Below are positions 1 through 64,000 of a stretch of DNA of 64,000 bases, piece after piece. Position numbers and translations under genes: made by a program. The DNA comes from Fidelibacterota bacterium (lineage in GTDB: Bacteria; Fidelibacterota; UBA2242): contig JADHWC010000001.1 of assembly GCA_016783665.1 (NCBI GenBank), forward strand, positions 10,596-74,595. The letters run 5' to 3'. Below the pieces are notes generated by a model that saw nothing but the letters and a program-made list of their open reading frames with translations, ran no database searches and was not told where the DNA came from. How positions within the stretch are numbered: position 1 is the first letter of the stretch; every line of letters begins with the position of its first letter.

Positions 1-78
1 AAAATGAAACAGGATAGTCATCCGGAACAGCAAGAAGAACCGAAACCGGAGAATAATTAATTATCAATAAGGACCGTT

Positions 79-2910
79 ATGGAGATTTTGAAAAATAACA
101 AAGAAAAAGTTATTCTGGCGTTACTAACATTTTTCCTCAGCTGGATTGTATATATGGATACTTTGGCGCCGACCGTTTCTTTCTGGGACTGCGGTGAATT
201 CATTGCCACATCATACACCCTTGGTGTGCCGCACCCCCCGGGAAGTCCGCTGTACCTGTTAATCGGTCGTTTCTTTTCGATGCTTCCGATTGGAAATGAT
301 ATTGCCTACCGTGTAAACCTGATGTCACCGATTGTCAGTTCTTTTGCCGTAATGTTTCTGTTTTTAATCATTGTACAATTGCTGAAGAGCTGGGGGCAAC
401 CGGTGAAACCCCTTCAAAAAATTGCGGTCTATGGCGGCGCGTTTATTGGCGCTATGACCTTTGCGTTTACCGACAGCCACTGGTTCAATGCGGTAGAGGC
501 GGAAGTGTATTCTTATTCTACATTTCTGACGGCAATTGTTGTCTGGCTGATCCTGTTTTGGGAACAGCGCTCCGATAAACCCGGGCACGAAAGATATCTG
601 TTGTTAATCGCCTATATCATGGGTCTGGCAATGGGTATTCACTTATTAAATCTGCTGGCAATCTTTTTCATTGCTTTGATCATTTATTTCAAACGCACGA
701 AAATCTCCAATATCGTCTGGCTGGTCGCTGATGTCATTATCGGAGTGGCTGTTGTTTCAATTCTGTTCCTGTTTTGGCGTACGGTTATTACTGATTCATT
801 TTCTGCACAGGCTGTTTTGACTATTGGCTCCTTTTTAGGTATCTATATTCCGCTATTTCTCAGAACAAAAAGCGAACGGTTTAAGGAACATAGCAGAACT
901 GTATTGATGGCAGTTACTGCTTCCGGTGTGTTTCTTTTGATTAATAGCGGCGTCATTCGTGGACTACCTAAAATTGCCGATAGCTTTGGTACCGGTAGTA
1001 CGGGTATATTTGCTGTGGGTGTTACGATTTTATTGGTTTTTGCGGCGACAGCCTGGGCAATCCGCAAGAAACATCATATAGCGTCGCTGGCATTAATGTC
1101 ACTGGTGTTGATAATTGTAGGATATTCTTCCTATGCAACAATTTTTATTCGCAGCAATCAGAATCCGGCTATTGATGAAAACGATCCTGAAACGACGCAG
1201 CAAGCGGTTGCCTATCTGGAACGCGAGCAATATGGCAGACGCGATTTTACGGATATCTTTGATAGGGCGAAATGGAAACCAGAAAAAAAACACCTCTATA
1301 AAAATTCCATGGACTTTTTCTGGAATTATCAGATAAAAAAAATGTATATCCGTTATTTTAACTGGCAGTTTGTCGGAAGAAAAGACGTGAATGTCGATCC
1401 CTTCCAGTTCTTTCTGCCATTTCCGTTCCTGATCGGATTGTATGGGTTGCTGGTTCATTTTAATAAAGATAAAAACAAGGCGCTCTCGATACTGACGTTG
1501 TTCTTGTTTACAGGTTTAATGATTGTGTTGTACCTGAACCAGGATGATCCACAACCCCGTGAAAGGGATTATTCCTATGTCGGATCCTTTTTTGCATTTG
1601 CCATCTGGATTGGTATTGGCACCACCGCCCTGATCAGTCATATTACCGAGTTAAAAAACACGAAATTGCGAAAGCCGCTAAGCTATATTGTTACGGCCGT
1701 TCTATTGATTGTATTGCCGATTAATGTCTTGAGGGCAAATTACCACGAGCACAGCCGCAAGGGAAATTTTGTCGCCTGGGACTATTCCTTTAACCTTTTA
1801 CAGAGTTGTGAGCCCGACGGGATCATCTTTACCAATGGCGATAATGATACATTCCCGCTGTGGTACATGCAGGAAGCGGAAGGCGTCCGCAAAGATGTGC
1901 GAGTCGTCAACCTGAGCCTCCTGAATACGCCCTGGTATATCAAACAGTTACGAAATAACGAGCCAAAAATCCCGATTGGTCGTTTGAGCGATTCGGACAT
2001 TGAGAGACTGACGGTTATTCCATGGAAAAAATCCAAAGTAAAGATATCGCCGCCACCCGGAAGTGATCTTCCACAAATTGAGTGGGAATTAAAACCCACT
2101 ATCATGGGGCAGGGCTTACGGGTGCAGGATATTATGATATTGCAGATTCTTGAAGCATCAAAATGGAAACGTACGATCTACTTTGCCACAACCGTATCAC
2201 CCAGCAACCGTCTCGGAATGGATGATTTTCTCCAGATGGAGGGCTTGACATTTCGTATTCATCCGCAAAAAGTGAAGCGCACCGATATCGACCGGATTGA
2301 AAATAATCTTTTAAATGTCTATAGATACCGGAATCTGAACAATCCGAAAGTCTATTTTAATGATACTATCACAAAACTCGTTGGCAACTACCGGGCGGCA
2401 TTTTTCCAGGTTGCTGTCAACAGGTTTTATTCCGGCGACAAAGATAAGATGCTCGCAGTATTGGACTCTATGGAAGTGCGTCTGCCTGAATCCTGTTTGC
2501 CGATCAGGAACGAAGATACTTATCTGCAATTAGGTATGTTGTATCATGAGGCGGGCAGGTCTGAAGATCTGCGAAAACGTCTGGATAAATTAATGAGCGG
2601 TCGGCGGTTAAGCGCCAAAAAGAAAACAAAATACGCCAGTATTTATTACCAATACCTCAAAGATATCGAAACCTCCCGATCAATTCTTGAACCTGTTTAT
2701 GAAGAAAACCCGAATGATGTTGAGCTAATCAGTTTATTGATCAAGCTTTATGAGGAATCTCAGGATTATAGTAGCGCAACCCGCGTTTTAGATAATTGGC
2801 TCACCGCTCATCCGAATGATAAAGGCGCCGAATCGATGCGGGACCAGTATCGGTTGAAAATACCGAAAATATCGGCGGATTCCCTCGTTGTTCCTCAAAA
2901 GATTGATTAA
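79..2910 (+). CDS. DUF2723-family polytopic membrane protein (PMT/ArnT-like glycosyltransferase fold) with C-terminal TPR-like repeats
   Basis: 943-aa ORF. Contains the motif WDCGEF...LGVPHPPGSPLY and about a dozen hydrophobic helices typical of DUF2723. The C-terminal ~300 aa are soluble with TPR-like repeats (LQLGMLYHEAGRSEDL, LIKLYEESQDYSSATRVL). Confidence 0.7.
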   Translation: MEILKNNKEKVILALLTFFLSWIVYMDTLAPTVSFWDCGEFIATSYTLGVPHPPGSPLYLLIGRFFSMLPIGNDIAYRVNLMSPIVSSFAVMFLFLIIVQLLKSWGQPVKPLQKIAVYGGAFIGAMTFAFTDSHWFNAVEAEVYSYSTFLTAIVVWLILFWEQRSDKPGHERYLLLIAYIMGLAMGIHLLNLLAIFFIALIIYFKRTKISNIVWLVADVIIGVAVVSILFLFWRTVITDSFSAQAVLTIGSFLGIYIPLFLRTKSERFKEHSRTVLMAVTASGVFLLINSGVIRGLPKIADSFGTGSTGIFAVGVTILLVFAATAWAIRKKHHIASLALMSLVLIIVGYSSYATIFIRSNQNPAIDENDPETTQQAVAYLEREQYGRRDFTDIFDRAKWKPEKKHLYKNSMDFFWNYQIKKMYIRYFNWQFVGRKDVNVDPFQFFLPFPFLIGLYGLLVHFNKDKNKALSILTLFLFTGLMIVLYLNQDDPQPRERDYSYVGSFFAFAIWIGIGTTALISHITELKNTKLRKPLSYIVTAVLLIVLPINVLRANYHEHSRKGNFVAWDYSFNLLQSCEPDGIIFTNGDNDTFPLWYMQEAEGVRKDVRVVNLSLLNTPWYIKQLRNNEPKIPIGRLSDSDIERLTVIPWKKSKVKISPPPGSDLPQIEWELKPTIMGQGLRVQDIMILQILEASKWKRTIYFATTVSPSNRLGMDDFLQMEGLTFRIHPQKVKRTDIDRIENNLLNVYRYRNLNNPKVYFNDTITKLVGNYRAAFFQVAVNRFYSGDKDKMLAVLDSMEVRLPESCLPIRNEDTYLQLGMLYHEAGRSEDLRKRLDKLMSGRRLSAKKKTKYASIYYQYLKDIETSRSILEPVYEENPNDVELISLLIKLYEESQDYSSATRVLDNWLTAHPNDKGAESMRDQYRLKIPKISADSLVVPQKID

Positions 2911-2924
2911 GACTGCGGGGCTGT

Positions 2925-3968
2925 TTGAATCACGCTGACACTGAAATAACAGTCGTCATTCCCCACTATAACGGTGAAGATCTTCTTCGGGACTGCTTTG
3001 CCTCATTATTTCGATCAACGGAACTTCCGATACGGGTAATATTGATCGATAATGCCTCCACTGATGGCAGTGTTGCTATAGTGGAGAAAGAATTTCCGTC
3101 AGTACGGATCATCAAACTGGATCGAAACCGGGGTTTTGCCGGTGGATGCAACGCCGGTATTCAGGCGGTAACGACTCCTTTCGTACTTATTTTAAATAAC
3201 GATACTATTCATGAATTCGGCTGGATTGAACGATTATTAGTGAAATTGCAATCCGATAAATCTCTGGCGGTCGTTCAGCCCAAGCTTTTATCCTACCAGG
3301 ACAGAGAATATTTTGATTATTCCGGAGCCTGTGGCGGCGAGATGGATATATTCGGTTTTCCCTTTGCCCGGGGACGGATCGTGGAGCTGGTGGAAAAAGA
3401 TGAAGGACAGTATGATCATCTTTCCGACCGCATCTTCTGGGCATCGGGAACTGCCTTTTTAGCCCGGACTGATGTAGTTAAAAAAGCGGGTTTGTTTGAT
3501 GAATCCTTTTTTGCTCATATGGAAGAACTCGATCTTCAGTGGCGGATCCAGCTGATGGGACATTCTATTGCAATTGAGCCGAACGCTGTGATCTGGCACC
3601 GTTCAGGCTTTACTCTCGGCGCTGAATCGCCTTTTAAAAAATACCTAAATCACCGCAACAGCCTGTTAATGCTTTCATCCAATTACCGTTTTTTATTGAC
3701 ACTCTATATTTTTCCCATACGGTTGTTGCTGGATTATCTGGCGCTGATGTATTCAATTATTAAATGGGACAGCGGCAGGGTCACTGCAATTATCAAAGCC
3801 CATATATGGATACTGACACATCCGGGTAAAATTTATCGGAAACGCAAACTGGCTAATTCCATTCGATCTGTTTGCGATAAAAAGATCATAGATCGTCTGT
3901 ACCACGGTTCTATTGCACTTGGGTTTTATCTGTTCGGGAAACGCCGGTTTATGGATATTTTAAAATGA
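2925..3968 (+). CDS. Family 2 glycosyltransferase
   Basis: N-terminal VVIPHYNGEDLL...LIDNASTDGS and DxD-like region, characteristic of GT2 (GT-A fold). It starts 15 nt after the upstream gene, suggesting an operon with it. Confidence 0.8.
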   Translation: MNHADTEITVVIPHYNGEDLLRDCFASLFRSTELPIRVILIDNASTDGSVAIVEKEFPSVRIIKLDRNRGFAGGCNAGIQAVTTPFVLILNNDTIHEFGWIERLLVKLQSDKSLAVVQPKLLSYQDREYFDYSGACGGEMDIFGFPFARGRIVELVEKDEGQYDHLSDRIFWASGTAFLARTDVVKKAGLFDESFFAHMEELDLQWRIQLMGHSIAIEPNAVIWHRSGFTLGAESPFKKYLNHRNSLLMLSSNYRFLLTLYIFPIRLLLDYLALMYSIIKWDSGRVTAIIKAHIWILTHPGKIYRKRKLANSIRSVCDKKIIDRLYHGSIALGFYLFGKRRFMDILK

Positions 3969-3979
3969 TATCCTGCTGC

Positions 3980-4825
3980 TTACGGTTTGACAATTCTTTT
4001 GTAAATCTCTTCATTATCGGGATTTAGAGCGATAATTTTATCAAATTGTTTTGGTGTTCCGAAATCCCGGATAAACTTGGCAATATCACGAGCATGAATA
4101 TCCAGAAATACATGGGTGTACCGTTCCCGGGCATTCTGTTCAAACATTTTGTCAATATGGTCAAGCATTTTTGTAATAGATTTAGGGACCTCCGTGGTCT
4201 TTTCCTGATCGATCAGATCGATGGCATGCCAGTAATAATATTTTGCGAGACGGTAATCCCGCAGACGCAGAATTTCATCCAACTCCTGAATCCGTTGTTT
4301 CCAGCCGTGAGGACGTTCGGAGATCTGTCCGCGGGTGGCAATATCCCGGGCTCTTTCATAAATACTATTTCCGCCCAATGGGTCATAGGTGTCGAGTTCT
4401 CCGGCAATTAACATGAATGCAAAAAAATCGAATGTGCCAGTGAGTGAATGAATCATATCGGAATGCATCAATGGATCATTGGTATTGTAAACAAATTTGA
4501 AATTTTTTTCGAAAAAACGCTGGTCCCCGGTTTCATTGGAAATAAACATCTGTGCCGTGAAAACTTTTTCGAACCCGCTGCTGTTTGCGCTCTGGGGAAA
4601 CATGCTGATCTTCATGGGTATCTCAATTCCATAAGTATTTTCAATCCAGTCATAATTCTCAAAGTAAGGCGGTATCAATTGCTTCAGTATTCTAAGATCA
4701 TTTCGTTCTGTTTCGGGCATGCGGTCGATGGAAATTTCAACAAACACGTCGATAAACTGCGCCTGGATTGTGGATAACATGAAAATAATAAAGATTGCTG
4801 AAAGAATTTTGAAAGATTTCATCAC
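3980..4825 (-). CDS. Hypothetical secreted protein
   Basis: 281-aa ORF with an N-terminal signal peptide (MMKSFKILSAIFIIFMLSTIQAQ). No motif recognised. Convergent with the GT2 gene. Confidence 0.5.
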   Translation of the reverse strand: MMKSFKILSAIFIIFMLSTIQAQFIDVFVEISIDRMPETERNDLRILKQLIPPYFENYDWIENTYGIEIPMKISMFPQSANSSGFEKVFTAQMFISNETGDQRFFEKNFKFVYNTNDPLMHSDMIHSLTGTFDFFAFMLIAGELDTYDPLGGNSIYERARDIATRGQISERPHGWKQRIQELDEILRLRDYRLAKYYYWHAIDLIDQEKTTEVPKSITKMLDHIDKMFEQNARERYTHVFLDIHARDIAKFIRDFGTPKQFDKIIALNPDNEEIYKRIVKP

Positions 4826-5032
4826 TTGATTTCCCTCACTTTCAGGTATTAAAATGTTTCGTAAAATCAGGATGTTTATAGATATGGTAATTCAACATGG
4901 TCTATTTTAAATATACAAAATTCCTGAGACAGTTGAAAATAACATTCCGAACTAATTATCTATCTTTTAATTGAATTTTACGGATTTTCTGTTTATTCTT
5001 ACTTATGAGCAAAATGTTTAACCGGAGTAGCA

Positions 5033-6502
5033 ATGAAAAATGAACAAAACACATACCAGCCTTCCGTTAGAATGCTGAAAATTGTTGTAAGCATTCTGGC
5101 GCTCTACCTTATGACTGGAAATTTATTATACGCACAGAAGCGTATTACCAGGGAAGATCGACCAAAATGGGTTGATAAAGTAAACCCTGGTGTTTACGTT
5201 GGAATATCTCATCGTTTTCCCGATGAAACCGATGCCCGCGCCGATGCCCTTGCCGATGCCAGACGACAGATCATCGAGACATTAGGAGGCATCATTGAAA
5301 GCGAATTCGTGGATGAGATTGTGGAATCCAGTGGCGAGATCACGACGGATAATGCCTTTACCAGTTCCCGAATCAAGGTGGTTTCCCGCAATATTATTTC
5401 GGTAAAACCCGATGAAGTTTTTGTGGAAAAATGGAAAATCCGAGAGGGGTTCAAATCGAGAATCGAATACCAGGTCTTTGTCGCTGTTCCCTTTTCCGAA
5501 GAAAAACACCACAGGTTCATGAAAGAACTTGTAGATGAAACTGTCAATCTGGGTGAAAAACGCTTCAAAGAATCACTCGAACTGGCTCAACGTGGACAAA
5601 TACTGTTGGCCCTGGACCAGATGCAAACCGTCCGGTCGAATGTTCTGCCGATGACGAAAATAACCGGCTTATCGCCGAAAGACCTCAGCTTGCTGAATAG
5701 TTTTAAAGAAAAAGTACAGGCAATGATGGAACAGATTCCCGGTAGTGTCCGAATCGAAGGAATGGGCGGAAACCAATCGGCGAAGATGGGTCTGCCGGTG
5801 GCGGAGCCGTTGGATATATCCGTGTTCTGGCTGGATGGAGTTCAAAAATATCCATTGCCTGATTTGAGTGTGAGTTTCAGCGTGATAAACGGCAAAGCGA
5901 CTCTGGAGCCCCGGGATAAAACCGATAAGCACGGTAAAGCATCCTGTACTGTAAAAAACATCGCATCCGCCGGAAGGATAGAAGTTCAGGCAAACATACA
6001 TTTCCCTGAGGGGCTGGGAATTGCCAATAACCAATTTACATTTACGCTGCTTCCTGATAATAAAATCATGGTCAAAATCCTGGAAACAAATCTTGATAAA
6101 CCGGCTGACATTTCCTATCTGGAAAACGCGCTGCTCGAACAATTGACAACTGCCGGTTTTCAGGTCATAGAGAATAATCCGTTTAATCAATTGACAGAAA
6201 CTGAAATAAACGCCGAAGCTCCCGAAAAGATTGCCGAGTTAGTCATCAATTCCGGTGTTGATCTGGTGATTTTGGGCAGTATTGCATCAGATCAGACAAA
6301 CAAGATCCAGGACGGATTCTTTTTCGCACGAGCCAGAGGCACGCTCAAAGTTTATAATATTCAACGCAAATCGGTCGTTGGCAATTATATGATCGAGGAT
6401 AAAAATGCCGGAAATTCCGAAGAAAACGCCGGTTCCAAGGCGATTAAAAAAGTCAGCGATCAGCTGATTGAACAGATGCTGACCGAAATAGGGCTGAAGT
6501 AA
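5033..6502 (+). CDS. Hypothetical secreted/lipoprotein-like protein
   Basis: 489-aa ORF with a signal-peptide-like N-terminus (LKIVVSILALYLMTGNLLYAQ) and an Ala-rich amphipathic stretch (ARADALADARRQIIETLGG) reminiscent of LPP20-type lipoproteins. Function unknown. Confidence 0.5.
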   Translation: MKNEQNTYQPSVRMLKIVVSILALYLMTGNLLYAQKRITREDRPKWVDKVNPGVYVGISHRFPDETDARADALADARRQIIETLGGIIESEFVDEIVESSGEITTDNAFTSSRIKVVSRNIISVKPDEVFVEKWKIREGFKSRIEYQVFVAVPFSEEKHHRFMKELVDETVNLGEKRFKESLELAQRGQILLALDQMQTVRSNVLPMTKITGLSPKDLSLLNSFKEKVQAMMEQIPGSVRIEGMGGNQSAKMGLPVAEPLDISVFWLDGVQKYPLPDLSVSFSVINGKATLEPRDKTDKHGKASCTVKNIASAGRIEVQANIHFPEGLGIANNQFTFTLLPDNKIMVKILETNLDKPADISYLENALLEQLTTAGFQVIENNPFNQLTETEINAEAPEKIAELVINSGVDLVILGSIASDQTNKIQDGFFFARARGTLKVYNIQRKSVVGNYMIEDKNAGNSEENAGSKAIKKVSDQLIEQMLTEIGLK

Positions 6503-6772
6503 ACGGTTTTTCGTATCGACAGTTGGTATAAATGAAAAGATAATCCGGCGTTATGTTGAAATGCCGGGAAAGAAAGACACAGTAAAAGCGGATCTTTGAT
6601 TGTGAGAGGAGCTACATCTGTAAAGGCGTGGGTATCTATTACCATAAAAACAAGACCCTGAAAGCGATTATCCGTGGAAACTAATTGAAATGTGACTGGT
6701 TGGCATACTTTAAAACACAAAATCTCACCCTCTTTTAACAGGCTTCTCCGGCTCTTGTGGAAATGCTTTTAA

Positions 6773-7912
6773 TTACCGAAAAAGACTTAAATACTCATCA
6801 AAGGTATAGATACGGTTGCGTTTACCACCAGTAACTTCACGCAAAATCCCCAGGTTGATAAAATCATCAATCAACCCATTTGCAGTTATTGGCGTCACTC
6901 CCAACACTTCAGCAACTTCAGAACCTGTTACTGAAGGCTTGGTATATAAATAACTCAGTAACTGTTTTGCCCTGGGAACTTTCCTCTCCAGCCGAAGAAT
7001 TGTCTGTCCCTCAAGCCTCTCTTTAAGTGCGAGGACACTCTGCAGGGTCTGAATTCCTGTCTTGGCAGTTTCGGTAACTGCAGCCAGGAAGAATTTAATC
7101 CAATGAATCATTCGATTGGATTCTGTCACAAATCGCAGATTATCATAATACAGACTCCGATGTTTCTCAAAATAGGATGATAAGTAAAGAACCGGTTTAG
7201 CCAGGATTCCCTCGCCGATCAGATAAAGTGGAATTAACAGGCGCCCAATCCTGCCATTTCCATCTAAAAACGGATGGATCGTTTCAAATTGGTAATGAGC
7301 AATAGCGATTCGGATCATATTTGGGACCGCGATATTGTCATTATGTAAAAAGTATTCCAGATCTGTGATTAAATCCGGAACAGATGTATGAACCGGTGGA
7401 ACAAATATAGCATCCGTTGGCGTAGCGCCACCAATCCAGTTCTGGCTTTTACGAAATTCACCCGGATGTTTGTTTTTACCACGAACACCAGACATTAGCA
7501 CTCGGTGAGTATCCCGAATCAATCTGGACGATAACGGCAGTTTCGCCAACCTATCTACAGCATAATTCAGCGCATTGATGTAATTATTAACCTCCTGCCA
7601 ATCATCCCGCTTTGCCGGTTGGATGTCTTTCTCATCCATGATAGCTTCATCTATATCGGTTCGTGTGCCTTCAATACGGCTGGAGCTGGTCGCTTCTTTG
7701 ACCACGTGCATCCGGATAAAGATATTGACATCCGGTACATAGAGCGAAAATGCATTCAATTCCCCTAATTTGAATACCGCCTGCTCCAACAGAGTATCAA
7801 TAGTAGGTTCAGACCATGACCATTCATGGTTTATCCCGGCTGGCTGAAAACTCCGATAGCCAGTCTGCTGCTGGTAAGTTCCTGCATTGAAATCTTTAAT
7901 GTTCATTGTCAC
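6773..7912 (-). CDS. fic: Fic family protein (AMPylase-type) with internal inhibitory helix and C-terminal wHTH
   Basis: Canonical Fic motif HPFLDGNGRIGRLL. Upstream (S/T)xxxE(G/N) inhibitory motif SSRIEG. C-terminal region resembles a winged helix. Confidence 0.85.
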   Translation of the reverse strand: MTMNIKDFNAGTYQQQTGYRSFQPAGINHEWSWSEPTIDTLLEQAVFKLGELNAFSLYVPDVNIFIRMHVVKEATSSSRIEGTRTDIDEAIMDEKDIQPAKRDDWQEVNNYINALNYAVDRLAKLPLSSRLIRDTHRVLMSGVRGKNKHPGEFRKSQNWIGGATPTDAIFVPPVHTSVPDLITDLEYFLHNDNIAVPNMIRIAIAHYQFETIHPFLDGNGRIGRLLIPLYLIGEGILAKPVLYLSSYFEKHRSLYYDNLRFVTESNRMIHWIKFFLAAVTETAKTGIQTLQSVLALKERLEGQTILRLERKVPRAKQLLSYLYTKPSVTGSEVAEVLGVTPITANGLIDDFINLGILREVTGGKRNRIYTFDEYLSLFR

Positions 7913-7937
7913 CTCAGACTATAATGAGATCTATCGC

Positions 7938-8023
7938 TATTATAGTATAGCGACAAATACTATAATAAGCAATGTGTATTTATAGTATGCGTGGCAATAT
8001 TATAGCAGGGTGAATTATTATAG
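7938..8023. promoter_or_regulatory. Array of five TATTATAG-core motifs at ~20 bp periodicity (one inverted), including palindrome CGCTAT-N6-ATAGCG
   Basis: Copies lie at 7938-7945, 7960-7967 (inverted), 7977-7985, 7997-8005 and 8016-8023, in the 201-nt spacer between the hsdM stop and the fic start. Reading on the minus strand, this is upstream of fic. Confidence 0.35.
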
Positions 8024-8113
8024 CCCGTTGCTAAAACAAGTTTATCGACGGAAGAAATTCAGAGATGGGTGACACCTGTGAAAAATAGCGGGTTGGCAGA
8101 GAAATTACTTAGT

Positions 8114-9559
8114 TTACAGTTCCTCCACAATCCCCCGAAACTGCTCTAACGCCGCTTCGAGGTTATCCGCTATCTCAGCCGCCAGAATATCTGGATCGGG
8201 CAGGTTTTCCATATCTTCCAGACTTTCATCTTTCAGCCAGAAGATATCCAGACTGACTTTATCTCGCTGAATCAGTCCTTCATAGGTGAAAGATTTGAAT
8301 CTCTCGGTTTCGGTACGGGCATGACGGTTTTTGGGGTTGTAGCATTTAACGAAGTCATCCAGATCGGATTTGGTCAGTGGATTTGTCTTCAGTGTGAAGT
8401 GTTTATTCGTTCGTAAATCGTAAATCCACAGCTTCTCGGTCCATGCTTTTTCACTGGCGGGTCTACGGTCGAAGAAGATCACATTCGCCTTGACGCCCTG
8501 GGCATAGAAAACACCTGTTGGCAGCCGAAGTAGTGTATGAATATCGTAATCGCTGAGCAGTTTGCGGCGAACCGTTTCACCGGCGCCACCTTCGAATAAC
8601 ACATTATCCGGTACCACAACAGCGGCACGACCATTGATCTTCAGTAATGATTTAATATGCTGGACAAAGTTCAGCTGCTTATTGGATGTAGTAGCCCAGA
8701 AGTCCTGGCGTTCGTAGGTAATTGATTCCCGTATCGCTTTGCCGTCGCCATTCACAATAGTAATACTGCTTTTCTTGCCGAATGGTGGATTGGTAAGGAC
8801 CATATCGTAACGTTCAGTACCGACCGATTCCAATGAATCCTTAACAGCAATAGGGCTTTCATCACCACCGATCCCGTGCAAATACAGATTCATGACACAA
8901 AGACGAGCGACCGAATCGGCAATTTCGATACCATAGAGCGCTTCATGACGTAGGTGTCGTTTCTGGTCTTTATCCAGTTTGTGATGATGAGAAATATAGT
9001 CATGGGCGGAAATTAAAAAGCCACCGGTACCACAAGCCGGGTCCATAATCGTTATTCCCGGCTCAGGATGCATAACCTTAACAATTGCATTGATCAATGA
9101 ACGTGGGGTAAAGTACTGACCGGCGCCACTCTTAACATCCTCAGCGTTTTTCTGTAATAATCCTTCGTAGGTTTCGCTTTTTACATCAACATCTAATCCA
9201 AGCCAGGTTTCCTCATCAATTAACCTGATTAATCGTCTTAGTTTTGCAGGATCTTGTATTTTATTTTGTGATTTGCGGAAGATAACACCGATAATACTTG
9301 GTTCCTTCCCTAGTTTTTCTAATAGGTGTCGGTAGTGGATTTCCAGTTCATCGCCGTCTTTATTCCGCAGGCTTTCCCAGTTGCATTCCGAGGGTACCCT
9401 GGATTTACGATTAAAGGGTGGCTTCGTCTGTTCGTCATCCATTTTCAGGAACATGAGATAAGTTAGTTGCTCGACATAATCACCATAACTGACACCATCA
9501 TCACGGAGCACATTGCAATAATTCCAGAGTTTTGATACTAAGGCTGCTGCATCGGTCAT
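8114..9559 (-). CDS. hsdM: Type I restriction-modification system methyltransferase subunit HsdM (N6-adenine MTase)
   Basis: 481 aa. AdoMet motif I IMDPACGTGGFL. Catalytic motif IV NPPFG (TNPPFGKK). N-terminus typical of HsdM (MTDAAALVSKLWNYCNVLRDDG). Confidence 0.9.
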   Translation of the reverse strand: MTDAAALVSKLWNYCNVLRDDGVSYGDYVEQLTYLMFLKMDDEQTKPPFNRKSRVPSECNWESLRNKDGDELEIHYRHLLEKLGKEPSIIGVIFRKSQNKIQDPAKLRRLIRLIDEETWLGLDVDVKSETYEGLLQKNAEDVKSGAGQYFTPRSLINAIVKVMHPEPGITIMDPACGTGGFLISAHDYISHHHKLDKDQKRHLRHEALYGIEIADSVARLCVMNLYLHGIGGDESPIAVKDSLESVGTERYDMVLTNPPFGKKSSITIVNGDGKAIRESITYERQDFWATTSNKQLNFVQHIKSLLKINGRAAVVVPDNVLFEGGAGETVRRKLLSDYDIHTLLRLPTGVFYAQGVKANVIFFDRRPASEKAWTEKLWIYDLRTNKHFTLKTNPLTKSDLDDFVKCYNPKNRHARTETERFKSFTYEGLIQRDKVSLDIFWLKDESLEDMENLPDPDILAAEIADNLEAALEQFRGIVEEL

Positions 9560-9561
9560 AT

Positions 9562-10368
9562 TTAATGTATTCCTATTTTGGAATTCATCACTGAAAAGAG
9601 ATTCTTATTCAGATAATCAAAGGTCTGTTTTATATCATAATCAATACCCTGACGTATCAAACCAGCAGTATCACTCCGGAAATCCGGATCTGAAATCTTA
9701 TCATGAACATTGTCAATATATTCTTCTTTTTGGATTGTTAATTCATTATGGCTAATAAATGCATCGAAAGCGTGTAATATGTTTTTCACATTGATGCTCT
9801 GATAATTCAGGCTATACCAGAGATCAAAAAGATCACGTCCCTTTTTTCGCTGAAATAATGCCCTCATTTTCGAGCCCAGTAGTTCTTCAATCGAATATGT
9901 AACCAGATTTCCCTGCCCGGTAAACCAGCGGGATTCAACTTTATAAGGCAGTGACTGGTAGCCAAATACTGTAAAATGCTCACGGCAATTGATTTCGATT
10001 TTTAAACGTAGTTGTTCTGTTGGAGGCGTTTCCGATTCAAAGCGATAGATCAGAGTAGTATTCCGCTTTTTTCGCTTACGAATCGGTTCACCGAGGTAAT
10101 GGAGCACTTCCCGAAACCGATCGATGGTCTCACCCACCGGTTCGGCGTTCATCTGAACCAGGTCAATATCTTCAGAATAGCGGGCTGCCGGTGGTAGAAA
10201 AAGCTTGTGTAAAGCAGTGCCGCCGCGAAAAGCTACTTTCTGACAGAGAATAGGGTCATTAAAAATATCAATTACCGCTCGGCTTATGATCAGGTCCTGC
10301 TCGATCATCTCTGGAGATCGCCACGGTGCGATACTGCGCCATGCATCTATAAAAGGCCGGGGAATCAT
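9562..10368 (-). CDS. abiEii: AbiEii/AbiGii-family nucleotidyltransferase toxin (DUF1814, type IV TA / abortive infection)
   Basis: 268 aa. Family hallmark FRGGTALHKLFLP...RYSEDIDLV. The ORF overlaps the upstream abiEi-like gene by 4 nt (ATGA), consistent with translational coupling. Confidence 0.7.
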   Translation of the reverse strand: MIPRPFIDAWRSIAPWRSPEMIEQDLIISRAVIDIFNDPILCQKVAFRGGTALHKLFLPPAARYSEDIDLVQMNAEPVGETIDRFREVLHYLGEPIRKRKKRNTTLIYRFESETPPTEQLRLKIEINCREHFTVFGYQSLPYKVESRWFTGQGNLVTYSIEELLGSKMRALFQRKKGRDLFDLWYSLNYQSINVKNILHAFDAFISHNELTIQKEEYIDNVHDKISDPDFRSDTAGLIRQGIDYDIKQTFDYLNKNLFSVMNSKIGIH

Positions 10369-11174
10369 AAATCCGTCTCAATTTGAGTATTCACGTTGAT
10401 CTTCCATCGGTTTCTGGATTTGCTGGAAGTTCCTTTCTTAGCGGTATGTAATAGATTATGACGTTTGATTTTGCTTTTTACAACTTCATACAATCTGTCT
10501 GCCAAAGACTGAAATTCCAATTCATATTCCATAAGATAACCGAGTCTTTGTATTACGGCAATCGGAATACTGTCGTCAATTACTTCATGGAACTTTGCCG
10601 GGTCTAAGACTTCACACAGTTCCTGGAGCATAGTTGCCACCCGGTTCATTCCACCAATGCGATTGACATAAAGTAACAGATCAATGGCAGTTAATTCCGG
10701 TGACGAGACATTGACATAACCGGTGAGGGTCTTTTTCTGGGCCAGACCAGCCGCAGGTATTTTCGATTTCACCATAAAGTTGATCTTGACTCCAGCTGCA
10801 AGTAATGGGCGCTGAACCGGTCTGACGGTAATTACATAGGATTCCTGGGGCCGCTGATGAGCTGCGCCATGCATTGCCGCCGCGCTTAAAAGCCCGACAT
10901 AATAGGGTTTCTCCAAATGATGCATTAAATCATCAATAAACTGGATGGCTGGAAGCACACCATGAGCGGAATATTCCGGCGGGATTATGATATAAAACCC
11001 TTTGTAAACCGAACGGGTGCGCCCCTTTTTCCGGAGTCGTTGCAATCCAATCTTAATGGCATTCTCTGACACCTTAAAATACGATTTCACCTCTGCTAAT
11101 GTAAAGGTATATCGTCCCTTAGACCGCAATTGGTCTATATATTTATCCAGATAATTATAACTTAAGTGTTCCAT
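10365..11174 (-). CDS. abiEi: AbiEi-family antitoxin / transcriptional regulator (N-terminal wHTH)
   Basis: 269 aa, immediately upstream of and overlapping the AbiEii gene. Basic wHTH-like N-terminus (FTLAEVKSYFKVSENAIKIGLQRLRKKGR). Length and position typical of AbiEi. Confidence 0.55.
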   Translation of the reverse strand: MEHLSYNYLDKYIDQLRSKGRYTFTLAEVKSYFKVSENAIKIGLQRLRKKGRTRSVYKGFYIIIPPEYSAHGVLPAIQFIDDLMHHLEKPYYVGLLSAAAMHGAAHQRPQESYVITVRPVQRPLLAAGVKINFMVKSKIPAAGLAQKKTLTGYVNVSSPELTAIDLLLYVNRIGGMNRVATMLQELCEVLDPAKFHEVIDDSIPIAVIQRLGYLMEYELEFQSLADRLYEVVKSKIKRHNLLHTAKKGTSSKSRNRWKINVNTQIETDL

Positions 11175-11427
11175 TTATCACCATATAACGTTTCGTTTGC
11201 GTAAAGTATCACTTTGTGACTATTATTGCAAATGAAATGTCATGTATCACAGAGAATAACAATTAAATTCACGATAACATACTCCATGTTAACGTGCGTT
11301 ACAAGTGTTAATATAAAGTGTTTTTATGCAATAGTTATCACGGAACGATAATTCCTGCAATAAATTACTCACGGAATCCATAGCCATTTATAACGCCTCG
11401 TTTGCAATACCTATAACATTGTGACCA

Positions 11428-11532
11428 TTAACGCAAACTGGACGGGACGGTTGCTTTAATGTTATATCTCTCGTCACGGAGCACGTTGCAATAGTTCCAG
11501 AGTTTCGATACTAATGTTGCTGCGTCGGTCAT
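11428..11532 (-). pseudogene. Remnant of an hsdM 5' end (first 20 codons) fused to unrelated sequence
   Basis: Nucleotides 11473-11532 are ~90% identical to 9500-9559, the true hsdM start. They would translate MTDAATLVSKLWNYCNVLRD versus MTDAAALVSKLWNYCNVLRD, followed by divergence and a stop after 34 codons. The ATG overlaps the KAP NTPase stop as ATGA. Confidence 0.6.
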
Positions 11533-13772
11533 TTAACATTTTCCTTGTTATTTTTATTTTCATCAGGATTAGTTATAGATTCTTTCTCTTTCAACATTGC
11601 TTTATAAAATGCCGCAAACTGAAAGGCGACTTTTTTATTATCATCAATATCTTGTGCTCCATAAAGCCAAGCCTTTTCAGCCTTGTCGAGTTTGTCTCCA
11701 TATATGGATTTCAGCTGTGTAAATAAAACTTGTGGATCGATTAATTTAATTATTTTATCGAATGTCTCTCTTCGAAAACTTACCTTGCCAGTCGTTCTAT
11801 TATTTAAATCATCAATAGTCGTAAGAAAAATCGATAAAAATATGACTACATTGTAATGATCCTTACTAAACGTTGAATGTAAATAGCGGGTAAGTTCTTC
11901 TTTGTCGCCCCAATTGTACCAGTACCAAATTAGTTCTTCTGCTTCTTTTCCATATTCAATATAAAATATTTTCGAACCAGAGATAGTTATTATTCTTGAT
12001 AACAATAGTGCATTTAACTCTTTTATCTGCTTATCTGACAACAAGGATTTATCCGGTTTACTTTTATCATCATTCGTGAGCTCATAAAAGCACTTAAGAG
12101 AATATGTTACAGGTTCACTTTTTTCTATAATATCTATAATGGTCGAATAAAATGCATCTTCGGTTTTAGCATTTAATAATAAATCGTGAATTAATGATGA
12201 TGCTAAATATTGTGGTGAGCGTAAAAAAGCAGATTCGCTTGAAGTTGGTAAAAGATCACCAATCTCTGACAGTGCTTTTGATAATTTCAATGAATTGTTG
12301 TTTTGCACCTTATCTTTATACGGCATGAGTTTAAAAAGTACTTTATTAACATTCTTTTTATCTACTATGAAACGTAGTTCTTTGACAATATCTTCTACTT
12401 CTAATTTAGGAATACTTGTTATAAAATTCTCTATAGTAGTATCTGATACATCATCTTTAGGAACAGAGTAACTAAAGTATCTCTGAAAATAATCTTTGGA
12501 TGCGATCCGTTTTTCCTTATACCATTCTTCACTCGCTGGATTTGAAATATCCATCTCTGAAAGAATGCTAGGTATTTGCGGAAATAGAAATGTGATTAAT
12601 GATTTGGCAGATGCATTTTCAATCTCATTGTATGATATTAATGCTTCATCAATTGTATTTTGAGCATTCTTCCTTAATTCTTGTGTTGATTCTAAAAATC
12701 CTCGCGTTCCAAGAAATAAGTTCGAATTATTCCTAATAGAATCATATAATTGAGGATAGAATACACGAATTGCTTCAATTAACAATAAATCTACAAGGTT
12801 CACTTCCCCCTTTAACACAGTAGCAGCAAAACGAATCACGTTTGCATATCTTTTACATAAACGGGGGGTAGTAATTCTCACAGAAAGATCATTTATAACA
12901 ATCTGCCAATAGGGCTGTAACATTTGTCGATTAAATGTAACATTTGAATCATATAAAGCATTATTCACTTCTAATTCAAAGAATTCTAATAGAGTAAACC
13001 TTGGAATTTGAGGCGCTTTAATAGGTATTTGTACAATCTTTTCTAAAAAACTATAACCAGCTTTTATATCGTCCTTATTATTACCGTATTTCTCTGTTAG
13101 TGCTGAAGCGACCATTCTATCATCAAATGCAAGAATATATATTAAATTATCGAATCCTGCTGTTAATTTAACTAACTTAAAAACTGCATGTATCTCATCC
13201 TTGTCGAGCCTGTCAATGTCATCCATAAAAATTACTACGCACTTCTTATTATCTCTAAGGATCCCTTCAAACTTCGTCTTTAAAGTGTCTGGATTATTGC
13301 CAGACATCATCCTACCAACCTTAGTAAGTGTTCCTCCAACGGGAATCGATACACCTGGCCCACTTATATCTAAAGGTAAAATGACTTCCGCGTATTTCTC
13401 AAGAATTTCACCAATCTTTTCTTTCCCCCCTAATTTAATATTTAATGTTTCCCTTAATACTGAGAAGAACATCATAATGAGTTGTTTGTCATCTTCAAAT
13501 CTCCAAGGATTGAATTTTATTGGAATAATAAATTCAGTCTCATTCAATGCGTATTCAATTAAATTTAGTATAGATGTTTTACCATCACCCCATGGTCCTA
13601 ATATACTTATGACCATATTACTGGTATCTTTTCTATTAATTATTGTTTGTGCTATCTTCTGTGCAAATGGCCAGCGATTGAATTTATCTTGTTTTGGGGT
13701 TTGAATTGGTAAATCGGATACATATTCAATTGGTTGAGTTATATTATCATCTTCCATAGAGTTAACCTGCAT
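11529..13772 (-). CDS. KAP-family P-loop NTPase
   Basis: 747 aa. Walker A ILGPWGDGKTS. Walker B hhhhDDIDR (VVIFMDDIDRL). Long helical C-terminal region typical of KAP NTPases. Markedly lower GC than the flanking hsdM and hsdR. Confidence 0.8.
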   Translation of the reverse strand: MQVNSMEDDNITQPIEYVSDLPIQTPKQDKFNRWPFAQKIAQTIINRKDTSNMVISILGPWGDGKTSILNLIEYALNETEFIIPIKFNPWRFEDDKQLIMMFFSVLRETLNIKLGGKEKIGEILEKYAEVILPLDISGPGVSIPVGGTLTKVGRMMSGNNPDTLKTKFEGILRDNKKCVVIFMDDIDRLDKDEIHAVFKLVKLTAGFDNLIYILAFDDRMVASALTEKYGNNKDDIKAGYSFLEKIVQIPIKAPQIPRFTLLEFFELEVNNALYDSNVTFNRQMLQPYWQIVINDLSVRITTPRLCKRYANVIRFAATVLKGEVNLVDLLLIEAIRVFYPQLYDSIRNNSNLFLGTRGFLESTQELRKNAQNTIDEALISYNEIENASAKSLITFLFPQIPSILSEMDISNPASEEWYKEKRIASKDYFQRYFSYSVPKDDVSDTTIENFITSIPKLEVEDIVKELRFIVDKKNVNKVLFKLMPYKDKVQNNNSLKLSKALSEIGDLLPTSSESAFLRSPQYLASSLIHDLLLNAKTEDAFYSTIIDIIEKSEPVTYSLKCFYELTNDDKSKPDKSLLSDKQIKELNALLLSRIITISGSKIFYIEYGKEAEELIWYWYNWGDKEELTRYLHSTFSKDHYNVVIFLSIFLTTIDDLNNRTTGKVSFRRETFDKIIKLIDPQVLFTQLKSIYGDKLDKAEKAWLYGAQDIDDNKKVAFQFAAFYKAMLKEKESITNPDENKNNKENVK

Positions 13773-15501
13773 TTAATTTGTTTATATGTTTTTTCCTCTC
13801 CAGCAACTCACTGGCAGGTTCACCTGCCTGCCGCGTCCGTCCGGCGGCTATCTCTCGCTTTAACCATTTGCGCCCAAAGCCGGTCTTTAAATCCTTTTCT
13901 CGTTTAACTGCTGCTTCACGTGTATTGAATTCTTCCCAATGAACAAGTTTAACCGGTGGATAATGTTTAGTCCAATCAGCACCTTTTCCTTGTATATGTT
14001 CTATCCAACGCTTCTCAATATCATTGGTCTGTCCGATATAGTGACTACCATTGGAACATTCGAATACATAAACGAACAAGCGATCAGGCCGCGGCGCAGG
14101 CAGGTCATTTGGATCCTGCGGCACCAACTTCCCCTCAAAGGCCCGCTTCAGGATAGACTGACGCAGGGATTGGGAACGCTTGAGTTCAGCGTAGATGATT
14201 TGTTCCGATTCATCAATTATTGAAAATAGTCTGTCTAATTCTTTAAGTATTACGTTTTGTTCATCAATTGGCAATAACGGTACAGGAATAGATTTTAGAT
14301 CCTTTACTCCTTTCACGTTAGGAATTGCTGAACCAGTGGAATTTGCAAATATTCTATTTTGGAAATACGGTGATCTAAATAATTGGATAAAAAAAGAATC
14401 ATTATATATATTTCTATTTATTCGTACTCTTAATAGAGCTTGATTTATTATTCCTTCTTGAAAATCATTAGGAATTTGAGTTATTCTACCCAAAGACACA
14501 CCAGAACAACTTATTAAAAAGTCACCTGCTCTTACAGCAAATGCTTTCATTTCTTGATATTTCATTTCATCAATGAAATAACGAGTAAAAGAACAATCAT
14601 CGTTTATTGGACAATATTGTTCATATACTTTATAGCCAGATTTTACAAACATTGATTTCTTTAAAGAGCTACCGAATGGTCCTCTTTTAAATGCTCCTTC
14701 ATCATTTGATAAAATATCTTCCCAAGTAGCCCACACCCACCCCTCAGGCAATTCCGGCAGATTGGAAGTATCAATTGGCTTGGGCGGCTTGTACTTCTTG
14801 CCCAGGCGCTGTTTGCGCTCTGCCTGAATCCGTTCCAGGAGTGCGGATGCCGGCTCAATCTGGTTTGCGTTTTCCCGTCTCCATTCTTCCGTGAGTTTGC
14901 CTTCCACAGCGGCCTTGAGAACTGATTGACGGTACTGCTTCAACAGGGCTTTGGCTCTCTGCAGGGCGTCAATACCGGCGTCAAATTTGGTGAAGAGTTC
15001 CTCGATCTTAGCAACGATGCGCTGCTGTTCGGGGAAGGGGGAAAGGGGAATTTCGAAATTGCCGAGTTCCCTTGTACTGATATTAGGTTGTGCAGCACCA
15101 TATGCATTTTTCAGAATGTCTCTTCTAATAATTGCTAAATAATGGTAAATATAGTCTTGAGTCACATATTTTTGATCTAATACTCGTAACCGACCAACAC
15201 GTTGATTGAGTAAGGATACCCTGTCAATTCGATATTTACCATATTTACCAGTTGTTGCACCTGAAAGAGCAATAACAATGTCATTTGGTTTTAATATAAA
15301 TTCTGGATAGGAATCAACATTTGTCTCATCCAAGTACACTGTTTTTTCATCGAAACTTACACACTCATTTTCTATGTTTGAGATTCGAAGCAATGGAATA
15401 CCAGATGATTTATAGTCCTTACTTTTAAAAGCATAACCACCACGAATTTCGCATATTTGATCAAAAGGTATTTGAGTCCAGTTGTTAGGTAATCTACTCA
15501 T
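13762..15501 (-). CDS. hsdS: Type I R-M specificity subunit HsdS with C-terminal YhbQ-like GIY-YIG nuclease domain (fusion)
   Basis: 579 aa. Two target-recognition domains separated by the conserved central helix (LFTKFDAGIDALQRAKALLKQYRQSVLKAAVEGKLT) and a distal conserved helix (LDRLFSIIDESEQIIYAELKRSQSLRQSILKRAFEGKLV). Residues ~474-545 (nt ~13867-14082) read FVYVFECSNGSHYIGQTNDIEKRWIEHIQGKGADWTKHYPPVKLVHWEEFNTREAAVKREKDLK, a GIY-YIG/URI domain of the YhbQ (COG2827) type. Confidence 0.85.
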   Translation of the reverse strand: MSRLPNNWTQIPFDQICEIRGGYAFKSKDYKSSGIPLLRISNIENECVSFDEKTVYLDETNVDSYPEFILKPNDIVIALSGATTGKYGKYRIDRVSLLNQRVGRLRVLDQKYVTQDYIYHYLAIIRRDILKNAYGAAQPNISTRELGNFEIPLSPFPEQQRIVAKIEELFTKFDAGIDALQRAKALLKQYRQSVLKAAVEGKLTEEWRRENANQIEPASALLERIQAERKQRLGKKYKPPKPIDTSNLPELPEGWVWATWEDILSNDEGAFKRGPFGSSLKKSMFVKSGYKVYEQYCPINDDCSFTRYFIDEMKYQEMKAFAVRAGDFLISCSGVSLGRITQIPNDFQEGIINQALLRVRINRNIYNDSFFIQLFRSPYFQNRIFANSTGSAIPNVKGVKDLKSIPVPLLPIDEQNVILKELDRLFSIIDESEQIIYAELKRSQSLRQSILKRAFEGKLVPQDPNDLPAPRPDRLFVYVFECSNGSHYIGQTNDIEKRWIEHIQGKGADWTKHYPPVKLVHWEEFNTREAAVKREKDLKTGFGRKWLKREIAAGRTRQAGEPASELLERKKHINKLNAG

Positions 15502-15520
15502 GCTGTCAGCGCCTCATTCA

Positions 15521-16669
15521 TCAGGCACAATTCCGTATTTCTTCCAGGTAGTTCTCAGCATAGTATTGATCCGGTATTGATTGTGAAACTATATCTTTTA
15601 GTCTGTTTAAGTAACTGGGAGACAAAAGATCATTATGCTGGAGGATACCAACGATGATCCCCGGATGGAGATGCAAATACTCAGCAGTATCATATATCAA
15701 TCTCTGCTGAATATAGCCAGTCTTCAATTCAAAGATGTCTATTATTGCCTTTGATTTTAGTAATTCAGATGCGAACTCGTTGGCTTCCTGTTCTGTCGTG
15801 CCTGCCTGGTTTCTCTCTTCCACGTTATCAATAAAGAAATCCTCCGCGGTATTCAGATGTCGCAGGACATGGGCGATTTCATGAGCAATTGTGAACCAAA
15901 AGTTGTCGTTACGATCATAGCGTTTAGTATATACGATGACAGGGTTTTCGCCGTCGAGAAATGAAGCGCCATCGGTATAGGTTTTTTGCAGATGACTGAG
16001 GACAAAGAATTTGACGCCGCATTGTTCAAGAGCACCGGTAAATGCCGCGATTCCATCATCCCGAACCGTATATGTGTGAATTTGTGAAGCCAGCAGTTTC
16101 AGGGCAGGTTTATCGTATTCCGACGATTCATATATTTTGGCGCTGCGCTGTGCCATTCGATACCAACATAGTGCATAATTGTTGTTAAAACGGCCATATG
16201 CTGAGGATTTACGAAATTGAGGTAAAAGTTTGTCATTGAAGAAATCAAAGGACAAATCCTGTGTATTCCAGAATCGCTGAACCTCTTTTACGAATTGTTC
16301 AAGATTGCTTCGTGCGCAAATCCAGTCCTTTTTAACCATCTCCTGAATCGGCATATACTTATAAATGTTGGCTTTCAGTTCAACCATAGCTTCTTTTTGC
16401 GATTCTTCTTGTAATTGGAGTCTGTACATCGAATCCAGATTCAGCCAGTACTGCGGAGATTGTCCAAAGGTTTTACTAAGCAGACGAGCGGTTTCCGGGG
16501 TAATGGATTGTTTGTTTTTAATAATCATGTTAATAGATTTGATATTCATGCCCAGAATATCAGCCAAATCTTCCTGGCGCCAACCCCGTTCATCTAACTC
16601 TTCCCGGATGAATTCGCCGGGACCAATGTTAATAAAAGGTTGCAGAGTATTGACCATTTTAATCACCAT
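15521..16669 (-). CDS. higA: HigA-like antitoxin: XRE-family HTH fused to ImmA/IrrE (COG2856) zinc metallopeptidase domain
   Basis: 382 aa. N-terminal HTH (EDLADILGMNIKSINMIIKNKQSITPETARLLSKTFG). HEXXH motif FTIAHEIAHVLRH plus downstream EQEANEFASELL, typical of ImmA/IrrE. Overlaps the upstream small toxin-like ORF by 11 nt. Confidence 0.75.
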   Translation of the reverse strand: MVIKMVNTLQPFINIGPGEFIREELDERGWRQEDLADILGMNIKSINMIIKNKQSITPETARLLSKTFGQSPQYWLNLDSMYRLQLQEESQKEAMVELKANIYKYMPIQEMVKKDWICARSNLEQFVKEVQRFWNTQDLSFDFFNDKLLPQFRKSSAYGRFNNNYALCWYRMAQRSAKIYESSEYDKPALKLLASQIHTYTVRDDGIAAFTGALEQCGVKFFVLSHLQKTYTDGASFLDGENPVIVYTKRYDRNDNFWFTIAHEIAHVLRHLNTAEDFFIDNVEERNQAGTTEQEANEFASELLKSKAIIDIFELKTGYIQQRLIYDTAEYLHLHPGIIVGILQHNDLLSPSYLNRLKDIVSQSIPDQYYAENYLEEIRNCA

Positions 16670-16970
16670 AATGCTTGGATATTTCTAATAGCGTTACTTT
16701 TTTGAAGATTTTATCTTTTACTTCCCATTCAACATCAAATTCGAGCCGCCACTGTTTATTAAGTCTGACCGAATAGCGGTTTTTAAATCCTTCGAGACGT
16801 TCAAAGTGCAGGGATTTTGAATTCCAAAGATCGTAAATTGTGTCAGAAGCCTCAAGCGACCTAACGCGCATCAAGAACTTTCTCTTGATTTCTTCTGTTA
16901 GTCTTGGCCTACGACATTTTCTTGATGTGTATAAATTTAATAGGTTTTTGTTCCCAAATTCGATATTCAA
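16659..16970 (-). CDS. higB: HigB/RelE-superfamily toxin-like protein (killer protein)
   Basis: 103 aa. C-terminal pattern LEGFKNRYSVRLNKQWRLEFDVEW...KVTLLEISKHY resembles HigB (…GxxxGxWSxRxNxxWRxxF…DYH). Directly upstream of the HTH-ImmA gene in the toxin-first order typical of higBA. Confidence 0.6.
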   Translation of the reverse strand: MNIEFGNKNLLNLYTSRKCRRPRLTEEIKRKFLMRVRSLEASDTIYDLWNSKSLHFERLEGFKNRYSVRLNKQWRLEFDVEWEVKDKIFKKVTLLEISKHYGD

Positions 16971-17017
16971 AAAGTACCTATAGTATATACGTTATTCGTA
17001 ACATTCGCAAGTTAATT

Positions 17018-17034
17018 ATTACGCCATACGTAAT
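17018..17034. promoter_or_regulatory. Inverted repeat ATTACG-N5-CGTAAT upstream of higB-like gene (candidate operator)
   Basis: Perfect 6-bp inverted repeat arms in the 79-nt gap between the hsdR stop and the higB-like start. A second small TACG-N5-CGTA repeat lies at 16988-17000. Confidence 0.25.
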
Positions 17035-17049
17035 ATTGTTAATCAGTAT

Positions 17050-19812
17050 TTAAGAAGTCAACACCCTGTTTAATTCATCTAAAATAGTGCTGAACTGTTC
17101 TCCAAATACTTGATACGCTTTCATCAAGCCGCCGCGATCATAAAAGGGCACGTTGTCAAAGTCATCTACTTCGATCTCCACGCTGGTGGCAATGTGGTCT
17201 TTGATCATCTTCAGCCATTCCAGCTGTTCCGGGCTGAAGTCGTTGCCTGCTTTACGCTGATTTTCCAGCCAGTTCTCAAAGCGCTGATCGATACTCTGAT
17301 AGAAGGGCGTCAACTGCTCCTCTTTACCCAAACCGTAGCGAATCAATGAAATCAGATCGGTGAGCAGTTTATCCGGTCCCCGCCGCCGTACCCGGTCCTT
17401 ATCCAGCTGCTCAAATGCAAACCAGACCCGGTCGGTATTCAAGTTGTAGGGCGGGTTCTCCATCCGTTTTGCCAGTTCTTTGATCATCTCGTAAGTCAGA
17501 TGACGTTTATCATAAGGTTGATTGTAGATGATCTGAAGCGCCGTGATCTCATCCTGATTGGCTTGCATGAATTCCCGGAAGGATTTGATGAGGACATTAG
17601 CCTTCTTTTTAGCATCACTGTCATAGCCGGCGGATACAACATTATCTATACTGACAGTATCAATGGTTTGTTCATTGCGCTGCTTTAGTTCAATGAGTTT
17701 ATTCCTGAACTTCGGATCGTCAAATACTTCGCAGGCATCCCTGGTAAGTTCGTCCGCAGCCTGTTTTATCTGTTCCCCGGAAGGTGAATCTGTCTGAAAT
17801 AGCGTTTTTGCTTTTTCTGTTTGAATATCAGGATCCACGGCATCCAGTAATTGATTGCTTATAGCGGTTAATAATTTACCGCCGGAAACGTCTTCCAATT
17901 CCTTTTGCTGCTCTTTATCTAATTGCAGGTTCAGGCGTGACAGGCGTCCGGCAAGCGATTTAATTGTATCTTCATCCCGTGCGCCAAAGGCGATCTGCTG
18001 GATCAGTTTATTAAATGGAACTGTGCGTTTGCGCTCCAGCGGTTTGGAATCAATTTTCACCGATTCCGTAACACCAACTGCATCTACTACAATAAAATGG
18101 GTTTTATCACGAGTATCCGGAGTTACTGCCACAAGGTCGGTACTGGAAATGACTCTTGTACCGCGCCCGATCATCTGTTCAAAGTACAGCCTGGATTTGA
18201 TATTCCGCATGAATAGCAGACATTCCAGGGGTTTAATATCCGTTCCGGTGGAGATCATATCCACAGTTACGGCAATACGAGGATTATAGGAGTTCCGGAA
18301 ACTGGCAATCAGGTTTTCCGGCGTGTCGCCAGTGGTCTTGTAAGTGATCTTCTTGCAGAAGTCATTACCTTTATCGAATTCCTGCCGGGTTATCTGAACG
18401 ATATTCTCGGCGTGAGCATCATCTTTAGCAAAGATGAGGGTCTTGGGAACTTCCGTTCTGCCGGGGAATATCTCAGTGTACAGTTTATCACGGAAAGTGC
18501 GGATGACCGTACGTATCTGATCGACAGAGACTACTTCCCGGTCTAATTGCTTTTCGGTATAGACAATGTCCTCATCCAGTTGTTCCCAGCGCTTTTCCCG
18601 TGTGTACCGGTCTTGCTTCGCAACCCAGAAACCGGCGTCGATTTTACTGCCCTGCTCTGTAATCTGAGTTTGAATACGATATACTTCAAAACCGACATTC
18701 ACCCGGTCGGCAACCGCCCGCTCATGGTTATATTCCATGACCAGGTTTTTATTGAAGAATCCAAAAGTCTGCTTGGAGGGTGTAGCCGTCAATCCAATGA
18801 TAAAAGCATCAAAATATTCCAGCACCTGTCGCCATTGGTTATAAATCGACCGGTGACATTCATCAGTGATGATGAAATCAAAGGTTTCTATCGGGATTTG
18901 CGGATTGTAAACGACTTCTTTTGGTGGAATAGTTTCGTCAGTAACATCGTACAGGGAAAGTTCTTCCAAGTCGTCTTCAATGGGTTCGCCTCTGAGCATA
19001 CTGTAAAGGCGCTGAATTGTTGTAATACAGACTTTATTGACCGGATCAATTACGTTAGATGAAAGCAACTGAACATTATATAATTCAGTGAATTTCCGTC
19101 CGTCGTCAGGAGTGATATATTGAGCAAACTCACCGCGAGTCTGGCGTCCCAGAGTTTTACGATCCACCAGAAAAAGGATGCGTTTCGCCCTGGCAAATTT
19201 GATCAGGCGATAGACAAACGATACCGCTGTAAAGGTCTTACCACTGCCGGTAGCCATCTGGATTAGTGCCCGTGGACGCGCATTCCGGAAAGAGTGGTCA
19301 AGGTTAGCTATCGCTTCCACCTGGCATTGACGGAGTCTGTTGGTCAGTAGCGGTGGTAATTGCCGTAAGCGCTTCCTGAGTGTGACAGACTCATTCAGAT
19401 ACTCCTGAAGCGTTTCCGGTCGGTGAAAATTGAATACGCGCCGGGATCGTGGACTGGGATCACGTTCATCGGTAAAATATGTCTCAATACCCGTACTTTC
19501 ATAAGTGAATGGTAACGGTGATTGAACATGTGGTATTTTGTCCGGGAAGTTGTGACCGTATTTTATCGATTGCTCATGAACGCCACTGAGTGTGGTGCCT
19601 TCCGGCTTGGCTTCAACAACACCGGCACCTTGACGGTCTATGAATAATACATAATCAGCAGGACCGGCATTAGTCGGGAACTCCCGAACGGCAACGCCTA
19701 ACCCGACACCGAGATTAATAGCTTTAACGTCCTGTATAATCCATCCTGATTGAGTTAACAGTTGATCGATATGTTGGCGCGCCAGTTCTTCAGGCGTCAT
19801 TTTTGGTTGCAC
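17050..19812 (-). CDS. hsdR: Type I restriction enzyme R subunit HsdR (SF2 helicase/translocase + nuclease)
   Basis: 920 aa. Walker A MATGSGKTFTAV. DEAH box ITDECHRS. HsdR-type N-terminal domain and C-terminal helical domain. Confidence 0.9.
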   Translation of the reverse strand: MQPKMTPEELARQHIDQLLTQSGWIIQDVKAINLGVGLGVAVREFPTNAGPADYVLFIDRQGAGVVEAKPEGTTLSGVHEQSIKYGHNFPDKIPHVQSPLPFTYESTGIETYFTDERDPSPRSRRVFNFHRPETLQEYLNESVTLRKRLRQLPPLLTNRLRQCQVEAIANLDHSFRNARPRALIQMATGSGKTFTAVSFVYRLIKFARAKRILFLVDRKTLGRQTRGEFAQYITPDDGRKFTELYNVQLLSSNVIDPVNKVCITTIQRLYSMLRGEPIEDDLEELSLYDVTDETIPPKEVVYNPQIPIETFDFIITDECHRSIYNQWRQVLEYFDAFIIGLTATPSKQTFGFFNKNLVMEYNHERAVADRVNVGFEVYRIQTQITEQGSKIDAGFWVAKQDRYTREKRWEQLDEDIVYTEKQLDREVVSVDQIRTVIRTFRDKLYTEIFPGRTEVPKTLIFAKDDAHAENIVQITRQEFDKGNDFCKKITYKTTGDTPENLIASFRNSYNPRIAVTVDMISTGTDIKPLECLLFMRNIKSRLYFEQMIGRGTRVISSTDLVAVTPDTRDKTHFIVVDAVGVTESVKIDSKPLERKRTVPFNKLIQQIAFGARDEDTIKSLAGRLSRLNLQLDKEQQKELEDVSGGKLLTAISNQLLDAVDPDIQTEKAKTLFQTDSPSGEQIKQAADELTRDACEVFDDPKFRNKLIELKQRNEQTIDTVSIDNVVSAGYDSDAKKKANVLIKSFREFMQANQDEITALQIIYNQPYDKRHLTYEMIKELAKRMENPPYNLNTDRVWFAFEQLDKDRVRRRGPDKLLTDLISLIRYGLGKEEQLTPFYQSIDQRFENWLENQRKAGNDFSPEQLEWLKMIKDHIATSVEIEVDDFDNVPFYDRGGLMKAYQVFGEQFSTILDELNRVLTS

Positions 19813-19920
19813 TTTCGAGTTAGATTAATCATGTTCGTATCAATCGTTGCATTTTAATTAATGCAGTGGATATATGCAACTGAAAACAGTTATTCAGATA
19901 TTGCTTTTAAAAGCCATTCG

Positions 19921-19940
19921 CTGAACAGTGCCCTGTTCAG
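19921..19940. promoter_or_regulatory. Perfect palindrome CTGAACAG-TGCC-CTGTTCAG ~110 nt upstream of hsdR start
   Basis: 8-bp arms with a 4-nt spacer, visible directly. Contains a GAAC-N8-GTTC core. Candidate operator in the hsdR promoter region. Confidence 0.3.
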
Positions 19941-20209
19941 ATTGGGGTTATCCAGGAATTTGTCGAGGTTCTGGGGCTGTATAAAAATACATGTGAAATC
20001 AGGGGAAAAAGGTGAAACTAATGAGATCTAACTTGCTCTCTAACAGGAATCTATGATGATTAATCTGTTCTGATGGGCAGAGAAACTTCCCCTTTTCGAC
20101 GAGAGAGAATTGTTAAAAATTTTGAAATTTTACATGGTACTTTTGAACGAAAATGGGCATTCGACAGTAAAACTCTATCTCTGTAAGTTGTTGATTGTCA
20201 ATTGCTTGT

Positions 20210-20257
20210 TGGTAGTACCCCGAGCAGGACTCGAACCTGCAACCCTCTGCTTAGAAG
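20210..20257 (-). other. tRNA-like 3' fragment (T-arm + 3' acceptor strand), possible att remnant
   Basis: The minus strand reads ...GCAGGTTCGAGTCCTGCTCGGGGTA...CCA. A T-stem/loop with the GGTTCGAGTCC signature and a 3' acceptor strand are present. No matching 5' acceptor strand, D-arm or anticodon arm lies upstream, so it is not a complete tRNA. Confidence 0.4.
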
Positions 20258-20281
20258 ATATTTGGTTTGTTAACGGGTGAG

Positions 20282-20313
20282 AAAATTCCGTATACGTCGT
20301 ATACGGAATTTTT
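20282..20313. terminator. Perfect 15-bp inverted repeat AAAATTCCGTATACG-T-CGTATACGGAATTTT followed by T run (bidirectional terminator-like hairpin or operator)
   Basis: Visible perfect palindrome. A-run on one side and T-run on the other, giving a U-tract in either orientation. Lies in a ~1 kb non-coding spacer at the island boundary. Confidence 0.4.
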
Positions 20314-20793
20314 AATAGATTTCTCGTCTATTAATTAAAACGCTGTGCAATTCATTTTAAGTATGTTAATTCAAAAATTTTACCACTGATTATTGTAAAC
20401 AAAGAGGTTGATTTTTATATCCAAATCTGACTCTAATTATAGAGATTGGTTATGTGCTAAGCAGAATATTTCTGTAGAATGGCGTGGATTTGATTGACAG
20501 TTTTATTAATGGGTAGTTTATCAAGTTTTTCTGACGATTGATTATCTTTATCTCTAGTTTCAAAGATCTGTTTTAAGTAATCCATTGGAAATTTTAAATA
20601 AATTTCGGAGGTGGTGTGAAGCCCGGCGGCGTGGTTTATTAGGAATTTATTAAGTAGATTAATAAGAAGTGAGCTTCCGGCATTTTTGAAAATTAATTAC
20701 GCGGGTTTCAAAAAGTGGAATGAATAATTTGATATAACTGATTATATTATGTTCAGGTGATAGATGGATTACATTCAGAGAAATAAGAGTTAA

Positions 20794-23694
20794 ATGAATA
20801 ATAAGCATCATAGAAATTGTTTCACCTTTAATCTGTTTATCCTGATCTGTCTATTAATATCCGCCAAACTCCTTGCTTCCGGGCAGATATATTTAAGTTC
20901 ATCAAACCTCCCGATTGTAAAAATCGATACTTATGGTCAGGAAATACAATATACTGAATATATTGTTGCAGACATGAAAATCATCTGGAATGGCGATGAT
21001 GAACGTAATTATCCGGATAATCCTCCGAATGATTATGATGGACGAATTGAAATAAAGACGAGAGGTCACTCATCATATTACTTTTTTCCTAAAAAACAGT
21101 ACCGTATAGAAACGCAGGATTCCCTGGGAAATAATCTGAATGTATCTCTCTTGGGGCTTCCTGCTGAAAATGATTGGATTCTATATGGTCCCTATTCTGA
21201 TAAAAGTCTTATCAGGAATGTCTTAGCTTATACTCTGGCGGCTGAGATTAATGACTATGCTCCCCGAACAAAATTCTGCGAATTGATGCTGAATGGAGCT
21301 TATCTGGGCGTATATGTATTCACCGAAAAAATCAAAAGAGATGACAGCCGGGTTAATATCACAAAATTGCTTCCTGAAGAAAACAGCGAACCGGAAATTA
21401 CGGGTGGATACATTTTTAAAAGAGACCGAGTAGATGATGGAAATATATCGATCCGGTTGAATACCGGTCTTGAACTGGTAATTACCGAACCTGATGAAAA
21501 AAGTATATCAATCTCTCAAAAGGCCTGGCTGAAAAAATATTTGAATGATTTTGAATCGGCACTATATAATTCGAATGGTAAATATAGAGATTATATTGAT
21601 GTACTTACCTTTGTAGATAATTTTCTGATTGTTGAATTTACTAAAAATATTGACGGTTACCGTTTATCGACTTATTTTTATAAAGATAGAAATGAGAAGA
21701 TAAAAGCCGGCCCGGTCTGGGATTATAATTTGTCCTTTGGCAATGCGGATTATAATGACGGCTGGTCAACTGAGGGATGGTACTATCCTCTAATATGGGA
21801 AATGGAAGTCTATTGGTTTGACGATCTTATAAATGATCCCGAATTCAATAATCTATGTGCAACGAGATGGCAGGAACTCCGTCAGAACACCTTAAACATT
21901 CCTCATATTTTTTCTCTGATAGATGAGTGGGTTGAGCTACTAAGTGAATCACAGGAACGTAACTTTTCACGATGGGCCATACTCGGATTGTATATCTGGC
22001 CTAATCCGGGATATTCTGAATCCGGTAATTACGGTTTTGTTTCTCCGACCAGTGGAGCGCCAAGCTCCTGGATAGAAGAAATTGAATATATTAAGGATTT
22101 TATTTCGGAAAGAGTTCAATGGATGGACGAACAGTTTGGAGTAAAATTTACAGAATTACATTTAGAAATACGGGAAAACGGGTGGGGCAAGATTATTTAT
22201 AATGATAAACTAATATCAGACTATTTACACGTTGGAGTTTTTCCGACAGATTCGCTATTGTCAATTAGAGCAGAACCAGCTTCAGGGTACCGATTTATCC
22301 GGTGGGAAGAAACTAATCTGGGGAATGAATCTATTAATTTGATAAGTAAATGCGCTATCTGGAAATATTTGGATAACGGAACCGATCAGGGAACGGACTG
22401 GCGGGAATTAATATTTAATGATTCCGAATGGAAAGAAGACGCTGCGGAACTGGGTTATGGGGACGGAGATGAAGCTACGGTGATTTCCTATGGTCCTAAT
22501 TCTAATCAAAAATATATTACTACCTACTTCAGGAAAACCTTTACAATATCTGATGTTGATAATACTGATAAATTAACTTTGGAATTGCTTAGAGATGATG
22601 GAGCGATAGTCTATCTTAATGGAAGTGAGGTAGTCCGCTCAAATATGCCTGGAGGTGTAATTTCTTATAATACTCTTGCATCTGACTACATATCGGGGGA
22701 GAATGAAAAGATATTTCATAAGTATTCAATTAATCCTGATTATTTACTGGAAGGAAATAATGTAATCGCTGTGGAAGTCCATCAGGCGACACTGTCTAGC
22801 TCCGATCTCAGTTTTGACTTCAGATTATCAGCAGAAAAAATAATGGGGAACGAGAATGAAATAATCAGTACGGATCGTGAATTATGCTGCATTCTGACAA
22901 ATGATAACTCATTAATAACGGCAGTCTTTGAACCGGATGAAACAAATACCGCTTCTATTTTAATTAATGAAATATTAGCCAGCAATGATTCTTGTAATAT
23001 TGATAATTTTGGTGAATATGAGGACTGGATTGAAATTTTTAATTGTGGTGATTTACCTTTTGATATTGGCGGTCTTTATTTTTCCGATGATTTGGAGAAC
23101 CCGAAATTATATCAGATACCCACTAATGTATCTCACTTGACGACTGTCAAGCCTGATAGTTTTTTGATTTTATGGGCTGATAGTGACACATCTCAGGGCG
23201 CTTTACATTTGAATTTTAAATTGGATAAGTCCGGTGAATCCTTAAGTATAACCCGTATTAGTAACGGTGAAATAAATTATATTGATTTGCTATATTATCT
23301 GAAACAGAATACGGACGTCTCATATGGCCGTCTTCCCGATGGCAGTAATAATTGGTGTAATTTTTCCGTACCTACTCCCGGATATAGCAATAGATCTGTA
23401 GCAACCGATTATCGGCAATCCGGTTTGCCACGCGACTTTGCCCTTGAACAGAATTATCCAAATCCTTTTAACGAGCGCACGAATATTTCCTATCAGTTAC
23501 CCTATTCTACCCATGTGAATATTAGTATATATAATATGTTAGGGCAGTTAGTAAAAACCCTTGTAAATGGAAATAAAGAGGCGGGATTTTATACCGTTAA
23601 TTGGGACGCGGCTGGTGTAAGCTCCGGTTTGTACTTATATACAATTCAAGCCGGCGATTTCTCGGAAATTAAAAAGTGTATATTTATGAAATAA
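20794..23694 (+). CDS. Secreted CotH-kinase-domain protein with lamin-tail domain and T9SS C-terminal sorting domain
   Basis: 966 aa. Signal peptide. N-terminal CotH-like region (KKQYRIETQD...DKSLIRNVLAYTLAAEINDYAPRTKFCELMLNGAYLGVYVFTEKIKRDD). Conserved GYGDGDEATVISYG...NVIAVEVHQ beta-sandwich module. Lamin tail domain (EYEDWIEIFNCGDLPFDIGGLYFSDD). T9SS CTD (NYPNPFNERTNISYQLP...GLYLYTIQAG...KKCIFMK). Confidence 0.8.
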   Translation: MNNKHHRNCFTFNLFILICLLISAKLLASGQIYLSSSNLPIVKIDTYGQEIQYTEYIVADMKIIWNGDDERNYPDNPPNDYDGRIEIKTRGHSSYYFFPKKQYRIETQDSLGNNLNVSLLGLPAENDWILYGPYSDKSLIRNVLAYTLAAEINDYAPRTKFCELMLNGAYLGVYVFTEKIKRDDSRVNITKLLPEENSEPEITGGYIFKRDRVDDGNISIRLNTGLELVITEPDEKSISISQKAWLKKYLNDFESALYNSNGKYRDYIDVLTFVDNFLIVEFTKNIDGYRLSTYFYKDRNEKIKAGPVWDYNLSFGNADYNDGWSTEGWYYPLIWEMEVYWFDDLINDPEFNNLCATRWQELRQNTLNIPHIFSLIDEWVELLSESQERNFSRWAILGLYIWPNPGYSESGNYGFVSPTSGAPSSWIEEIEYIKDFISERVQWMDEQFGVKFTELHLEIRENGWGKIIYNDKLISDYLHVGVFPTDSLLSIRAEPASGYRFIRWEETNLGNESINLISKCAIWKYLDNGTDQGTDWRELIFNDSEWKEDAAELGYGDGDEATVISYGPNSNQKYITTYFRKTFTISDVDNTDKLTLELLRDDGAIVYLNGSEVVRSNMPGGVISYNTLASDYISGENEKIFHKYSINPDYLLEGNNVIAVEVHQATLSSSDLSFDFRLSAEKIMGNENEIISTDRELCCILTNDNSLITAVFEPDETNTASILINEILASNDSCNIDNFGEYEDWIEIFNCGDLPFDIGGLYFSDDLENPKLYQIPTNVSHLTTVKPDSFLILWADSDTSQGALHLNFKLDKSGESLSITRISNGEINYIDLLYYLKQNTDVSYGRLPDGSNNWCNFSVPTPGYSNRSVATDYRQSGLPRDFALEQNYPNPFNERTNISYQLPYSTHVNISIYNMLGQLVKTLVNGNKEAGFYTVNWDAAGVSSGLYLYTIQAGDFSEIKKCIFMK

Positions 23695-23963
23695 AGAAAC
23701 GTTTTAACCAAAGAATTCCTCCGGGCTTGCATCGGGAAAGTTCATTGTTAACAGGACGTGTATAAAGAAGGTGTAAAAGTTAAAATATGGTTTTGGCAAA
23801 ATAGTCAAACGAATATTTATCAATAAATTAACAAAGCTATATGTGATTATCATTTTGATAATAATCGTTTTGGAATATTAATAATCAAAGGTTATATTCA
23901 TTTGTATGAAATATATGGTACCTAAAAATTATGGATATTAAATAGTAAAAAGTCACAGATAAA

Positions 23964-25286
23964 ATGGTTACGAAGAATCGATATGAAAGATATAATATAT
24001 TATTCGCAGTATTCATTTTTGCGATTATACTTATTTTGGTTTATAACCTGATTTTACTAAACAAAGATAGATTTAGTTCTGAATCAACAACCAAACTATA
24101 TTTTGCTGATAATATGTCAGCGGCTCATTTAAAAATAATTCAAGAATTCAACAAATTATATTCCGGTAAGATTGAAATAGTCCCGATTGACCTGCCTTTT
24201 ACAAAATTTACTACGAATGAAAGAAAAGAGCTAATAGCTCGATCACTTCGAAGCAAAGATAGTCACATCGATATTTTTGCAGTTGATTTGATATGGGTTC
24301 CTAGATTTGCTAAATGGGCGGAACCTCTTTCTCTGTATTTTTCGCAAAAAGGCCTGTCGAAAATATTGTCTTATGCTCTCTCCACATGCTATTATGAAAA
24401 TAAATTAGTTGGGATTCCGCTTTATTTAGATATTGGTGTGATGTACTACCGTCGCGATATAATATGTAAATATCCCAATAGTTTAGAATTAGAAAAAAAA
24501 CTTAAAAATTCTATTTCCTGGAAGGAATTTATTCAATTAGGATTCAAACAAAAAACGAACAGACCCTTTTACGTATTTCAAGGAGATAGTTATGAAGGCT
24601 TAATCTGTAATTATCTTGAAGTATTTGGTGGAAACGGCGGCAGGCTTTTGACTAATAATAATCTGCAGATTAATTCAATCAAGGCGCAGGAAAGTTGCCA
24701 ACTAATGGTAGATTTGATTTGGAAGTATGATTTTTCTCCTAAGCTGGTTACGAGTTTTAATGAGAACGAGACTTATTATTATGCTTTGGGGAATGATGTC
24801 CCATTTTTTAGGGGTTGGGCAAGTGCTTTGAAGAATATATATGTATCTTCCGTGGATTCTAATAAGGTTCAATATCTTGAAGCTACTACTTTACCCCATT
24901 TCAAAGGGCATCAACCATCGTCAGTTTTTGGAGGATGGAATTTGATGATTTCTAAGAATTCGACAAAGAAAAAGGAGGCTTTAGAGTTTTTAAAGTACAT
25001 TTTGTCTGAAGAAGCGCAGAAGACTCTGTTTGAAACGTCTGGCTTATTACCCATTCTTACGAAAATTTACTATGATGAAATATTGATTGAAAACTATCCA
25101 TATTTTCCGTATTTACTGTCGCTTATAGAGCAAGGGATTCATAGACCACCATTAGTTGATTATACAAAAATTTCTGATATACTTTCATATCACATAAATA
25201 AAGCATTGAAGAAAGAATTATCTGTAGAAGATGCATTGCAACAGGCCGTAGAAATGATCGAATCAAAAAAAGTATTTGTTAGGTGA
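23964..25286 (+). CDS. Membrane-anchored extracellular solute-binding protein (ABC sugar-binding family 1 fold), likely sensor partner of adjacent kinase
   Basis: 440 aa. Single N-terminal TM anchor (NILFAVFIFAIILILVYNLILL) rather than a lipobox. SBP family-1-like segments (KIEIVPIDLPF, DIFAVDLIWVPRFAKWAEPL). No ABC permease or ATPase nearby. Followed by the histidine kinase and response regulator. Confidence 0.65.
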   Translation: MVTKNRYERYNILFAVFIFAIILILVYNLILLNKDRFSSESTTKLYFADNMSAAHLKIIQEFNKLYSGKIEIVPIDLPFTKFTTNERKELIARSLRSKDSHIDIFAVDLIWVPRFAKWAEPLSLYFSQKGLSKILSYALSTCYYENKLVGIPLYLDIGVMYYRRDIICKYPNSLELEKKLKNSISWKEFIQLGFKQKTNRPFYVFQGDSYEGLICNYLEVFGGNGGRLLTNNNLQINSIKAQESCQLMVDLIWKYDFSPKLVTSFNENETYYYALGNDVPFFRGWASALKNIYVSSVDSNKVQYLEATTLPHFKGHQPSSVFGGWNLMISKNSTKKKEALEFLKYILSEEAQKTLFETSGLLPILTKIYYDEILIENYPYFPYLLSLIEQGIHRPPLVDYTKISDILSYHINKALKKELSVEDALQQAVEMIESKKVFVR

Positions 25287-25336
25287 AATTTTGCCTTTTG
25301 TAGTATCTTAACGGTAAAGGTATTTTCTGGAATAAA

Positions 25337-26812
25337 ATGAAGTTCTTGAAAAGATTCTCACAGCATAATTTTGAAGTAAAGCATATTATCATTCTTTTCG
25401 TGGTTCTTGTAACTTTTCAGGTTGTTATATCCTATTTACATAAAGTTTCTATGAGTAATCTTATTACACAGACAATGGACTTATATAAAAAAGATTCCGC
25501 TGAAAGATTAGCAAATCTAACCGCAACTTCTCTGGAATTATTATTAGAACAAAGTTTGTTTGATCAAGAAAAAAGCCTCGAGAAAAGGCGTGAAATTATT
25601 CAAGCGTTTAATATTCTTCTGAATCAACAAACCCTGCAACAAAATGTAGATGAATTATGTCTGATATTTACATCGGAAGGTAAAACCTTTGCTATTGACG
25701 AGGGTGTATGGCTCTATAATTTCATTTTTCACTATGAAATTCCGGAAGCCCCCGATAAATGGTTTTATAATGAGGCGATTCACCGTTATCAGCAAATTGC
25801 CCGGGAAATAGAAGATACGGAACAGATATTTTGTAATTGGGATAATATTCAATCCTTTCATGTTCTTGTGCCCTTAGTGTTGAAAGGAGAATACGAAGGC
25901 GTTGTTTATATGAAAATAACGCCGGATGTCAGCCATATCACCCGGGAAATTTCAACGGTTTACGATGAAACCGGCATTATTTTTACTGCGCTAATTTTAT
26001 TTGGTCTTCTCGCCATGTTTTACATTACATCCTACACGGTTAAAGAACGCGATTTAGCCCAGGAACAGCTGTTCAAGGAGCGGGAACTACAGATTAAAAA
26101 GGATATTGCCCATCAGAAAGAAGCGCTTTTTACCAAGCGTATTTATCATGCTCATCACAAAGCCGAAAAAATCATGGGATTTATCAAAGATGAGATTCGC
26201 TTATTGACGGATAAAAATATTGAGAAATTCAAATATATTGTTACCCGGTATTCAAATTTTATTTCCCGGGTTATCTACGATATGAAGTGGTATGAACCAC
26301 CGCTTCACGCGACCCGTAATCCGTTATTCAATACGGATATCAATAAGGTAATCGAGTTTTTAGTTGAATATATTTTCAAACGTGTTTACAGCGAACACAG
26401 CGCTTATGAGTTTGTGCTTGATTTAGATAAAAACGTTCCAAAAGTACATATTAATGAGTATGTGGTCTGGGAAATTTTAGAGCCGTTGATTCAGAATAGT
26501 ATTGATCACAATAAAGAGAAAAATATTACTATTACCATTCGAACAAAATACCATAAAGAAGAGAAATACTCGGAAATTAGATTGAGTGATAATGGTAAGG
26601 GTATTACTCCGAAACTATTAAAATGTAATAAGAAAGGGTTAAAGGAGATATTTCTTGAACATACGTCCACCAGGGAGAATGCCCCCAATTCCGGTTATGG
26701 TTGCTATATTTCCTATGAATTAAGTGCTAAACGCTGTGGTTGGATAATAGATGCAGAGAATCTTGACGCTGGCGGTTGTGTGATAATTATCAAAATTCCT
26801 ACTAAAAATTAA
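25337..26812 (+). CDS. Sensor histidine kinase (two TM helices, periplasmic sensor domain, HATPase_c)
   Basis: 491 aa. TM1 IIILFVVLVTFQVVISYL. TM2 IIFTALILFGLLAMFYITSY. HATPase_c N-box (LIQNSIDHN), G1 (DNGKGI) and G2 (GYGCYIS). Confidence 0.75.
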   Translation: MKFLKRFSQHNFEVKHIIILFVVLVTFQVVISYLHKVSMSNLITQTMDLYKKDSAERLANLTATSLELLLEQSLFDQEKSLEKRREIIQAFNILLNQQTLQQNVDELCLIFTSEGKTFAIDEGVWLYNFIFHYEIPEAPDKWFYNEAIHRYQQIAREIEDTEQIFCNWDNIQSFHVLVPLVLKGEYEGVVYMKITPDVSHITREISTVYDETGIIFTALILFGLLAMFYITSYTVKERDLAQEQLFKERELQIKKDIAHQKEALFTKRIYHAHHKAEKIMGFIKDEIRLLTDKNIEKFKYIVTRYSNFISRVIYDMKWYEPPLHATRNPLFNTDINKVIEFLVEYIFKRVYSEHSAYEFVLDLDKNVPKVHINEYVVWEILEPLIQNSIDHNKEKNITITIRTKYHKEEKYSEIRLSDNGKGITPKLLKCNKKGLKEIFLEHTSTRENAPNSGYGCYISYELSAKRCGWIIDAENLDAGGCVIIIKIPTKN

Positions 26813-26827
26813 TAAGGATATAAAGAT

Positions 26828-28270
26828 ATGATTTCCAATACGATTCAAATACTTGTAATTGAAGATGAAGAATTTGATGTACGGCGGATCATAAATACCG
26901 TCAAACCCTATGAAAAGATCATTATTTCCGATATTGTTTCCAGTGGTGTTGATGCGATCAATCTTATTTCTCAAAAGAAGAATTATTACGATGTCGTTAT
27001 CATGGATTTACAGATTGCCGGTGGGATAATGGGTGAAGAACTGATTCAGGAAATCAAGAAAATCAGCCCGCTGACCCAGATAATCGTTGTCACTAAAAAA
27101 ACTATTCACCAAACCGATTTTGATTTTGCCAAACGCCTGATTCAGGCTGGCGCATTCTGGTTTTGTACCAAGTATCCCGGGGATATAGAGACCTACATTT
27201 ATCAACCTACCGATTTTATTCTCAGTATTGTGAATGCTTATGAAAAGAAACAGTTGGAAATTAAGCATCTAAATTCTAAAAAGAAATTAACCAAAAATGT
27301 TCAGGACATTCTTGCTAATAAGATAATTATCGGAGAATCACCTGTAATACAGACGTTAAAAGAACAGCTTCAGCAGTTCGCTGAGACAAACGCCAATATA
27401 TTGATTTATGGAAAATCCGGCACAGGAAAAGAATTGGTTGCCACAAATATCCATTATCTCAGTAATCGGAGTTTGGAAAACTTTATCCCAATCAATTGCG
27501 GGAGTATTCCAAGGGAGTTAATCGAAAGTGAATTGTTCGGATTTGAAAAAGGGTCCTTTACAGGCGCCCAGGAAAGCAGACCGGGATTATTTGAAAGAGC
27601 CAATGAGGGCACGATTTTTCTCGACGAAATTTCGGATTTTCCTTTATCTGCTCAATCGAAGTTATTGAGAGTATTGCAAGATGGTCAAATTGACAAGATC
27701 GGGCGAAAGAAAAGTTATAAAGTCGATGTCCGGGTTATTTCCGCGACCAATAGAGACCTTGAAAAAATGGTAACTGACAAAAAATTCCGTGAAGATCTAT
27801 ACTACAGATTAAATGTTCTACAGATTTACGTTCCATCTCTTGAAGAGCGAAGAGAAGATATTCCCAGATTAGTTGAGTACTACTTAAACCGCTACAGCGC
27901 TGAGATGGGAAGATCCGCACCTGGGTTTGAATCCGGAGCAATGGAAATTTTAACGAATTACTCATGGTCGGGAAATATCCGGCAGTTACAGAATGTAGCT
28001 CAACGCATTTTGTTTCTCAGTAAGGAAAAAATATCCAAAGATTCGGTTATCAGTGCGATTGGAATGAAAATGACGATTGAGGACCATAAACAGCCTTATA
28101 ATTTCGATATGGAACATATACTGCCATTAAAAGAAATTGAACGGCAGTTTCGTAAAGACTATTTAAAATTTGTAAGAAGTCACTGTAAAACCGATGCCGA
28201 AGCTGCCCAAAAACTGGATCTGGCGCCGCCGAATTATTTCCGTATCTCCAAAGAACTAGGTCTAAAATAG
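26828..28270 (+). CDS. Sigma-54-dependent response regulator (NtrC family: receiver + AAA+ sigma-54 activator + Fis-type HTH)
   Basis: 480 aa. Receiver domain with phospho-acceptor context DVVIMDLQIAGG. Walker A YGKSGTGKE. GAFTGA-type motif (GSFTGAQ). Arginine-finger region. C-terminal HTH. Confidence 0.85.
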   Translation: MISNTIQILVIEDEEFDVRRIINTVKPYEKIIISDIVSSGVDAINLISQKKNYYDVVIMDLQIAGGIMGEELIQEIKKISPLTQIIVVTKKTIHQTDFDFAKRLIQAGAFWFCTKYPGDIETYIYQPTDFILSIVNAYEKKQLEIKHLNSKKKLTKNVQDILANKIIIGESPVIQTLKEQLQQFAETNANILIYGKSGTGKELVATNIHYLSNRSLENFIPINCGSIPRELIESELFGFEKGSFTGAQESRPGLFERANEGTIFLDEISDFPLSAQSKLLRVLQDGQIDKIGRKKSYKVDVRVISATNRDLEKMVTDKKFREDLYYRLNVLQIYVPSLEERREDIPRLVEYYLNRYSAEMGRSAPGFESGAMEILTNYSWSGNIRQLQNVAQRILFLSKEKISKDSVISAIGMKMTIEDHKQPYNFDMEHILPLKEIERQFRKDYLKFVRSHCKTDAEAAQKLDLAPPNYFRISKELGLK

Positions 28271-28416
28271 TTCTCAATTGTTGTGTAGTACTCTATCCAA
28301 AAAAGTTTATAAAATGATAAGCCGGAGTTATTATTTTAATAACGAAATCTGTTGATATCAAACACCAGCTTAATACTTCCCCCAATAAAGCAATCCGTGT
28401 AGAATTAATTTTTGCT

Positions 28417-28431
28417 TGGCTTACTTTTTGT
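28417..28431 (+). promoter_or_regulatory. Candidate sigma-54 (-24/-12) promoter TGGC-N7-TTGT upstream of symporter gene
   Basis: TTGGCTTACTTTTTGT has the GG and the -12 TTG at correct sigma-54 spacing, though TTGT replaces the consensus TTGC. About 45 nt upstream of the 28475 start and adjacent to the sigma-54 activator gene. Confidence 0.25.
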
Positions 28432-28474
28432 CTATAAGTGTTCTGATGGTGTTTTCAAGTATAAATAGAGGAAT

Positions 28475-30100
28475 ATGTTTCGGTATTTAGAGAATATTGA
28501 TATTTTTCTGCTTTTTTTGTATTTTGGAGGCGTTATGCTTGTGGGATTATATTTTTCCCATCGGGAAAAAACGCCTACGGAATATTTTCTGGCCGGACGG
28601 AATGTCGGATGGATTGCAATCGGTTCCTCATTATTTGCCACCAATATATCCAGCGAACATTTCATCGGTTTGGCGGGCTCCGGAGCCAGCAGTGGTCTGG
28701 CTGTAGGACATTTTGAGTGGATGGCTGTTTTTTTTGTATTGGTGCTTGGATGGGTGTTTGCACCTTTTTATCTCAAGTCCGGGGTATTCACAGTGCCGGA
28801 ATTTTTTGAAAGACGGTTTAATAAATCCAGCCGCATGTATCTGACCACAGTTTCGATTGTTGCTTACATCTTAACAAAAATATCCGTAACACTGTTTGCC
28901 GGTGGAATACTGCTCAATCAGATCCTTGGTTGGAATATGATTACTTCTGCCATCGTGATGGTGATAATTACAGGCATTTATACGATTGCGGGCGGTCTTA
29001 GCGCGGTCATTTATACAGAATTAATCCAAACCGTTATTTTAGTTGGCGGAGCAATGCTGCTGACGATACTGGGACTAAATGAAGTTGGCGGACTGCGGGG
29101 CTTGCAAGCCGCTTTACCGGCTGACTATTTTAGTATGTTCAAACCGGCAAGCCATCCTGAATTTCCCTGGACAGGCATTGTTTTCGGGGCGCCAATTTTG
29201 GCTGTATGGTACTGGTGCACCGATCAGGTGATTGTCCAGCGTGTGCTCAGTGCGAAAAATATTCAACACGCCCGCAGCGGCGCCATCCTTGCCGGTTTTT
29301 TGAAAATATTACCGGTGTTCATTTTGATTTTACCCGGAATGATCGCTCTGGCATTATTTCCCGGTATCAGGGGTGATGAAGCTTATCCCACATTGGTAAT
29401 AAGTCATTTATTGCCTGTGGGTGTACGTGGGATAGTAATCGCCAGTTTATTAGCTGCGTTAATGTCTTCACTGGCAAGTACTTTTAATAGTAGCTCTACA
29501 CTCATTACTATGGATTTTTATAAGCAGTTTCGACCGGATGCCAACGGCAGGGAACTGGTTTTGATTGGTCGATTGGCGACAACAGCATTGGTTATTTTCG
29601 GGATTTTATGGGTGCCGCTTATTCGCAGTATCAGCAGTCATCTGTTTATTTATCTGCAAAGTGTCCAGGCCTATATCAGCCCGCCAATTGCGGCAGTGTT
29701 TATTTGTGGAATATTTATAAAACGGGTTAATGGTAAAGCCGCGATTGTGTCTCTCGTCAGTGGCGGGATATTAGGAGCATTGCGCCTGATTCTGGAAATA
29801 CTCAGTAAAAAAGAGATAATGAATTTTGGAATGATGCAGTGGTATGCAGATATGAATTATCTTCATTTTGCAATCTTTCTTTTTGGTATTTCATCGGCAA
29901 TTGTAGTCTCGGTTAGCCTGCTGTCGGAAAAACCGGGGAATCACAAACTGGAAGGATATACTTTCACTAAAATGAAGGATCTGAAGGATGCCATTGCGGG
30001 AGATAGTAGACGTAGAAATCCGGTTTGGGATAAATTGAATATTGCATTTTCCATAGTACTAATTCTTACAATTCTTAGTCTTTGGGGTGTGTTTTTTTAA
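28475..30100 (+). CDS. Sodium:solute symporter family (SSS/SGLT-like) transporter
   Basis: 541 aa, ~13-14 TM helices. N-terminal signature EYFLAGRNVGWIAIGSSLFATNISSEHFIGLAGSG typical of SSS family sugar/solute symporters. Confidence 0.85.
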   Translation: MFRYLENIDIFLLFLYFGGVMLVGLYFSHREKTPTEYFLAGRNVGWIAIGSSLFATNISSEHFIGLAGSGASSGLAVGHFEWMAVFFVLVLGWVFAPFYLKSGVFTVPEFFERRFNKSSRMYLTTVSIVAYILTKISVTLFAGGILLNQILGWNMITSAIVMVIITGIYTIAGGLSAVIYTELIQTVILVGGAMLLTILGLNEVGGLRGLQAALPADYFSMFKPASHPEFPWTGIVFGAPILAVWYWCTDQVIVQRVLSAKNIQHARSGAILAGFLKILPVFILILPGMIALALFPGIRGDEAYPTLVISHLLPVGVRGIVIASLLAALMSSLASTFNSSSTLITMDFYKQFRPDANGRELVLIGRLATTALVIFGILWVPLIRSISSHLFIYLQSVQAYISPPIAAVFICGIFIKRVNGKAAIVSLVSGGILGALRLILEILSKKEIMNFGMMQWYADMNYLHFAIFLFGISSAIVVSVSLLSEKPGNHKLEGYTFTKMKDLKDAIAGDSRRRNPVWDKLNIAFSIVLILTILSLWGVFF

Positions 30101-30121
30101 GATGGGGAAGCAGGTTTTATT

Positions 30122-31189
30122 ATGAGAAAATCGGTCTGGTTATTTTTAATTCTTGTGGTAATTTTTACGATCGTCATATGTTTTATTTTACCTTTAAAAA
30201 TTCCGTATAAATTAAAAACACCGGGAAAAATTTCGACACGTTTTGAGTGGCTGGTTACAAAAACTCAGGACAACCAGATCGTATCAACTTTACATGATCA
30301 TTCGACCGGGGCAATTCTCAACCAGCGGATATTTCAGTTTGAAAGAAATGATATTATTAACTATCAGCAAACGTCTGGTCACAATTGGCAACAGAGTGTG
30401 GTGGAAAATGATACAATCGCATTTATTCGTTCCAACGAATTAGAGCGACAAATGGAGGAACTATTTGGCGAGCTGCAGGTCGCCAAAGCGACTCTCGATT
30501 TATACCATGCCGGGGAAAAAGAATCTGTCATTGAGGAAGCTCGTAAAAAGATTGATTATGAACGGGGAAGAGCAGATGAGCAACGGCGTGTTGTCAGCCG
30601 TTTACGTTCATTACGCGAACAGAGCCTTATTTCGGACGAAGAATTTGAAAGCGCTGAGAATCGGCAGGAACTCTTCGAAATACGAGTAGAATTGGCAGAA
30701 GCGAAAATGCTGACCGTATCGACAGGAGCACAGCCGGAATTAATTCGAGCCGAAGAGTTTCATGTTCAGTCTCTCCAATCTCAATTACAACTGTTAAGAA
30801 AGCGAATATCGGCATTAAATTTGGTCAGTCCGATAGGTGGAAAATTGATATTTTATCATGACAGCGACACACTTTTTTCAGTTCGTGACCTGTCGGAATT
30901 TTGTGTATTTATACCGGTTCCCCATTCCAAATATTCATATCTTGCTTCAGGTCAAAAAATTGAAGTGATTATACCGGAAAGTAATTCCTTATTCACCGGG
31001 CGGGTTATAGAAATATCACCCGAAGTTCGATTGTTAAACAATAAACAAGTAGTGTTTGTTGTTGCAGCGCTTGATGTTCAAACGCCAGGTCCGATGACCG
31101 GGTCGATTGTAAATGTCAGAATTCATACTGAGCCTGTTTCATTATCGGAATATTTGGGGAGAATCTTAAGAACAGTAACGTTTAATTAA
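30122..31189 (+). CDS. HlyD-like membrane fusion/periplasmic adaptor-type protein (N-terminal TM, long coiled coil, C-terminal beta domain)
   Basis: 355 aa. N-terminal TM anchor, ~100-aa heptad-rich segment, then LNLVSPIGGKLIFY resembling the HlyD hhAPxDGxV motif. Stop is 1 nt before the VTC gene start. Confidence 0.45.
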   Translation: MRKSVWLFLILVVIFTIVICFILPLKIPYKLKTPGKISTRFEWLVTKTQDNQIVSTLHDHSTGAILNQRIFQFERNDIINYQQTSGHNWQQSVVENDTIAFIRSNELERQMEELFGELQVAKATLDLYHAGEKESVIEEARKKIDYERGRADEQRRVVSRLRSLREQSLISDEEFESAENRQELFEIRVELAEAKMLTVSTGAQPELIRAEEFHVQSLQSQLQLLRKRISALNLVSPIGGKLIFYHDSDTLFSVRDLSEFCVFIPVPHSKYSYLASGQKIEVIIPESNSLFTGRVIEISPEVRLLNNKQVVFVVAALDVQTPGPMTGSIVNVRIHTEPVSLSEYLGRILRTVTFN

Positions 31190-31190
31190 T

Positions 31191-31997
31191 ATGCATAGAC
31201 GACGTGAATTTAAATACCTGGTACCAAAGGATCGTTTAAACGAATTCCGATCAGTTATTGCACCTTATGTAGAAAAAGATCAAAATCTTGACTTAAACAA
31301 CTTACTTGATTACAAGGTAAATAGTATTTATTTTGATACGGGGCATTTGAGTTTTTATAAAGAGAAATTGGCAGGGTTGAAACTCCGCAAGAAATTTCGA
31401 ATTCGAAGCTATAATAAACAGACTGAAGACTCGATCGTATTTGTCGAAATTAAACAGAAGGAAGAAAATATCATTAGTAAGAACCGGGCGCCGGTTTATT
31501 ATCGAGATATCAAGCAATTTCTGATATGGGGAAATATTGATCAACATGTTCTGAGTGATGGAAAATTTCCAAATGCCCACAGTGATGCCAGAAAGTTTTT
31601 ATATTATTATTTTGGGAAAAACCTTGTTCCCGTCGTACTGATCGTTTACGATCGTGAAGCCTATCATAGTAAATTTAATCCTGACTTACGCATAACATTT
31701 GATAAAAATATTCGCAGTAAGGTTTGTACTTCGACAGATGAATTATTCACGAAGTATAAGACTGAATATGTTTTAAGAGATTATTTTGTGCTTGAAATAA
31801 AGTTTTATTCCGGTTACCCGCTCTGGTTGAGAAAAATTGTCCAGAAGTTCTCTTTGCAACAACGATCTGTATCGAAATATTCTCACTGTGTCGACAGGCA
31901 TATTGATGAATTGGATATGCACTTTAAACGCTCATCCTATGAATGGGCAAAAGAATATTATTTAAAAAATGATTTTATCAATGAGGAAGTTATATAA
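31191..31997 (+). CDS. VTC-domain (CYTH-like triphosphate tunnel / polyphosphate polymerase-like domain) protein
   Basis: 268 aa. REFKYLV...VNSIYFDTGHLSFYKEK...LRKKFRIRSYN...VFVEIKQKE matches the VTC domain pattern (E-K-[FY]... SlYFDt ... R.R.Y ... E.K.K). Confidence 0.7.
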   Translation: MHRRREFKYLVPKDRLNEFRSVIAPYVEKDQNLDLNNLLDYKVNSIYFDTGHLSFYKEKLAGLKLRKKFRIRSYNKQTEDSIVFVEIKQKEENIISKNRAPVYYRDIKQFLIWGNIDQHVLSDGKFPNAHSDARKFLYYYFGKNLVPVVLIVYDREAYHSKFNPDLRITFDKNIRSKVCTSTDELFTKYKTEYVLRDYFVLEIKFYSGYPLWLRKIVQKFSLQQRSVSKYSHCVDRHIDELDMHFKRSSYEWAKEYYLKNDFINEEVI

Positions 31998-32671
31998 TGT
32001 TTAATGGATTCGAGAACCTGTTTGTGTATTCCATAAATCCCGGACAAGTCATCGTGAATATGGTAATAGCGTTTATCTGTGGGTTTTTAATTTCCATAAT
32101 TTATCGCTGGACATATTCCGGACCGACTTATTCGGTTACTTATCTCAATTCTCTAATTGTTTTATCCATGATCACCAGTATTGTCATAATGGTAATTGGC
32201 AATAATCTTGCCCGGGCGTTTGGGTTGGTAGGCGCCATGTCGATCATCAGATTTCGGACTGCTATTAAAGATACACAGGATATTGTTTTTATTTTCTTTT
32301 CGTTAGCGGTTGGGATGGCGTCCGGTGTTGGGATGCATCTGATTGCCCTGTTCGGTGTGTTGTTGATTGGCGCGGTTTTCATTGTATTATCCAAAACGCA
32401 ATTCGCCTATCCGTTACGAAAAGAGCTGTTGGTACAGTTTTCCTATAAATCCGGTAGTGAGGGAGAAACGCCATATCTTACCGTATTTAAGAAATATTGT
32501 AAAAGCAGTAGTTTGATCAATGTCAAAGCAATTGGTGGAAAAGGTAATATTGAGATATCCTATTATGTACATTTACACCAAAAAGATCAAAGTAAAGAAT
32601 TTGTCAGCGAGTTGAAAAATATTCCTGGTATCGATTATGTCAATCTATTATTTGATGAAGAAAAATTTTAA
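31997..32671 (+). CDS. DUF4956-family membrane protein
   Basis: 224 aa. 3-4 TM helices. Signature ARAFGLVGAMSIIRFRTAIKDTQDIVFIFFSLAVGMASG. ATG overlaps the VTC stop codon (TAATG), consistent with coupling. Confidence 0.7.
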   Translation: MFNGFENLFVYSINPGQVIVNMVIAFICGFLISIIYRWTYSGPTYSVTYLNSLIVLSMITSIVIMVIGNNLARAFGLVGAMSIIRFRTAIKDTQDIVFIFFSLAVGMASGVGMHLIALFGVLLIGAVFIVLSKTQFAYPLRKELLVQFSYKSGSEGETPYLTVFKKYCKSSSLINVKAIGGKGNIEISYYVHLHQKDQSKEFVSELKNIPGIDYVNLLFDEEKF

Positions 32672-32687
32672 TTTGTGGGAGTTTAAA

Positions 32688-34928
32688 ATGAATTTTACAC
32701 AATCTTTGATGATCGTAGTGATGAGTTTTATGGTGCTTATTTCGGGTTGCCAAAAAGGTGATAACCTGACCATTGATATTGAGGTGAAAAAATTAATTTC
32801 TCAGATGACCCTTGAAGAAAAAATCGGACAAATGACTCAATTGACTATTGATAGTGTTTCTAAAGTGAAAGGCACGGAATCCGATTTGCATCAAATTGAT
32901 CTGGCAAAATTAGAAGAGGCTATTATTGAATATCATATTAGTTCAATACTTAATGTTTATGATGCTGCTTATACTCTGGATTATTGGCATGAGATCATTA
33001 ATCAGATTCAAGATATTGCAACGAAGAAAACCCGCCTGGGAATACCGATAATATACGGCATAGATGCAATTCATGGGGCTAATTATATCGTTGGAGCAAC
33101 TATATTTCCTCAATCTATCGGTATGGCAGCAACCTGGAATCCGGAGTTGGTCAGGAAAGAGGGTGAAATTACTGCTACTGAGACCAGGGCGTCCGGAGTT
33201 CCATGGAATTTTAATCCCGTTTTAGGTTTAGGTCGTCAACCTTTATGGCCAAGATTATTTGAAACCTATGGAGAGGATGTTTATTTGGCATCTGTAATGG
33301 GGGCAGAATATGTTAAAGGGTTACAAGGTAATGATATTTCCAATCCTGAGAAAGTTGCAGCCTGCGCGAAACATTACGTCGGTTATAGTTTTCCTCTTTC
33401 CGGTAAGGATCGTACTCCCGCCTGGATACCCGAGAGAATGTTGCGGGAACTTTTTTTGCCGACTTTTAAATCTGCAATTGAAGCGGGCGCTGCTACCGTT
33501 ATGGTAAATAGTTCTGAGATTAACGGAATACCAGTTCATTCCAGCTATTATTTATTGACGGAAGTGCTTAGAAATGAATTAGGCTTTGATGGTTTTGTTG
33601 TGTCGGACTGGAATGATATTAATAATTTGTATCTCCGTGAAAAAGTAGCCGCAACTCAAAAAGAAGCGGTTAAAATGGCTGTCATGGCTGGCGTAGATAT
33701 GAGTATGGTGCCTTATGATTTTAGCTTTTATGAACTTTTGTTAGAGTTAGTTAATGAAGGTGTTGTGCCTGAATGGAGAATTGACGAGGCGGTTACAAGA
33801 ATTCTTAAAGTTAAATTTGAACTTGGACTTTTTGAAAGTCCTTATCCCAATGTAAAATTAAAGAAAAAATTCGCATGTGGTAAATTCAGAAAAGTAAACT
33901 TGCAAGCGGCAAGAGAGGCAATTACCCTTCTTAAAAATGATAGCAGGTTGTTGCCCTTATCAAAAGACAAAAAAATATTTATAACCGGACCTACTGCAAA
34001 TTCGCTTTCAGTTATGAATAGCGGGTGGACAATAACCTGGCAGGGAGATCAAGAAGATCTGTATCCAAAGAGTAAGAAAACGATTTTGCAAGCTGTTGAG
34101 AACAAAGCTGGAGCCAAAAATGTGACTTATTTACCCGGGGTTACATTTGATAAAGAAATTGATATAAATGCAGCTGTAAAGGCGGCAAGAAATTCAGATG
34201 TTGCTATTGTCTGTATAGGTGAGAATCCCTATTGTGAACTTATTGGAAATATTGACGATTTAACCATGACTCAATCGCAATTAAAGCTAGCGAAAGCGAT
34301 AGAAGAAACGGGTGTTCCTGTTGTACTTGTTTTGGTAGAAGGGCGTCCCCGGATTATTAACGGCATTGTGGACGATGTAGATGCTATCTTAATGGCGTAT
34401 TTACCGGGAATGGAAGGTGGTTCTGCAGTAGCAGATGTTCTTTTTGGAGACTTTAATCCTTGTGGAAAACTACCGATTACTTACCCGGGATATACGAACT
34501 CCCTGATGTGCTATGACTATAAAAACAGTGAAATTTCAGAAATAAATGATTATGACGCCCAATTTCCATTTGGCTATGGTTTAAGCTATACAAAATTTGA
34601 GTACAGTGACTTAAAATTGGATAAAGCAGAGATAAATGAGAGTGATGAACTAAACGTTCAAGTCACTGTAAAAAATACAGGTGAAATTACCGGCAAGGAA
34701 GTAGTACAACTATATGTCAGCGACCTGGTTGCTTCTGTAACCCCATCGGTTAAACGGCTTAAACGATTTTCAAAAATATTGCTTGAACCGGAAGAAGCTA
34801 AAACTGTAAATTTCACTCTTTACAAAGACGATTTATCTTTCATTGGCAGAGAGAATGTTCGGATTGTTGAGCCGGGTGAATTTGTGGTAAGTGTGGCGGA
34901 TTTAACTGCCCAATTCAAGTTGAAATAA
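32688..34928 (+). CDS. Glycoside hydrolase family 3 beta-glucosidase (BglX-like), lipoprotein
   Basis: GH3 nucleophile region GFVVSDWNDI. Typical KHYVGYS region and C-terminal FnIII-like domain. Start moved to the ATG at 32688 (lipobox LISGC, upstream GGGAG RBS) rather than 32637, which overlaps the preceding gene. Confidence 0.85.
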   Translation: MNFTQSLMIVVMSFMVLISGCQKGDNLTIDIEVKKLISQMTLEEKIGQMTQLTIDSVSKVKGTESDLHQIDLAKLEEAIIEYHISSILNVYDAAYTLDYWHEIINQIQDIATKKTRLGIPIIYGIDAIHGANYIVGATIFPQSIGMAATWNPELVRKEGEITATETRASGVPWNFNPVLGLGRQPLWPRLFETYGEDVYLASVMGAEYVKGLQGNDISNPEKVAACAKHYVGYSFPLSGKDRTPAWIPERMLRELFLPTFKSAIEAGAATVMVNSSEINGIPVHSSYYLLTEVLRNELGFDGFVVSDWNDINNLYLREKVAATQKEAVKMAVMAGVDMSMVPYDFSFYELLLELVNEGVVPEWRIDEAVTRILKVKFELGLFESPYPNVKLKKKFACGKFRKVNLQAAREAITLLKNDSRLLPLSKDKKIFITGPTANSLSVMNSGWTITWQGDQEDLYPKSKKTILQAVENKAGAKNVTYLPGVTFDKEIDINAAVKAARNSDVAIVCIGENPYCELIGNIDDLTMTQSQLKLAKAIEETGVPVVLVLVEGRPRIINGIVDDVDAILMAYLPGMEGGSAVADVLFGDFNPCGKLPITYPGYTNSLMCYDYKNSEISEINDYDAQFPFGYGLSYTKFEYSDLKLDKAEINESDELNVQVTVKNTGEITGKEVVQLYVSDLVASVTPSVKRLKRFSKILLEPEEAKTVNFTLYKDDLSFIGRENVRIVEPGEFVVSVADLTAQFKLK

Positions 34929-34966
34929 ATTCTTATAAACAAAAATGACGAGGATTTTGGGAGAAT

Positions 34967-37900
34967 TTGGCATATAAAATATTTCAACGTTGCTTCTTTT
35001 TGCTGCTTTTTATGACTGGTTTTTTTCAGGTCTTGACCGCCCAGTCGGTAGTTATTAATGAAGTAATGTCCGCTAATGTCAATACCATCAGTGATGAAGA
35101 CGGTGAATTTCCCGATTGGATCGAATTGTATAATCCGGCTAATATCGCTGTAAGTCTTGCCGGATATTCTCTTTCGGATGACAGTAGTGATCTGCAAAAG
35201 TGGATTTTGCCGGAAGTCGTTCTGGAGCCGCACGGCTATTTACTTGTCTTCGCCTCAGGGAAGGATCGTAATGAATATATTTCTTACTGGCAGGCTGAAA
35301 TAACCGCCGGGGATGTCTGGAAGTACCGTATTGGAGATTCAGAACCTCCGGCGGACTGGAGCGCCTTAACTTTCGATGATGCGAATTGGCTGGAAGGACC
35401 GACCGGAATCGGCTATGGCGATGACGATGATGCGACCGTCATTTCGGCTACGAACTCGGTATATATCCGAAAAACGTTTTATATCGCGGATGTTAACGCT
35501 GTCCGGGCGGCCCTGCTGCATGTGGATTATGACGATGCCTTTATTGCCTATTTAAACGGGACGGAAATTGCCCGGGCAAACATCAGCGGCGATCATCCAC
35601 CGTACAATCAGCCGGCGGATACATATACCGAACCAAAAATTAGATATGGTGGAAAGCCGGAGCAATTCCGGATTGATTCTCTAAAAAATATAATCACTGA
35701 AGGATCGAATGTTCTGGCGATCCAGGTACATAACAGCAGTCTAGAATCTTCCGATTTGACCATTATTCCGTTTTTAACACTTGGATTACAATCCGAACCA
35801 CCAGCGCCAAGAGCGCCGGATGATTTATTGGAAATACGCCCCTATTATTTGCACACAAATTTTAAAGTAAATTCACAAGGTGAAAATATTTATCTGATCG
35901 GCGAGCAGGGAATAAAACTGGATGAAGTTAATCCGGGCAATATGCCCAATGACGTTTCTTATGGGCGTTATCCCGATGGTACTTCCAATTGGTATTATTA
36001 CAGTAATACAACTCCCGGTGGACCCAACAATGGCTCGGGATATCAACGAGTCGGATCCTGTGTTTATTTTTCATTGCCGGGCGGACTGTATAATTTTCCG
36101 ATTACGCTTGAACTGACTGCGGAAAATCCTTCCGCAACCATATACTACTCATTAGACGGCTCTGTACCTTCAGAATCGTCGTTGGTATATTCCAGCCCAC
36201 TTGATATCAATGAAAGTAAAGTAGTTCGTGCAAGCAGTATTGAAACAGACGCTCTTGAAAGTCCGATAATGACGAATACTTATATCGTGGGACAACAGCA
36301 CAATCTGGCGATTATATCGCTTGCAACCGCACCGGAGAATCTCTGGGATCCGGACAGCGGTATTTACGTCATGGGTCACAATGCCTCGTCTGAGTTGCCC
36401 TTTTATGGCGCGAATTTCTGGCAGGACTGGGAACGACCGGTGCATATTGAATTTTTTGAGCCTGATGGTCAGATGGGGTTCTCAATGGATGCCGGCATGA
36501 AAATATTCGGGGGCTGGAGCCGGGTGAAACCGCAAAAACCGCTGGCGCTATTTGCCCGTCGAAGATATGGATTTAATGAGATAGATTATCAGGTATTCCC
36601 GGAATTACCCATAAAGCGATTTCAGGCTCTGGTTCTGCGTAATTCCGCCAATGACTGGGAATATACGATGTTCAGAGATGCGATGATGCAGAGCCTGGTG
36701 GAAGGCACGCATATAGATCTGCAGGCTTATCGTCCGGCGGTTGTCTATTTAAACGGCGCATATTGGGGGATTCATAATATCCGGGAGAAAATCAACGAGC
36801 ATTATATTGCCTCACATTACAATATTGATCCTGATAATCTTGATTTATTGGAAAACAGAAGCGTTCCGTTACAGGGCGACGCCGAACATTATACCGCATT
36901 GGAAAATTACATTTCCACTCACGATTTGAGTATCCCTGCAAACTACGAGTATGTTCAATCTCAAATGGATATTCAAAATTTTATCGATTACCAGACTGCC
37001 CAGATCTTTTTTGATAACCGTGACTGGCCCGGAAATAATCTCAAATACTGGCGGGGAAAAAAGGCAACCGGCAGGTGGCGCTGGATACTGTATGACACGG
37101 ATTTCGGATTTGGATTATATAATCCCACAGCTTATCTATTAAACACCCTTGAATTTGCTACTGCCACTAACGGTCCGGATTGGCCCAACCCAGCCTGGTC
37201 GACGCTTTTTCTAAGGAAATTATTGGAAAATAAGGAGTTCAAAATCGGATTTGTCAATCGATTCGCCGACCTGTTGAATACAAATTTCAAAAGCGATCTG
37301 GTATATCAAAAAATTGAATATTTTAAAAACCTCATTGAGTCGGAAATGCCAAATCATTTTGGGCGCTGGCAAGAAGGACTCGGATGGTACTCGCTTAACG
37401 TCTGGTATTATCATATCGAAACCTTAAAGACCTTTGCGAAATTTCGACCGGCTTATGTTACCGCGCATATTATCGGCAAGTTTCACTTAAATGGTGTGGT
37501 GGTCGTTAAAATCCAACACTTGTCGGCAGCCGGGAAAGTCAGAATAAACAGTATTCTTGTTGACGACGATTTATGGACGGGGAATTATTTTAAAGGAGTA
37601 CCCGTAGAGCTGGAGGCAATTCCCCGACCGGGTTATCGGTTTATTGAGTGGCAGGGGATTGATAATTACAATCTGAATCCGGTCAGGATTGTTCCTTCTG
37701 AGGCGCTGGATATTACAGCGGTTTTTGAGATTGACAGCGGTTACACAGGGGAGATTGTCATAAATGAGATAAACTACCATTCTCACCCTGATTTTGATTC
37801 CGGTGACTGGGTTGAACTTTACAATGCGTCGGAGATTGAAAAGAATTTAAGCGGCTGGATCTTCAGGGATTCCAATGCTGAAAATCAATTCGTAATTCCG

Positions 37901-38524
37901 GAAGGTGTGGTTTTAAATCCGGGCGGGTTTCTGATTTTGTCAAATGATACGTCGAAATTCAGAACTCAATTTCAGTCGGCAGGTAATGTCTGTGGAAATT
38001 TTGAATTCAACCTGAGTAACTCCGGTGAAACAATCATGCTGTATAATCACGCCGGTTATTTAGTGGATTCCGTCTGTTATGACGACGAGGCGCCCTGGCC
38101 TGTCGGGGCTGATGGTGGCGGTACAACACTCTCCCTGATCGACCCGGGACTGGATAATTCCAAACCGGAAAATTGGGGAATATCATCCGGTTATGGAACA
38201 CCCGGAATTCCCAACATCATTTCCGCTATCGATGATAATCGTGCTATAATTTTTGATACTTACTCTATGGGCTTAAATTTTCCCAACCCTTTTAATTCAA
38301 CGACGATAATTCCGCTAAATGTCGAACACACGAGTAATGTTCAAATATTGATCTTTAATGTTAACGGACAACTTATGGATAATCTATTTCAGGGACGCCT
38401 CCAGCCGGGGAGTTATAATTTCTGCTGGAAACCAACCGCCCTTTTACCTTCGGGTATATACTTTTATCAAATTGTAAAAGGTTGTAACATACCCGTTACA
38501 AAAAAAATGCTATTTCTAAAGTAA
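34967..38524 (+). CDS. Secreted LTD-CotH-LTD multidomain protein with chitobiase-C-like Ig domain and T9SS C-terminal sorting domain
   Basis: 1185 aa. Signal peptide. Lamin tail domain 1 (EFPDWIELYNPANIAVSLAGYSLSDD). GYGDDDDATVIS...NVLAIQVHN module. CHB_HEX_C-like segment (ATIYYSLDGSVPSESSLVYSSPLDI). CotH core (FARRRYGF...AVVYLNGAYWGIHNIREKINEHY). Lamin tail domain 2 (DSGDWVELYNASEIEKNLSGWIFRD). T9SS CTD (LNFPNPFNSTTIIPL...GIYFYQI...KKMLFLK). Confidence 0.85.
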   Translation: MAYKIFQRCFFLLLFMTGFFQVLTAQSVVINEVMSANVNTISDEDGEFPDWIELYNPANIAVSLAGYSLSDDSSDLQKWILPEVVLEPHGYLLVFASGKDRNEYISYWQAEITAGDVWKYRIGDSEPPADWSALTFDDANWLEGPTGIGYGDDDDATVISATNSVYIRKTFYIADVNAVRAALLHVDYDDAFIAYLNGTEIARANISGDHPPYNQPADTYTEPKIRYGGKPEQFRIDSLKNIITEGSNVLAIQVHNSSLESSDLTIIPFLTLGLQSEPPAPRAPDDLLEIRPYYLHTNFKVNSQGENIYLIGEQGIKLDEVNPGNMPNDVSYGRYPDGTSNWYYYSNTTPGGPNNGSGYQRVGSCVYFSLPGGLYNFPITLELTAENPSATIYYSLDGSVPSESSLVYSSPLDINESKVVRASSIETDALESPIMTNTYIVGQQHNLAIISLATAPENLWDPDSGIYVMGHNASSELPFYGANFWQDWERPVHIEFFEPDGQMGFSMDAGMKIFGGWSRVKPQKPLALFARRRYGFNEIDYQVFPELPIKRFQALVLRNSANDWEYTMFRDAMMQSLVEGTHIDLQAYRPAVVYLNGAYWGIHNIREKINEHYIASHYNIDPDNLDLLENRSVPLQGDAEHYTALENYISTHDLSIPANYEYVQSQMDIQNFIDYQTAQIFFDNRDWPGNNLKYWRGKKATGRWRWILYDTDFGFGLYNPTAYLLNTLEFATATNGPDWPNPAWSTLFLRKLLENKEFKIGFVNRFADLLNTNFKSDLVYQKIEYFKNLIESEMPNHFGRWQEGLGWYSLNVWYYHIETLKTFAKFRPAYVTAHIIGKFHLNGVVVVKIQHLSAAGKVRINSILVDDDLWTGNYFKGVPVELEAIPRPGYRFIEWQGIDNYNLNPVRIVPSEALDITAVFEIDSGYTGEIVINEINYHSHPDFDSGDWVELYNASEIEKNLSGWIFRDSNAENQFVIPEGVVLNPGGFLILSNDTSKFRTQFQSAGNVCGNFEFNLSNSGETIMLYNHAGYLVDSVCYDDEAPWPVGADGGGTTLSLIDPGLDNSKPENWGISSGYGTPGIPNIISAIDDNRAIIFDTYSMGLNFPNPFNSTTIIPLNVEHTSNVQILIFNVNGQLMDNLFQGRLQPGSYNFCWKPTALLPSGIYFYQIVKGCNIPVTKKMLFLK

Positions 38525-38628
38525 TTTTGAATAGAATAAAACCCCGATCAGGTTATGATTCAATTATTAATTAGATAAGAGAAATGTTATTAATATGATA
38601 ATAAATTTAAGGAGGCAATGATTAAGAT

Positions 38629-38808
38629 ATGGCGGATATATTCATCAAATTAAAAGTATATGGTTTGGCTTGGTTTTTGTTATTTATTACTGTGATGAGC
38701 ACTATCACATATAAAATTTACAAAACAAATTGCATTATAACTGTTGGTTGGAATCCGGGTGTTTTTGCCGGTTTCAATCCATTATATCGAGAAATAATAA
38801 CAAATTAA
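38629..38808 (+). CDS. Possible 59-codon small membrane protein (not in ORF track, below length cut-off)
   Basis: AAGGAGG Shine-Dalgarno 13 nt upstream of the ATG. Encodes MADIFIKLKVYGLAWFLLFITVMSTITYKIYK... with one predicted TM helix. The stop overlaps the AAGGAGG RBS of the next gene. No homology recognised. Confidence 0.2.
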   Translation: MADIFIKLKVYGLAWFLLFITVMSTITYKIYKTNCIITVGWNPGVFAGFNPLYREIITN

Positions 38809-38819
38809 AGGAGGCGAAA

Positions 38820-41360
38820 GTGAAGAAACAGTTGCTAATGATTGCGGTATTAGTACTTGCCGTCGGTATTAGTTACGGACAAGTTATCAATACCTTTGAT
38901 GTGGAGCCTGATACGACATTTTGGGCATTTTTTATGGGTGATAATGCCAGCGCCGATTCCAGCGCTGTGGATCATTCCATTGTTACCGATCCGGTTTATG
39001 AAGGCGCCGGGGCTATGAAATTAGAGTATAGCGCCCACAACTCTGAATCATGGGGCGGATTCAGTAAAATTGAACACTGGCATCCGGATTCCAATGCCAC
39101 TTATGATTTTACCGGATATGATTCCATCTCTTTCTGGTATTACAATGCAGTCCCTCAGTCAGCGGCAGGGAAAGTACATTTGAGATTTAATCTGCATGAT
39201 GTCAGCAATTCGGAAGAGGGCAACAAAACTTACGATGTGAACCAGGTCGAGTATTATTATTCCTTTCATTACATCCTTGATAATGCGCCTGGTTGGAATG
39301 AGATCAAAATGCCCCTGGTCGGAAATGACTCCTGGGATGGTAATGGTTTCAATCTGACTGGTTGGGCGGGAATTACCGGAAATGCCCTGCTGGATAAGGA
39401 TAAGATCAAAGGCTTTTCAGTTGAATTTTCAATCAGTGGTGGTGGAGATGGAGATCGGTCTTACGGAACAATTATTTTGGATCATCTGATATTAAAGGGT
39501 GTTGCTAAAATTGACCTGGTGTTCTTCAACGGTATGAATATTCCCGGAAGCGTCGGACTTTGGAATGGCTGGGGCGGCGGCAGCTATGAAATTGCCGAAG
39601 GTATGGGAGATGTTGAAGGAACCAACGCTTTGCTATGGAACACACCTCCGAATGACTGGGCAGTATGGGATGGTCTGGTTTGGTCTTTTGCCGAACCCAA
39701 AAACATGGCTCCCTCCTGGCATTCGGACAGCCTAACCTTTAAGATCAAAGCTGATACCGGTCTTGACTCTCTGAAGCTGGTCATCAGTGATGACGATATG
39801 GACGGTGAGGGTTCTGATCTGGAATATGAGGCTTTCTATATGTTGCATGAGGGCGAAGTCGGATATGACGGTACCTGGAAGACCGTAACACTGGCACTGG
39901 AAGATTTCGATCGGAATGGCGGCGGCTGGAACGCATCAACCAGTTCTATGCAATATGATACACTTATGGATTCCAGCCGAGTTAAGAATTTTAAAATTCT
40001 GATCGGAAGTGTTAATGCAGTCGGCAAAGTGGTCTATCTGGATGATATTTGGACCGGCACTCCAGTGTTTGATTGGGTTGGCACTGAAGAAGTACAAGGT
40101 GTTGATGCAGTTCAGTCCACTGAATTTTACAACCTTGTCATCTGGCAGGATAATGTCGGAGAATCGGGTGAATCTTATAATGTATACGCTAGTCGGCAGC
40201 CGATAACAGACGTTATGGATACTAACGTGGAAATGATAGCTAAGGGAGTTCTTGAAGGAACCCAGAATGCTATCCATTATATCTATTATCCTCTCGAAGA
40301 TAATGAAATGACTTATTATTATGCCGTTGTTTGTATTGATGCATCCGGTAATGACGGTCCCGCCGGTGTTTCCGGAGCAATTGTCAATACCGCCAAAGGT
40401 ATTCCAACTATTTCACTGGATGTTCCAGCCGGTTTTGCGGTGGATGGCGTTTTTACTGAGTGGTGGGACAGTGATATTAAACCCTGGGTATTGAAACCTG
40501 AAACCGATAACGTTGCAGTTGGTACAATAAATGATAGTCTGGATTTGATGGCAACGGTTTACCTCGCTATTGATGATGACTATCTGTACGTAGCCGCCGA
40601 CGTTATTGATGATGTCTATAATTTTGGCGCTGGTGAATGGTGGAACCAGGACGCCTTTGAGTTTTTCATCGGACTTTATAATTCAAGGGGTTCAAAACAT
40701 ACCAGCAATAAGAGAGGATCGGAACCGGATTATAAACTACAATTTCATGAAAACGGAATTATCAATGAATATGTAGGCAATACTATCTGGACTGTTGATG
40801 ATGATAATTATCATCTGGAGAATTTTAGCGGAGTGGATTATGTCATTGAAGCTAAAATACCGTTAGATTCAATTGCAGGTCCTGACGATGATCGTTTTCA
40901 TCCGGTTCGCGGTATGCGGATACCGATTGAACTGTATTTTCATGACAATGATGGGGCATGGGACGGAAACCTGGCATGGTCGCCGTTTAATACGGATCTG
41001 GCCTGGCAATCACCGACCCAGTGGAGTCATACCTGGATCGGCGACACCATGGACGTCGTTGGCACTTCAATCGATCTTACCGATTCCAGAATAATTAAAT
41101 CCTATAGGTTAGAACAGAACTATCCGAATCCGTTCAATCCCACAACCCGGATCGAATACACAATTCCTCATGGTGGTCAAGTGTCTTTACAGGTATTCAA
41201 TATGCTTGGTCAGAAAGTTGCTGATTTGGTTAATGAATATCAAAGAGCAGGGAAATACAATATCGCCTGGAATGCATCGGATGTTCCTTCCGGCGTCTAT
41301 TTCTATAGGATTCAATCCGGAGTATTTAATCAAACTAAAAAGATGTTGCTTGTGAAATAA
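38820..41360 (+). CDS. Secreted CBM9-like / beta-sandwich multidomain protein with T9SS C-terminal sorting domain
   Basis: GTG start at 38820 preceded by AAGGAGG, followed by signal peptide KKQLLMIAVLVLAVGISYGQ. The track ORF start at 38730 lacks a signal peptide. CBM9-like segment (LYVAADVIDDVYNFGAGEWWNQDAFEFFIG). T9SS CTD (LEQNYPNPFNPTTRIEYTIP...GVYFYRIQSG...KKMLLVK). Confidence 0.6.
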   Translation: MKKQLLMIAVLVLAVGISYGQVINTFDVEPDTTFWAFFMGDNASADSSAVDHSIVTDPVYEGAGAMKLEYSAHNSESWGGFSKIEHWHPDSNATYDFTGYDSISFWYYNAVPQSAAGKVHLRFNLHDVSNSEEGNKTYDVNQVEYYYSFHYILDNAPGWNEIKMPLVGNDSWDGNGFNLTGWAGITGNALLDKDKIKGFSVEFSISGGGDGDRSYGTIILDHLILKGVAKIDLVFFNGMNIPGSVGLWNGWGGGSYEIAEGMGDVEGTNALLWNTPPNDWAVWDGLVWSFAEPKNMAPSWHSDSLTFKIKADTGLDSLKLVISDDDMDGEGSDLEYEAFYMLHEGEVGYDGTWKTVTLALEDFDRNGGGWNASTSSMQYDTLMDSSRVKNFKILIGSVNAVGKVVYLDDIWTGTPVFDWVGTEEVQGVDAVQSTEFYNLVIWQDNVGESGESYNVYASRQPITDVMDTNVEMIAKGVLEGTQNAIHYIYYPLEDNEMTYYYAVVCIDASGNDGPAGVSGAIVNTAKGIPTISLDVPAGFAVDGVFTEWWDSDIKPWVLKPETDNVAVGTINDSLDLMATVYLAIDDDYLYVAADVIDDVYNFGAGEWWNQDAFEFFIGLYNSRGSKHTSNKRGSEPDYKLQFHENGIINEYVGNTIWTVDDDNYHLENFSGVDYVIEAKIPLDSIAGPDDDRFHPVRGMRIPIELYFHDNDGAWDGNLAWSPFNTDLAWQSPTQWSHTWIGDTMDVVGTSIDLTDSRIIKSYRLEQNYPNPFNPTTRIEYTIPHGGQVSLQVFNMLGQKVADLVNEYQRAGKYNIAWNASDVPSGVYFYRIQSGVFNQTKKMLLVK

Positions 41361-41375
41361 CAATAACTATTTTTC

Positions 41376-41414
41376 GATGGGGTATGGATCTAACGAACCA
41401 TACCCCATCTTTTC
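41376..41414 (+). terminator. Rho-independent terminator (12-bp perfect stem GATGGGGTATGG / CCATACCCCATC, 10-nt loop, TTTTC tail)
   Basis: Hairpin directly visible 16 nt after the stop at 41360. Confidence 0.6.
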
Positions 41415-41518
41415 ACAAGATATTTGAGACTTTTTCTACATTGATTAAATGGAATATTTCCGCAATATTTCATCTAAATTTTAGGGTAGCGATAAGAACC
41501 GTTTAGAGGGAAAATCGT

Positions 41519-44263
41519 ATGGGTAGTTTTAAAAATAAAAATATATTAGCAGGATTTTTAATCCTGTTTGTCATTTTAGTTGCTATTCCGACTTTTGGTC
41601 AAACAACAGGTAAAATTTCCGGAAAAGTGTTTGATCAAAAAACCGGTGATCCGCTACCGGGAACTAACGTAATTGTTGAGGGGACCTCTTACGGCGCAGC
41701 AGCGGACGAGAGCGGTGATTTCTATATCATTAATCTCAGTCCGGGTATCTATACAGTCAAAGTCCAGATGATCGGATATAAACCAATAATTGTTCAAAAC
41801 CTTCGGGTTTCCATTAACCGCACGGAATATTTGGAAATTAAAATGGAATCAACCGTTATTGAAGGAGAGACAGTTGTTGTTACGGCACGAAAAATATCGG
41901 TTCGCAAAGATCAGACCAGTACCGTAAAAAATGTATCAAGTGATGAAATCGAGATGTTGCCTATCGAAAGTATTTCCGATGTTGTATCCATGCAGGCGGG
42001 GGTAGTAAAAGGACATTTTAGAGGAGGGCGCCAGACGGAAGTTTCGTATATGATTGATGGAATTCCCGTGGATGAAGGTTTTGGCGGAGAAGGACGCTCG
42101 GTTGATCTTGAGCCGGAGACTATTCAGGATCTTGAGGTTATTACAGGCACTTTTAATGCTGAATACGGCAAAGCCATGAGCGGTATTGTTAATGTAGTCA
42201 CAAAAAAAGGAAGCAACGAGTTTCACGGATCGGCTTCCGCCGCACTGGCCAATTATTTTACGCGCAATACAGATATTTTTAGCGGACTCAAATCATCGGA
42301 AATAACCCGGAATCAGGATTATAAAATCAATTTAAACGGTCCGATTTTAAAAAATAAACTATATTTCCTGATGAACTACCGCTATCAGGATAATAAAAAC
42401 CATCTAAACGGAATAAGACGTTTTAACGTTGATGACTTCAGCTATTTTGTGGCTGATGACCTCGCAATGTGGTATTCGGAATATAATGGAGACAGCGCCT
42501 ACGTGCCTATGAATCGCAATATCAATGAATCTTTTATGGGTAAATTATCTACTGATTTGTTTAGAAATTTTAAAATATCAGCGATGTATACATTAAATAA
42601 AGACGAATGGCATCAATATGATCATATGTATAAATACGATCCCGATGGACGCGCCATTCCTCAAAGATTATCAAAAATGTATGCCTTTAATATTAATCAC
42701 ATGTTATCAAATTCACTCTTTTATGAATTGAAACTTTCGTACGTGGATAATTATTACGGTAATTATGTTTTTGAAAATCCGCTCGATTCGGGCTATGTGC
42801 ATGATGCGTACAGTCAGAGTGATGGACCGGGATTTTTTACCGGAGGACAGGATAAGTTCCATACAGAGCGAACGATGATTGATAAAAACGCCAAGTTTGA
42901 CGTCACCTGGCAAATGAATAAACATCACAGTTTTAAAACCGGATTTCATTATACCGGGTATATTATAGATGGTAAAGTGATGGAAATTCGTAATAAATAT
43001 GCCGATACTGAAGAAGAGGGGCTCTTTGAAATCCGTTTTATAAACGGTAAACCCAAAATTATATATCCTTATTATGAGCCGATTGTTTTACATGACACAA
43101 CGATTTATTCGGATATTATCTATGTCGAGCCAAAGGAGTATGCGGCATATTTTCAAGATAAAATGGAATTCGATAATATGGTCATTAATTTGGGAATCCG
43201 ATATGATTATTTTGATCCCAATAAAAGATATCCCTCTCAGTGGCGAAACCCGGCCAACCAGATGAGATTCCCTGGTAATCCCGAGAAGATGTCGAACTAT
43301 GTCTATGCTAAACCCAAAACCCAGATCAGTCCGCGTTTTGGATTATCTTACCAGTTGGGCAATGCGGCGGTTTTGCATTTTAGTTACGGTCATTTTTTCC
43401 AGATGCCGCCCGGATATGCATTATATTCTGGTAATTCTTACCGAATTTCACCGACCGACTATGTTACAATTCTTGGAAACCCCACAATTAATGCTCAAAA
43501 AACCGTTACCTACGAAATTGGACTCTGGCAGGAACTTGTGAGTGATATGGACCTAGACGTAGCGCTTTTTTACAGGGATATTTATGATCTCCTTAGTACA
43601 AAGATAGTGAGTACCTATAATCAAACCGAATATGGTCTTTATACAAATAAGGATTATGGAAACGCCAGGGGGCTTGAAATAAAATATAAGTGGTACTATC
43701 ATAACTTCTCGTTAAATCTGAATTATACCTTACAATATACGCGCGGGAATGCCGATAATCCGCAACAGACTTTTAACCGCGCCGGCAATAGTATGGATCC
43801 GATCAGCCAGATGATTCCAATGTCCTGGGATCAAAGGCATACGTTGAATGTTACAGCCGGATATAATACCGCCAAATATGGCGCGACATTGACCGGTTAT
43901 TACAATTCAGGTACGCCCTATACATGGTCGCCGGTGGGGAACAGTATTTTGTTCAGGGTTAATTTAACGCCGAATAATTCCTGGCAACCGGAACAATATA
44001 ATTTTGATTTTAACGGATATTACAATTTGAATATTTCTAAAAAGTTTAAGACAAAATTAACTCTGACGGTTTATAATTTATTCGATCGCCTGAATGAGAA
44101 CTGGGTCAATAATCAGACCGGTCGAGCCTATACTGCAATCGTCAGAGATACGGATATTGCGAGTCATAGAAGCGATTTCAATGATTTCTATGACATAATA
44201 CACAATCCGGGTATGTATGCAGCGCCACGCTTAGTCAAGATTGGATTGGGAATAGATTTTTAA
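41519..44263 (+). CDS. TonB-dependent outer-membrane receptor with N-terminal carboxypeptidase-regulatory-like (CarbopepD_reg) domain
   Basis: 914 aa. Signal peptide. CarbopepD_reg beta-sandwich (GKISGKVFDQKTGDPLPGTNVIVEGTSYGAAADESGDFYI). Plug domain (TVVVTARK...IQDLEVITGTFNAEYG). Long beta-barrel ending in a terminal aromatic residue (...GLGIDF). Confidence 0.75.
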   Translation: MGSFKNKNILAGFLILFVILVAIPTFGQTTGKISGKVFDQKTGDPLPGTNVIVEGTSYGAAADESGDFYIINLSPGIYTVKVQMIGYKPIIVQNLRVSINRTEYLEIKMESTVIEGETVVVTARKISVRKDQTSTVKNVSSDEIEMLPIESISDVVSMQAGVVKGHFRGGRQTEVSYMIDGIPVDEGFGGEGRSVDLEPETIQDLEVITGTFNAEYGKAMSGIVNVVTKKGSNEFHGSASAALANYFTRNTDIFSGLKSSEITRNQDYKINLNGPILKNKLYFLMNYRYQDNKNHLNGIRRFNVDDFSYFVADDLAMWYSEYNGDSAYVPMNRNINESFMGKLSTDLFRNFKISAMYTLNKDEWHQYDHMYKYDPDGRAIPQRLSKMYAFNINHMLSNSLFYELKLSYVDNYYGNYVFENPLDSGYVHDAYSQSDGPGFFTGGQDKFHTERTMIDKNAKFDVTWQMNKHHSFKTGFHYTGYIIDGKVMEIRNKYADTEEEGLFEIRFINGKPKIIYPYYEPIVLHDTTIYSDIIYVEPKEYAAYFQDKMEFDNMVINLGIRYDYFDPNKRYPSQWRNPANQMRFPGNPEKMSNYVYAKPKTQISPRFGLSYQLGNAAVLHFSYGHFFQMPPGYALYSGNSYRISPTDYVTILGNPTINAQKTVTYEIGLWQELVSDMDLDVALFYRDIYDLLSTKIVSTYNQTEYGLYTNKDYGNARGLEIKYKWYYHNFSLNLNYTLQYTRGNADNPQQTFNRAGNSMDPISQMIPMSWDQRHTLNVTAGYNTAKYGATLTGYYNSGTPYTWSPVGNSILFRVNLTPNNSWQPEQYNFDFNGYYNLNISKKFKTKLTLTVYNLFDRLNENWVNNQTGRAYTAIVRDTDIASHRSDFNDFYDIIHNPGMYAAPRLVKIGLGIDF

Positions 44264-44319
44264 GAATGTCCAAAAAGTGGGATGGAGATCAAATGATCAC
44301 ATTAGGAGGTCAGTCATCA

Positions 44320-47300
44320 ATGAAGAAAATGTCTAAAATATTCCTGTTTATACTTGCTTGTCTGCTATTGAGCAGTATTATATATGGTCAGGGTAAACTT
44401 TATGAAGGTCCCGATGACCCGGCTGCAGATCCGGCGGCTATTCGCGAAGGATATATGACCGGCAACCGCGTGCTTTTATATTTTCGGAATACAACTCAGC
44501 TGTCCGATTGGCCGAAAGTGGAAGTATCCAAGTGGCCGAATACCTATGAAGGCACTAAAATGGTTGATGGTATCGGACTCTTGATCGGCGCACAGGTTTT
44601 TATTACTCAGGATACGGTGCCCGTAACTGATCCGACGCAGCGAATTTTATTGAACGCTCAGCATAAGCTGGACACCCTGTATTTTCTACAGACCCATTAT
44701 CGTGAAGAGATGGATCGCGATCCGACTGGGCAGATTGAATGGGGACTATATCCGGTTTTTGGGTATTTTAATGAAAATAGTGAGTACCCTGCTATGAGCA
44801 ATTTACCAAACTCATGGCCGACCGCTGGCTGGCCGGCTTCGGGTGACCAGTTGCAATGGCAAGGGGAATGGGATGGCAGATTTGGGCGCGGTGTGATCTA
44901 TGCCGATCTGGAAACCTATTTTGTAGCCAACGATGCCCAGGATCAGGAGTATTTAGGGCCTGAAGATATAGTAAAATATTATCCCCGCCCGGAACGTAAA
45001 ATCGGGGATAAGCGCCCGTCGGTTACAGTTCAATATGGAAAACCCTGGGGTGGGATTGGTATTCGCGTCGAGCAGCGTGGTTTTCAATGGAATAATCCTC
45101 AGGCGCGGGATGCGATTTTCTGGGAATACAATATTGCCAATATCTCGGATTACGATCTTCCGGAAATGGCTTTTGGATATTGGGTGGATAATGCTATCGG
45201 TGACAATGTCGCCGGCGCCGGTGATGATGATGAACTGGGCTTCTTTGACAGGAAAATCGATTTGGCATATTCCTGGGATATTGACGGCATTGGTCAGGGT
45301 GGTTATCCGACGGGAATAATGGGATTTGCCTATCTGGAAAGTCCGGGACTTGCTTATGATGAGATTGATAATGATGAAGATGGATTAGTTGATGAAAAGC
45401 GGGATAACCCTGCCGGAAATATAATTGGACCGACAGTTGGTATTGCCGTTCTATCTGATTTTCTGGAATTTTATCGTTTAACCGAAGAGGATCTACGCGA
45501 TCATTACGAAGGCGATGAAGATCAGGATTGGCAAGATGGTGAAGACCTGAACGGGAATGGGATTTATGATGTCGGCGAGGATGCCGGCGATGATGTCGGG
45601 CTGGACGGCGTCGGTCCATCGGAATTGAATTATACCGGTCCCGATCCCGGTGAATGCAATCATATGCCGGATTATACCGAGGATGGCTGTGAGCCTAATT
45701 TTGCCGCTACCGATGTCAGTGAATCGGATATGGTGGGCTTGACCTCTTTTCAGTTGTTTCCGATTCAGCCGCACCGACCTCCTTATACCAAGTGGTTCCG
45801 CAATGATAAATCCATGTGGGAGGTCGTCGGCTCGGATACACTGATTGAGTATCTTGGCAATATCTCTAATCTTGTGGAAACCTTTGCATCCGGACCATTT
45901 CCGCTTTATCAGGGGCGCACCGAGCGTATTTCAATGTCGGAGTTACATTCTTTTGATCCGCTTGAAGGGCTGAGTTCCGATGAATACTCTGCACCGGCGT
46001 TGTTTGAATTAAAGCGCATCGTGCAGGTGATTTATGAAAAGGATTACCGTTTTGCCCAGCCGCCGAAAATGCCTACCCTGACGGCTACAGCCGGCGACGG
46101 GAAAGTGATCTTAACCTGGGATGATATTGCCGATACGAAAACACGGGATCCCTTTGTAGGAAATGTAAACGATTTTGAGGGCTATAAACTATTCCGTGCT
46201 ACAGACAAAAAAATGTCTGACGCCGAAGTGATTACTGACGGTTACGGTACGCCTATGTTTAAGAAGCCGATTTTTCAGTGTGATATTAAAGACGACCGCA
46301 CCGGTTTTACGGATTTTGGGCTGGTGAATGGCATGGGTTATAACCTGGGTACTGATTCCGGAATTAGACATTATTTTATTGATACAAACGTCCAGAATGG
46401 GCGGACTTATTATTATGCAATCGTAGCCTATGATTACGGCGCTCCACATATCGGGCCCGGCATTTCACCTTCCGAAAATAATATCATTATTGAATTAGAC
46501 GAGGCGGAAGAAATCAGAAATACAACGAAAAACGTCCAAATTGTGACGCCCCATCAACGGGCGGCAGGTTATGTGCCAGAAGATATTCAAATGGATTTAA
46601 ACGATGATATTATCGGAACGGGAACAGTTGTTCCGGAAATTCTGGCAAAAAACAGTCTGAAACCGGGACACTTATATAAAGTTAGCTTTGGCTTGGATAC
46701 TCTTGGCGTTATTGACAAATATGATCATGGAGTTTATTATACCAATAATAGTATAAATGTTTTTGATGCAACAGATTCTGTCGTCATTTACAAGGAAAAT
46801 CCGGATAGGTTTCCCGGAACGAATCTCGTATATGACGATACTCTCGATAACTGGTATATCAATACTCTCAATGTGATCAATACCGATGTGTTCGACGGTT
46901 TACGGTTGAATATTCAAATATCAGTAAGAACAGCCACCTTTGATTATGGAAATTCCGGCTGGATTGTCGGAAGCTCGCCAATCAATGTCACTCCTACAAA
47001 ACGGGAGTCCAAATTTTTCTCCTGGGATTACGATATCATTTTCAGTGATGAAGTCAAATATACAGGGCAGGGAAGCGCCTCACGAATTCGAGATGTCAAC
47101 GATACTCAGATTCGACGGGATTTGCTGACGACGGAAGACTTCAATTTCTACGTAGTCAATAAAACGTTTACTGATTCGGTGGAAGTTCTTGATATGGTTG
47201 TGCATGATCTGGATAAAAACAGTCAGTTTGATATATTAACCGATAAAATCTATGTTGGGCCGCTTAACTCAGATGGTAAATGGGCCGGCGCCGTATTTGC

Positions 47301-47775
47301 CATTGATTTTATCGGAACTTTCGGAGATAGTACCCTCCTTCCTCAACCCGGAGACGTTTATCATGTAACTTTTAACCGACCTTTCTTTAAAACAGACTCA
47401 ATTGCGTTTACCGTGGCGACTTACGATTCTCTGGATAAACAAGACCTTAAATATACCATGAAAGATATTAAAGTTGTCCCCAATCCCTATGTGGCAACTA
47501 ATGCCATGGAACCATCGGTTGCAAACTGGTTTTTAAATCAGCGCCGGCGCTTATTGTTTACCAATTTACCGGCTCAATGCACGATTAAAATATTTACCGT
47601 CAGTGGTGTTTTAGTGGACAAAATTGATGTAAATAATAATTCCGACGACGGTATCGCGCACTGGGATATGCTGACCAGTGAAAATCTTGAGATCGCCGCG
47701 GGAATGTATATATATCACGTGCAGTCCAAGTTGACTAACGATGAGAAGGTTGGCAAATTCGCCGTAATAAAATAG
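44320..47775 (+). CDS. Large secreted calcium-binding (Asp-rich, thrombospondin-type-3/dockerin-like repeat) protein with divergent T9SS C-terminal sorting domain
   Basis: Start moved to ATG 44320 (AGGAGG RBS, signal peptide MKKMSKIFLFILACLLLSSIIYGQ). Asp-rich loops (DNDEDGLVDE, DEDQDWQDGEDLNGNGIYDVGEDAGDDVGLDG). C-terminal ~100 aa (VVPNPYV...CTIKIFTVSGVLV...IAHWDMLTSENLEIAAGMYIYHVQ...KFAVIK) parallels the CTD pattern NPF / beta-strands / G-Y-Y / terminal K. Confidence 0.6.
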   Translation: MKKMSKIFLFILACLLLSSIIYGQGKLYEGPDDPAADPAAIREGYMTGNRVLLYFRNTTQLSDWPKVEVSKWPNTYEGTKMVDGIGLLIGAQVFITQDTVPVTDPTQRILLNAQHKLDTLYFLQTHYREEMDRDPTGQIEWGLYPVFGYFNENSEYPAMSNLPNSWPTAGWPASGDQLQWQGEWDGRFGRGVIYADLETYFVANDAQDQEYLGPEDIVKYYPRPERKIGDKRPSVTVQYGKPWGGIGIRVEQRGFQWNNPQARDAIFWEYNIANISDYDLPEMAFGYWVDNAIGDNVAGAGDDDELGFFDRKIDLAYSWDIDGIGQGGYPTGIMGFAYLESPGLAYDEIDNDEDGLVDEKRDNPAGNIIGPTVGIAVLSDFLEFYRLTEEDLRDHYEGDEDQDWQDGEDLNGNGIYDVGEDAGDDVGLDGVGPSELNYTGPDPGECNHMPDYTEDGCEPNFAATDVSESDMVGLTSFQLFPIQPHRPPYTKWFRNDKSMWEVVGSDTLIEYLGNISNLVETFASGPFPLYQGRTERISMSELHSFDPLEGLSSDEYSAPALFELKRIVQVIYEKDYRFAQPPKMPTLTATAGDGKVILTWDDIADTKTRDPFVGNVNDFEGYKLFRATDKKMSDAEVITDGYGTPMFKKPIFQCDIKDDRTGFTDFGLVNGMGYNLGTDSGIRHYFIDTNVQNGRTYYYAIVAYDYGAPHIGPGISPSENNIIIELDEAEEIRNTTKNVQIVTPHQRAAGYVPEDIQMDLNDDIIGTGTVVPEILAKNSLKPGHLYKVSFGLDTLGVIDKYDHGVYYTNNSINVFDATDSVVIYKENPDRFPGTNLVYDDTLDNWYINTLNVINTDVFDGLRLNIQISVRTATFDYGNSGWIVGSSPINVTPTKRESKFFSWDYDIIFSDEVKYTGQGSASRIRDVNDTQIRRDLLTTEDFNFYVVNKTFTDSVEVLDMVVHDLDKNSQFDILTDKIYVGPLNSDGKWAGAVFAIDFIGTFGDSTLLPQPGDVYHVTFNRPFFKTDSIAFTVATYDSLDKQDLKYTMKDIKVVPNPYVATNAMEPSVANWFLNQRRRLLFTNLPAQCTIKIFTVSGVLVDKIDVNNNSDDGIAHWDMLTSENLEIAAGMYIYHVQSKLTNDEKVGKFAVIK

Positions 47776-47820
47776 AAGATATGGGTATCTATGATGACTG
47801 TGGGAATGAAAGGTGATAAA

Positions 47821-48891
47821 ATGAGATTTGGAAATTTATTTAAAAGTCTAATAATATTGGCGCTGTTGACTTATATAGTAAGTCCGCAATTATATGCACA
47901 AAAACCTTACCGGGTAGGTACGACAGCAGCAAACTTTCTAGAAATTGGCGTCGGCAGCGATGGAAATGCGATGGGAGAAGCCTATGTCAGTATGGTTGGT
48001 AAATTATCCTCAATCTACTGGAATCCTGCCGGTCTGGCGTTTATGCGACAGAACGAAGCCCTGTTTATGTATCAACCCTGGATCGTAGATATTAACTCGT
48101 CCAGCGCTGCCTTTGCATATCTGCTTCCCTCTGTCGGTACGCTGGCATTTGGATTCAATCACGTGGGCTATGGCGATATGGAAGTTACCACTTTAGAATC
48201 GCAGGATGGAACGGGTGAATTTTTCAACGCTAATGATTATAATTTTACCGTTACATATTCTAGGAAACTGGCTCAGTGGTTTGCTTTTGGAGCTTCGGCT
48301 AAATATATCAGCTCGCAAATCTGGCATACCAACGCCAGCGCCATGGCAATCGACATCGGCGTTATTGTAAATTCCGGTTTTTTCTCGGTCACCGGGAAAA
48401 AGAATGACGGCATGCGGATTGGAATGAGCATCTCAAATTATGGCACGAAAATGCAATATAACGGCATGGATTTGTTATTCCCAATTGATATTCTGCCCGA
48501 TGAAGCCGGGAATTACAGCGCGGTCAAGGGGCAATTTAAACCGCAAGAATGGGAACTGCCGTTGATTTTCCGGATCGGCGTATCGGTGCAGCCTATCGTT
48601 TTTAGAAATCAGCGCTTGACGCTTGCCGTCGATGCCTTACATCCAAACAACAATGCCGAATCGGTTAACGTAGGCGCCGAATATGAAATGACGATTCCCG
48701 GAACGGGCAGTTTTAGTCTGCGAGCGGGTTACAAATCGCTTTTTATGGAAGAAACTGAATTTGGAATGACTTTCGGTGGCGGACTGCTGTTACGGTTTAT
48801 GAATAATCTGGGGTTAAAGGTCGATTATGCATTTAAGCCGGTCGGAATCCTTGGAAATACACATTCATATACGCTGGGACTAATTTTTTAA
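47821..48891 (+). CDS. porV: PorV/LptO-like (FadL-fold) outer-membrane beta-barrel protein, T9SS-associated
   Basis: Start at ATG 47821 (signal peptide MRFGNLFKSLIILALLTYIVSPQLYAQ). Mature N-terminus GTTAANFLEIGVGSDGNAMGEAYVSMVGKLSSIYWNPAGLAFM matches the PorV/PorQ-family signature. Ends with aromatic-rich beta strands (...YTLGLIF). Confidence 0.6.
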   Translation: MRFGNLFKSLIILALLTYIVSPQLYAQKPYRVGTTAANFLEIGVGSDGNAMGEAYVSMVGKLSSIYWNPAGLAFMRQNEALFMYQPWIVDINSSSAAFAYLLPSVGTLAFGFNHVGYGDMEVTTLESQDGTGEFFNANDYNFTVTYSRKLAQWFAFGASAKYISSQIWHTNASAMAIDIGVIVNSGFFSVTGKKNDGMRIGMSISNYGTKMQYNGMDLLFPIDILPDEAGNYSAVKGQFKPQEWELPLIFRIGVSVQPIVFRNQRLTLAVDALHPNNNAESVNVGAEYEMTIPGTGSFSLRAGYKSLFMEETEFGMTFGGGLLLRFMNNLGLKVDYAFKPVGILGNTHSYTLGLIF

Positions 48892-48963
48892 CCGACCAAT
48901 CAAAAAATAAATTAACTAAATTTTGATATGATTGATTTAAGAATTATGCCCTTGAGGCACTTA

Positions 48964-48992
48964 CCCCCAATCCTGTTTTGGGGGTCTTTTTT
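48964..48992 (+). terminator. Rho-independent terminator (CCCCCAA...TTGGGGG stem, T7 tail)
   Basis: GC-rich hairpin ACCCCCAATCCTGTTTTGGGGGT followed by CTTTTTT, ~70 nt after the PorV-like stop. Confidence 0.55.
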
Positions 48993-49026
48993 AAAAGTTA
49001 ACCACTTTTTAGCAATTTGAGGATTT

Positions 49027-50553
49027 ATGAAATACGGATTGAGATTACCGCAATACTCTTTATTAATGTCTGTTTTTGGAGTAATACTGTTTTTCAGTTG
49101 TAGCGAGAAGGAAGATCAAATACCTGACGAAAAAATTCTTGCCAGAATCGGGAATAAAACTATCGCGGTCAATGAATTTATACGCCGGGCTGAACACACT
49201 ATCCGACCAGCTTATTGCAAACAGGATAATTATATTCATAAAAAGATCATTTTGAATTCCCTGATCGCGGAAAAACTTTTTGCGCTGGAAGCGGGCTTGG
49301 ATAATGAATTAGTTAAGAATGAAGAGTTCCGGAATTATATCCGGGGCAGGCAGGAACAGGCTATGCGCCAGTACTTTTACTACGACAGAGCCTATAATAA
49401 AGTCGAACCCGATACCGCCGAGATTAAAAGAGTTTATAAACTTGCCGGAAGAATCTACAGGATTCAGTATCTGCGTCTGCCCGATGAGAATTCCGTATCT
49501 GCCTTTATGAAACTTCATAGAGAGGGTGGAATACCGTTCGATTCATTGGCGATGGATATTTTAGGCGATTCAACCATACCGGAGCGTCAAATCAATTTTA
49601 ACGATGATCTGAGCAACGAGTTTTTCGATCTTTTTTATTCGAAGCCCCTGGAAAAGGATCAATTGATTGGTCCGGTTAAAAATGAAGATGACAGCTTTTT
49701 GATAATGAAAGTCGCCGGCTGGAAGACCCGGGTCGTCATTAGCGATAAAGAAATTAAACAACGGTGGAATGATGTCCGCGATAAATTAAAAAATATTGCA
49801 GCAAACCAGCTGTATAATCAACAAGTCTCCGAACTGATGAAAGGGAAAAGATTAAAATTTACCGAAGATACATTCTATCAACTTACGGATATTCTGGCGC
49901 CGCTATACATGAAAAACATACAGGATAAAAAAGAGGCATTCAACCAGAAGTTCTGGAAAAAAGAGGTGGAGGTTGATTTTGACACCACCTATGACCAGAG
50001 CATTGAATCACTTCGGCACAAACCGTTATTTACGCTGGATGGAATTGTGTGGACTGTCGCTGATTTTGAAAAAGCCTTACAGTCCCATCCGCTGGTTTTT
50101 CGCAAGCGTCAATTCAGCAGTAAGGAATTTCCCGAGCAATTTAAGTATGCCGTTGCGGACCTGGTTCGGGATATCCAGATCAACCGGGAAGCCTACAAGG
50201 TGGGTTATAATAATGTTCCCGTTGTTAAAAATTATGCCAACATGTGGCATGATGATCTGGTGTCTATGCACTGGCGAAATGAATACCTTAAACGAGCTGG
50301 GTTTCAGGGCAATTTCGGAGATAATTATATGGAAGCGATTGAAGATTATCTGAATCCTTATGTGGATAGTCTTCAACAAAAATATAGTGATCTTATAGAA
50401 ATTAACACCGATGCTTTTGAAAAAATTGATCTTACTAATATTGATATGTTTGCAATTCAGAGAAATGTGCCTTATCCGATTGTCAGTCCGAGTTTTCCCA
50501 TTTTAACAACGGATAATAAGTTGGATTATGGTAGAAAAATGATTATTGAATAA
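49027..50553 (+). CDS. Hypothetical lipoprotein (possible SurA-N-like chaperone region)
   Basis: 508 aa. Lipobox-like LFFSCS. ILARIGNKTIAVNEFIRRAE resembles SurA/PpiD N-terminal chaperone segments. No catalytic motif found. Confidence 0.4.
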   Translation: MKYGLRLPQYSLLMSVFGVILFFSCSEKEDQIPDEKILARIGNKTIAVNEFIRRAEHTIRPAYCKQDNYIHKKIILNSLIAEKLFALEAGLDNELVKNEEFRNYIRGRQEQAMRQYFYYDRAYNKVEPDTAEIKRVYKLAGRIYRIQYLRLPDENSVSAFMKLHREGGIPFDSLAMDILGDSTIPERQINFNDDLSNEFFDLFYSKPLEKDQLIGPVKNEDDSFLIMKVAGWKTRVVISDKEIKQRWNDVRDKLKNIAANQLYNQQVSELMKGKRLKFTEDTFYQLTDILAPLYMKNIQDKKEAFNQKFWKKEVEVDFDTTYDQSIESLRHKPLFTLDGIVWTVADFEKALQSHPLVFRKRQFSSKEFPEQFKYAVADLVRDIQINREAYKVGYNNVPVVKNYANMWHDDLVSMHWRNEYLKRAGFQGNFGDNYMEAIEDYLNPYVDSLQQKYSDLIEINTDAFEKIDLTNIDMFAIQRNVPYPIVSPSFPILTTDNKLDYGRKMIIE

Positions 50554-50582
50554 AATAATTTGAATGGGGTTAAAAGAGTAAA

Positions 50583-52379
50583 ATGAAGAAAATCACACTC
50601 CTGTTCTTTCTATTTTTATCTTTTGGAATGGGTAAAGAATTTAAAGGCGCCGAGCTGCGGACAAAAGACACATTTACCTACGGGCGTTTTGAGGTGAATT
50701 ATAAAGCATCCAAAGGCGCCGGACATACGTCAACTTTTTTCACCTATCACGAATTGGGTAGCGCAGGCATTGCCGATTGGAACGAACTGGATATTGAGAT
50801 AATAGGTCGATATACTGATGATATTCAGTTTAACGCCATTACTCCGGGACAAAGTAACCATGAACATCATCAGTGGTTGAGATTCGATCCCACGGTCGGC
50901 TTTCACACTTATGCATTTGAATGGACGCCTGAATATGTCGCCTGGTTTGTTGATGGCGAGGAGGTTTACCGTCAGACCGGTGAACATGTGGCTACCCTGG
51001 ATAAGGATCAAAAGATCATGATGAATATCTGGCCTCCGGCTTATGCATCTTGGGTAGGCGTTTTGGATAACCGCATGTTGCCGTTCTTTGCTTACTACGA
51101 TTGGGTGAGTTATGCGTCTCATTCTCCAGGAGCCGGGAATTCGGGAACCGGTAATAATTTCACCTTTCAGTGGCGTGACGATTTCGATGAATGGGATACG
51201 AATCGCTGGGCTAAAGCTTCACATACCTGGGATGGAAATAACAGCGACTTTGTACCTGATAATTGTGTGTTCCGGGACAGTAAAATGGTTCTCTGTTTAA
51301 CGGACGCCGACAATATCGGTTATGTTGACCACAATACACCGTTTATGCTTTGGGCGAGATACGATTCCGATACCGTTACCGTGATGTTTTCTGAAGAAAT
51401 AACTTTAGAAAGCGCTGAGAAAGTCTCCAATTACCGCATCACCGGGGTTACTATCACCCAGGCGTTATCACAACCGGATCACCGGTCGGTTAAATTAGCA
51501 GTTACCGGAATTGATCCGGAAAATACATACAGTGTTGTGGCGCTGGGAATAAAAGATATTTCGCCAACTCCAAATACATTAATGGGGCAATCCCTGAATA
51601 TCCAGATGCCGCCGAAGTGGAATTACCCTCTGAAAATCAATATTGGGGGTGATGCTTACAGTGAATGGCGGGGTGACCAGAATTGGTCTGATGATAGGGA
51701 TTATGGACAAATCGGTGGCGCTGACGGTCATTTTCCCGGACAATCGATTTCAGGAACAACGGATGATGTAATCTTCCAATCGGAGCAAAGGGGGCTCGTA
51801 AAATACCAGGTTCGGCTTCCCCGGGGGAGATATAATGTATCGCTGATGATGTCTGAAAATTATTTCAATGAATCCGGGAAACGGATTTTTGATATCAATG
51901 TTGAAGGAATCTATATCGCCCGGAATCTGGATTTGTATGCCGAAGTCGGCGCACATGCGGCATATACCATAGCCGTAAACGATATTGTTGTACAGGATGG
52001 GATTCTGGATATTCATTTTGGTAATATTATTGATTACAGCTTACTGAATGGACTGATTATCGAAGAGGTGCCGACGGCTGTGGATGATGGAAGTTCCACA
52101 ATTAGCGATGAATTTTACCTGGGGCAGAATTTCCCGAACCCCTTCAATCAAAGGACAACATTTCGTTTTAGAGTGCCACGGGATTCAAAAGCCTCGATAT
52201 CAATTTTTGATATGCGCGGCTCAAAAGTCGAATCTTTTTTGAATGAAAACCTTGCCGCCGGTAGCTATGTAAAGACCTGGAATGCCCCGGTTTCCAGCGG
52301 AATATATTTTTATAAACTTGATGTATCTTCACAAGGTAGAGTCTTTAGCGATATAAAGAAGATGGTATTACTTAAATAA
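50583..52379 (+). CDS. GH16 beta-glucanase (licheninase-like) with malectin-like CBM and T9SS C-terminal sorting domain
   Basis: GH16 catalytic motif ExDxxE as NELDIEIIG. Malectin-like segment (KINIGGDAYSEWRGDQNWSDDRDYGQIGGADGHF...RIFDINVEGIYIARNLDLYAEVG). CTD (LGQNFPNPFNQRTTFRF...GIYFYKLD...KKMVLLK). Confidence 0.8.
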   Translation: MKKITLLFFLFLSFGMGKEFKGAELRTKDTFTYGRFEVNYKASKGAGHTSTFFTYHELGSAGIADWNELDIEIIGRYTDDIQFNAITPGQSNHEHHQWLRFDPTVGFHTYAFEWTPEYVAWFVDGEEVYRQTGEHVATLDKDQKIMMNIWPPAYASWVGVLDNRMLPFFAYYDWVSYASHSPGAGNSGTGNNFTFQWRDDFDEWDTNRWAKASHTWDGNNSDFVPDNCVFRDSKMVLCLTDADNIGYVDHNTPFMLWARYDSDTVTVMFSEEITLESAEKVSNYRITGVTITQALSQPDHRSVKLAVTGIDPENTYSVVALGIKDISPTPNTLMGQSLNIQMPPKWNYPLKINIGGDAYSEWRGDQNWSDDRDYGQIGGADGHFPGQSISGTTDDVIFQSEQRGLVKYQVRLPRGRYNVSLMMSENYFNESGKRIFDINVEGIYIARNLDLYAEVGAHAAYTIAVNDIVVQDGILDIHFGNIIDYSLLNGLIIEEVPTAVDDGSSTISDEFYLGQNFPNPFNQRTTFRFRVPRDSKASISIFDMRGSKVESFLNENLAAGSYVKTWNAPVSSGIYFYKLDVSSQGRVFSDIKKMVLLK

Positions 52380-52409
52380 CTGAAAAATATTATAAGGGAA
52401 CAAACAGTC

Positions 52410-54611
52410 ATGAAATCCACTTTCAAATTTTTAGTCACACTTGCTTTTATCATTACAATAATTTTGGGTCAGCATCTCAAGGATGTTGAAATCGAAGTAA
52501 AAGTTAATGACCTGCTTCACCAAATGACCTTCGCCGAAAAGGTTGGGCAAATGACCCAGTTCAGCGGCACGAATAAGCGGTATGAGCAGATGATCCGGGA
52601 AGGAAAAATCGGATCCTTACTGAATGTCATTGGTGCTGAAGAGAATAATCGTCTTCAGAAAATAGCAGTGGAAGAATCCCGTCTCGGAATTCCGCTGGTT
52701 ATTGGTCTTGATGTGATTCACGGATACCGGACGATATTTCCGATTCCTCTTGCGGCTTCGGCGAGCTGGGATACCGTTTTAATTCGTAAAGCTGCTGAAA
52801 TCGCAGCAAAAGAAGCGGCATCCGCCGGAATTCACTGGACTTTCGCGCCAATGGTGGATATTGCCAGGGATGCTCGTTGGGGAAGAATTGCGGAAGGCGC
52901 CGGAGAAGATCCATTTTTGGGTTCTGCAATGGCAAGAGCACAGGTCTTAGGATTTCAAGGGAAAAGTTTAGCAGATCCTTTAACTCTCTTAGCATGTGGG
53001 AAACACTTTGTTGCTTATGGGGGTGCTGAAGGTGGAAGAGATTACAATACGGTTGATATTTCTGAACGAACACTGAGAGAGATTTATTTGCCACTTTTTA
53101 AAGCGGCGGTTGACGCCGGTGTGGGTACGCTTATGAGCGCCTTCAATGAAATCGGCGGCGTTCCTGCTTCCGCTAATCAATTCACCTTACAAACAATTCT
53201 TAAAGGAGAATGGGGATTTGACGGTTTTGTCGTCAGTGACTGGAATTCCATTGGTGAACTGGTTGCTCACGGCATTGCTAAAGATCGATTGGAAGCCGGA
53301 GTTAAGGGATTAACCGCCGGTGTCGATATGGATATGGAGGGACGCTGTTATACAATTGATATGGAAGCGCTCGTTGCTGATGGAACATTATCGGAAGAGT
53401 TAATTAACGATGCTGTTCGACGGATATTACGAATCAAGTTCAAGTTAGGACTGTTTGAGCATCCCTATATTGATGAAAGCATACAAAAAGAATTGATCCT
53501 GCATCAGGATCACATTCAGACGGCGTTGGAGTTGGCGCGGGAATCCATTGTTCTTCTGAAAAATAAAAGGGACATCTTGCCTTTAAACAGGAAAGAGCTT
53601 AATACAATTGCGCTCATTGGACCTTTAGCGGATGATAAAGATGCACCGCTCGGTACCTGGAGATGTCAGGGAAAACAGGAGGATGTGGTCACTGTTTATG
53701 AAGGATTGAAAAATAAGTTGGGCGATGAGGTGAAAATAATTTATGCCAAAGGTTGTGACGTCAAAAACAATAGTCGAACCGAATTTAATAAGGCAATTAA
53801 GGTTGTCCGCAAAGCCGATATTGTCGTGATGGTGATGGGTGAAAGCGCCGATATGAGTGGTGAAGCGGCATCCCGGGCTGATCTGAGTTTACCCGGTGTT
53901 CAGGCTGAATTATTAAACGCAATCGCTGAAACAAACAAACCGGTTGTACTGGTTTTAATGAATGGCAGACCTCTGACGCTGAGCAATGTGGAATCGAAAG
54001 TGACTGCCATTGTGGAAGCCTGGCATCTCGGAATACAGCACGGGAATGCGGTTGCCGATGTATTAGTTGGTGATTATAATCCTTCTGGGAAATTAACGGC
54101 AACGTTTCCCAGATCGGTGGGTCAAATACCAATTTATTACAATCATAAAAATTCCGGAAGGCCGAATAATCCTTCGGATAAATTTACCTCAAAGTACATA
54201 GATTTACCATCTTCACCCTTGTATCCATTTGGATATGGACTCAGTTATACGAAATTCAAATATTCTGATATTAAAGTGCTAAATAATCGCTTATTATCTT
54301 CAGATGAATTAGTCGTGAGTGTCAATGTGAAAAATGTGGGGAAACGCGATGGTGATGAAGTTGTTCAACTCTATATTCGGGATATGGTAGGCAGTGTTAC
54401 CAGACCGGTCAAGGAATTAAAAGGATTTCAACGTGTGGCTTTAGAGGCAGGTGAACAAAAAACCGTTCAGTTTCGGGTGCCGGTGCAGGAACTGAGGTTT
54501 TATGATTCGGATATGAAATACACAGTAGAACCCGGTGATTTCAGCGTTATGATCGGCGGAAATTCTGTAGAAGGGTTGACAGCGAATTTTAAAGTTATTA
54601 GTTTGAAATAG
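52410..54611 (+). CDS. Glycoside hydrolase family 3 beta-glucosidase (BglX-like)
   Basis: 733 aa. Signal peptide. GH3 nucleophile region GFVVSDWNSI. C-terminal FnIII-like domain. Confidence 0.85.
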   Translation: MKSTFKFLVTLAFIITIILGQHLKDVEIEVKVNDLLHQMTFAEKVGQMTQFSGTNKRYEQMIREGKIGSLLNVIGAEENNRLQKIAVEESRLGIPLVIGLDVIHGYRTIFPIPLAASASWDTVLIRKAAEIAAKEAASAGIHWTFAPMVDIARDARWGRIAEGAGEDPFLGSAMARAQVLGFQGKSLADPLTLLACGKHFVAYGGAEGGRDYNTVDISERTLREIYLPLFKAAVDAGVGTLMSAFNEIGGVPASANQFTLQTILKGEWGFDGFVVSDWNSIGELVAHGIAKDRLEAGVKGLTAGVDMDMEGRCYTIDMEALVADGTLSEELINDAVRRILRIKFKLGLFEHPYIDESIQKELILHQDHIQTALELARESIVLLKNKRDILPLNRKELNTIALIGPLADDKDAPLGTWRCQGKQEDVVTVYEGLKNKLGDEVKIIYAKGCDVKNNSRTEFNKAIKVVRKADIVVMVMGESADMSGEAASRADLSLPGVQAELLNAIAETNKPVVLVLMNGRPLTLSNVESKVTAIVEAWHLGIQHGNAVADVLVGDYNPSGKLTATFPRSVGQIPIYYNHKNSGRPNNPSDKFTSKYIDLPSSPLYPFGYGLSYTKFKYSDIKVLNNRLLSSDELVVSVNVKNVGKRDGDEVVQLYIRDMVGSVTRPVKELKGFQRVALEAGEQKTVQFRVPVQELRFYDSDMKYTVEPGDFSVMIGGNSVEGLTANFKVISLK

Positions 54612-54626
54612 GGAGAAAATTAACCG

Positions 54627-55487
54627 GTGAAAATTTTGAACAGTAAAAATATCGCTTTACTCATAAGCATTATTGCTATTATTGGTTGTGCTCAGAATAA
54701 TGCAATCACCAAGAACAATGATGAAAACGACTCTATCCCGGTTCCCGATGGCTGGGAACTGGTCTGGAACGATGAATTTGACGGAGATACGATTGATTTT
54801 GATAAGTGGGAACATGAGGTCAATGCCCATGGCGGGGGCAACAATGAATTGCAATATTACACCGACCGGTCACAAAATTCCCGGGTTAAAGATGGATTGT
54901 TGACTATTCAGGCATTGAAGGAAACCTTTACAGGCCCGGAAGGCGCCCGGGAATATACATCTGCCAGATTGCGCACTAAAAACAGGGGTGATTGGAAGTA
55001 CGGGCGGTTCGAGGTCAGGGCCAAACCGCCCTACGGTCGGGGACTTTGGCCGGCGATCTGGATGCTGCCGACCGATTGGATTTATGGCGGCTGGGCTGCC
55101 AGTGGCGAGATCGATATTATGGAGTTGGTTGGTCATGATCCCGCAACTGTTTACGGAACGCTGCATTACGGAGGAGCTTATCCCGACAATGTCCATACGG
55201 GAGCTTCATATAAACTCGGTTTTGGCAATTTTGCTCTGGATTTTCATGTTTTTGCATTGGAGTGGGATGCTACGGAAATACGTTGGTATGTTGACGATAG
55301 TCTCTATCAGATACAAACGGAGTGGTATTCACAGGGTAATGATTACCCGGCGCCTTTTAACCAGCGTTTTCATTTGCTGCTGAATGTAGCGGTAGGCGGA
55401 AACTGGCCCGGCAATCCCGATAATACTACATCTTTTCCGCAGAGAATGGAAGTTGACTATGTGCGCGTATACCAAAAAACAGACTAA
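54627..55487 (+). CDS. GH16 laminarinase-type beta-1,3-glucanase lipoprotein
   Basis: 286 aa. GTG start. Lipobox IIGCAQ. Catalytic motif GEIDIMELVG (ExDxME form typical of laminarinases). WPAIWMLP region. Confidence 0.8.
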   Translation: MKILNSKNIALLISIIAIIGCAQNNAITKNNDENDSIPVPDGWELVWNDEFDGDTIDFDKWEHEVNAHGGGNNELQYYTDRSQNSRVKDGLLTIQALKETFTGPEGAREYTSARLRTKNRGDWKYGRFEVRAKPPYGRGLWPAIWMLPTDWIYGGWAASGEIDIMELVGHDPATVYGTLHYGGAYPDNVHTGASYKLGFGNFALDFHVFALEWDATEIRWYVDDSLYQIQTEWYSQGNDYPAPFNQRFHLLLNVAVGGNWPGNPDNTTSFPQRMEVDYVRVYQKTD

Positions 55488-55488
55488 A

Positions 55489-57327
55489 ATGAAAACTTCT
55501 CGTTTTGGGTTTCTGGCGCTTGCTTTGGTAATCACACTTTTTAGTGTGACATGTAATGAAAACACCAAGCCTTTGACCGACGAGACGGAAATTTATAAAA
55601 ATCCAAAATATTCAATCGATGAGCGCATAAATGATTTGCTGTCACGAATGACTTTGAGTGAAAAAATCGGTCAAATGATCCAGATTGACCGTGGCTTCCT
55701 TGAGAAAGAGAGCGATATCAAGGACTATTTTATCGGCAGTATTTTAAGCGGTGGCGGCTCATCGCCTTCGCCTAATGAACCTTCAGTCTGGGCGGATATG
55801 GTTGATAATTTCCAGAAACAGGCAATTAGTACACGTCTGGGGATTCCGCTGATTTATGGCATTGATGCCGTGCATGGTCACAATAATGTGCACGGTGCGG
55901 TCATTTTTCCCCATAATATCGGAATGGGCTGTACACGAAATCCTGAATTAATTCAACAGGCAGCGAGAGTGACGGCGAGGGAGGTTGCCGGGACGGGAAT
56001 CCACTGGACCTTTTCACCCTGCATTGCCGTGGTCAGAAATGAGCGCTGGGGGCGAACCTATGAAGGATTTGGAGAAACCCCGGAATTGGCGGAAATGATG
56101 GCTGAAGCGGCGGTCAGGGGCTATCAGGGAGATGATCTTTCCGACAACACCTCGATCTTAGCTTGCGCCAAACATTTTCTCGGCGATGGCGGCACAACTG
56201 ATGGCCACGATCAGGGAAGCACCGAGGTTGACGAAGCCACTATGCGACTCCTGCATCTGCCGGGTTATATTTCGGCGGTGAATGCCGGAACGGGTTCGAT
56301 CATGGCGTCTTATAACAGCTGGAATGGTGAAAAAATGCACGGTAATCAATATTGGTTGACGACTGTGCTGAAAGAGGAACTGGGTTTCGAAGGCTTTCTC
56401 GTTTCCGACTGGAGCGGGATCGATCAGTTACCCGGTGATTTTGCCAGTGATATAGAGACGGCGGTGAATGCCGGTATTGATATGGTAATGTTGCCGCAGC
56501 GATACAAGGAATTTATGCTGACGACGCTTGATCTGGCGAATCAGGGCAAAATTTCGATAGAACGGATTGATGATGCAGTCTCCAGAATATTACGGATGAA
56601 ATTCGCTCTCGGACTTTTCGAATCGCCCTTTACCGACCGCTCGCTTACCGGTACAATCGGTTGCCAGGAACATCGGAACGTTGCCCGGGAGTGTGTTCGC
56701 CAATCGCTGGTGTTATTGAAAAATGAAAATAGCACATTACCGATTGCCGATAGCGTAACCCATATTCATGTAGCGGGGAAAAATGCCGATAATCTGGGCC
56801 ATCAATGCGGCGGCTGGACGATTTCCTGGGGGGGTGGATCCGGCAATATTACCATCGGGACTACGATTTTAGAAGCCATCCGGCAACGCGCGGGCACAGG
56901 GGTAGAGGTAACCTTTTCCAGTGATGGTCTTGGGGCGAGGAATGCGGATGTTGCCATTGCCGTGATCGGGGAGACTCCCTATGCCGAAGGAAGTGGCGAT
57001 CGCAGCGATCTGAGTCTTTCATCGGAGGATATTTCAACCGTAATTAATCTGAGGTCTTTTGGTATTCCCACGATTGTCGTGCTTATTTCCGGTCGACCGA
57101 TGATTTTAGATAATATAGTGCTTTACAGCGACGCACTTATCGCTGCCTGGCTGCCGGGAACAGAGGGGCAAGGCGTTGCCGATGTGTTGTTCGGCGATTT
57201 TGCACCGACCGGGAAATTATCCCACACCTGGCCGCGCAGCATGAGCCAAATACCGATTAACTATGGCGACATTGATTATGACCCGTTGTTTGAATACGGG
57301 TTTGGATTAACATTTCCAAAAAAATAA
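55489..57327 (+). CDS. Glycoside hydrolase family 3 (beta-glucosidase/exo-glucanase type)
   Basis: Start moved to ATG 55489 (signal/lipoprotein-like MKTSRFGFLALALVITLFSVTC, directly after the upstream stop). Nucleophile region GFLVSDWSGI. Conserved KHFLGDGG. Confidence 0.8.
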   Translation: MKTSRFGFLALALVITLFSVTCNENTKPLTDETEIYKNPKYSIDERINDLLSRMTLSEKIGQMIQIDRGFLEKESDIKDYFIGSILSGGGSSPSPNEPSVWADMVDNFQKQAISTRLGIPLIYGIDAVHGHNNVHGAVIFPHNIGMGCTRNPELIQQAARVTAREVAGTGIHWTFSPCIAVVRNERWGRTYEGFGETPELAEMMAEAAVRGYQGDDLSDNTSILACAKHFLGDGGTTDGHDQGSTEVDEATMRLLHLPGYISAVNAGTGSIMASYNSWNGEKMHGNQYWLTTVLKEELGFEGFLVSDWSGIDQLPGDFASDIETAVNAGIDMVMLPQRYKEFMLTTLDLANQGKISIERIDDAVSRILRMKFALGLFESPFTDRSLTGTIGCQEHRNVARECVRQSLVLLKNENSTLPIADSVTHIHVAGKNADNLGHQCGGWTISWGGGSGNITIGTTILEAIRQRAGTGVEVTFSSDGLGARNADVAIAVIGETPYAEGSGDRSDLSLSSEDISTVINLRSFGIPTIVVLISGRPMILDNIVLYSDALIAAWLPGTEGQGVADVLFGDFAPTGKLSHTWPRSMSQIPINYGDIDYDPLFEYGFGLTFPKK

Positions 57328-57357
57328 AAATCAATTGATGTAAAAAACAGGAATATA

Positions 57358-59346
57358 ATGAAACGAATTATTATTAATATCATTTTCCTGGTTGTTTTAG
57401 CCTTTCAACCCGCTTTTGGTTTTTTCAAAACTCTGGGGCTGGATATTGTTGATTCCGACGGGAACAAATTTATACTGAAAGGCTACGGACTTGGCGGCTG
57501 GCTGGTTCCCGAGGGTTATATGCTGCATGTACCGGGCTATGGTTCACCAACATCAATACGCAATAAAATTATCGATCTCATCGGCGAAGATGGCACTAAT
57601 GAGTTTTTTGAGCTCTACCGTAAAAATTACGTGGCTGAAAAAGATATTGAGTTGATAGCTGAGTGGGGTTTCAATTCGATTCGCCTGCCCTTTCATTATC
57701 AGTTATTTTCGCCGATCGACTCACCCGGAGTTTTCATTGAAGATGGTTTTGAAATCATCGACACGTTGCTGGTCTGGTGTAAAAATAATAATCTCTATTT
57801 GATTCTCGATATGCACTGCGCTCCCGGTGGTCAGAACGACGGCAATATCAGTGACAGCGATGGGGAAGCCAAACTCTGGACGATTCCCTCTAATCAGGAG
57901 CGTACCATCGAGATTTGGAAACGGATTGCTGAACGCTATGCCAGTGAAGAATGGATTGTCGGTTACGATCTGCTGAATGAACCGGTTTTACCACCCGGAT
58001 TCAGTGGCGCCGATTTGCGCGATTTTTATATTCGGTTAAAGGATGCGGTTCGTGAAGTAGACTCTAATCATATCATTTTTATTGAGGGTAACTGGTATGC
58101 GACGGATTTTAACGGTTTGACTCCGCGCTTCGATGCGAATATGGTGTATGCGTTTCACAAGTATTGGAATGAAACCGATCTGGCTTCAATCCAAACCTAC
58201 CGAAATATGCGCCTCCAGAGCATTACTCCTCTCTGGTTGGGCGAAACCGGCGAGAACTCCAATCCCTGGTTTTATGAGACCGTGCAGCTGATGGATCAGC
58301 AGAATATTGGTTGGAATTGGTGGGCGCACAAGAAATTCAATACGATTACCAGTCCACTATCGGCAGTGATTCCTTCTGAATACCAGCAGATTATTGATTA
58401 CTGGAAAGGCAATGCTGCCAGACCGTCGGCAGAATTTGCCCGCACGGCTTTATTTAAAATGGCTTCAAAACTCGAACTGGACAGATGCGAACTCCATTCC
58501 GATGTCATTGCCGCTATAACGGATCCGGATTTTGGGATTACCTCCAAACCCTTTAAAGTTCATATTGTACCTGGTACGATAATGGCAGTTGATTACGACT
58601 ACGGTACGAATGGAATTGCCTATCACGACGTTGAGTTCAAAAAGATACGCTGGGATGCCGATCAGCCCTGGAATAAAGGGTATCAGTATCGCAATGATGG
58701 GGTGGATATAGAAAAAAGCAGCGTACTTGGCGCGAATGATTATAATATTGGCTGGATCGAAGATAATGAGTGGGTCAGATATACGGTCGAAATCGTCTAT
58801 TCCGGGAAATATAATATAGATTTCAGCGTCGCCGGTACTTCAAGCAACGGCAGAATACAGATGAAAGTTGACGGTCAGATTGTGTTGAACACGCTAATTG
58901 TACCTGACACAGGCGGCTGGCAAAACTGGCAGAAAATAACCGAAAACGGTGTCTATTTGCCTAAAGGAACGCATGTTATTGAAATACTGTTTCTGAGGGG
59001 GGGATTTAATTTTCAGAAGATGGAATTTACTTCTGCGGATAATTCCATTATTGAGAAGGTGACGTCCTATTTATATCTCGGGAAAAATTATCCCAATCCC
59101 TTTAACGATCAGACGACAATCCCGATTGTTTTGACCAGACCTAGCGAAGTGAAACTCAACATTTTTGATCTTCAGGGGAAGCTGGTGCGAAATCTTTACG
59201 GCGGTAAGATGGTTCAGGGGTTAAATGAATTGTTTTGGGACGGTAGGGACAACACGAGTAACCGGGTAAGTGCCGGCGTTTACTACTACCAGATCACCGT
59301 GGATACGACGAATATAAAAGTCAAACCGATGCTTTATCTTAAATAA
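57358..59346 (+). CDS. GH5 endoglucanase with CBM6/35-like domain and T9SS C-terminal sorting domain
   Basis: GH5 acid/base LLNEP and nucleophile WLGETGE. Beta-sandwich CBM-like segment (WVRYTVEIVYSGKYNIDFSVAGTSSNGRIQMKVDGQ). CTD (LGKNYPNPFNDQTTIPI...GVYYYQI...KPMLYLK). Confidence 0.75.
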   Translation: MKRIIINIIFLVVLAFQPAFGFFKTLGLDIVDSDGNKFILKGYGLGGWLVPEGYMLHVPGYGSPTSIRNKIIDLIGEDGTNEFFELYRKNYVAEKDIELIAEWGFNSIRLPFHYQLFSPIDSPGVFIEDGFEIIDTLLVWCKNNNLYLILDMHCAPGGQNDGNISDSDGEAKLWTIPSNQERTIEIWKRIAERYASEEWIVGYDLLNEPVLPPGFSGADLRDFYIRLKDAVREVDSNHIIFIEGNWYATDFNGLTPRFDANMVYAFHKYWNETDLASIQTYRNMRLQSITPLWLGETGENSNPWFYETVQLMDQQNIGWNWWAHKKFNTITSPLSAVIPSEYQQIIDYWKGNAARPSAEFARTALFKMASKLELDRCELHSDVIAAITDPDFGITSKPFKVHIVPGTIMAVDYDYGTNGIAYHDVEFKKIRWDADQPWNKGYQYRNDGVDIEKSSVLGANDYNIGWIEDNEWVRYTVEIVYSGKYNIDFSVAGTSSNGRIQMKVDGQIVLNTLIVPDTGGWQNWQKITENGVYLPKGTHVIEILFLRGGFNFQKMEFTSADNSIIEKVTSYLYLGKNYPNPFNDQTTIPIVLTRPSEVKLNIFDLQGKLVRNLYGGKMVQGLNELFWDGRDNTSNRVSAGVYYYQITVDTTNIKVKPMLYLK

Positions 59347-59347
59347 A

Positions 59348-60394
59348 TCAGGGCAGCTGAATCAGAGCATTTAGTAATTGTTGCCTCCATTTTCCTGCCG
59401 AAGCGTCATAAGCGCCAAAACCGGAACAAAATTCCCAATAAGCCCAACTAAACTCATTTTGCTTACATTGGTTAACCACATAGCCGGTCCAGAGAGACCG
59501 CGAATTCATATCGGCTTTGCTATAGGTGCCGAATTCGCCAATATATATCGGTCGATTGTGAACATCCGCCCAGGTTTTTATTTTAGAAAAATGTTGACTC
59601 AATTCCTCGCGTTGTTGTACTGTTGCCGACCAGGTAGTGCCCAGCCAGGCATCACTGCCAGCAACCCATTCGGCGCCTTGGTGAGTGAATGTGAAGGGTT
59701 CGTAATAGTGAACAGTTACGATTAGATTATTCTCATCTTCCGGCAGGGATAATTGGTTTAGAGCGCTAATCCCGCCCCAACCGGCAGTGCCGATTATGAT
59801 TGTGCGATTGGGGTTTGTTTCCCGGATGATATTGATCGCTTCGGGGAAATATTGGTTCCAAAGCTCAGCTGTGAAGTTATCGTGGGGTTCGTTTAATACT
59901 TCAAAAACAAGAATGTTGGGAAAATCTTTGAAGTGAGCGCCAATTTGTTGCCAGAGAGAGAGAAAACGTTCTTTATGCTCAGCGGGTTGCTGAAATATCT
60001 CTTCATAGTGATGAATGTTAATGACAACATACAAATCATTATTGAGAGCCTGATTAACAACATGATAAACTCTACTTAAAAATGACGGTGTAATTGTATA
60101 GGGACTGTCAATAGCGGCATGAGTTGACCAGCGTATGGGAATTCGAACGGAATTGAATCCGGCGTTTTTCATAATAGAAAAATAGTCATCCCGGATTGTG
60201 ATTCCCCAATCGCCTTCATTGGGCGCCTCCAGGGCATTGCCCATATTAATTCCCGGAAGTAAATGAGAATTCACTTCAAAGGGATCAACTTCGGATTCTG
60301 CTTCAGGTTTAGGATGGGTGTTTGAGTTAGAGACACACATGAACAGGAATAAGGTAATAAACAGCGTGGTTATAATTATTCTTAAAGATTTCAT
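59348..60394 (-). CDS. GH5 endoglucanase (cellulase family), secreted
   Basis: 348 aa. Signal peptide. Acid/base VFEVLNEPHD. Nucleophile IYIGEFGT. Confidence 0.8.
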   Translation of the reverse strand: MKSLRIIITTLFITLFLFMCVSNSNTHPKPEAESEVDPFEVNSHLLPGINMGNALEAPNEGDWGITIRDDYFSIMKNAGFNSVRIPIRWSTHAAIDSPYTITPSFLSRVYHVVNQALNNDLYVVINIHHYEEIFQQPAEHKERFLSLWQQIGAHFKDFPNILVFEVLNEPHDNFTAELWNQYFPEAINIIRETNPNRTIIIGTAGWGGISALNQLSLPEDENNLIVTVHYYEPFTFTHQGAEWVAGSDAWLGTTWSATVQQREELSQHFSKIKTWADVHNRPIYIGEFGTYSKADMNSRSLWTGYVVNQCKQNEFSWAYWEFCSGFGAYDASAGKWRQQLLNALIQLP

Positions 60395-60415
60395 AATATT
60401 TCAATATTAGTGAAA

Positions 60416-60451
60416 AAAGACGTTATTCGCAATGCAACAAATAATGTCTTT
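60416..60451 (-). terminator. Hairpin (12-bp stem with one mismatch, AAAGACGTTATT / AATAATGTCTTT) with flanking A/T runs, likely terminator of the symporter gene
   Basis: Located 19 nt downstream (minus-strand sense) of the stop at 60470. T-run on the minus strand. Confidence 0.45.
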
Positions 60452-60469
60452 TTCGGTTTTCAATTCATT

Positions 60470-62041
60470 TTACCAGAACCTTATATAAATGACGGCGAGA
60501 ATAGCAAAAATGCCGATAGCGCCAACATTAAAGATATTATCGGTATGGAATAATCCTTTGTCTGCTTTAATGGCTTTGGGATCATCGCCCCTGGATTCGA
60601 TCAGGGTAATGACAACTACAATGGAACTCAATAGCAGGAACACAACGCCCATACGGTTCAGAAAAGGTAGGCTGGGAATCAATGCTTTAATTCCAATAGA
60701 TAAAGGAATGGTCAATACTGCCGCCCAGAGAGCTGAATTGGCAGTGGCTTTTTTCCAAAATAGTCCGAAGATGAAAATAGCGAAAATGCCGGGACTAATG
60801 AAGCCGGTAAATTCCTGGATGAACTGAAACGCCTGTTCAAGGGATGAAAGCGTCGGAGCGATCAATACCGCAATGACTAACGCCACGGCGCTGGCAATTC
60901 GTCCGGTCAAGACCAACTGGGATTCCGAAGCATCCTTTTTAATCAATTGCTTATAAATATCCATTGAAAAAATGGTTGCGGTACTGTTGACCATGGAACT
61001 CAAAGAAGATACGATGGCGGCGATTAATGCGGCAAACGCCAGACCTTTGAACCCTATGGGTACAAAAGTGCTCAACAGCCAGGGATAGGCTTCGTCGGGT
61101 TTTGCGATGTCGGCTTTAAGAACGAAGGCAACGATGCCGGGAATTACCACGATTAACGGTGTGAGGATTTTCAGATAACCGGCGAACATCAGACCGCGCT
61201 GAGCCTCATTGATGTTTTTAGCGGCCAGGGCGCGTTGGGTAATGTATTGGTTACAGCCCCAATAAAAGAAATGCGCCATCCACATGCCTCCTAATAAGAC
61301 GCCAAGACCAGGCAACTCTTTAAAGTTTGGATTGGATTTATCCAGAATCATATCAAATTTTTCCGGCGCTTGACGGACCAAATCTACGAATCCTGCGAGA
61401 ACACCATTGCCACCACTGACGGCATTCAAGGCGAAAAACGTGGTGACCAATCCACCGGCAATTAATATGGTTACTTGTACGACGTCGGTCCATGCCACGG
61501 CTTTTAAACCTCCGTAGATAGTATAGAGCGCCGAAAAAACGGCTAAGCCGAGAATACCATAGTACAACGGAATTCCCATAATTGTCCGCAGAGCCAGAGC
61601 GCCGAGATAGAGCACGGAAGTTAAATTCACAAAGACATAGAGCAGCAGCCAAAAGACCGCCAAACCGGTGCGAACACGATGGTCATAACGGATTTCCAGC
61701 AGCTGTGGCATGGTATAAATACCCTCCTTGAGAAAAATGGGGAGGAAAAATTTAGCAATGACGATCAAAGCGATGGCGGCGGTCCATTCATAGGTGGCGA
61801 TTCCCAGACCGATTACATACCCTGAACCGGACATTCCGATAAACTGCTCGGCGGAAATATTGGCGGCGATTAGCGAGGCGCCGATCGCCCACCAGGGCAA
61901 GGATTTACTTGCCAGGAAATAATCGCTGGAATCCTTTTTGTGCCCTTTTTTCTCACGGGAGACCCAAAGTCCCAGGGAAATGATAAATACGATATAACCG
62001 ATAAATACAAAATAATCCAGAGTTGAAAAATTCATGCTCAA
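60470..62041 (-). CDS. Sodium:solute symporter family (SSS) transporter
   Basis: 523 aa, ~13 TM helices. N-terminal DYFLASKSLPWWAIGASLIAANISAEQFIGMSGSG signature. Confidence 0.85.
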   Translation of the reverse strand: MSMNFSTLDYFVFIGYIVFIISLGLWVSREKKGHKKDSSDYFLASKSLPWWAIGASLIAANISAEQFIGMSGSGYVIGLGIATYEWTAAIALIVIAKFFLPIFLKEGIYTMPQLLEIRYDHRVRTGLAVFWLLLYVFVNLTSVLYLGALALRTIMGIPLYYGILGLAVFSALYTIYGGLKAVAWTDVVQVTILIAGGLVTTFFALNAVSGGNGVLAGFVDLVRQAPEKFDMILDKSNPNFKELPGLGVLLGGMWMAHFFYWGCNQYITQRALAAKNINEAQRGLMFAGYLKILTPLIVVIPGIVAFVLKADIAKPDEAYPWLLSTFVPIGFKGLAFAALIAAIVSSLSSMVNSTATIFSMDIYKQLIKKDASESQLVLTGRIASAVALVIAVLIAPTLSSLEQAFQFIQEFTGFISPGIFAIFIFGLFWKKATANSALWAAVLTIPLSIGIKALIPSLPFLNRMGVVFLLLSSIVVVITLIESRGDDPKAIKADKGLFHTDNIFNVGAIGIFAILAVIYIRFW

Positions 62042-62356
62042 ATCCTCACGTTTATGGTTGAATAATTAATTCTTATTTGATATATGATTGAGTTGATGCG
62101 GGATGGTGATGGTTTAAGTGGTAGCATATATTTCATTACAGGCTAAGGAACAAAAATTGAGCCATGTTGTGTTGGTTTTTGAATTTATTTTCATTTCGTT
62201 GTAGCTATACAATTTTCCTGTAAGAATCAAGAGATAATAATAAAAATTGGAATTTTAATTGTTATATAAAATCTTGATTTTGGAGTTTTAATATTTTGAA
62301 ATTATCAAAAAGATAAGTTTTTATTATCAATTTGAAAATTGGTTTACGCCTTACGA

Positions 62357-64000
62357 TTATTTTAGCAGAACCATTTTGTTTGAAAGTGAAGAAGTATCCG
62401 TTTGTAATTTGACAAAATAGATACCGCCGGGATTCTCCCCGGCATCCCAATGAACATTATGATATCCTGCAGCCGTCGGTTTATCTACCAGCGTTGCGAT
62501 GGTTTGTCCCAAAAGATTGTGAATGGTTATGGTAACTCTTTGGGAGACGGGTAACGCATATGATATGGTAGTGCCCGTATTGAAGGGGTTGGGGTAGTTT
62601 TGGAGCAACTGAAAGTGGTTCGGAATTTCCGGGCTGTCAGAATTCGATGGAATAAGATCTTTTGACGCAATTGCGTTGGCCCAATCGCCCCGGAAAATTA
62701 TCTTCTGGTCGTAAATCCGCCTGGAAAATTCACCGTACCGGATGGAAAACCCGGCGCCTACTGTAACTACCCGGGCATTGGCTTCAACAGAAAAGGCGTC
62801 GGTAAAAGACCATGAACCATCCTGCAGATTAATCGTTGTTGAGCGGGCTTCACCGGGGGCAAAGCCGATATGGGGGAAATAGGCATAATCCAAGCGATTG
62901 TTATCTATAGTGAAAGGCGAGTGGCTGGCGATTTTAGCGATAATATGTATCTGACTGGTGGAGGTTAAATCAGTTGGTATGACCGAAAGATCCAAAGAAG
63001 GCAAGACGATGGTTTCCTTGCTGAGCAGCAGGGAAATTGACTCCGACTTTAGCAATACATGCTGCTGATTATAAAATCGAAAATCCAGCACCAGGTCTTG
63101 AAGACTGTCGGCAGACAAGTAATCGATTTTTGCAGTATAGTATTCCGGCAAATTACTGGTTACGAAGAGAGCAGTTTCGCCCACACTTACGGCAAGGCTG
63201 TCAACTTCCGGCATGAGGAAGAGCTCAATGGGGATATCTGCGACATATATCTGTTGATTGCGGGGTTCTGTAATGATGGCGCGATTGTATTCCGCGAAGG
63301 CGTTCCATACCGGGCGGGGTGCTCCTTCATCGGAACCCGGATTACTGTCGAATTCGATTAGACCAAACCATTCTTCAGGGCTGTTGTCGTGAGTATAGGC
63401 GTCGCCGCCTTTCCACCAGCCGTCGTGGTATTGAAAAACACAGCCACCTTGTGCGCCGCCGTCGATCATGCTGCGGTACATGAAAAGGTCGCCAACAGTT
63501 TGTTGGGTTAGAGTATTGCCGCCGTAGCCGTATTCTTCCGAAAAAGGACCGGGCGAGACGGATAAACCGAATTCAGTGACAATAAAAGGCATATCCATTG
63601 AACGATTTTGTTTTAAATATTCGCAAAATCCCGCATAGCCATGAATGTTGCTGATAAGGACCGGGTTATAGATGTAAAGATTATAGGCACCTATCTGGAA
63701 CAGATCGCTGCGGATATAATCACCGACAGTCGTATTTGATACAGATACGGGAATTCCCGGATGTTTCTGCTGTATAATATTGATGATCCCTTGCCAGAGA
63801 GTAATCAAATTTTCCGGACCACCATTATACACATCTTCAACCAGGGGTTCGTTCATAATCAGGTAGCCTATGATGCAGGAGAAGTTCTTCGAGTATGTCA
63901 GAACATCGGTTACGTGATCGAAGGTGTTATAAATGAAGGTCGGATCGCCGTAATCGCCATGGGGATCAATCCAGATGCCGAATAGAATTTTTAAACTCGA
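62357..64000 (-). CDS. Glycoside hydrolase (clan GH-A TIM-barrel, NEP motif) with T9SS C-terminal sorting domain; 5' end lies beyond window
   Basis: The frame stays open from 63856 to the window edge at 64000 (…GIWIDPHGDYGDPTFIYNTFDHVTDVLTYSKNFSCIIGYLIMNEPLVE…), so the track's M at 63856 is internal and the true start is outside the window. C-terminal CTD (LLQNYPNPFNTGTTISYALP...GIYFVKLQ...NKMVLLK). Confidence 0.6.
   Translation of the reverse strand, partial: SSLKILFGIWIDPHGDYGDPTFIYNTFDHVTDVLTYSKNFSCIIGYLIMNEPLVEDVYNGGPENLITLWQGIINIIQQKHPGIPVSVSNTTVGDYIRSDLFQIGAYNLYIYNPVLISNIHGYAGFCEYLKQNRSMDMPFIVTEFGLSVSPGPFSEEYGYGGNTLTQQTVGDLFMYRSMIDGGAQGGCVFQYHDGWWKGGDAYTHDNSPEEWFGLIEFDSNPGSDEGAPRPVWNAFAEYNRAIITEPRNQQIYVADIPIELFLMPEVDSLAVSVGETALFVTSNLPEYYTAKIDYLSADSLQDLVLDFRFYNQQHVLLKSESISLLLSKETIVLPSLDLSVIPTDLTSTSQIHIIAKIASHSPFTIDNNRLDYAYFPHIGFAPGEARSTTINLQDGSWSFTDAFSVEANARVVTVGAGFSIRYGEFSRRIYDQKIIFRGDWANAIASKDLIPSNSDSPEIPNHFQLLQNYPNPFNTGTTISYALPVSQRVTITIHNLLGQTIATLVDKPTAAGYHNVHWDAGENPGGIYFVKLQTDTSSLSNKMVLLK

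Follow-up and report, generated by a model that had tools for sequence, protein, structure and literature searches.

The eukaryotic VTC complex makes polyphosphate and moves it across a membrane in one coupled process. Triphosphate-tunnel enzymes catalyse diverse reactions, others being phosphatases or cyclases, and to our knowledge no bacterial VTC-domain protein has been biochemically shown to make polyphosphate. MgtC is known to regulate F-ATPase and PhoR rather than to act as a channel, and the CotH proteins of B. cereus and B. subtilis are ATP-dependent.

Whitfield et al. described a cotH/poly-phosphate polymerase/DUF4956 block (with DUF4832) as an accessory of Gram-positive pel operons (bioRxiv 10.1101/768473, also PMC7112168). 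The same triad is found beside pel in S. intermedius (SIR_1594-1592; PMC12345266) and in NELoc-2 of C. perfringens (PMC2879425). In S. intermedius, deletion of the DUF4956 or CotH homologue alters Pel level and aggregation, unlike deletion of VTC, which gives no aggregation phenotype (PMC12345266). These reports overturn the view, taken in the original prediction, that the triad is undescribed. The mBio authors did not find it outside pel loci (PMC12345266); contrary to their statement, it occurs there in the 64,000-nucleotide stretch analysed here (the window) and in dozens of other loci. No adaptor gene is among the genes listed for the published Gram-positive pel/triad loci, and the literature yielded no description of a version with adaptor or TolC, or of the triad outside pel.

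The operon of the window opens with a sodium:solute symporter gene (SSF/SSS family; 28475..30100; Pfam SSF 2e-92, 311 bits; TIGR00813 380 bits). Then come an HlyD-like periplasmic adaptor, which opens the conserved cassette (30122..31189), a VTC-domain protein, putatively a polyphosphate polymerase (31191..31997; Pfam VTC 146 bits), an MgtC/YhiD-like DUF4956 membrane protein (31997..32671; Pfam DUF4956 57 bits), a GH3 beta-glucosidase-type lipoprotein (32688..34928; Pfam GH3 N-terminal, C-terminal and Fn3-like domains; lipobox LISGC) and a secreted multidomain CotH kinase of 1185 aa (34967..38524; Pfam CotH 171 bits; TTG start; signal peptide). All six genes are on the plus strand, as are four upstream of them: a second secreted CotH-LTD-CTD protein (20794..23694; Pfam CotH 192 bits, LTD, Por_Secre_tail; signal peptide), a periplasmic solute-binding protein acting as sensor partner of a two-component system (SBP; 23964..25286; Pfam SBP_bac_1), a sensor histidine kinase (25337..26812; Pfam HATPase_c) and a response regulator of the AAA+ sigma-54 activator type (26828..28270; Pfam Response_reg and Sigma54_activat, 235 bits). 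An independent gene caller placed the same genes on an identical public contig (L081), with an alternative SSS start at 28539. The spacing is 21 nt between SSS and adaptor (not 22, as first given), 1 nt between adaptor and VTC, 16 nt between DUF4956 and GH3, and 38 nt between GH3 and CotH, while the VTC stop and DUF4956 start overlap as TAATG; these other junctions are as predicted. The predicted families (CotH, VTC, DUF4956, LTD and HlyD) all hold under Pfam and profile searches.

A sigma-54-like motif, TGGCTTACTTTTTGT (28417..28431, plus strand), precedes the SSS start codon by 44 nt. Further motif matches are TGGCTTGGTTTTTGT (38666..38680, plus strand), in the 205-nt gap before a CBM9/T9SS gene, and TGGCTCAATTTTTGT (62150..62164, minus strand), upstream of a second SSF transporter gene (60470-62041, minus strand). 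The pattern TGGCT-N3-TTTTTGT is thus matched exactly three times in the window, where 0.54 matches would be expected; all three are intergenic, correctly oriented and upstream of genes of the locus. Locus L002 (71% VTC identity) has the same 15-mer ahead of its SSS gene, although the spacer around it has diverged, and repeats the order SBP, histidine kinase, sigma-54 regulator, SSS. The canonical TGGCAC-N5-TTGC occurs in the window at chance level only. The sigma-54-type element suspected earlier in front of the operon is thus plausible, albeit non-canonical, its -12 element being TTGT. The motif at 38666..38680 probably marks where the next transcription unit begins. Beta-glucan utilisation genes, assigned by Pfam, occupy 38730..59346 (plus strand). 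These encode in turn CBM9-CTD, a TonB-dependent receptor, an 1169-aa protein, a PorV-like protein, GH16+malectin-CTD, GH3, GH16, GH3 and GH5+CBM6-CTD.

When 80 loci were retrieved through VTC alone, DUF4956 was found directly 3' of VTC in 79 and the adaptor directly 5' of it in 65, with overlapping junctions or junctions of a few nt, in about 12 phyla. The conserved unit is therefore adaptor, VTC and DUF4956 in this order, and CotH is a frequent but facultative companion. The HlyD-like gene, first presented as one member among several, is rather a core and envelope-specific component. It is present in nearly all loci of the FCB-group phyla: 23/23 in Ignavibacteriota, 15/16 in Bacteroidota, 7/7 in Calditrichota, and every locus of Marinimicrobia, Zixibacteria, Latescibacteria, Krumholzibacteria, KSB1, Kryptonia and Rhodothermota. 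No adaptor is found in Anaerolineae (0/7) or Stahlbacteria/WOR-3 (0/3). Its presence is read as envelope-dependent, a correlation with the outer membrane that is drawn for the groups other than Stahlbacteria/WOR-3. In five Cytophagia-type loci (L009, L012, L016, L040 and L068), a TolC-like OEP gene (Pfam 4e-38) follows DUF4956 after 3 nt. Pfam searches of the window found no TolC gene, and among the loci no ABC, MFS or RND transporter consistently adjoins the cassette, the lone ABC cluster being confined to 8 loci at variable distance.

From the established domain identities, catalytic-residue conservation, adaptor fold and gene order with its phylum distribution, we infer polyphosphate as the product, its translocation by DUF4956, the use of TolC and a link to CotH chemistry. 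The cassette may be a trans-envelope polyphosphate synthase-exporter serving surface CotH-LTD enzymes within a sigma-54-controlled beta-glucan locus, a tentative model to which we give somewhat less than an even chance. The cytoplasmic VTC-type triphosphate-tunnel enzyme would polymerise polyphosphate from ATP while bound to DUF4956 at its basic face and cytoplasmic ACT-like domain; DUF4956 would pass the growing anionic chain over the inner membrane. From there the membrane-anchored MacA/EmrA-type adaptor would lead it across the periplasm into an outer-membrane duct of the TolC type, whose gene adjoins the cassette in some Bacteroidota and presumably lies elsewhere in this Marinimicrobia genome. 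So construed, the cassette would do in bacteria what the VTC complex does in eukaryotes. Once outside, the polymer would serve co-encoded T9SS-secreted surface proteins, most often CotH kinases with lamin-tail domains, and the most economical idea is that polyphosphate is the phosphoryl donor in a compartment devoid of ATP. Cassette, GH3 and intact CotH would be co-transcribed with the sugar symporter from the sigma-54-type promoter under the control of the neighbouring SBP, histidine kinase and activator, so that the system would be induced along with beta-glucan degradation. A VTC/DUF4956 pair as the source of a phosphoryl polymer for the outside had been proposed from the start; this idea fits the evidence and is strengthened by it. 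In S. intermedius, the phenotypes of the DUF4956 and CotH deletions speak for the model; the VTC deletion, the lack of a TolC gene in the window, the regulatory role of MgtC and the ATP dependence of Bacillus CotH weigh against it.

The link to CotH is the part that a first alternative would remove. The cassette might export or load polyphosphate to the periplasm or surface to chelate cations, set the surface charge, build a matrix or pseudo-capsule, or store phosphate outside the cytoplasm; CotH-LTD proteins would then be merely co-regulated surface proteins with another donor or a binding role. CotH lies within 10 kb of the cassette in 38/80 loci, and in 22 of the 38 loci that have full flanks. 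About half of the cassettes thus lack it and, starting from CotH, VTC or DUF4956 is nearby in just 14/80 CotH2-like loci, so that the two are not strictly interdependent; the predicted co-occurrence is real and well above chance, whereas CotH as a fixed member of the system is not borne out. CotH is missing from the TolC-containing loci, which have LTD-CTD proteins and a phytase-like propeller. Moreover, in the upstream CotH of the window the catalytic-loop Asn is replaced by Ser, the sole Ser among 30 aligned CotH domains. Against this, no other non-core neighbour comes near CotH in frequency (the next family reaches at most 11/80 loci), and CotH usually abuts the cassette on the same strand; it occupies the flanking slot in 28/37 loci against 11 expected under random placement within the locus, and the linkage survives rearrangements in several phyla and in Gram-positives. 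In the operon copy the catalytic Asp/Asn/Asp are intact (D686, N691, D710). Export unrelated to CotH catalysis is on this balance rather unlikely.

The in-operon CotH comprises LTD, CHB_HEX_C, CotH (residues 512-831), InlB-B-like and LTD domains and a T9SS CTD (TIGR04183, 32 bits); its family profile (A5) matches B. cereus CotH (5jd9) at 3.5e-46. Pfam finds LTD and T9SS CTD in both CotH proteins, in line with their predicted status as T9SS cargo. Of the 80 loci, 45 have CotH or another LTD protein, and recurrent phosphate-related neighbours are an SdiA-regulated/phytase-like propeller (at least 11 loci) and PHO4. The window gene set recurs, reordered, in six Ignavibacteriales loci: two CotH types, cassette, GH3, SSS, GH16+malectin, PorV-like and the 1169-aa protein. 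In these six, orthologues of the upstream CotH adjoin the cassette, as does GH3 (also in L002 and L005); SSS homologues adjoin it in L002 and five Ignavibacteriales loci.

The adaptor was the weakest domain call, its Pfam HlyD match (22.9 bits) being below the gathering score of 30. Its family profile (A6) matches MacA (2.3e-7), EmrA (9.3e-7) and AcrA (3e-5) in the PDB. The protein combines an N-terminal membrane anchor with a long alpha-hairpin (helices 105-230 in an AF2 model of pLDDT 84.8) and a beta-barrel, and Foldseek returned MacA (5e-13) and EmrA (7e-12), both of TolC-docking pumps, as its best fold matches. Profile and fold thus confirm the weak call, and the adaptor is a true membrane fusion protein. 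P0245, a homologue retrieved by its sequence only, likewise has VTC and then DUF4956 downstream.

DUF4956 is better conserved across phyla (52-60% identity) than VTC (about 45%). Five helices are predicted, four hydrophobic and one basic, followed by an ACT-like domain probably on the cytoplasmic side; an invariant Arg/Lys-rich segment (R73, R85, R87, K91) adjoins the membrane helices. MgtC Pfam matches over the membrane region are weak but consistent (37/40 members), and the C-terminal domain superimposes on those of MgtC. It is possible, though unlikely, that VTC and DUF4956 form an MgtC-like module for phosphate or energy homeostasis at the cytoplasmic membrane, VTC making or hydrolysing cytoplasmic polyphosphate or triphosphate, the adaptor being structural or regulatory and nothing being exported. 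The MgtC-like character of both DUF4956 domains agrees with this, as does the search of the membrane part, which found neither a solved structural relative nor a recognisable channel fold; the S. intermedius authors also considered that polyphosphate might remain cytoplasmic (PMC12345266). However, a MacA/EmrA-type adaptor tightly coupled in 65/80 loci, with TolC in cis in five, is hard to explain without cross-envelope transport, and the recurrent neighbours are secreted proteins.

The VTC family profile matches Vtc4 in the PDB at 3e-15. K8, R70/R72, E86/K88, R155, R167 and E202/K204 align to Vtc4 K200, R264/R266, E279/K281, R361, R373 and E426/K428, and these active-site positions are invariant across 29 VTC homologues. 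Neither signal peptide nor membrane segment was found in the sequence, which suggests a stand-alone cytoplasmic triphosphate-tunnel protein and putative polyphosphate polymerase. The cassette might instead export something other than free polyphosphate, for instance polyphosphate chains primed by a lipid, glycan or protein, or a product derived from a nucleotide. The catalytic diversity of tunnel enzymes and the association with polysaccharide loci (pel and beta-glucan) would allow this, but the best match is to the Vtc4 catalytic domain specifically and the polymerase residue set is kept, making another product quite improbable. Incidental operon shuffling in a polysaccharide-utilisation locus, as might be read from the GH3 gene between DUF4956 and CotH and from widely varying flanking genes, is effectively refuted by cassette conservation across about 12 phyla, CotH enrichment at flanking positions and the same gene set in different orders in two phyla.

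Several known systems come close to parts of this locus. Like Bacillus CotH, the spore-coat protein kinase (PDB 5jd9), the operon CotH has the homologous kinase domain with its catalytic Asp/Asn/Asp, but it is a multidomain protein predicted to reach the cell surface by Sec and T9SS export, in a non-sporulating diderm. DUF4956 resembles the MgtC/YhiD/SapB family in its membrane region and ACT-like domain, yet falls under the MgtC gathering threshold, has its own invariant basic motif and is obligately paired with VTC. The adaptor shares with MacAB-TolC and EmrAB-TolC the N-terminal anchor, barrel-sandwich, long alpha-hairpin and beta-barrel, and five related loci add a TolC-family gene to the operon; the adaptor differs in its score under the Pfam HlyD threshold, in an inner-membrane partner made of a polymerase and an MgtC-like protein in place of an ABC, MFS or RND transporter, and in its presumed cargo, a polymer made on site.

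The Gram-positive pel accessory block likewise combines a secreted CotH, a cytoplasmic VTC and a four-helix membrane protein with an ACT domain. The window, in contrast, has a beta-glucan degradation context without pel genes, a diderm host, an added adaptor (TolC elsewhere) and a T9SS-targeted CotH with LTD. With the eukaryotic VTC complex (Vtc4/Vtc3/Vtc1; PDB 3g3q, 7ytj, 8i6v), the locus shares the catalytic family with its tunnel Lys/Arg/Glu, a genetic link to a small membrane protein whose basic residues are conserved and, as proposed, the logic of synthesis coupled to translocation out of the cytosol. Unlike Vtc4, the window enzyme is a stand-alone protein of 268 aa without SPX or fused membrane domain (all 150 top representatives have 183-310 aa). 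Its membrane partner is the MgtC-like DUF4956 rather than the three-helix VTC membrane domain, and the proposed destination of the polymer is not the vacuole but the cell exterior, via the adaptor with or without TolC.

An HlyD-like adaptor gene (30122-31189, + strand; ORF map), a VTC gene (31191-31997, +) and a DUF4956 gene (31997-32671, +) follow one another in the window, the first two separated by 1 nt and the last two overlapping at TAATG. Upstream, an SSF symporter gene (SSS, 28475-30100, +) ends 21 nt before the adaptor. Downstream, a gap of 16 nt leads to a GH3 gene with a lipoprotein signal (32688-34928, +), and a further 38 nt to the operon CotH gene (34967-38524, +). The latter has a TTG start and encodes a signal peptide, two lamin-tail domains (LTD), a CHB_HEX_C domain and a T9SS C-terminal sorting domain (CTD); a 205-nt gap follows at its 3' end. 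A second CotH-LTD-CTD protein is encoded at 20794-23694 (+), and between it and SSS lie genes for a solute-binding protein, a histidine kinase and a sigma-54 activator (23964-28270, +; Pfam). The same gene calls are found on an identical public contig, and an identical DUF4956 protein is labelled Marinimicrobia (Candidatus Neomarinimicrobiota) at NCBI. Pfam profiles back the VTC, DUF4956, CotH, LTD, SSF and GH3 assignments of the original prediction, and its gene junctions agree with the ORF map and the junction sequences, except that it gave 22 nt between SSS and the adaptor.

The conserved unit is adaptor-VTC-DUF4956. An alignment of 29 VTC homologues served as the query for 80 loci drawn from one-genome-per-species contigs, which were annotated with HMMs built from the window proteins. 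All 80 of these closest genomic VTC examples are bacterial, the nearest (94% identity) belonging to a Neomarinimicrobiota MAG. DUF4956 lies directly 3' of VTC in 79 of the 80 loci and an HlyD-like gene directly 5' in 65. The distribution of the adaptor tracks lineage: Ignavibacteriota (23/23), Bacteroidota (15/16) and Calditrichota (7/7) have it, as does every Neomarinimicrobiota, Zixibacteria, Latescibacteria, Krumholzibacteria, KSB1, Kryptonia and Rhodothermota locus among the 80, whereas Anaerolineae (0/7 assessable loci) and Stahlbacteria/WOR-3 (0/3) do not. The published Gram-positive versions list only CotH, polymerase, DUF4956 and DUF4832 (bioRxiv 10.1101/768473). When an adaptor homologue is retrieved by sequence alone, VTC and DUF4956 come next there too. 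No natural VTC-DUF4956 fusion is seen among the top homologues. That the adaptor might be a partner of the SSS transporter next to it was considered and dismissed, given that just 6 of the 65 loci with an adaptor also contain SSS; the adaptor therefore goes with VTC, not with the symporter. Three Calditrichota loci (L030, L034, L052) carry a second adaptor homologue upstream of the cassette, accompanied in L030 by an ABC ATPase and a 413-aa ORF, possibly a MacAB-like set.

The window VTC protein is a putative polyphosphate polymerase with conserved Vtc4-type residues. It clears the Pfam VTC (PF09359) cut-off of 23 bits with 146 bits over profile positions 2-231 of 235, and the family profile finds the Vtc4 catalytic domain in the PDB (3g3q, 3e-15). 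Residues K8, R70/R72, E86/K88, R155, R167 and E202/K204 align with Vtc4 K200, R264/R266, E279/K281, R361, R373 and E426/K428, respectively, and K8, R70, R72, K88, R155, R167 and E202 are invariant in the 29 homologues. The work of Hothorn et al. in 2009 is said to have brought out the importance and roles of the aligned tunnel residues of Vtc4. The window protein is soluble, 268 aa long, and carries no signal peptide and no other Pfam domain; the SPX domain and the fused VTC membrane domain, which is the translocation channel, are both absent from it. A HMMER search of 1.84 billion cluster representatives yielded 6,112 relatives (E up to 1e-10), and the best 150 of them are all stand-alone proteins of 183-310 aa. 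Reviews treat VTC as the eukaryote-type polyphosphate polymerase and PPK as the prokaryote-type (PMC12526157), and VTC is still called eukaryote-type in a 2025 review.

The adaptor sequence displays a membrane helix at its N terminus and a middle region rich in coiled coil. It misses the Pfam HlyD-family cut-off (HlyD_D23, 22.9 bits vs 30), while among the 37 members of its family 14 match HlyD_3 and 4 match HlyD_D23 (E up to 0.01). Searched against the PDB, the family profile detects MacA (2e-7), EmrA (9e-7) and also AcrA. The AF2 model, with helices across residues 105-230 between beta domains, is confident (pLDDT 84.8) even though the alignment behind it is shallow, since the word-indexed homologue search gave only 6 proteins. 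Its best Foldseek matches are MacA (5e-13), MacAB-TolC, EmrAB-TolC (7e-12) and AcrA/MexA (1e-9), and the predicted structure combines the membrane anchor, barrel-sandwich, alpha-hairpin and beta-barrel of the adaptor fold. No ABC, MFS or RND inner-membrane transporter family stands consistently beside the adaptor in the 80 loci, and none is adjacent to it in the window. Likewise, no TolC-family gene was found among the scanned ORFs of the 64-kb window, an unlinked TolC being beyond this scope.

In five Cytophagia-type loci (L009, L012, L016, L040, L068), a TolC-family (OEP) gene (4e-38) lies 3 nt after DUF4956. These loci (e.g. L012:5270-12813) are without CotH. In its place, just 5' of the adaptor, they keep genes for a divergently transcribed T9SS protein consisting of two lamin-tail domains, an unknown protein of 182 aa and a weakly phytase-like one of 340 aa. 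The module recognising the exported product may be the LTD and not the kinase. DUF2490 is presumably an outer-membrane family. In a B. thetaiotaomicron data set on iron limitation, a DUF4956 gene, listed with a DUF2490 gene (BT3498-BT3499), changes 7.6-fold, the table giving -7.6 with 0.175 alongside (PMC10434189). The module may thus have another outer-membrane partner in gut Bacteroides.

The simplest model using all of the conserved parts is that the cassette is a trans-envelope polyphosphate synthase-exporter, a reading that we consider quite possible, if somewhat short of probable. VTC would polymerise polyphosphate at the cytoplasmic side of DUF4956, the chain would cross the inner membrane with the MgtC-like DUF4956 as translocator, and the adaptor would form the connection to a duct of the TolC type. 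The proteins acting on or with the polymer would be secreted CotH-LTD proteins, replaced in other lineages by LTD-only or phytase-like ones.

Both window CotH proteins far exceed the Pfam CotH cut-off (PF08757, 23.8 bits), with 171 bits for the operon protein and 192 bits for the upstream one. A profile of 30 CotH domains detects B. cereus CotH (3.5e-46); such a family profile was required, as the operon CotH used as a single sequence gave no match in the PDB. In the operon protein, the Asp and Asn of the catalytic loop are retained, as is the metal-binding Asp (D686, N691, D710). The upstream protein reads Asp/Ser/Asp, the sole one of the 30 aligned domains to lack the catalytic-loop Asn, and this paralogue may be weakened in, or devoid of, catalysis. 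In Ignavibacteriales loci its orthologues come directly after the CotH2-like gene. Both are T9SS cargo with LTD, as had been proposed, given their TIGR04183 scores (32.4 and 46.6 bits vs 23), N-terminal signal peptides and Pfam LTD matches.

CotH is found at most 10 kb from VTC in 38 of the 80 loci. In the 38 loci whose flanks reach 9 kb or more on each side, it is present in 22, abutting and on the same strand in 19. The proposed co-occurrence of CotH, VTC and DUF4956 is borne out by the cassette-flanking slot, which CotH occupies in 28 of 37 loci against 11 expected from random placement within the locus. Its position varies: some lineages have it 5' of the adaptor and others 3' of DUF4956, and in a single case it lies on the opposite strand. 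Each of the other non-core families occurs in at most 11 of the 80 loci. In the reverse census, VTC or DUF4956 is within reach in 14 of 80 metagenomic loci with CotH2-like domains, a count limited to CotH2-like kinases, since the metagenome scan used a narrower alignment (A7) in place of the overly diverse broad CotH alignment (A5). The linkage seen from the VTC side, together with the weaker reverse linkage, therefore makes CotH a preferred but facultative partner of the cassette, and CotH genes can outnumber cassettes in a genome.

Of the 80 loci, 45 encode CotH or another LTD protein, and LTD-CTD proteins without CotH recur. Among the CotH ORFs, 31/49 have an LTD and 35/49 a T9SS CTD. (A jackhmmer seed from locus L048 that included a T9SS CTD drew in every CTD protein and was discarded.) PHO4 stands beside the cassette in two loci. 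A gene for a ~270-aa SdiA-regulated/phytase-like beta-propeller lies near the cassette in 11 loci (L011, L015, L027, L028, L042, L044, L047, L049, L070, L075, L080), directly 3' of DUF4956, on either strand, in 9 of them and ~1.2-1.7 kb 5' of VTC in L047 and L075; this propeller is an alternative 'fourth gene' to CotH. One main rival assumes that polyphosphate is exported for CotH-independent purposes. It would sit well with the TolC-containing loci, which are without CotH, and with the facultative linkage, and less well with the excess of CotH in the flanking slot. That CotH uses exported polyphosphate as its phosphoryl donor, as the original prediction would have it for a donor supplied by VTC and DUF4956, we regard as unlikely.

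DUF4956 is more conserved than VTC, with 52-60% identity across phyla. It matches Pfam DUF4956 (PF16316) at 57.3 bits against 30.6 (40/40 homologues match this profile too) and has an invariant segment, G68-N-x-x-A-R73-A-F-G-L-V-G...I-I-R85-F-R87...K91...D95. The AF2 model (pLDDT 73) consists of five helices and a C-terminal beta-alpha-beta-beta-alpha-beta domain. A second main rival, an MgtC-like role in cytoplasmic homeostasis, could draw on this ACT-like domain, which is an MgtC-family trait, and on the weak MgtC Pfam matches found over the membrane region in 37/40 members. The MgtC cut-offs are missed (PF02308, 15 bits vs 31.4; NCBIfam PRK09977, 27 bits vs 214), and the relationship is a remote one rather than membership. 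Neither Foldseek nor sequence-profile searches brought up a solved structure related to the membrane part; they returned only ACT domains or noise. In the exporter model, DUF4956 is a candidate translocator, a putative role only.

The CotH/VTC/DUF4956 triad, whose functional meaning was called undescribed at the outset, has already been reported beside pel, though it is unexplained there. The cotH, poly-phosphate polymerase and DUF4956 genes (with DUF4832) are accessory genes of Gram-positive pel operons (bioRxiv 10.1101/768473). In S. intermedius, deletion of the DUF4956 or CotH homologue altered Pel levels and aggregation while deletion of the VTC homologue did not, and the authors did not locate the three-gene synteny outside pel loci (PMC12345266). 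In NELoc-2 of C. perfringens, VTC lies beside a misnamed membrane "tubulin/FtsZ" protein, followed by CotH (PMC2879425); judging by its size and membrane prediction, the misnamed protein is probably DUF4956. No pel-type family occurs among the scanned window ORFs and contiguity with pelDEADAFG is absent; the neighbours of the cassette are instead GH3, GH16, GH5, a TonB receptor and SSF. Full-text literature searches gave no description of bacterial VTC activity, of an adaptor/TolC link or of polyphosphate as CotH donor. The adaptor-containing, TolC-linked, non-pel version and its glycan-foraging setting appear to be undescribed. A third main rival holds that the product is other than polyphosphate. 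The conserved Vtc4-type residues speak against it. Among the key weaknesses of the exporter model are the window without TolC, the S. intermedius VTC mutant without phenotype and the facultative CotH linkage.

The possible sigma-54 promoter flagged before SSS, TGGCTTACTTTTTGT (28417-28431, +), is an instance of TGGCT-N3-TTTTTGT. This pattern has 3 exact matches in the window vs 0.54 expected, of which only the third is independent because the pattern was built from the other two. All are intergenic and correctly oriented: one before the SSS-cassette operon, one before the CBM9 gene (38666-38680, +) and one before the second SSF (62150-62164, -). An identical 15-mer lies 5' of SSS in L002, a relative with 71% VTC identity, while the rest of the spacer has diverged. 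Measured against GG at -24 and GC at -12, the element has TGGC and canonical spacing but TTGT at -12, and the canonical TGGCAC-N5-TTGC with up to 2 mismatches is at chance level (41 matches vs 40.5 expected). The three intergenic copies and the conservation of the first in L002 suggest a regulon of the adjacent sigma-54 activator, with TTGT as the -12 element. Between 23.6 and 41.6 kb, promoter-like matches in a sigma-70 scan are at shuffle level, and a terminator scan gave only weak matches inside genes. The lack of a credible terminator in the gaps of 28475-38524 fits a single, putatively sigma-54-dependent SSS-to-CotH transcript under the adjacent three-component sensor.

Downstream of the operon, Pfam delineates a beta-glucan locus with a CBM9-CTD gene, a TonB receptor, a 1169-aa protein, a PorV-like protein and two GH16, and further with two more GH3, two GH5 and the second SSF. 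Many window genes have homologues (33-61% identity) in six Ignavibacteriales loci, packed on one strand and in a different order. The genes shared are those for the cassette, both CotH types, SSS, GH3, GH16+malectin, the PorV-like protein and the 1169-aa protein. The presence of this gene set in two phyla in differing orders argues that the cassette and CotH proteins work alongside surface beta-glucan degradation in these lineages. The 1169-aa protein (44266-47775), which has no Pfam match, and the PorV-like outer-membrane protein that follows it (47791-48891) are kept as a pair (33-39% identity) beside the cassette in the six loci; since they come just after the TonB-dependent receptor, they may be a surface glycan-binding or T9SS-shuttle pair.

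On the upstream side, the window harbours a defence-type island (6773-19812) with a Fic protein, type I restriction-modification genes (HsdM, 8114-9559; HsdR, 17050-19812), an AbiEi/AbiEii toxin-antitoxin pair (9562-11174) and a KAP-family NTPase (11529-13772); GC falls to 0.33 at 12-14 kb. At 79-2910 are a TMEM260-like protein O-mannosyltransferase homologue with TPR repeats and then a GT2 glycosyltransferase.

We know of no route by which bacteria place polyphosphate outside the cytoplasm. An operon of a VTC polymerase, a membrane protein and an efflux-type adaptor, sometimes with TolC, is a concrete candidate for such an export route and, if true, would extend tripartite-pump architecture to polymerase-driven cargo. 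The link with CotH bears on a second puzzle, the phosphoryl donor of an extracellular kinase, and the cassette also bears on the accessory genes, so far unexplained, that accompany the Pel biofilm loci of streptococci, clostridia and bifidobacteria. That an uncultured phylum has it wired into the degradation of marine beta-glucan hints that phosphate chemistry plays a part when polysaccharides are foraged. The most far-reaching version would have the cassette as the first dedicated bacterial polyphosphate secretion machine and T9SS-displayed CotH-LTD proteins as polyphosphate-dependent extracellular kinases that phosphorylate beta-glucan fragments or surface glycan-harvesting components. We hold this to be improbable; if true, it would be a self-contained extracellular phosphorylation system with its own phosphoryl-donor supply. 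The proposed exporter would be analogous to the eukaryotic VTC complex, but it would use other membrane parts and a scaffold borrowed from tripartite pumps.

What the first reader, a model, noticed from the sequence alone, without database searches (positions are those of the whole stretch)
41519..48891. TonB-dependent receptor - giant Ca-binding T9SS cargo - PorV-like barrel encoded as a unit
A TBDT with a CarbopepD_reg N-domain is followed 2 nt later by an 1152-aa protein, then 45 nt later by a PorV/LptO-like FadL-fold barrel, and then a strong terminator. The giant protein is rich in Asp-loop calcium-binding repeats and ends in a recognisable but divergent T9SS sorting domain. PorV is the outer-membrane shuttle that hands T9SS cargo to the attachment complex. 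A cargo gene sandwiched between a TBDT and its own PorV-like partner suggests a dedicated surface-assembly module. It is possibly a SusC/SusD-like functional analogue in a non-Bacteroidia lineage, in which the large protein caps or feeds the TBDT.
Basis: partly seen in the sequence, partly recalled or inferred. Interest (0 to 1): 0.6.

Follow-up and report, generated by a model that had tools for sequence, protein, structure and literature searches.

The report
SusD-less glycan-uptake module using T9SS
A TonB-dependent outer-membrane transporter, a very conserved 1151-residue surface protein of unknown fold and its own PorV-type barrel are encoded together at the centre of a beta-glucan degradation locus, and the same trio recurs in Marinimicrobia, KSB1, Calditrichota, Zhuqueibacterota and Ignavibacteria, so it looks like an undescribed SusD-free way of building a sugar-capture machine.

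Summary
Three same-strand genes lie between two terminator-like hairpins. They encode a TonB-dependent transporter (41519-44263), an unannotated 1151-aa protein I call BIG (44320-47775) and a PorV/PorQ-family barrel (47821-48891). It is not an orthologue of PorV, PorQ or PorV2.

BIG has a signal peptide, two DxDxDG-type loops, an FN3 domain and a divergent type-A T9SS C-terminal domain (CTD; hhalign 93% to the locus's canonical CTDs).

Synteny is very strong. The order holds wherever flank allows in 80 species-level genomes. Both partners are present in 51 of 53 testable further loci, including 31-45% identical paralogues beside other CAZymes.

The unit is larger than reported. A CBM-CTD protein precedes it and a SurA-like lipoprotein usually follows. 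The window copy sits in a GH16/GH3/GH5 beta-glucan locus of a Marinimicrobia MAG.

Best reading, partly inferred: BIG is exported by the T9SS, held on its cognate PorV-like barrel through a retained CTD, and works with the transporter in glycan capture. It would be a functional analogue of SusD/SGBPs, not a homologue. I found no published description. The claimed 2-nt spacing is wrong; it is 56 nt.

The parts
38730..41360 (+). CBM9 + type-A T9SS CTD protein. This is the longest ORF; the true start is probably near the signal peptide MIAVLVLAVG, about 100 nt in. It is the conserved first gene of the module and a candidate surface glycan-binding protein.
   Evidence: Pfam CBM9_1 4.6e-13 and Por_Secre_tail 1.2e-10; TIGR04183 46 bits. 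Found just upstream of the transporter gene in most loci. Paralogous loci carry a CBM_4_9 or CBM9 + CTD protein in the same position. Its CTD is more conserved than the rest of the protein (55% vs 42%).
41376..41409 (+). Strong hairpin followed by UCUUUU between the CBM9 gene and the transporter gene; terminator-like.
   Evidence: RNA fold dG -23.9 kcal/mol, z -6.4, 0 of 200 shuffles as stable.
41519..44263 (+). TonB-dependent transporter with an N-terminal CarboxypepD_reg domain, a TonB box (ETVVVTA, aa 116-122), a plug and a barrel.
   Evidence: Pfam. SusC/RagA TIGR04056 scores only 64 bits against a cut-off of 368. NCBI names it TonB-dependent receptor, MBL7066264.1. Orthologues average 56% identity.
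44320..47775 (+). BIG: a 1151-aa secreted, all-beta, multidomain protein with no Pfam family. It is the best conserved protein of the locus.
   Evidence: No Pfam hit. More than 1476 homologues, the top 120 being 63-91% identical across phyla and all named 'hypothetical'. 5567 clusters at 50% identity with E<=1e-3. AF2 pLDDT 86.9, pTM 0.74. AGGAGG RBS.
45352..45744 (+). Asp-rich segment of BIG (aa 345-475) with two DxDxDG-type putative Ca2+ loops: DNDEDGLVDE at aa 350 and DLNGNGIYD at aa 409.
   Evidence: Regex and composition. D350, D352, D354 and G355 are invariant in 144 family members.
46072..46434 (+). FN3-like domain of BIG (aa about 585-705).
   Evidence: AF2 strand pattern. Fibronectin type III matches in Foldseek. 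NCBI names some orthologues 'fibronectin type III domain-containing'.
47467..47772 (+). Divergent type-A T9SS C-terminal domain of BIG (aa 1050-1151), with a conserved insertion of about 16 aa after PNPY.
   Evidence: TIGR04183 18.6 bits (cut-off 23) and PorZ C-terminus 7.7e-5. PorU CTD E 0.025. Hhalign against canonical CTDs 93%, E 3e-7. 71-73% identity among orthologues, against 23-31% for the enzyme CTDs.
47821..48891 (+). PorV/PorQ-family outer-membrane barrel, 356 aa, cognate to BIG.
   Evidence: NF033709 225.7 bits (cut-off 90). PorV, PorQ and PorV2 equivalogs all score below their cut-offs. PDB PorV 6h3i_F 1.8e-12. Immediately downstream of BIG in 61 of 69 testable further loci.
48963..48994 (+). 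Intrinsic-terminator-like hairpin plus T-run after the PorV-like gene.
   Evidence: One search lists it as the top terminator site. The fold gives dG -14.1 kcal/mol, not exceptional against shuffles (z -1.3).
49027..50553 (+). U508: a lipoprotein (LFFSC | SEKEDQ) of a SurA/PpiC-like family. It usually follows the PorV-like gene.
   Evidence: Lipobox read from the sequence and conserved as FxxSC. SurA_N in 6 of 14 and Rotamase in 4 of 14 family members; the window copy itself has no Pfam hit. Present in 65 of 80 genome loci.
50583..52379 (+). GH16 (BglS-like) + malectin + T9SS CTD: a secreted endo-beta-glucanase.
52410..57327 (+). GH3 (52410-54611), GH16 lipoprotein (54627-55487) and GH3 lipoprotein (55453-57327).
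   Evidence: lipoboxes read.
57358..59346 (+). GH5 + CBM6 + T9SS CTD.
59348..62041 (-). GH5 (59348-60394) and a sodium:solute symporter (60470-62041).
23964..30100 (+). Solute-binding protein, histidine kinase, sigma-54 response regulator and SSF symporter: the likely regulator and inner-membrane importer of the locus.
   Evidence: The same set is found upstream in L008, L030, L075, L077 and L085.
32637..38524 (+). GH3 lipoprotein (32637-34928) and a CotH + lamin-tail + CTD protein (34967-38524).
   Evidence: recurs in related loci.

Best explanation
The three genes are the outer-membrane core of a SusD-less, T9SS-dependent polysaccharide utilisation locus, here for beta-1,3 or mixed-linkage glucan (laminarin-type).

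Shown here:
- The trio is a TonB-dependent transporter, a secreted all-beta 1151-aa protein with a T9SS-type CTD, and a PorV/PorQ-family barrel.
- It is kept together across at least five phylum-level lineages, and across paralogues that sit beside different CAZymes.
- It is usually preceded by a CBM-CTD protein and followed by a SurA-like lipoprotein.

Inferred:
- BIG crosses the inner membrane by Sec and the outer membrane by the T9SS.
- Its unusually conserved CTD is not cleaved. It stays docked on the cognate PorV-like barrel, as the PorZ CTD does on PorQ and the PorU CTD on PorV. This tethers BIG at the surface next to the transporter.
- BIG, stiffened by Ca2+ loops, together with the CBM protein, captures glucan chains that the T9SS-secreted GH16 and GH5 enzymes cut. 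It then presents the oligosaccharides to the transporter.
- Lipoprotein GH3 and GH16 enzymes finish hydrolysis, and SSF symporters import the sugar.
- The SurA-like lipoprotein chaperones assembly of the complex.

BIG thus takes the functional place of SusD and the surface glycan-binding proteins without being homologous to them.
For: - Domain calls: transporter, PorV_fam 225.7 bits, PDB PorV hit.
- BIG CTD: hhalign 93%, with weak hits to the PorZ and PorU C-termini.
- The BIG CTD is 71% conserved among orthologues. The CTDs of the locus's enzymes are 23-31% conserved. This fits a retained, partner-binding CTD.
- Synteny: 80 genome loci, 5 distant paralogue loci, and a metagenome sample with 51 of 53 loci holding both partners.
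- CAZyme, regulator and importer content.
- Hairpins bracket the trio.
- Published precedent for retained CTDs on cognate PorV-like barrels: PMC10202324.
- The family-conserved part of BIG is the N-terminal region to FN3. Residues 760-1045 vary, as expected for a generic scaffold plus a substrate-specific part.
Against: - No physical interaction was modelled or measured.
- Distance-matrix covariation gave no specific CTD-to-PorV-like signal (partial correlation 0.09). The N-terminal half tracks the transporter and the variable region tracks PorV-like and U508, but phylogeny confounds this.
- The CTD scores below the curated TIGR04183 cut-off.
- CTD hits to PorZ and PorU are not discriminating, because canonical CTDs of the locus also hit PorU.
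- Two BIG homologues, L135 and L141, sit among GHs with no transporter or PorV-like gene within 8 kb.
- A terminator separates U508 from the trio.
- No carbohydrate-binding domain is recognisable in BIG. The fold of its N-terminal domain could not be matched, because only PDB Foldseek was available and TM-scores were below 0.16.
- The substrate is inferred from GH families only.
Confidence: 0.55

Rival explanations
1. BIG is an ordinary T9SS cargo whose CTD is cleaved by PorU. The protein is then released or attached to LPS. The adjacent PorV-like barrel is only a dedicated, transient shuttle from the SprA translocon, not an anchor. Any cooperation with the transporter is loose.
For: PorV is described as a shuttle for CTD cargo (PMC10202324). 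The BIG CTD is homologous to cleavable type-A CTDs. The covariation test gave no CTD-to-PorV-like signal.
Against: The BIG CTD is far better conserved (71%) than the CTDs of cleaved-type enzymes in the same loci (23-31%), and it carries a conserved insertion. A general PorV would suffice for shuttling, yet nearly every BIG paralogue keeps its own barrel.
Confidence: 0.2
2. The PorV-like barrel is primarily an accessory of the transporter or of barrel assembly, comparable to the FadL-like BamG that binds surface lipoproteins in the Bacteroidota BAM complex. Alternatively it is a diffusion channel for small products. BIG would then be tethered some other way.
For: FadL-fold barrels can act as structural partners that bind surface proteins through their loops (PMC12578637). 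A SurA/PPIase-like lipoprotein with acidic residues after the lipid Cys accompanies the module, reminiscent of BamJ and BamK. An order variant, transporter-PorV-BIG, occurs in 4 loci.
Against: The barrel scores as PorV/PorQ family far above the cut-off, and its best PDB match is PorV itself. It co-occurs with a CTD-bearing protein in nearly all loci.
Confidence: 0.12
3. The TonB-dependent protein works outward, like Myxococcus Oar, or is part of a dedicated assembly route for BIG. The trio would then be a surface-display device rather than an importer.
For: The domain layout, CarboxypepD_reg + Plug + OMP_b-brl_4, is the one I recall for Oar-type proteins, which I did not check here. BIG is the best conserved component.
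Against: The loci always carry periplasmic or lipoprotein exo-glycosidases, inner-membrane sugar importers and sugar-responsive regulators. No other outer-membrane import route is encoded. BIG already has a T9SS signal.
Confidence: 0.06
4. The adjacency has no functional meaning and reflects only inherited gene order among close relatives.
For: Many of the loci are orthologous and could share order by descent.
Against: The order is kept in paralogues only 31-45% identical, in loci with different CAZymes and regulators, and in several phyla.
Confidence: 0.02

Closest known systems
SusC/SusD (RagA/RagB) transporter-lid pairs and 'utilisomes' of Bacteroidota PULs
   Same: A TonB-dependent transporter with an N-terminal CarboxypepD_reg-type domain sits at the centre of a CAZyme locus. 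It is encoded next to a large surface protein, with surface endo-glycanases, periplasmic exo-glycosidases, an inner-membrane importer and a sensor or regulator.
   Different: The transporter fails the SusC/RagA model (64 bits against 368). The partner is not a lipoprotein and not the alpha-helical SusD fold. It is an all-beta Sec/T9SS protein. A PorV-family barrel and a SurA-like lipoprotein belong to the unit. No SusD is present in the window.
PorZ-PorQ and PorU-PorV pairs of the T9SS attachment complex (P. gingivalis)
   Same: A large CTD-bearing surface protein is paired with a PorV-family barrel. In the known pairs the CTD is retained and docks on the barrel (PMC10202324). The BIG C-terminus gives its best, though weak, sequence and structure hits to PorZ and PorU.
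   Different: BIG has no Peptidase_C25 domain and no PorZ beta-propeller match. The barrel is below the PorV and PorQ equivalog cut-offs. The pair is embedded in catabolic loci, occurs as many paralogues, and comes with a transporter. Retention of the CTD is not shown.
Type-B CTD cargo with cognate PorP/SprF-like barrels (e.g. SprB-SprF in Flavobacterium johnsoniae)
   Same: A cargo gene is followed by its own dedicated outer-membrane barrel gene, and many paralogous pairs exist (review PMC10202324).
   Different: The BIG CTD aligns with type-A CTDs. The barrel belongs to the PorV/PorQ family, not PorP/SprF. The context is nutrient uptake, not gliding adhesins.
Bacteroidota BAM complex accessory proteins (BamG FadL-like barrel; surface PPIase lipoproteins BamJ/BamK)
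   Same: A FadL-fold barrel holds a surface protein through its loops. SurA/PPIase-type lipoproteins carry acidic residues after the lipid Cys (PMC12578637). U508 begins C-SEKEDQ.
   Different: There is no BamA in the module. Homology of U508 to BamJ or BamK was not tested. The window's U508 has no detectable PPIase domain.

Membership tests
TonB-dependent transporter | Plug domain plus 22-strand barrel domain, with a TonB box N-terminal to the plug | tested here: met
   Plug 4.1e-10 and TonB_dep_Rec_b-barrel 7.3e-29. ETVVVTA at aa 116-122, read from the sequence.
SusC/RagA subfamily | Score at or above the curated cut-off of TIGR04056 (368 bits) | tested here: not met
   64 bits, covering only the N-terminal 230 residues.
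SusD/RagB | SusD-like Pfam domains, lipoprotein signal, alpha-helical TPR-like fold | tested here: not met
   BIG has no Pfam hit even at E<=10. It has an SPI-type signal whose Cys is not conserved. The AF2 model is almost all beta. No SusD was found among the window ORFs scanned.
PorV/PorQ family (NF033709) | Score at or above the curated cut-off (90 bits) over the full length | tested here: met
   225.7 bits, aa 44-364 on profile positions 1-324 of 326. Pfam PorV 42.2 bits against 27. PDB PorV 6h3i_F 1.8e-12.
PorV proper, PorQ proper, PorV2 (equivalogs NF033710, NF033711, NF052325) | Score at or above the equivalog cut-offs (250, 220, 325 bits) | tested here: not met
   95, 97.9 and 55.7 bits. 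It is a separate branch of the family.
   No Toluene_X hit for the window protein at E<=10. Only weak or faint Toluene_X marks appear on two homologues.
T9SS type-A C-terminal sorting domain | Match to TIGR04183 or PF18962 at the C-terminus, with the PNPF...G..V...W...G.Y.Y...K motif order | tested here: inconclusive
   TIGR04183 scores 18.6 bits, below the cut-off of 23, and PF18962 gives no hit. However, hhalign against 15 canonical CTDs gives 93%, E 3e-7. The motifs are visible with a 16-aa insertion. CHU_C hits occur in 2 of 18 paralogues. The top Foldseek hits are PorZ and PorU.
T9SS cargo (functional) | Secretion depends on the T9SS; CTD cleaved or retained | not testable with these tools
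   Needs proteomics or genetics. The window holds six other proteins with canonical CTDs, so the organism very probably has a T9SS.
Ca2+-binding DxDxDG / thrombospondin-type-3-like loops | DxDxDG motif with a downstream acidic ligand; metal binding | tested here: inconclusive
   Two motifs (aa 350 and 409) are invariant across 144 homologues. Binding itself was not tested.
SurA/PpiD-like chaperone (U508) | SurA_N domain with or without a PpiC rotamase domain | tested here: inconclusive
   The window protein has no Pfam hit. SurA_N_2 or SurA_N_3 is found in 6 of 14 and Rotamase in 4 of 14 aligned family members.
Polysaccharide utilisation locus (PULDB sense) | Adjacent susC-susD pair with CAZymes | tested here: not met
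   There is no SusC-family and no SusD gene. CAZymes, regulator and importers are present. It is PUL-like by logic, not by definition.

The most novel reading that the evidence does not exclude
The five genes, CBM-CTD protein, transporter, BIG, PorV-like barrel and SurA-like lipoprotein, encode a stable outer-membrane 'utilisome' of a new architecture. In it, T9SS cargo are permanently mounted on a dedicated PorV-family barrel beside a TonB-dependent transporter. This would be the general glycan-import machine of SusD-lacking lineages related to the Bacteroidota: Marinimicrobia/SAR406, KSB1, Calditrichota, Zhuqueibacterota and Ignavibacteria. BIG's unmatched N-terminal domain would be the structural equivalent of the SusD lid.
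Probability: 0.35. Interest if true: 0.85.

Novelty: new variant of a known kind. Interest (0 to 1): 0.7.

Why it matters
PUL prediction rests on SusC/SusD pairs, as in PULDB, so phyla without SusD look poor in glycan-uptake systems. Here a different conserved module marks CAZyme loci in Marinimicrobia (SAR406), KSB1, Calditrichota, Zhuqueibacterota and Ignavibacteria. These groups are abundant in the ocean interior, sediments and hot springs.

The module gives three things:
1. A genomic marker for finding such loci. BIG has about 5,500 clusters at 50% identity and no Pfam family.
2. A concrete hypothesis for how these bacteria take up laminarin-type glucans, a major marine carbon pool.
3. A possible new use of the T9SS and PorV family, namely mounting permanent parts of a nutrient importer.

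Caldithrix abyssi DSM 13497 is cultured and carries the same locus, so the idea can be tested.

Tried and rejected
- **First AF2 run.** With 25 close orthologues (A1) it failed for residues 1-580 (pLDDT 52.8). A 144-sequence alignment including paralogues (A3) fixed this.
- **PDB sequence and profile searches for BIG.** Nothing with A1. With A3, only the PorU CTD at E 0.025.
- **Family scans of BIG.** Pfam at E<=10 and NCBIfam gave nothing beyond CTD-level hits.
- **Mirror-tree test.** Partial correlations between BIG regions and PorV-like, transporter and U508 gave no specific CTD-to-PorV-like signal. I treat it as inconclusive.
- **Housekeeping T9SS hypothesis.** The 63-91% cross-phylum identity first suggested a PorU-like or PorZ-like component. 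I rejected this because the gene always lies in substrate-specific CAZyme loci and has many paralogues.
- **Literature.** Eight full-text searches found no paper describing the module. The Caldithrix genome paper does not mention it. The library is incomplete, so this is absence of evidence only.
- **Look-up of Calab_3088 (P0112).** It failed. The near-identical P0109 worked.

Full report
**1. What is in the sequence**

Three + strand ORFs occupy 41519-48891.

The first (914 aa) has a signal peptide, a CarboxypepD_reg domain, a Plug and a TonB-dependent barrel. ETVVVTA at aa 116-122 is a textbook TonB box, read directly from the sequence. It is not a SusC: TIGR04056 gives 64 bits against a cut-off of 368.

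The second ORF can be read from 44266 (1169 aa), but the start is almost certainly ATG 44320.
- AGGAGG lies 8 nt upstream.
- Orthologues align from that Met.
- The 1151-aa product is in the public protein collection while the 1169-aa one is not.

The third ORF most likely starts at 47821 (356 aa, as NCBI annotates it), 45 nt after the stop of the second.

A classical hairpin plus T-run follows at 48963-48994. A much stronger hairpin (dG -23.9 kcal/mol, z -6.4) lies between the preceding gene and the transporter gene at 41376-41409. The trio is thus bracketed by terminator-like structures.

**2. The third gene**

It belongs to the PorV/PorQ family. NCBIfam NF033709 gives 225.7 bits (cut-off 90) over its whole length. 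Pfam PorV gives 8.9e-11. The only meaningful PDB sequence match is Flavobacterium johnsoniae PorV, 6h3i_F, at E 1.8e-12. No Toluene_X/FadL hit appears even at E<=10.

The protein does fall below the equivalog cut-offs for PorV (95 against 250), PorQ (97.9 against 220) and PorV2 (55.7 against 325). It is a separate branch of the family.

**3. The middle protein (BIG)**

It has no Pfam family and no PDB relative by sequence. It has an SPI-type signal peptide.

One Asp-rich segment (aa 345-475) holds two DxDxDG-type loops, DNDEDGLVDE and DLNGNGIYD. Their Asp and Gly residues are invariant in 144 homologues. Calcium binding is plausible but untested. "Rich in repeats" overstates it.

AF2 with a shallow alignment failed. 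With 144 sequences including paralogues it gave pLDDT 86.9 and pTM 0.74. The model is an almost all-beta chain with these parts:
- a large N-terminal domain (about aa 25-580) with the Asp-rich insertion;
- an FN3 domain (about aa 585-705);
- further beta-sandwiches (aa 720-1045);
- a C-terminal beta-sandwich (aa 1050-1151).

Whole-chain Foldseek against the PDB puts PorZ (5m11, E 8e-7) first and PorU (6za2) fifth. TM-scores are about 0.1, so the resemblance is at the level of the CTD and Ig-like domains only. Other fold libraries were unavailable. The N-terminal fold is unassigned.

**4. The C-terminal domain**

TIGR04183 scores 18.6 bits, below its cut-off of 23. The best NCBIfam hit is the C-terminus of PorZ at 7.7e-5. 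A family profile hits the PorU CTD at E 0.025.

These hits do not discriminate, because canonical CTDs in the window also hit PorU. A profile-profile comparison of 15 BIG C-termini with 15 canonical CTDs from the same loci gives 93% probability, E 3e-7. By eye the motif order is kept (VVPNPY ... CTIKIFTVSG.LV ... W ... AAGMYIYHV ... KFAVIK), with a conserved insertion of about 16 residues after PNPY.

I accept it as a divergent type-A CTD.

Among orthologues this CTD is more conserved than the rest of BIG (71% against 63%). The CTDs of the GH16, GH5 and CotH proteins of the same loci are much less conserved than their catalytic parts (23-31% against 42-47%). The CBM9 protein's CTD behaves like that of BIG (55% against 42%).

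**5. Surroundings**

The trio sits in a one-directional cluster:

| Coordinates | Strand | Content |
|---|---|---|
| 23964-28270 | + | solute-binding protein, histidine kinase, sigma-54 regulator |
| 28475-30100 | + | SSF symporter |
| 32637-34928 | + | GH3 lipoprotein |
| 34967-38524 | + | CotH + lamin-tail + CTD protein |
| 38730-41360 | + | CBM9 + CTD protein |
| 41519-48891 | + | the trio |
| 49027-50553 | + | 508-aa lipoprotein (LFFSC-SEKEDQ) of a SurA/PpiC-like family |
| 50583-52379 | + | BglS-like GH16 + malectin + CTD |
| 52410-54611 | + | GH3 |
| 54627-55487 | + | GH16 lipoprotein |
| 55453-57327 | + | GH3 lipoprotein |
| 57358-59346 | + | GH5 + CBM6 + CTD |
| 59348-60394 | - | GH5 |
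| 60470-62041 | - | second SSF symporter |

This is the logic of a polysaccharide utilisation locus for beta-1,3 or mixed-linkage glucan, with the endo-enzymes exported by the T9SS. No SusD is present.

A GH16 from Marinimicrobia whose closest database relatives, in Marinimicrobia, KSB1 and Calditrichaeota, are about 66% identical to it has been characterised as a laminarinase (PMC12296878). Its relation to the window's GH16 was not tested.

**6. Origin**

Exact matches identify the window as a Candidatus Marinimicrobia (Neomarinimicrobiota) MAG. NCBI calls the genes "TonB-dependent receptor" (MBL7066264.1), "PorV/PorQ family protein" (MBL7066266.1) and "hypothetical protein" (MBL7066267.1, the U508 lipoprotein). 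BIG's cluster-mates in that look-up are all named "hypothetical protein".

**7. Comparative evidence**

BIG has more than 1476 homologues in a word-indexed search. The top 120 are full-length, 63-91% identical and all named "hypothetical". They come from Marinimicrobia, KSB1, Calditrichota (including Caldithrix abyssi Calab_3088), Zhuqueibacterota and others.

An exhaustive profile search finds 5567 clusters at 50% identity with E<=1e-3, of which 595 have E<=1e-30. The common core runs from the Asp-rich segment through FN3.

A scan of one genome per species found 295 genomes, and 80 loci were fetched. In these the order CBM9-CTD, transporter, BIG, PorV-like, U508 is kept wherever the flank allows. 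The transporter and the PorV-like gene were each detected in 75 of 80 loci and U508 in 65 of 80. GH16, GH3, GH5 and SSF genes lie nearby.

BIG is the best conserved protein of the locus:

| Protein | Mean identity among orthologues |
|---|---|
| BIG | 64% |
| Transporter | 56% |
| PorV-like | 56% |
| Enzymes | 40-45% |
| U508 | 40% |

Paralogues only 31-45% identical (A2) show the same arrangement beside other functions: GH94-like, GH130 and MGH1-like enzymes, GH81, ABC sugar importers, and LacI, GntR or two-component regulators.

A metagenome sample seeded with these paralogues was scored with HMMs built from the window's orthologues. Counts below cover 85 further loci: the 5 paralogue loci plus 80 metagenome loci.
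- Transporter immediately upstream of BIG: 53 of 61 testable loci.
- PorV-like immediately downstream of BIG: 61 of 69 testable loci.
- Both present in the fetched flanks: 51 of 53 loci.

Four loci have the order transporter, PorV-like, BIG. Two (L135, L141) have BIG among GH2, GH65 and GH94-like genes with no transporter or PorV-like gene within 8 kb.

**8. Mechanism**

Shown:
- the components;
- their tight and ancient linkage;
- the CAZyme context;
- CTD homology;
- the unusual conservation of the CTD.

Established elsewhere: PorU and PorZ keep their CTDs and stay bound to PorV and PorQ. Cognate PorV-like barrels have been proposed to protect CTDs from cleavage (PMC10202324).

Inferred: BIG is exported by the T9SS and remains docked by its CTD on the cognate barrel next to the transporter. 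There, with the CBM protein, it captures glucan fragments and hands them over. The SurA-like lipoprotein assists assembly.

BIG would be a functional, non-homologous counterpart of SusD and the surface glycan-binding proteins.

A crude covariation analysis did not single out a CTD-to-PorV-like link. The N-terminal half of BIG tracks the transporter best (rho 0.67). The variable region, aa 760-1060, tracks PorV-like and U508 (rho 0.61 and 0.60). Phylogeny confounds all of this.

Rivals are a transient shuttle with a cleaved CTD, a BamG-like structural barrel (PMC12578637), and an Oar-like outward-working transporter. None is excluded.

**9. Novelty and verdict**

The parts are known kinds: a TonB-dependent transporter, a T9SS cargo, a PorV-family barrel and a PUL-like locus. 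Their fixed combination, the BIG family itself and the SusD-free architecture were not found in eight full-text searches or in the Caldithrix genome paper. That is absence of evidence in an incomplete library.

I rate it a new variant of a known kind, with interest 0.7. Caldithrix abyssi DSM 13497 is cultured and has the same locus, which offers a way to do so.

Noticed in passing
window 6773-19812 (- strand): A type I restriction-modification system: HsdM at 8114-9559, an HsdS fused to a GIY-YIG nuclease domain at 13762-15501, and HsdR at 17050-19812. It is interrupted by a KAP-family P-loop NTPase (11529-13772), two unannotated ORFs of about 268 aa (9562-11174), an HTH + Peptidase_M78 (IrrE-like) protein (15521-16669) and a Fic/DOC protein (6773-7912). 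GC drops to 0.33 at 12001-14000. It looks like a defence island.
   Followed up: partly
window 20794-23694 and 34967-38524: Two large CotH kinase-like proteins with lamin-tail domains and T9SS CTDs flank or sit inside the beta-glucan locus. The second recurs in related loci of other genomes (CotH2 in L009, L015, L038, L046, L050, L054 and others). A role for CotH in a glycan locus is unexplained.
   Followed up: partly
window 31191-32671: A VTC-domain protein plus a DUF4956 membrane protein, preceded by an HlyD-like protein (30122-31189), lie inside the locus between the SSF symporter and GH3. L075 has homologues of the HlyD-like and VTC proteins at its far end, and L042 of the HlyD-like protein. 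The function here is unknown.
   Followed up: no
window 23964-28270: A periplasmic solute-binding protein, a histidine kinase and a sigma-54-dependent response regulator precede the locus. The set is conserved upstream of the module in L008, L030, L075, L077 and L085. Other paralogous loci use LacI, GntR or Y_Y_Y hybrid sensors instead.
   Followed up: partly
L084 19691-23384; L146 1-12412: Some contigs carry two modules in tandem. In L084 a second transporter gene is followed by a 1113-aa ORF. L146 has two sets of transporter, BIG and PorV-like genes. This suggests expansion by duplication.
   Followed up: no
L135 7977-11249; L141 7977-11234: Here BIG homologues have no transporter or PorV-like gene within 8 kb. 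They are embedded among GH94/MGH1-like, GH2 and GH65 genes, Laminin_G_3 + PKD + CTD proteins and a MalK-type ABC ATPase.
   Followed up: partly
window 54627-55487 / 55453-57327: The GH16 lipoprotein ORF and the following GH3 ORF overlap by 35 nt as listed (TTG start). The GH3 probably starts later, at the Met before its lipobox (LFSVTC). A characterised Marinimicrobia GH16 laminarinase, Jermuk-LamM (PMC12296878), may be a close relative of the 286-aa GH16. This was not compared.
   Followed up: no
window 62357-63856 (- strand) and 5033-6502: A 499-aa protein has only a T9SS CTD recognisable, and a 489-aa protein has a weak Big_1 hit. Both are otherwise unannotated.
   Followed up: no
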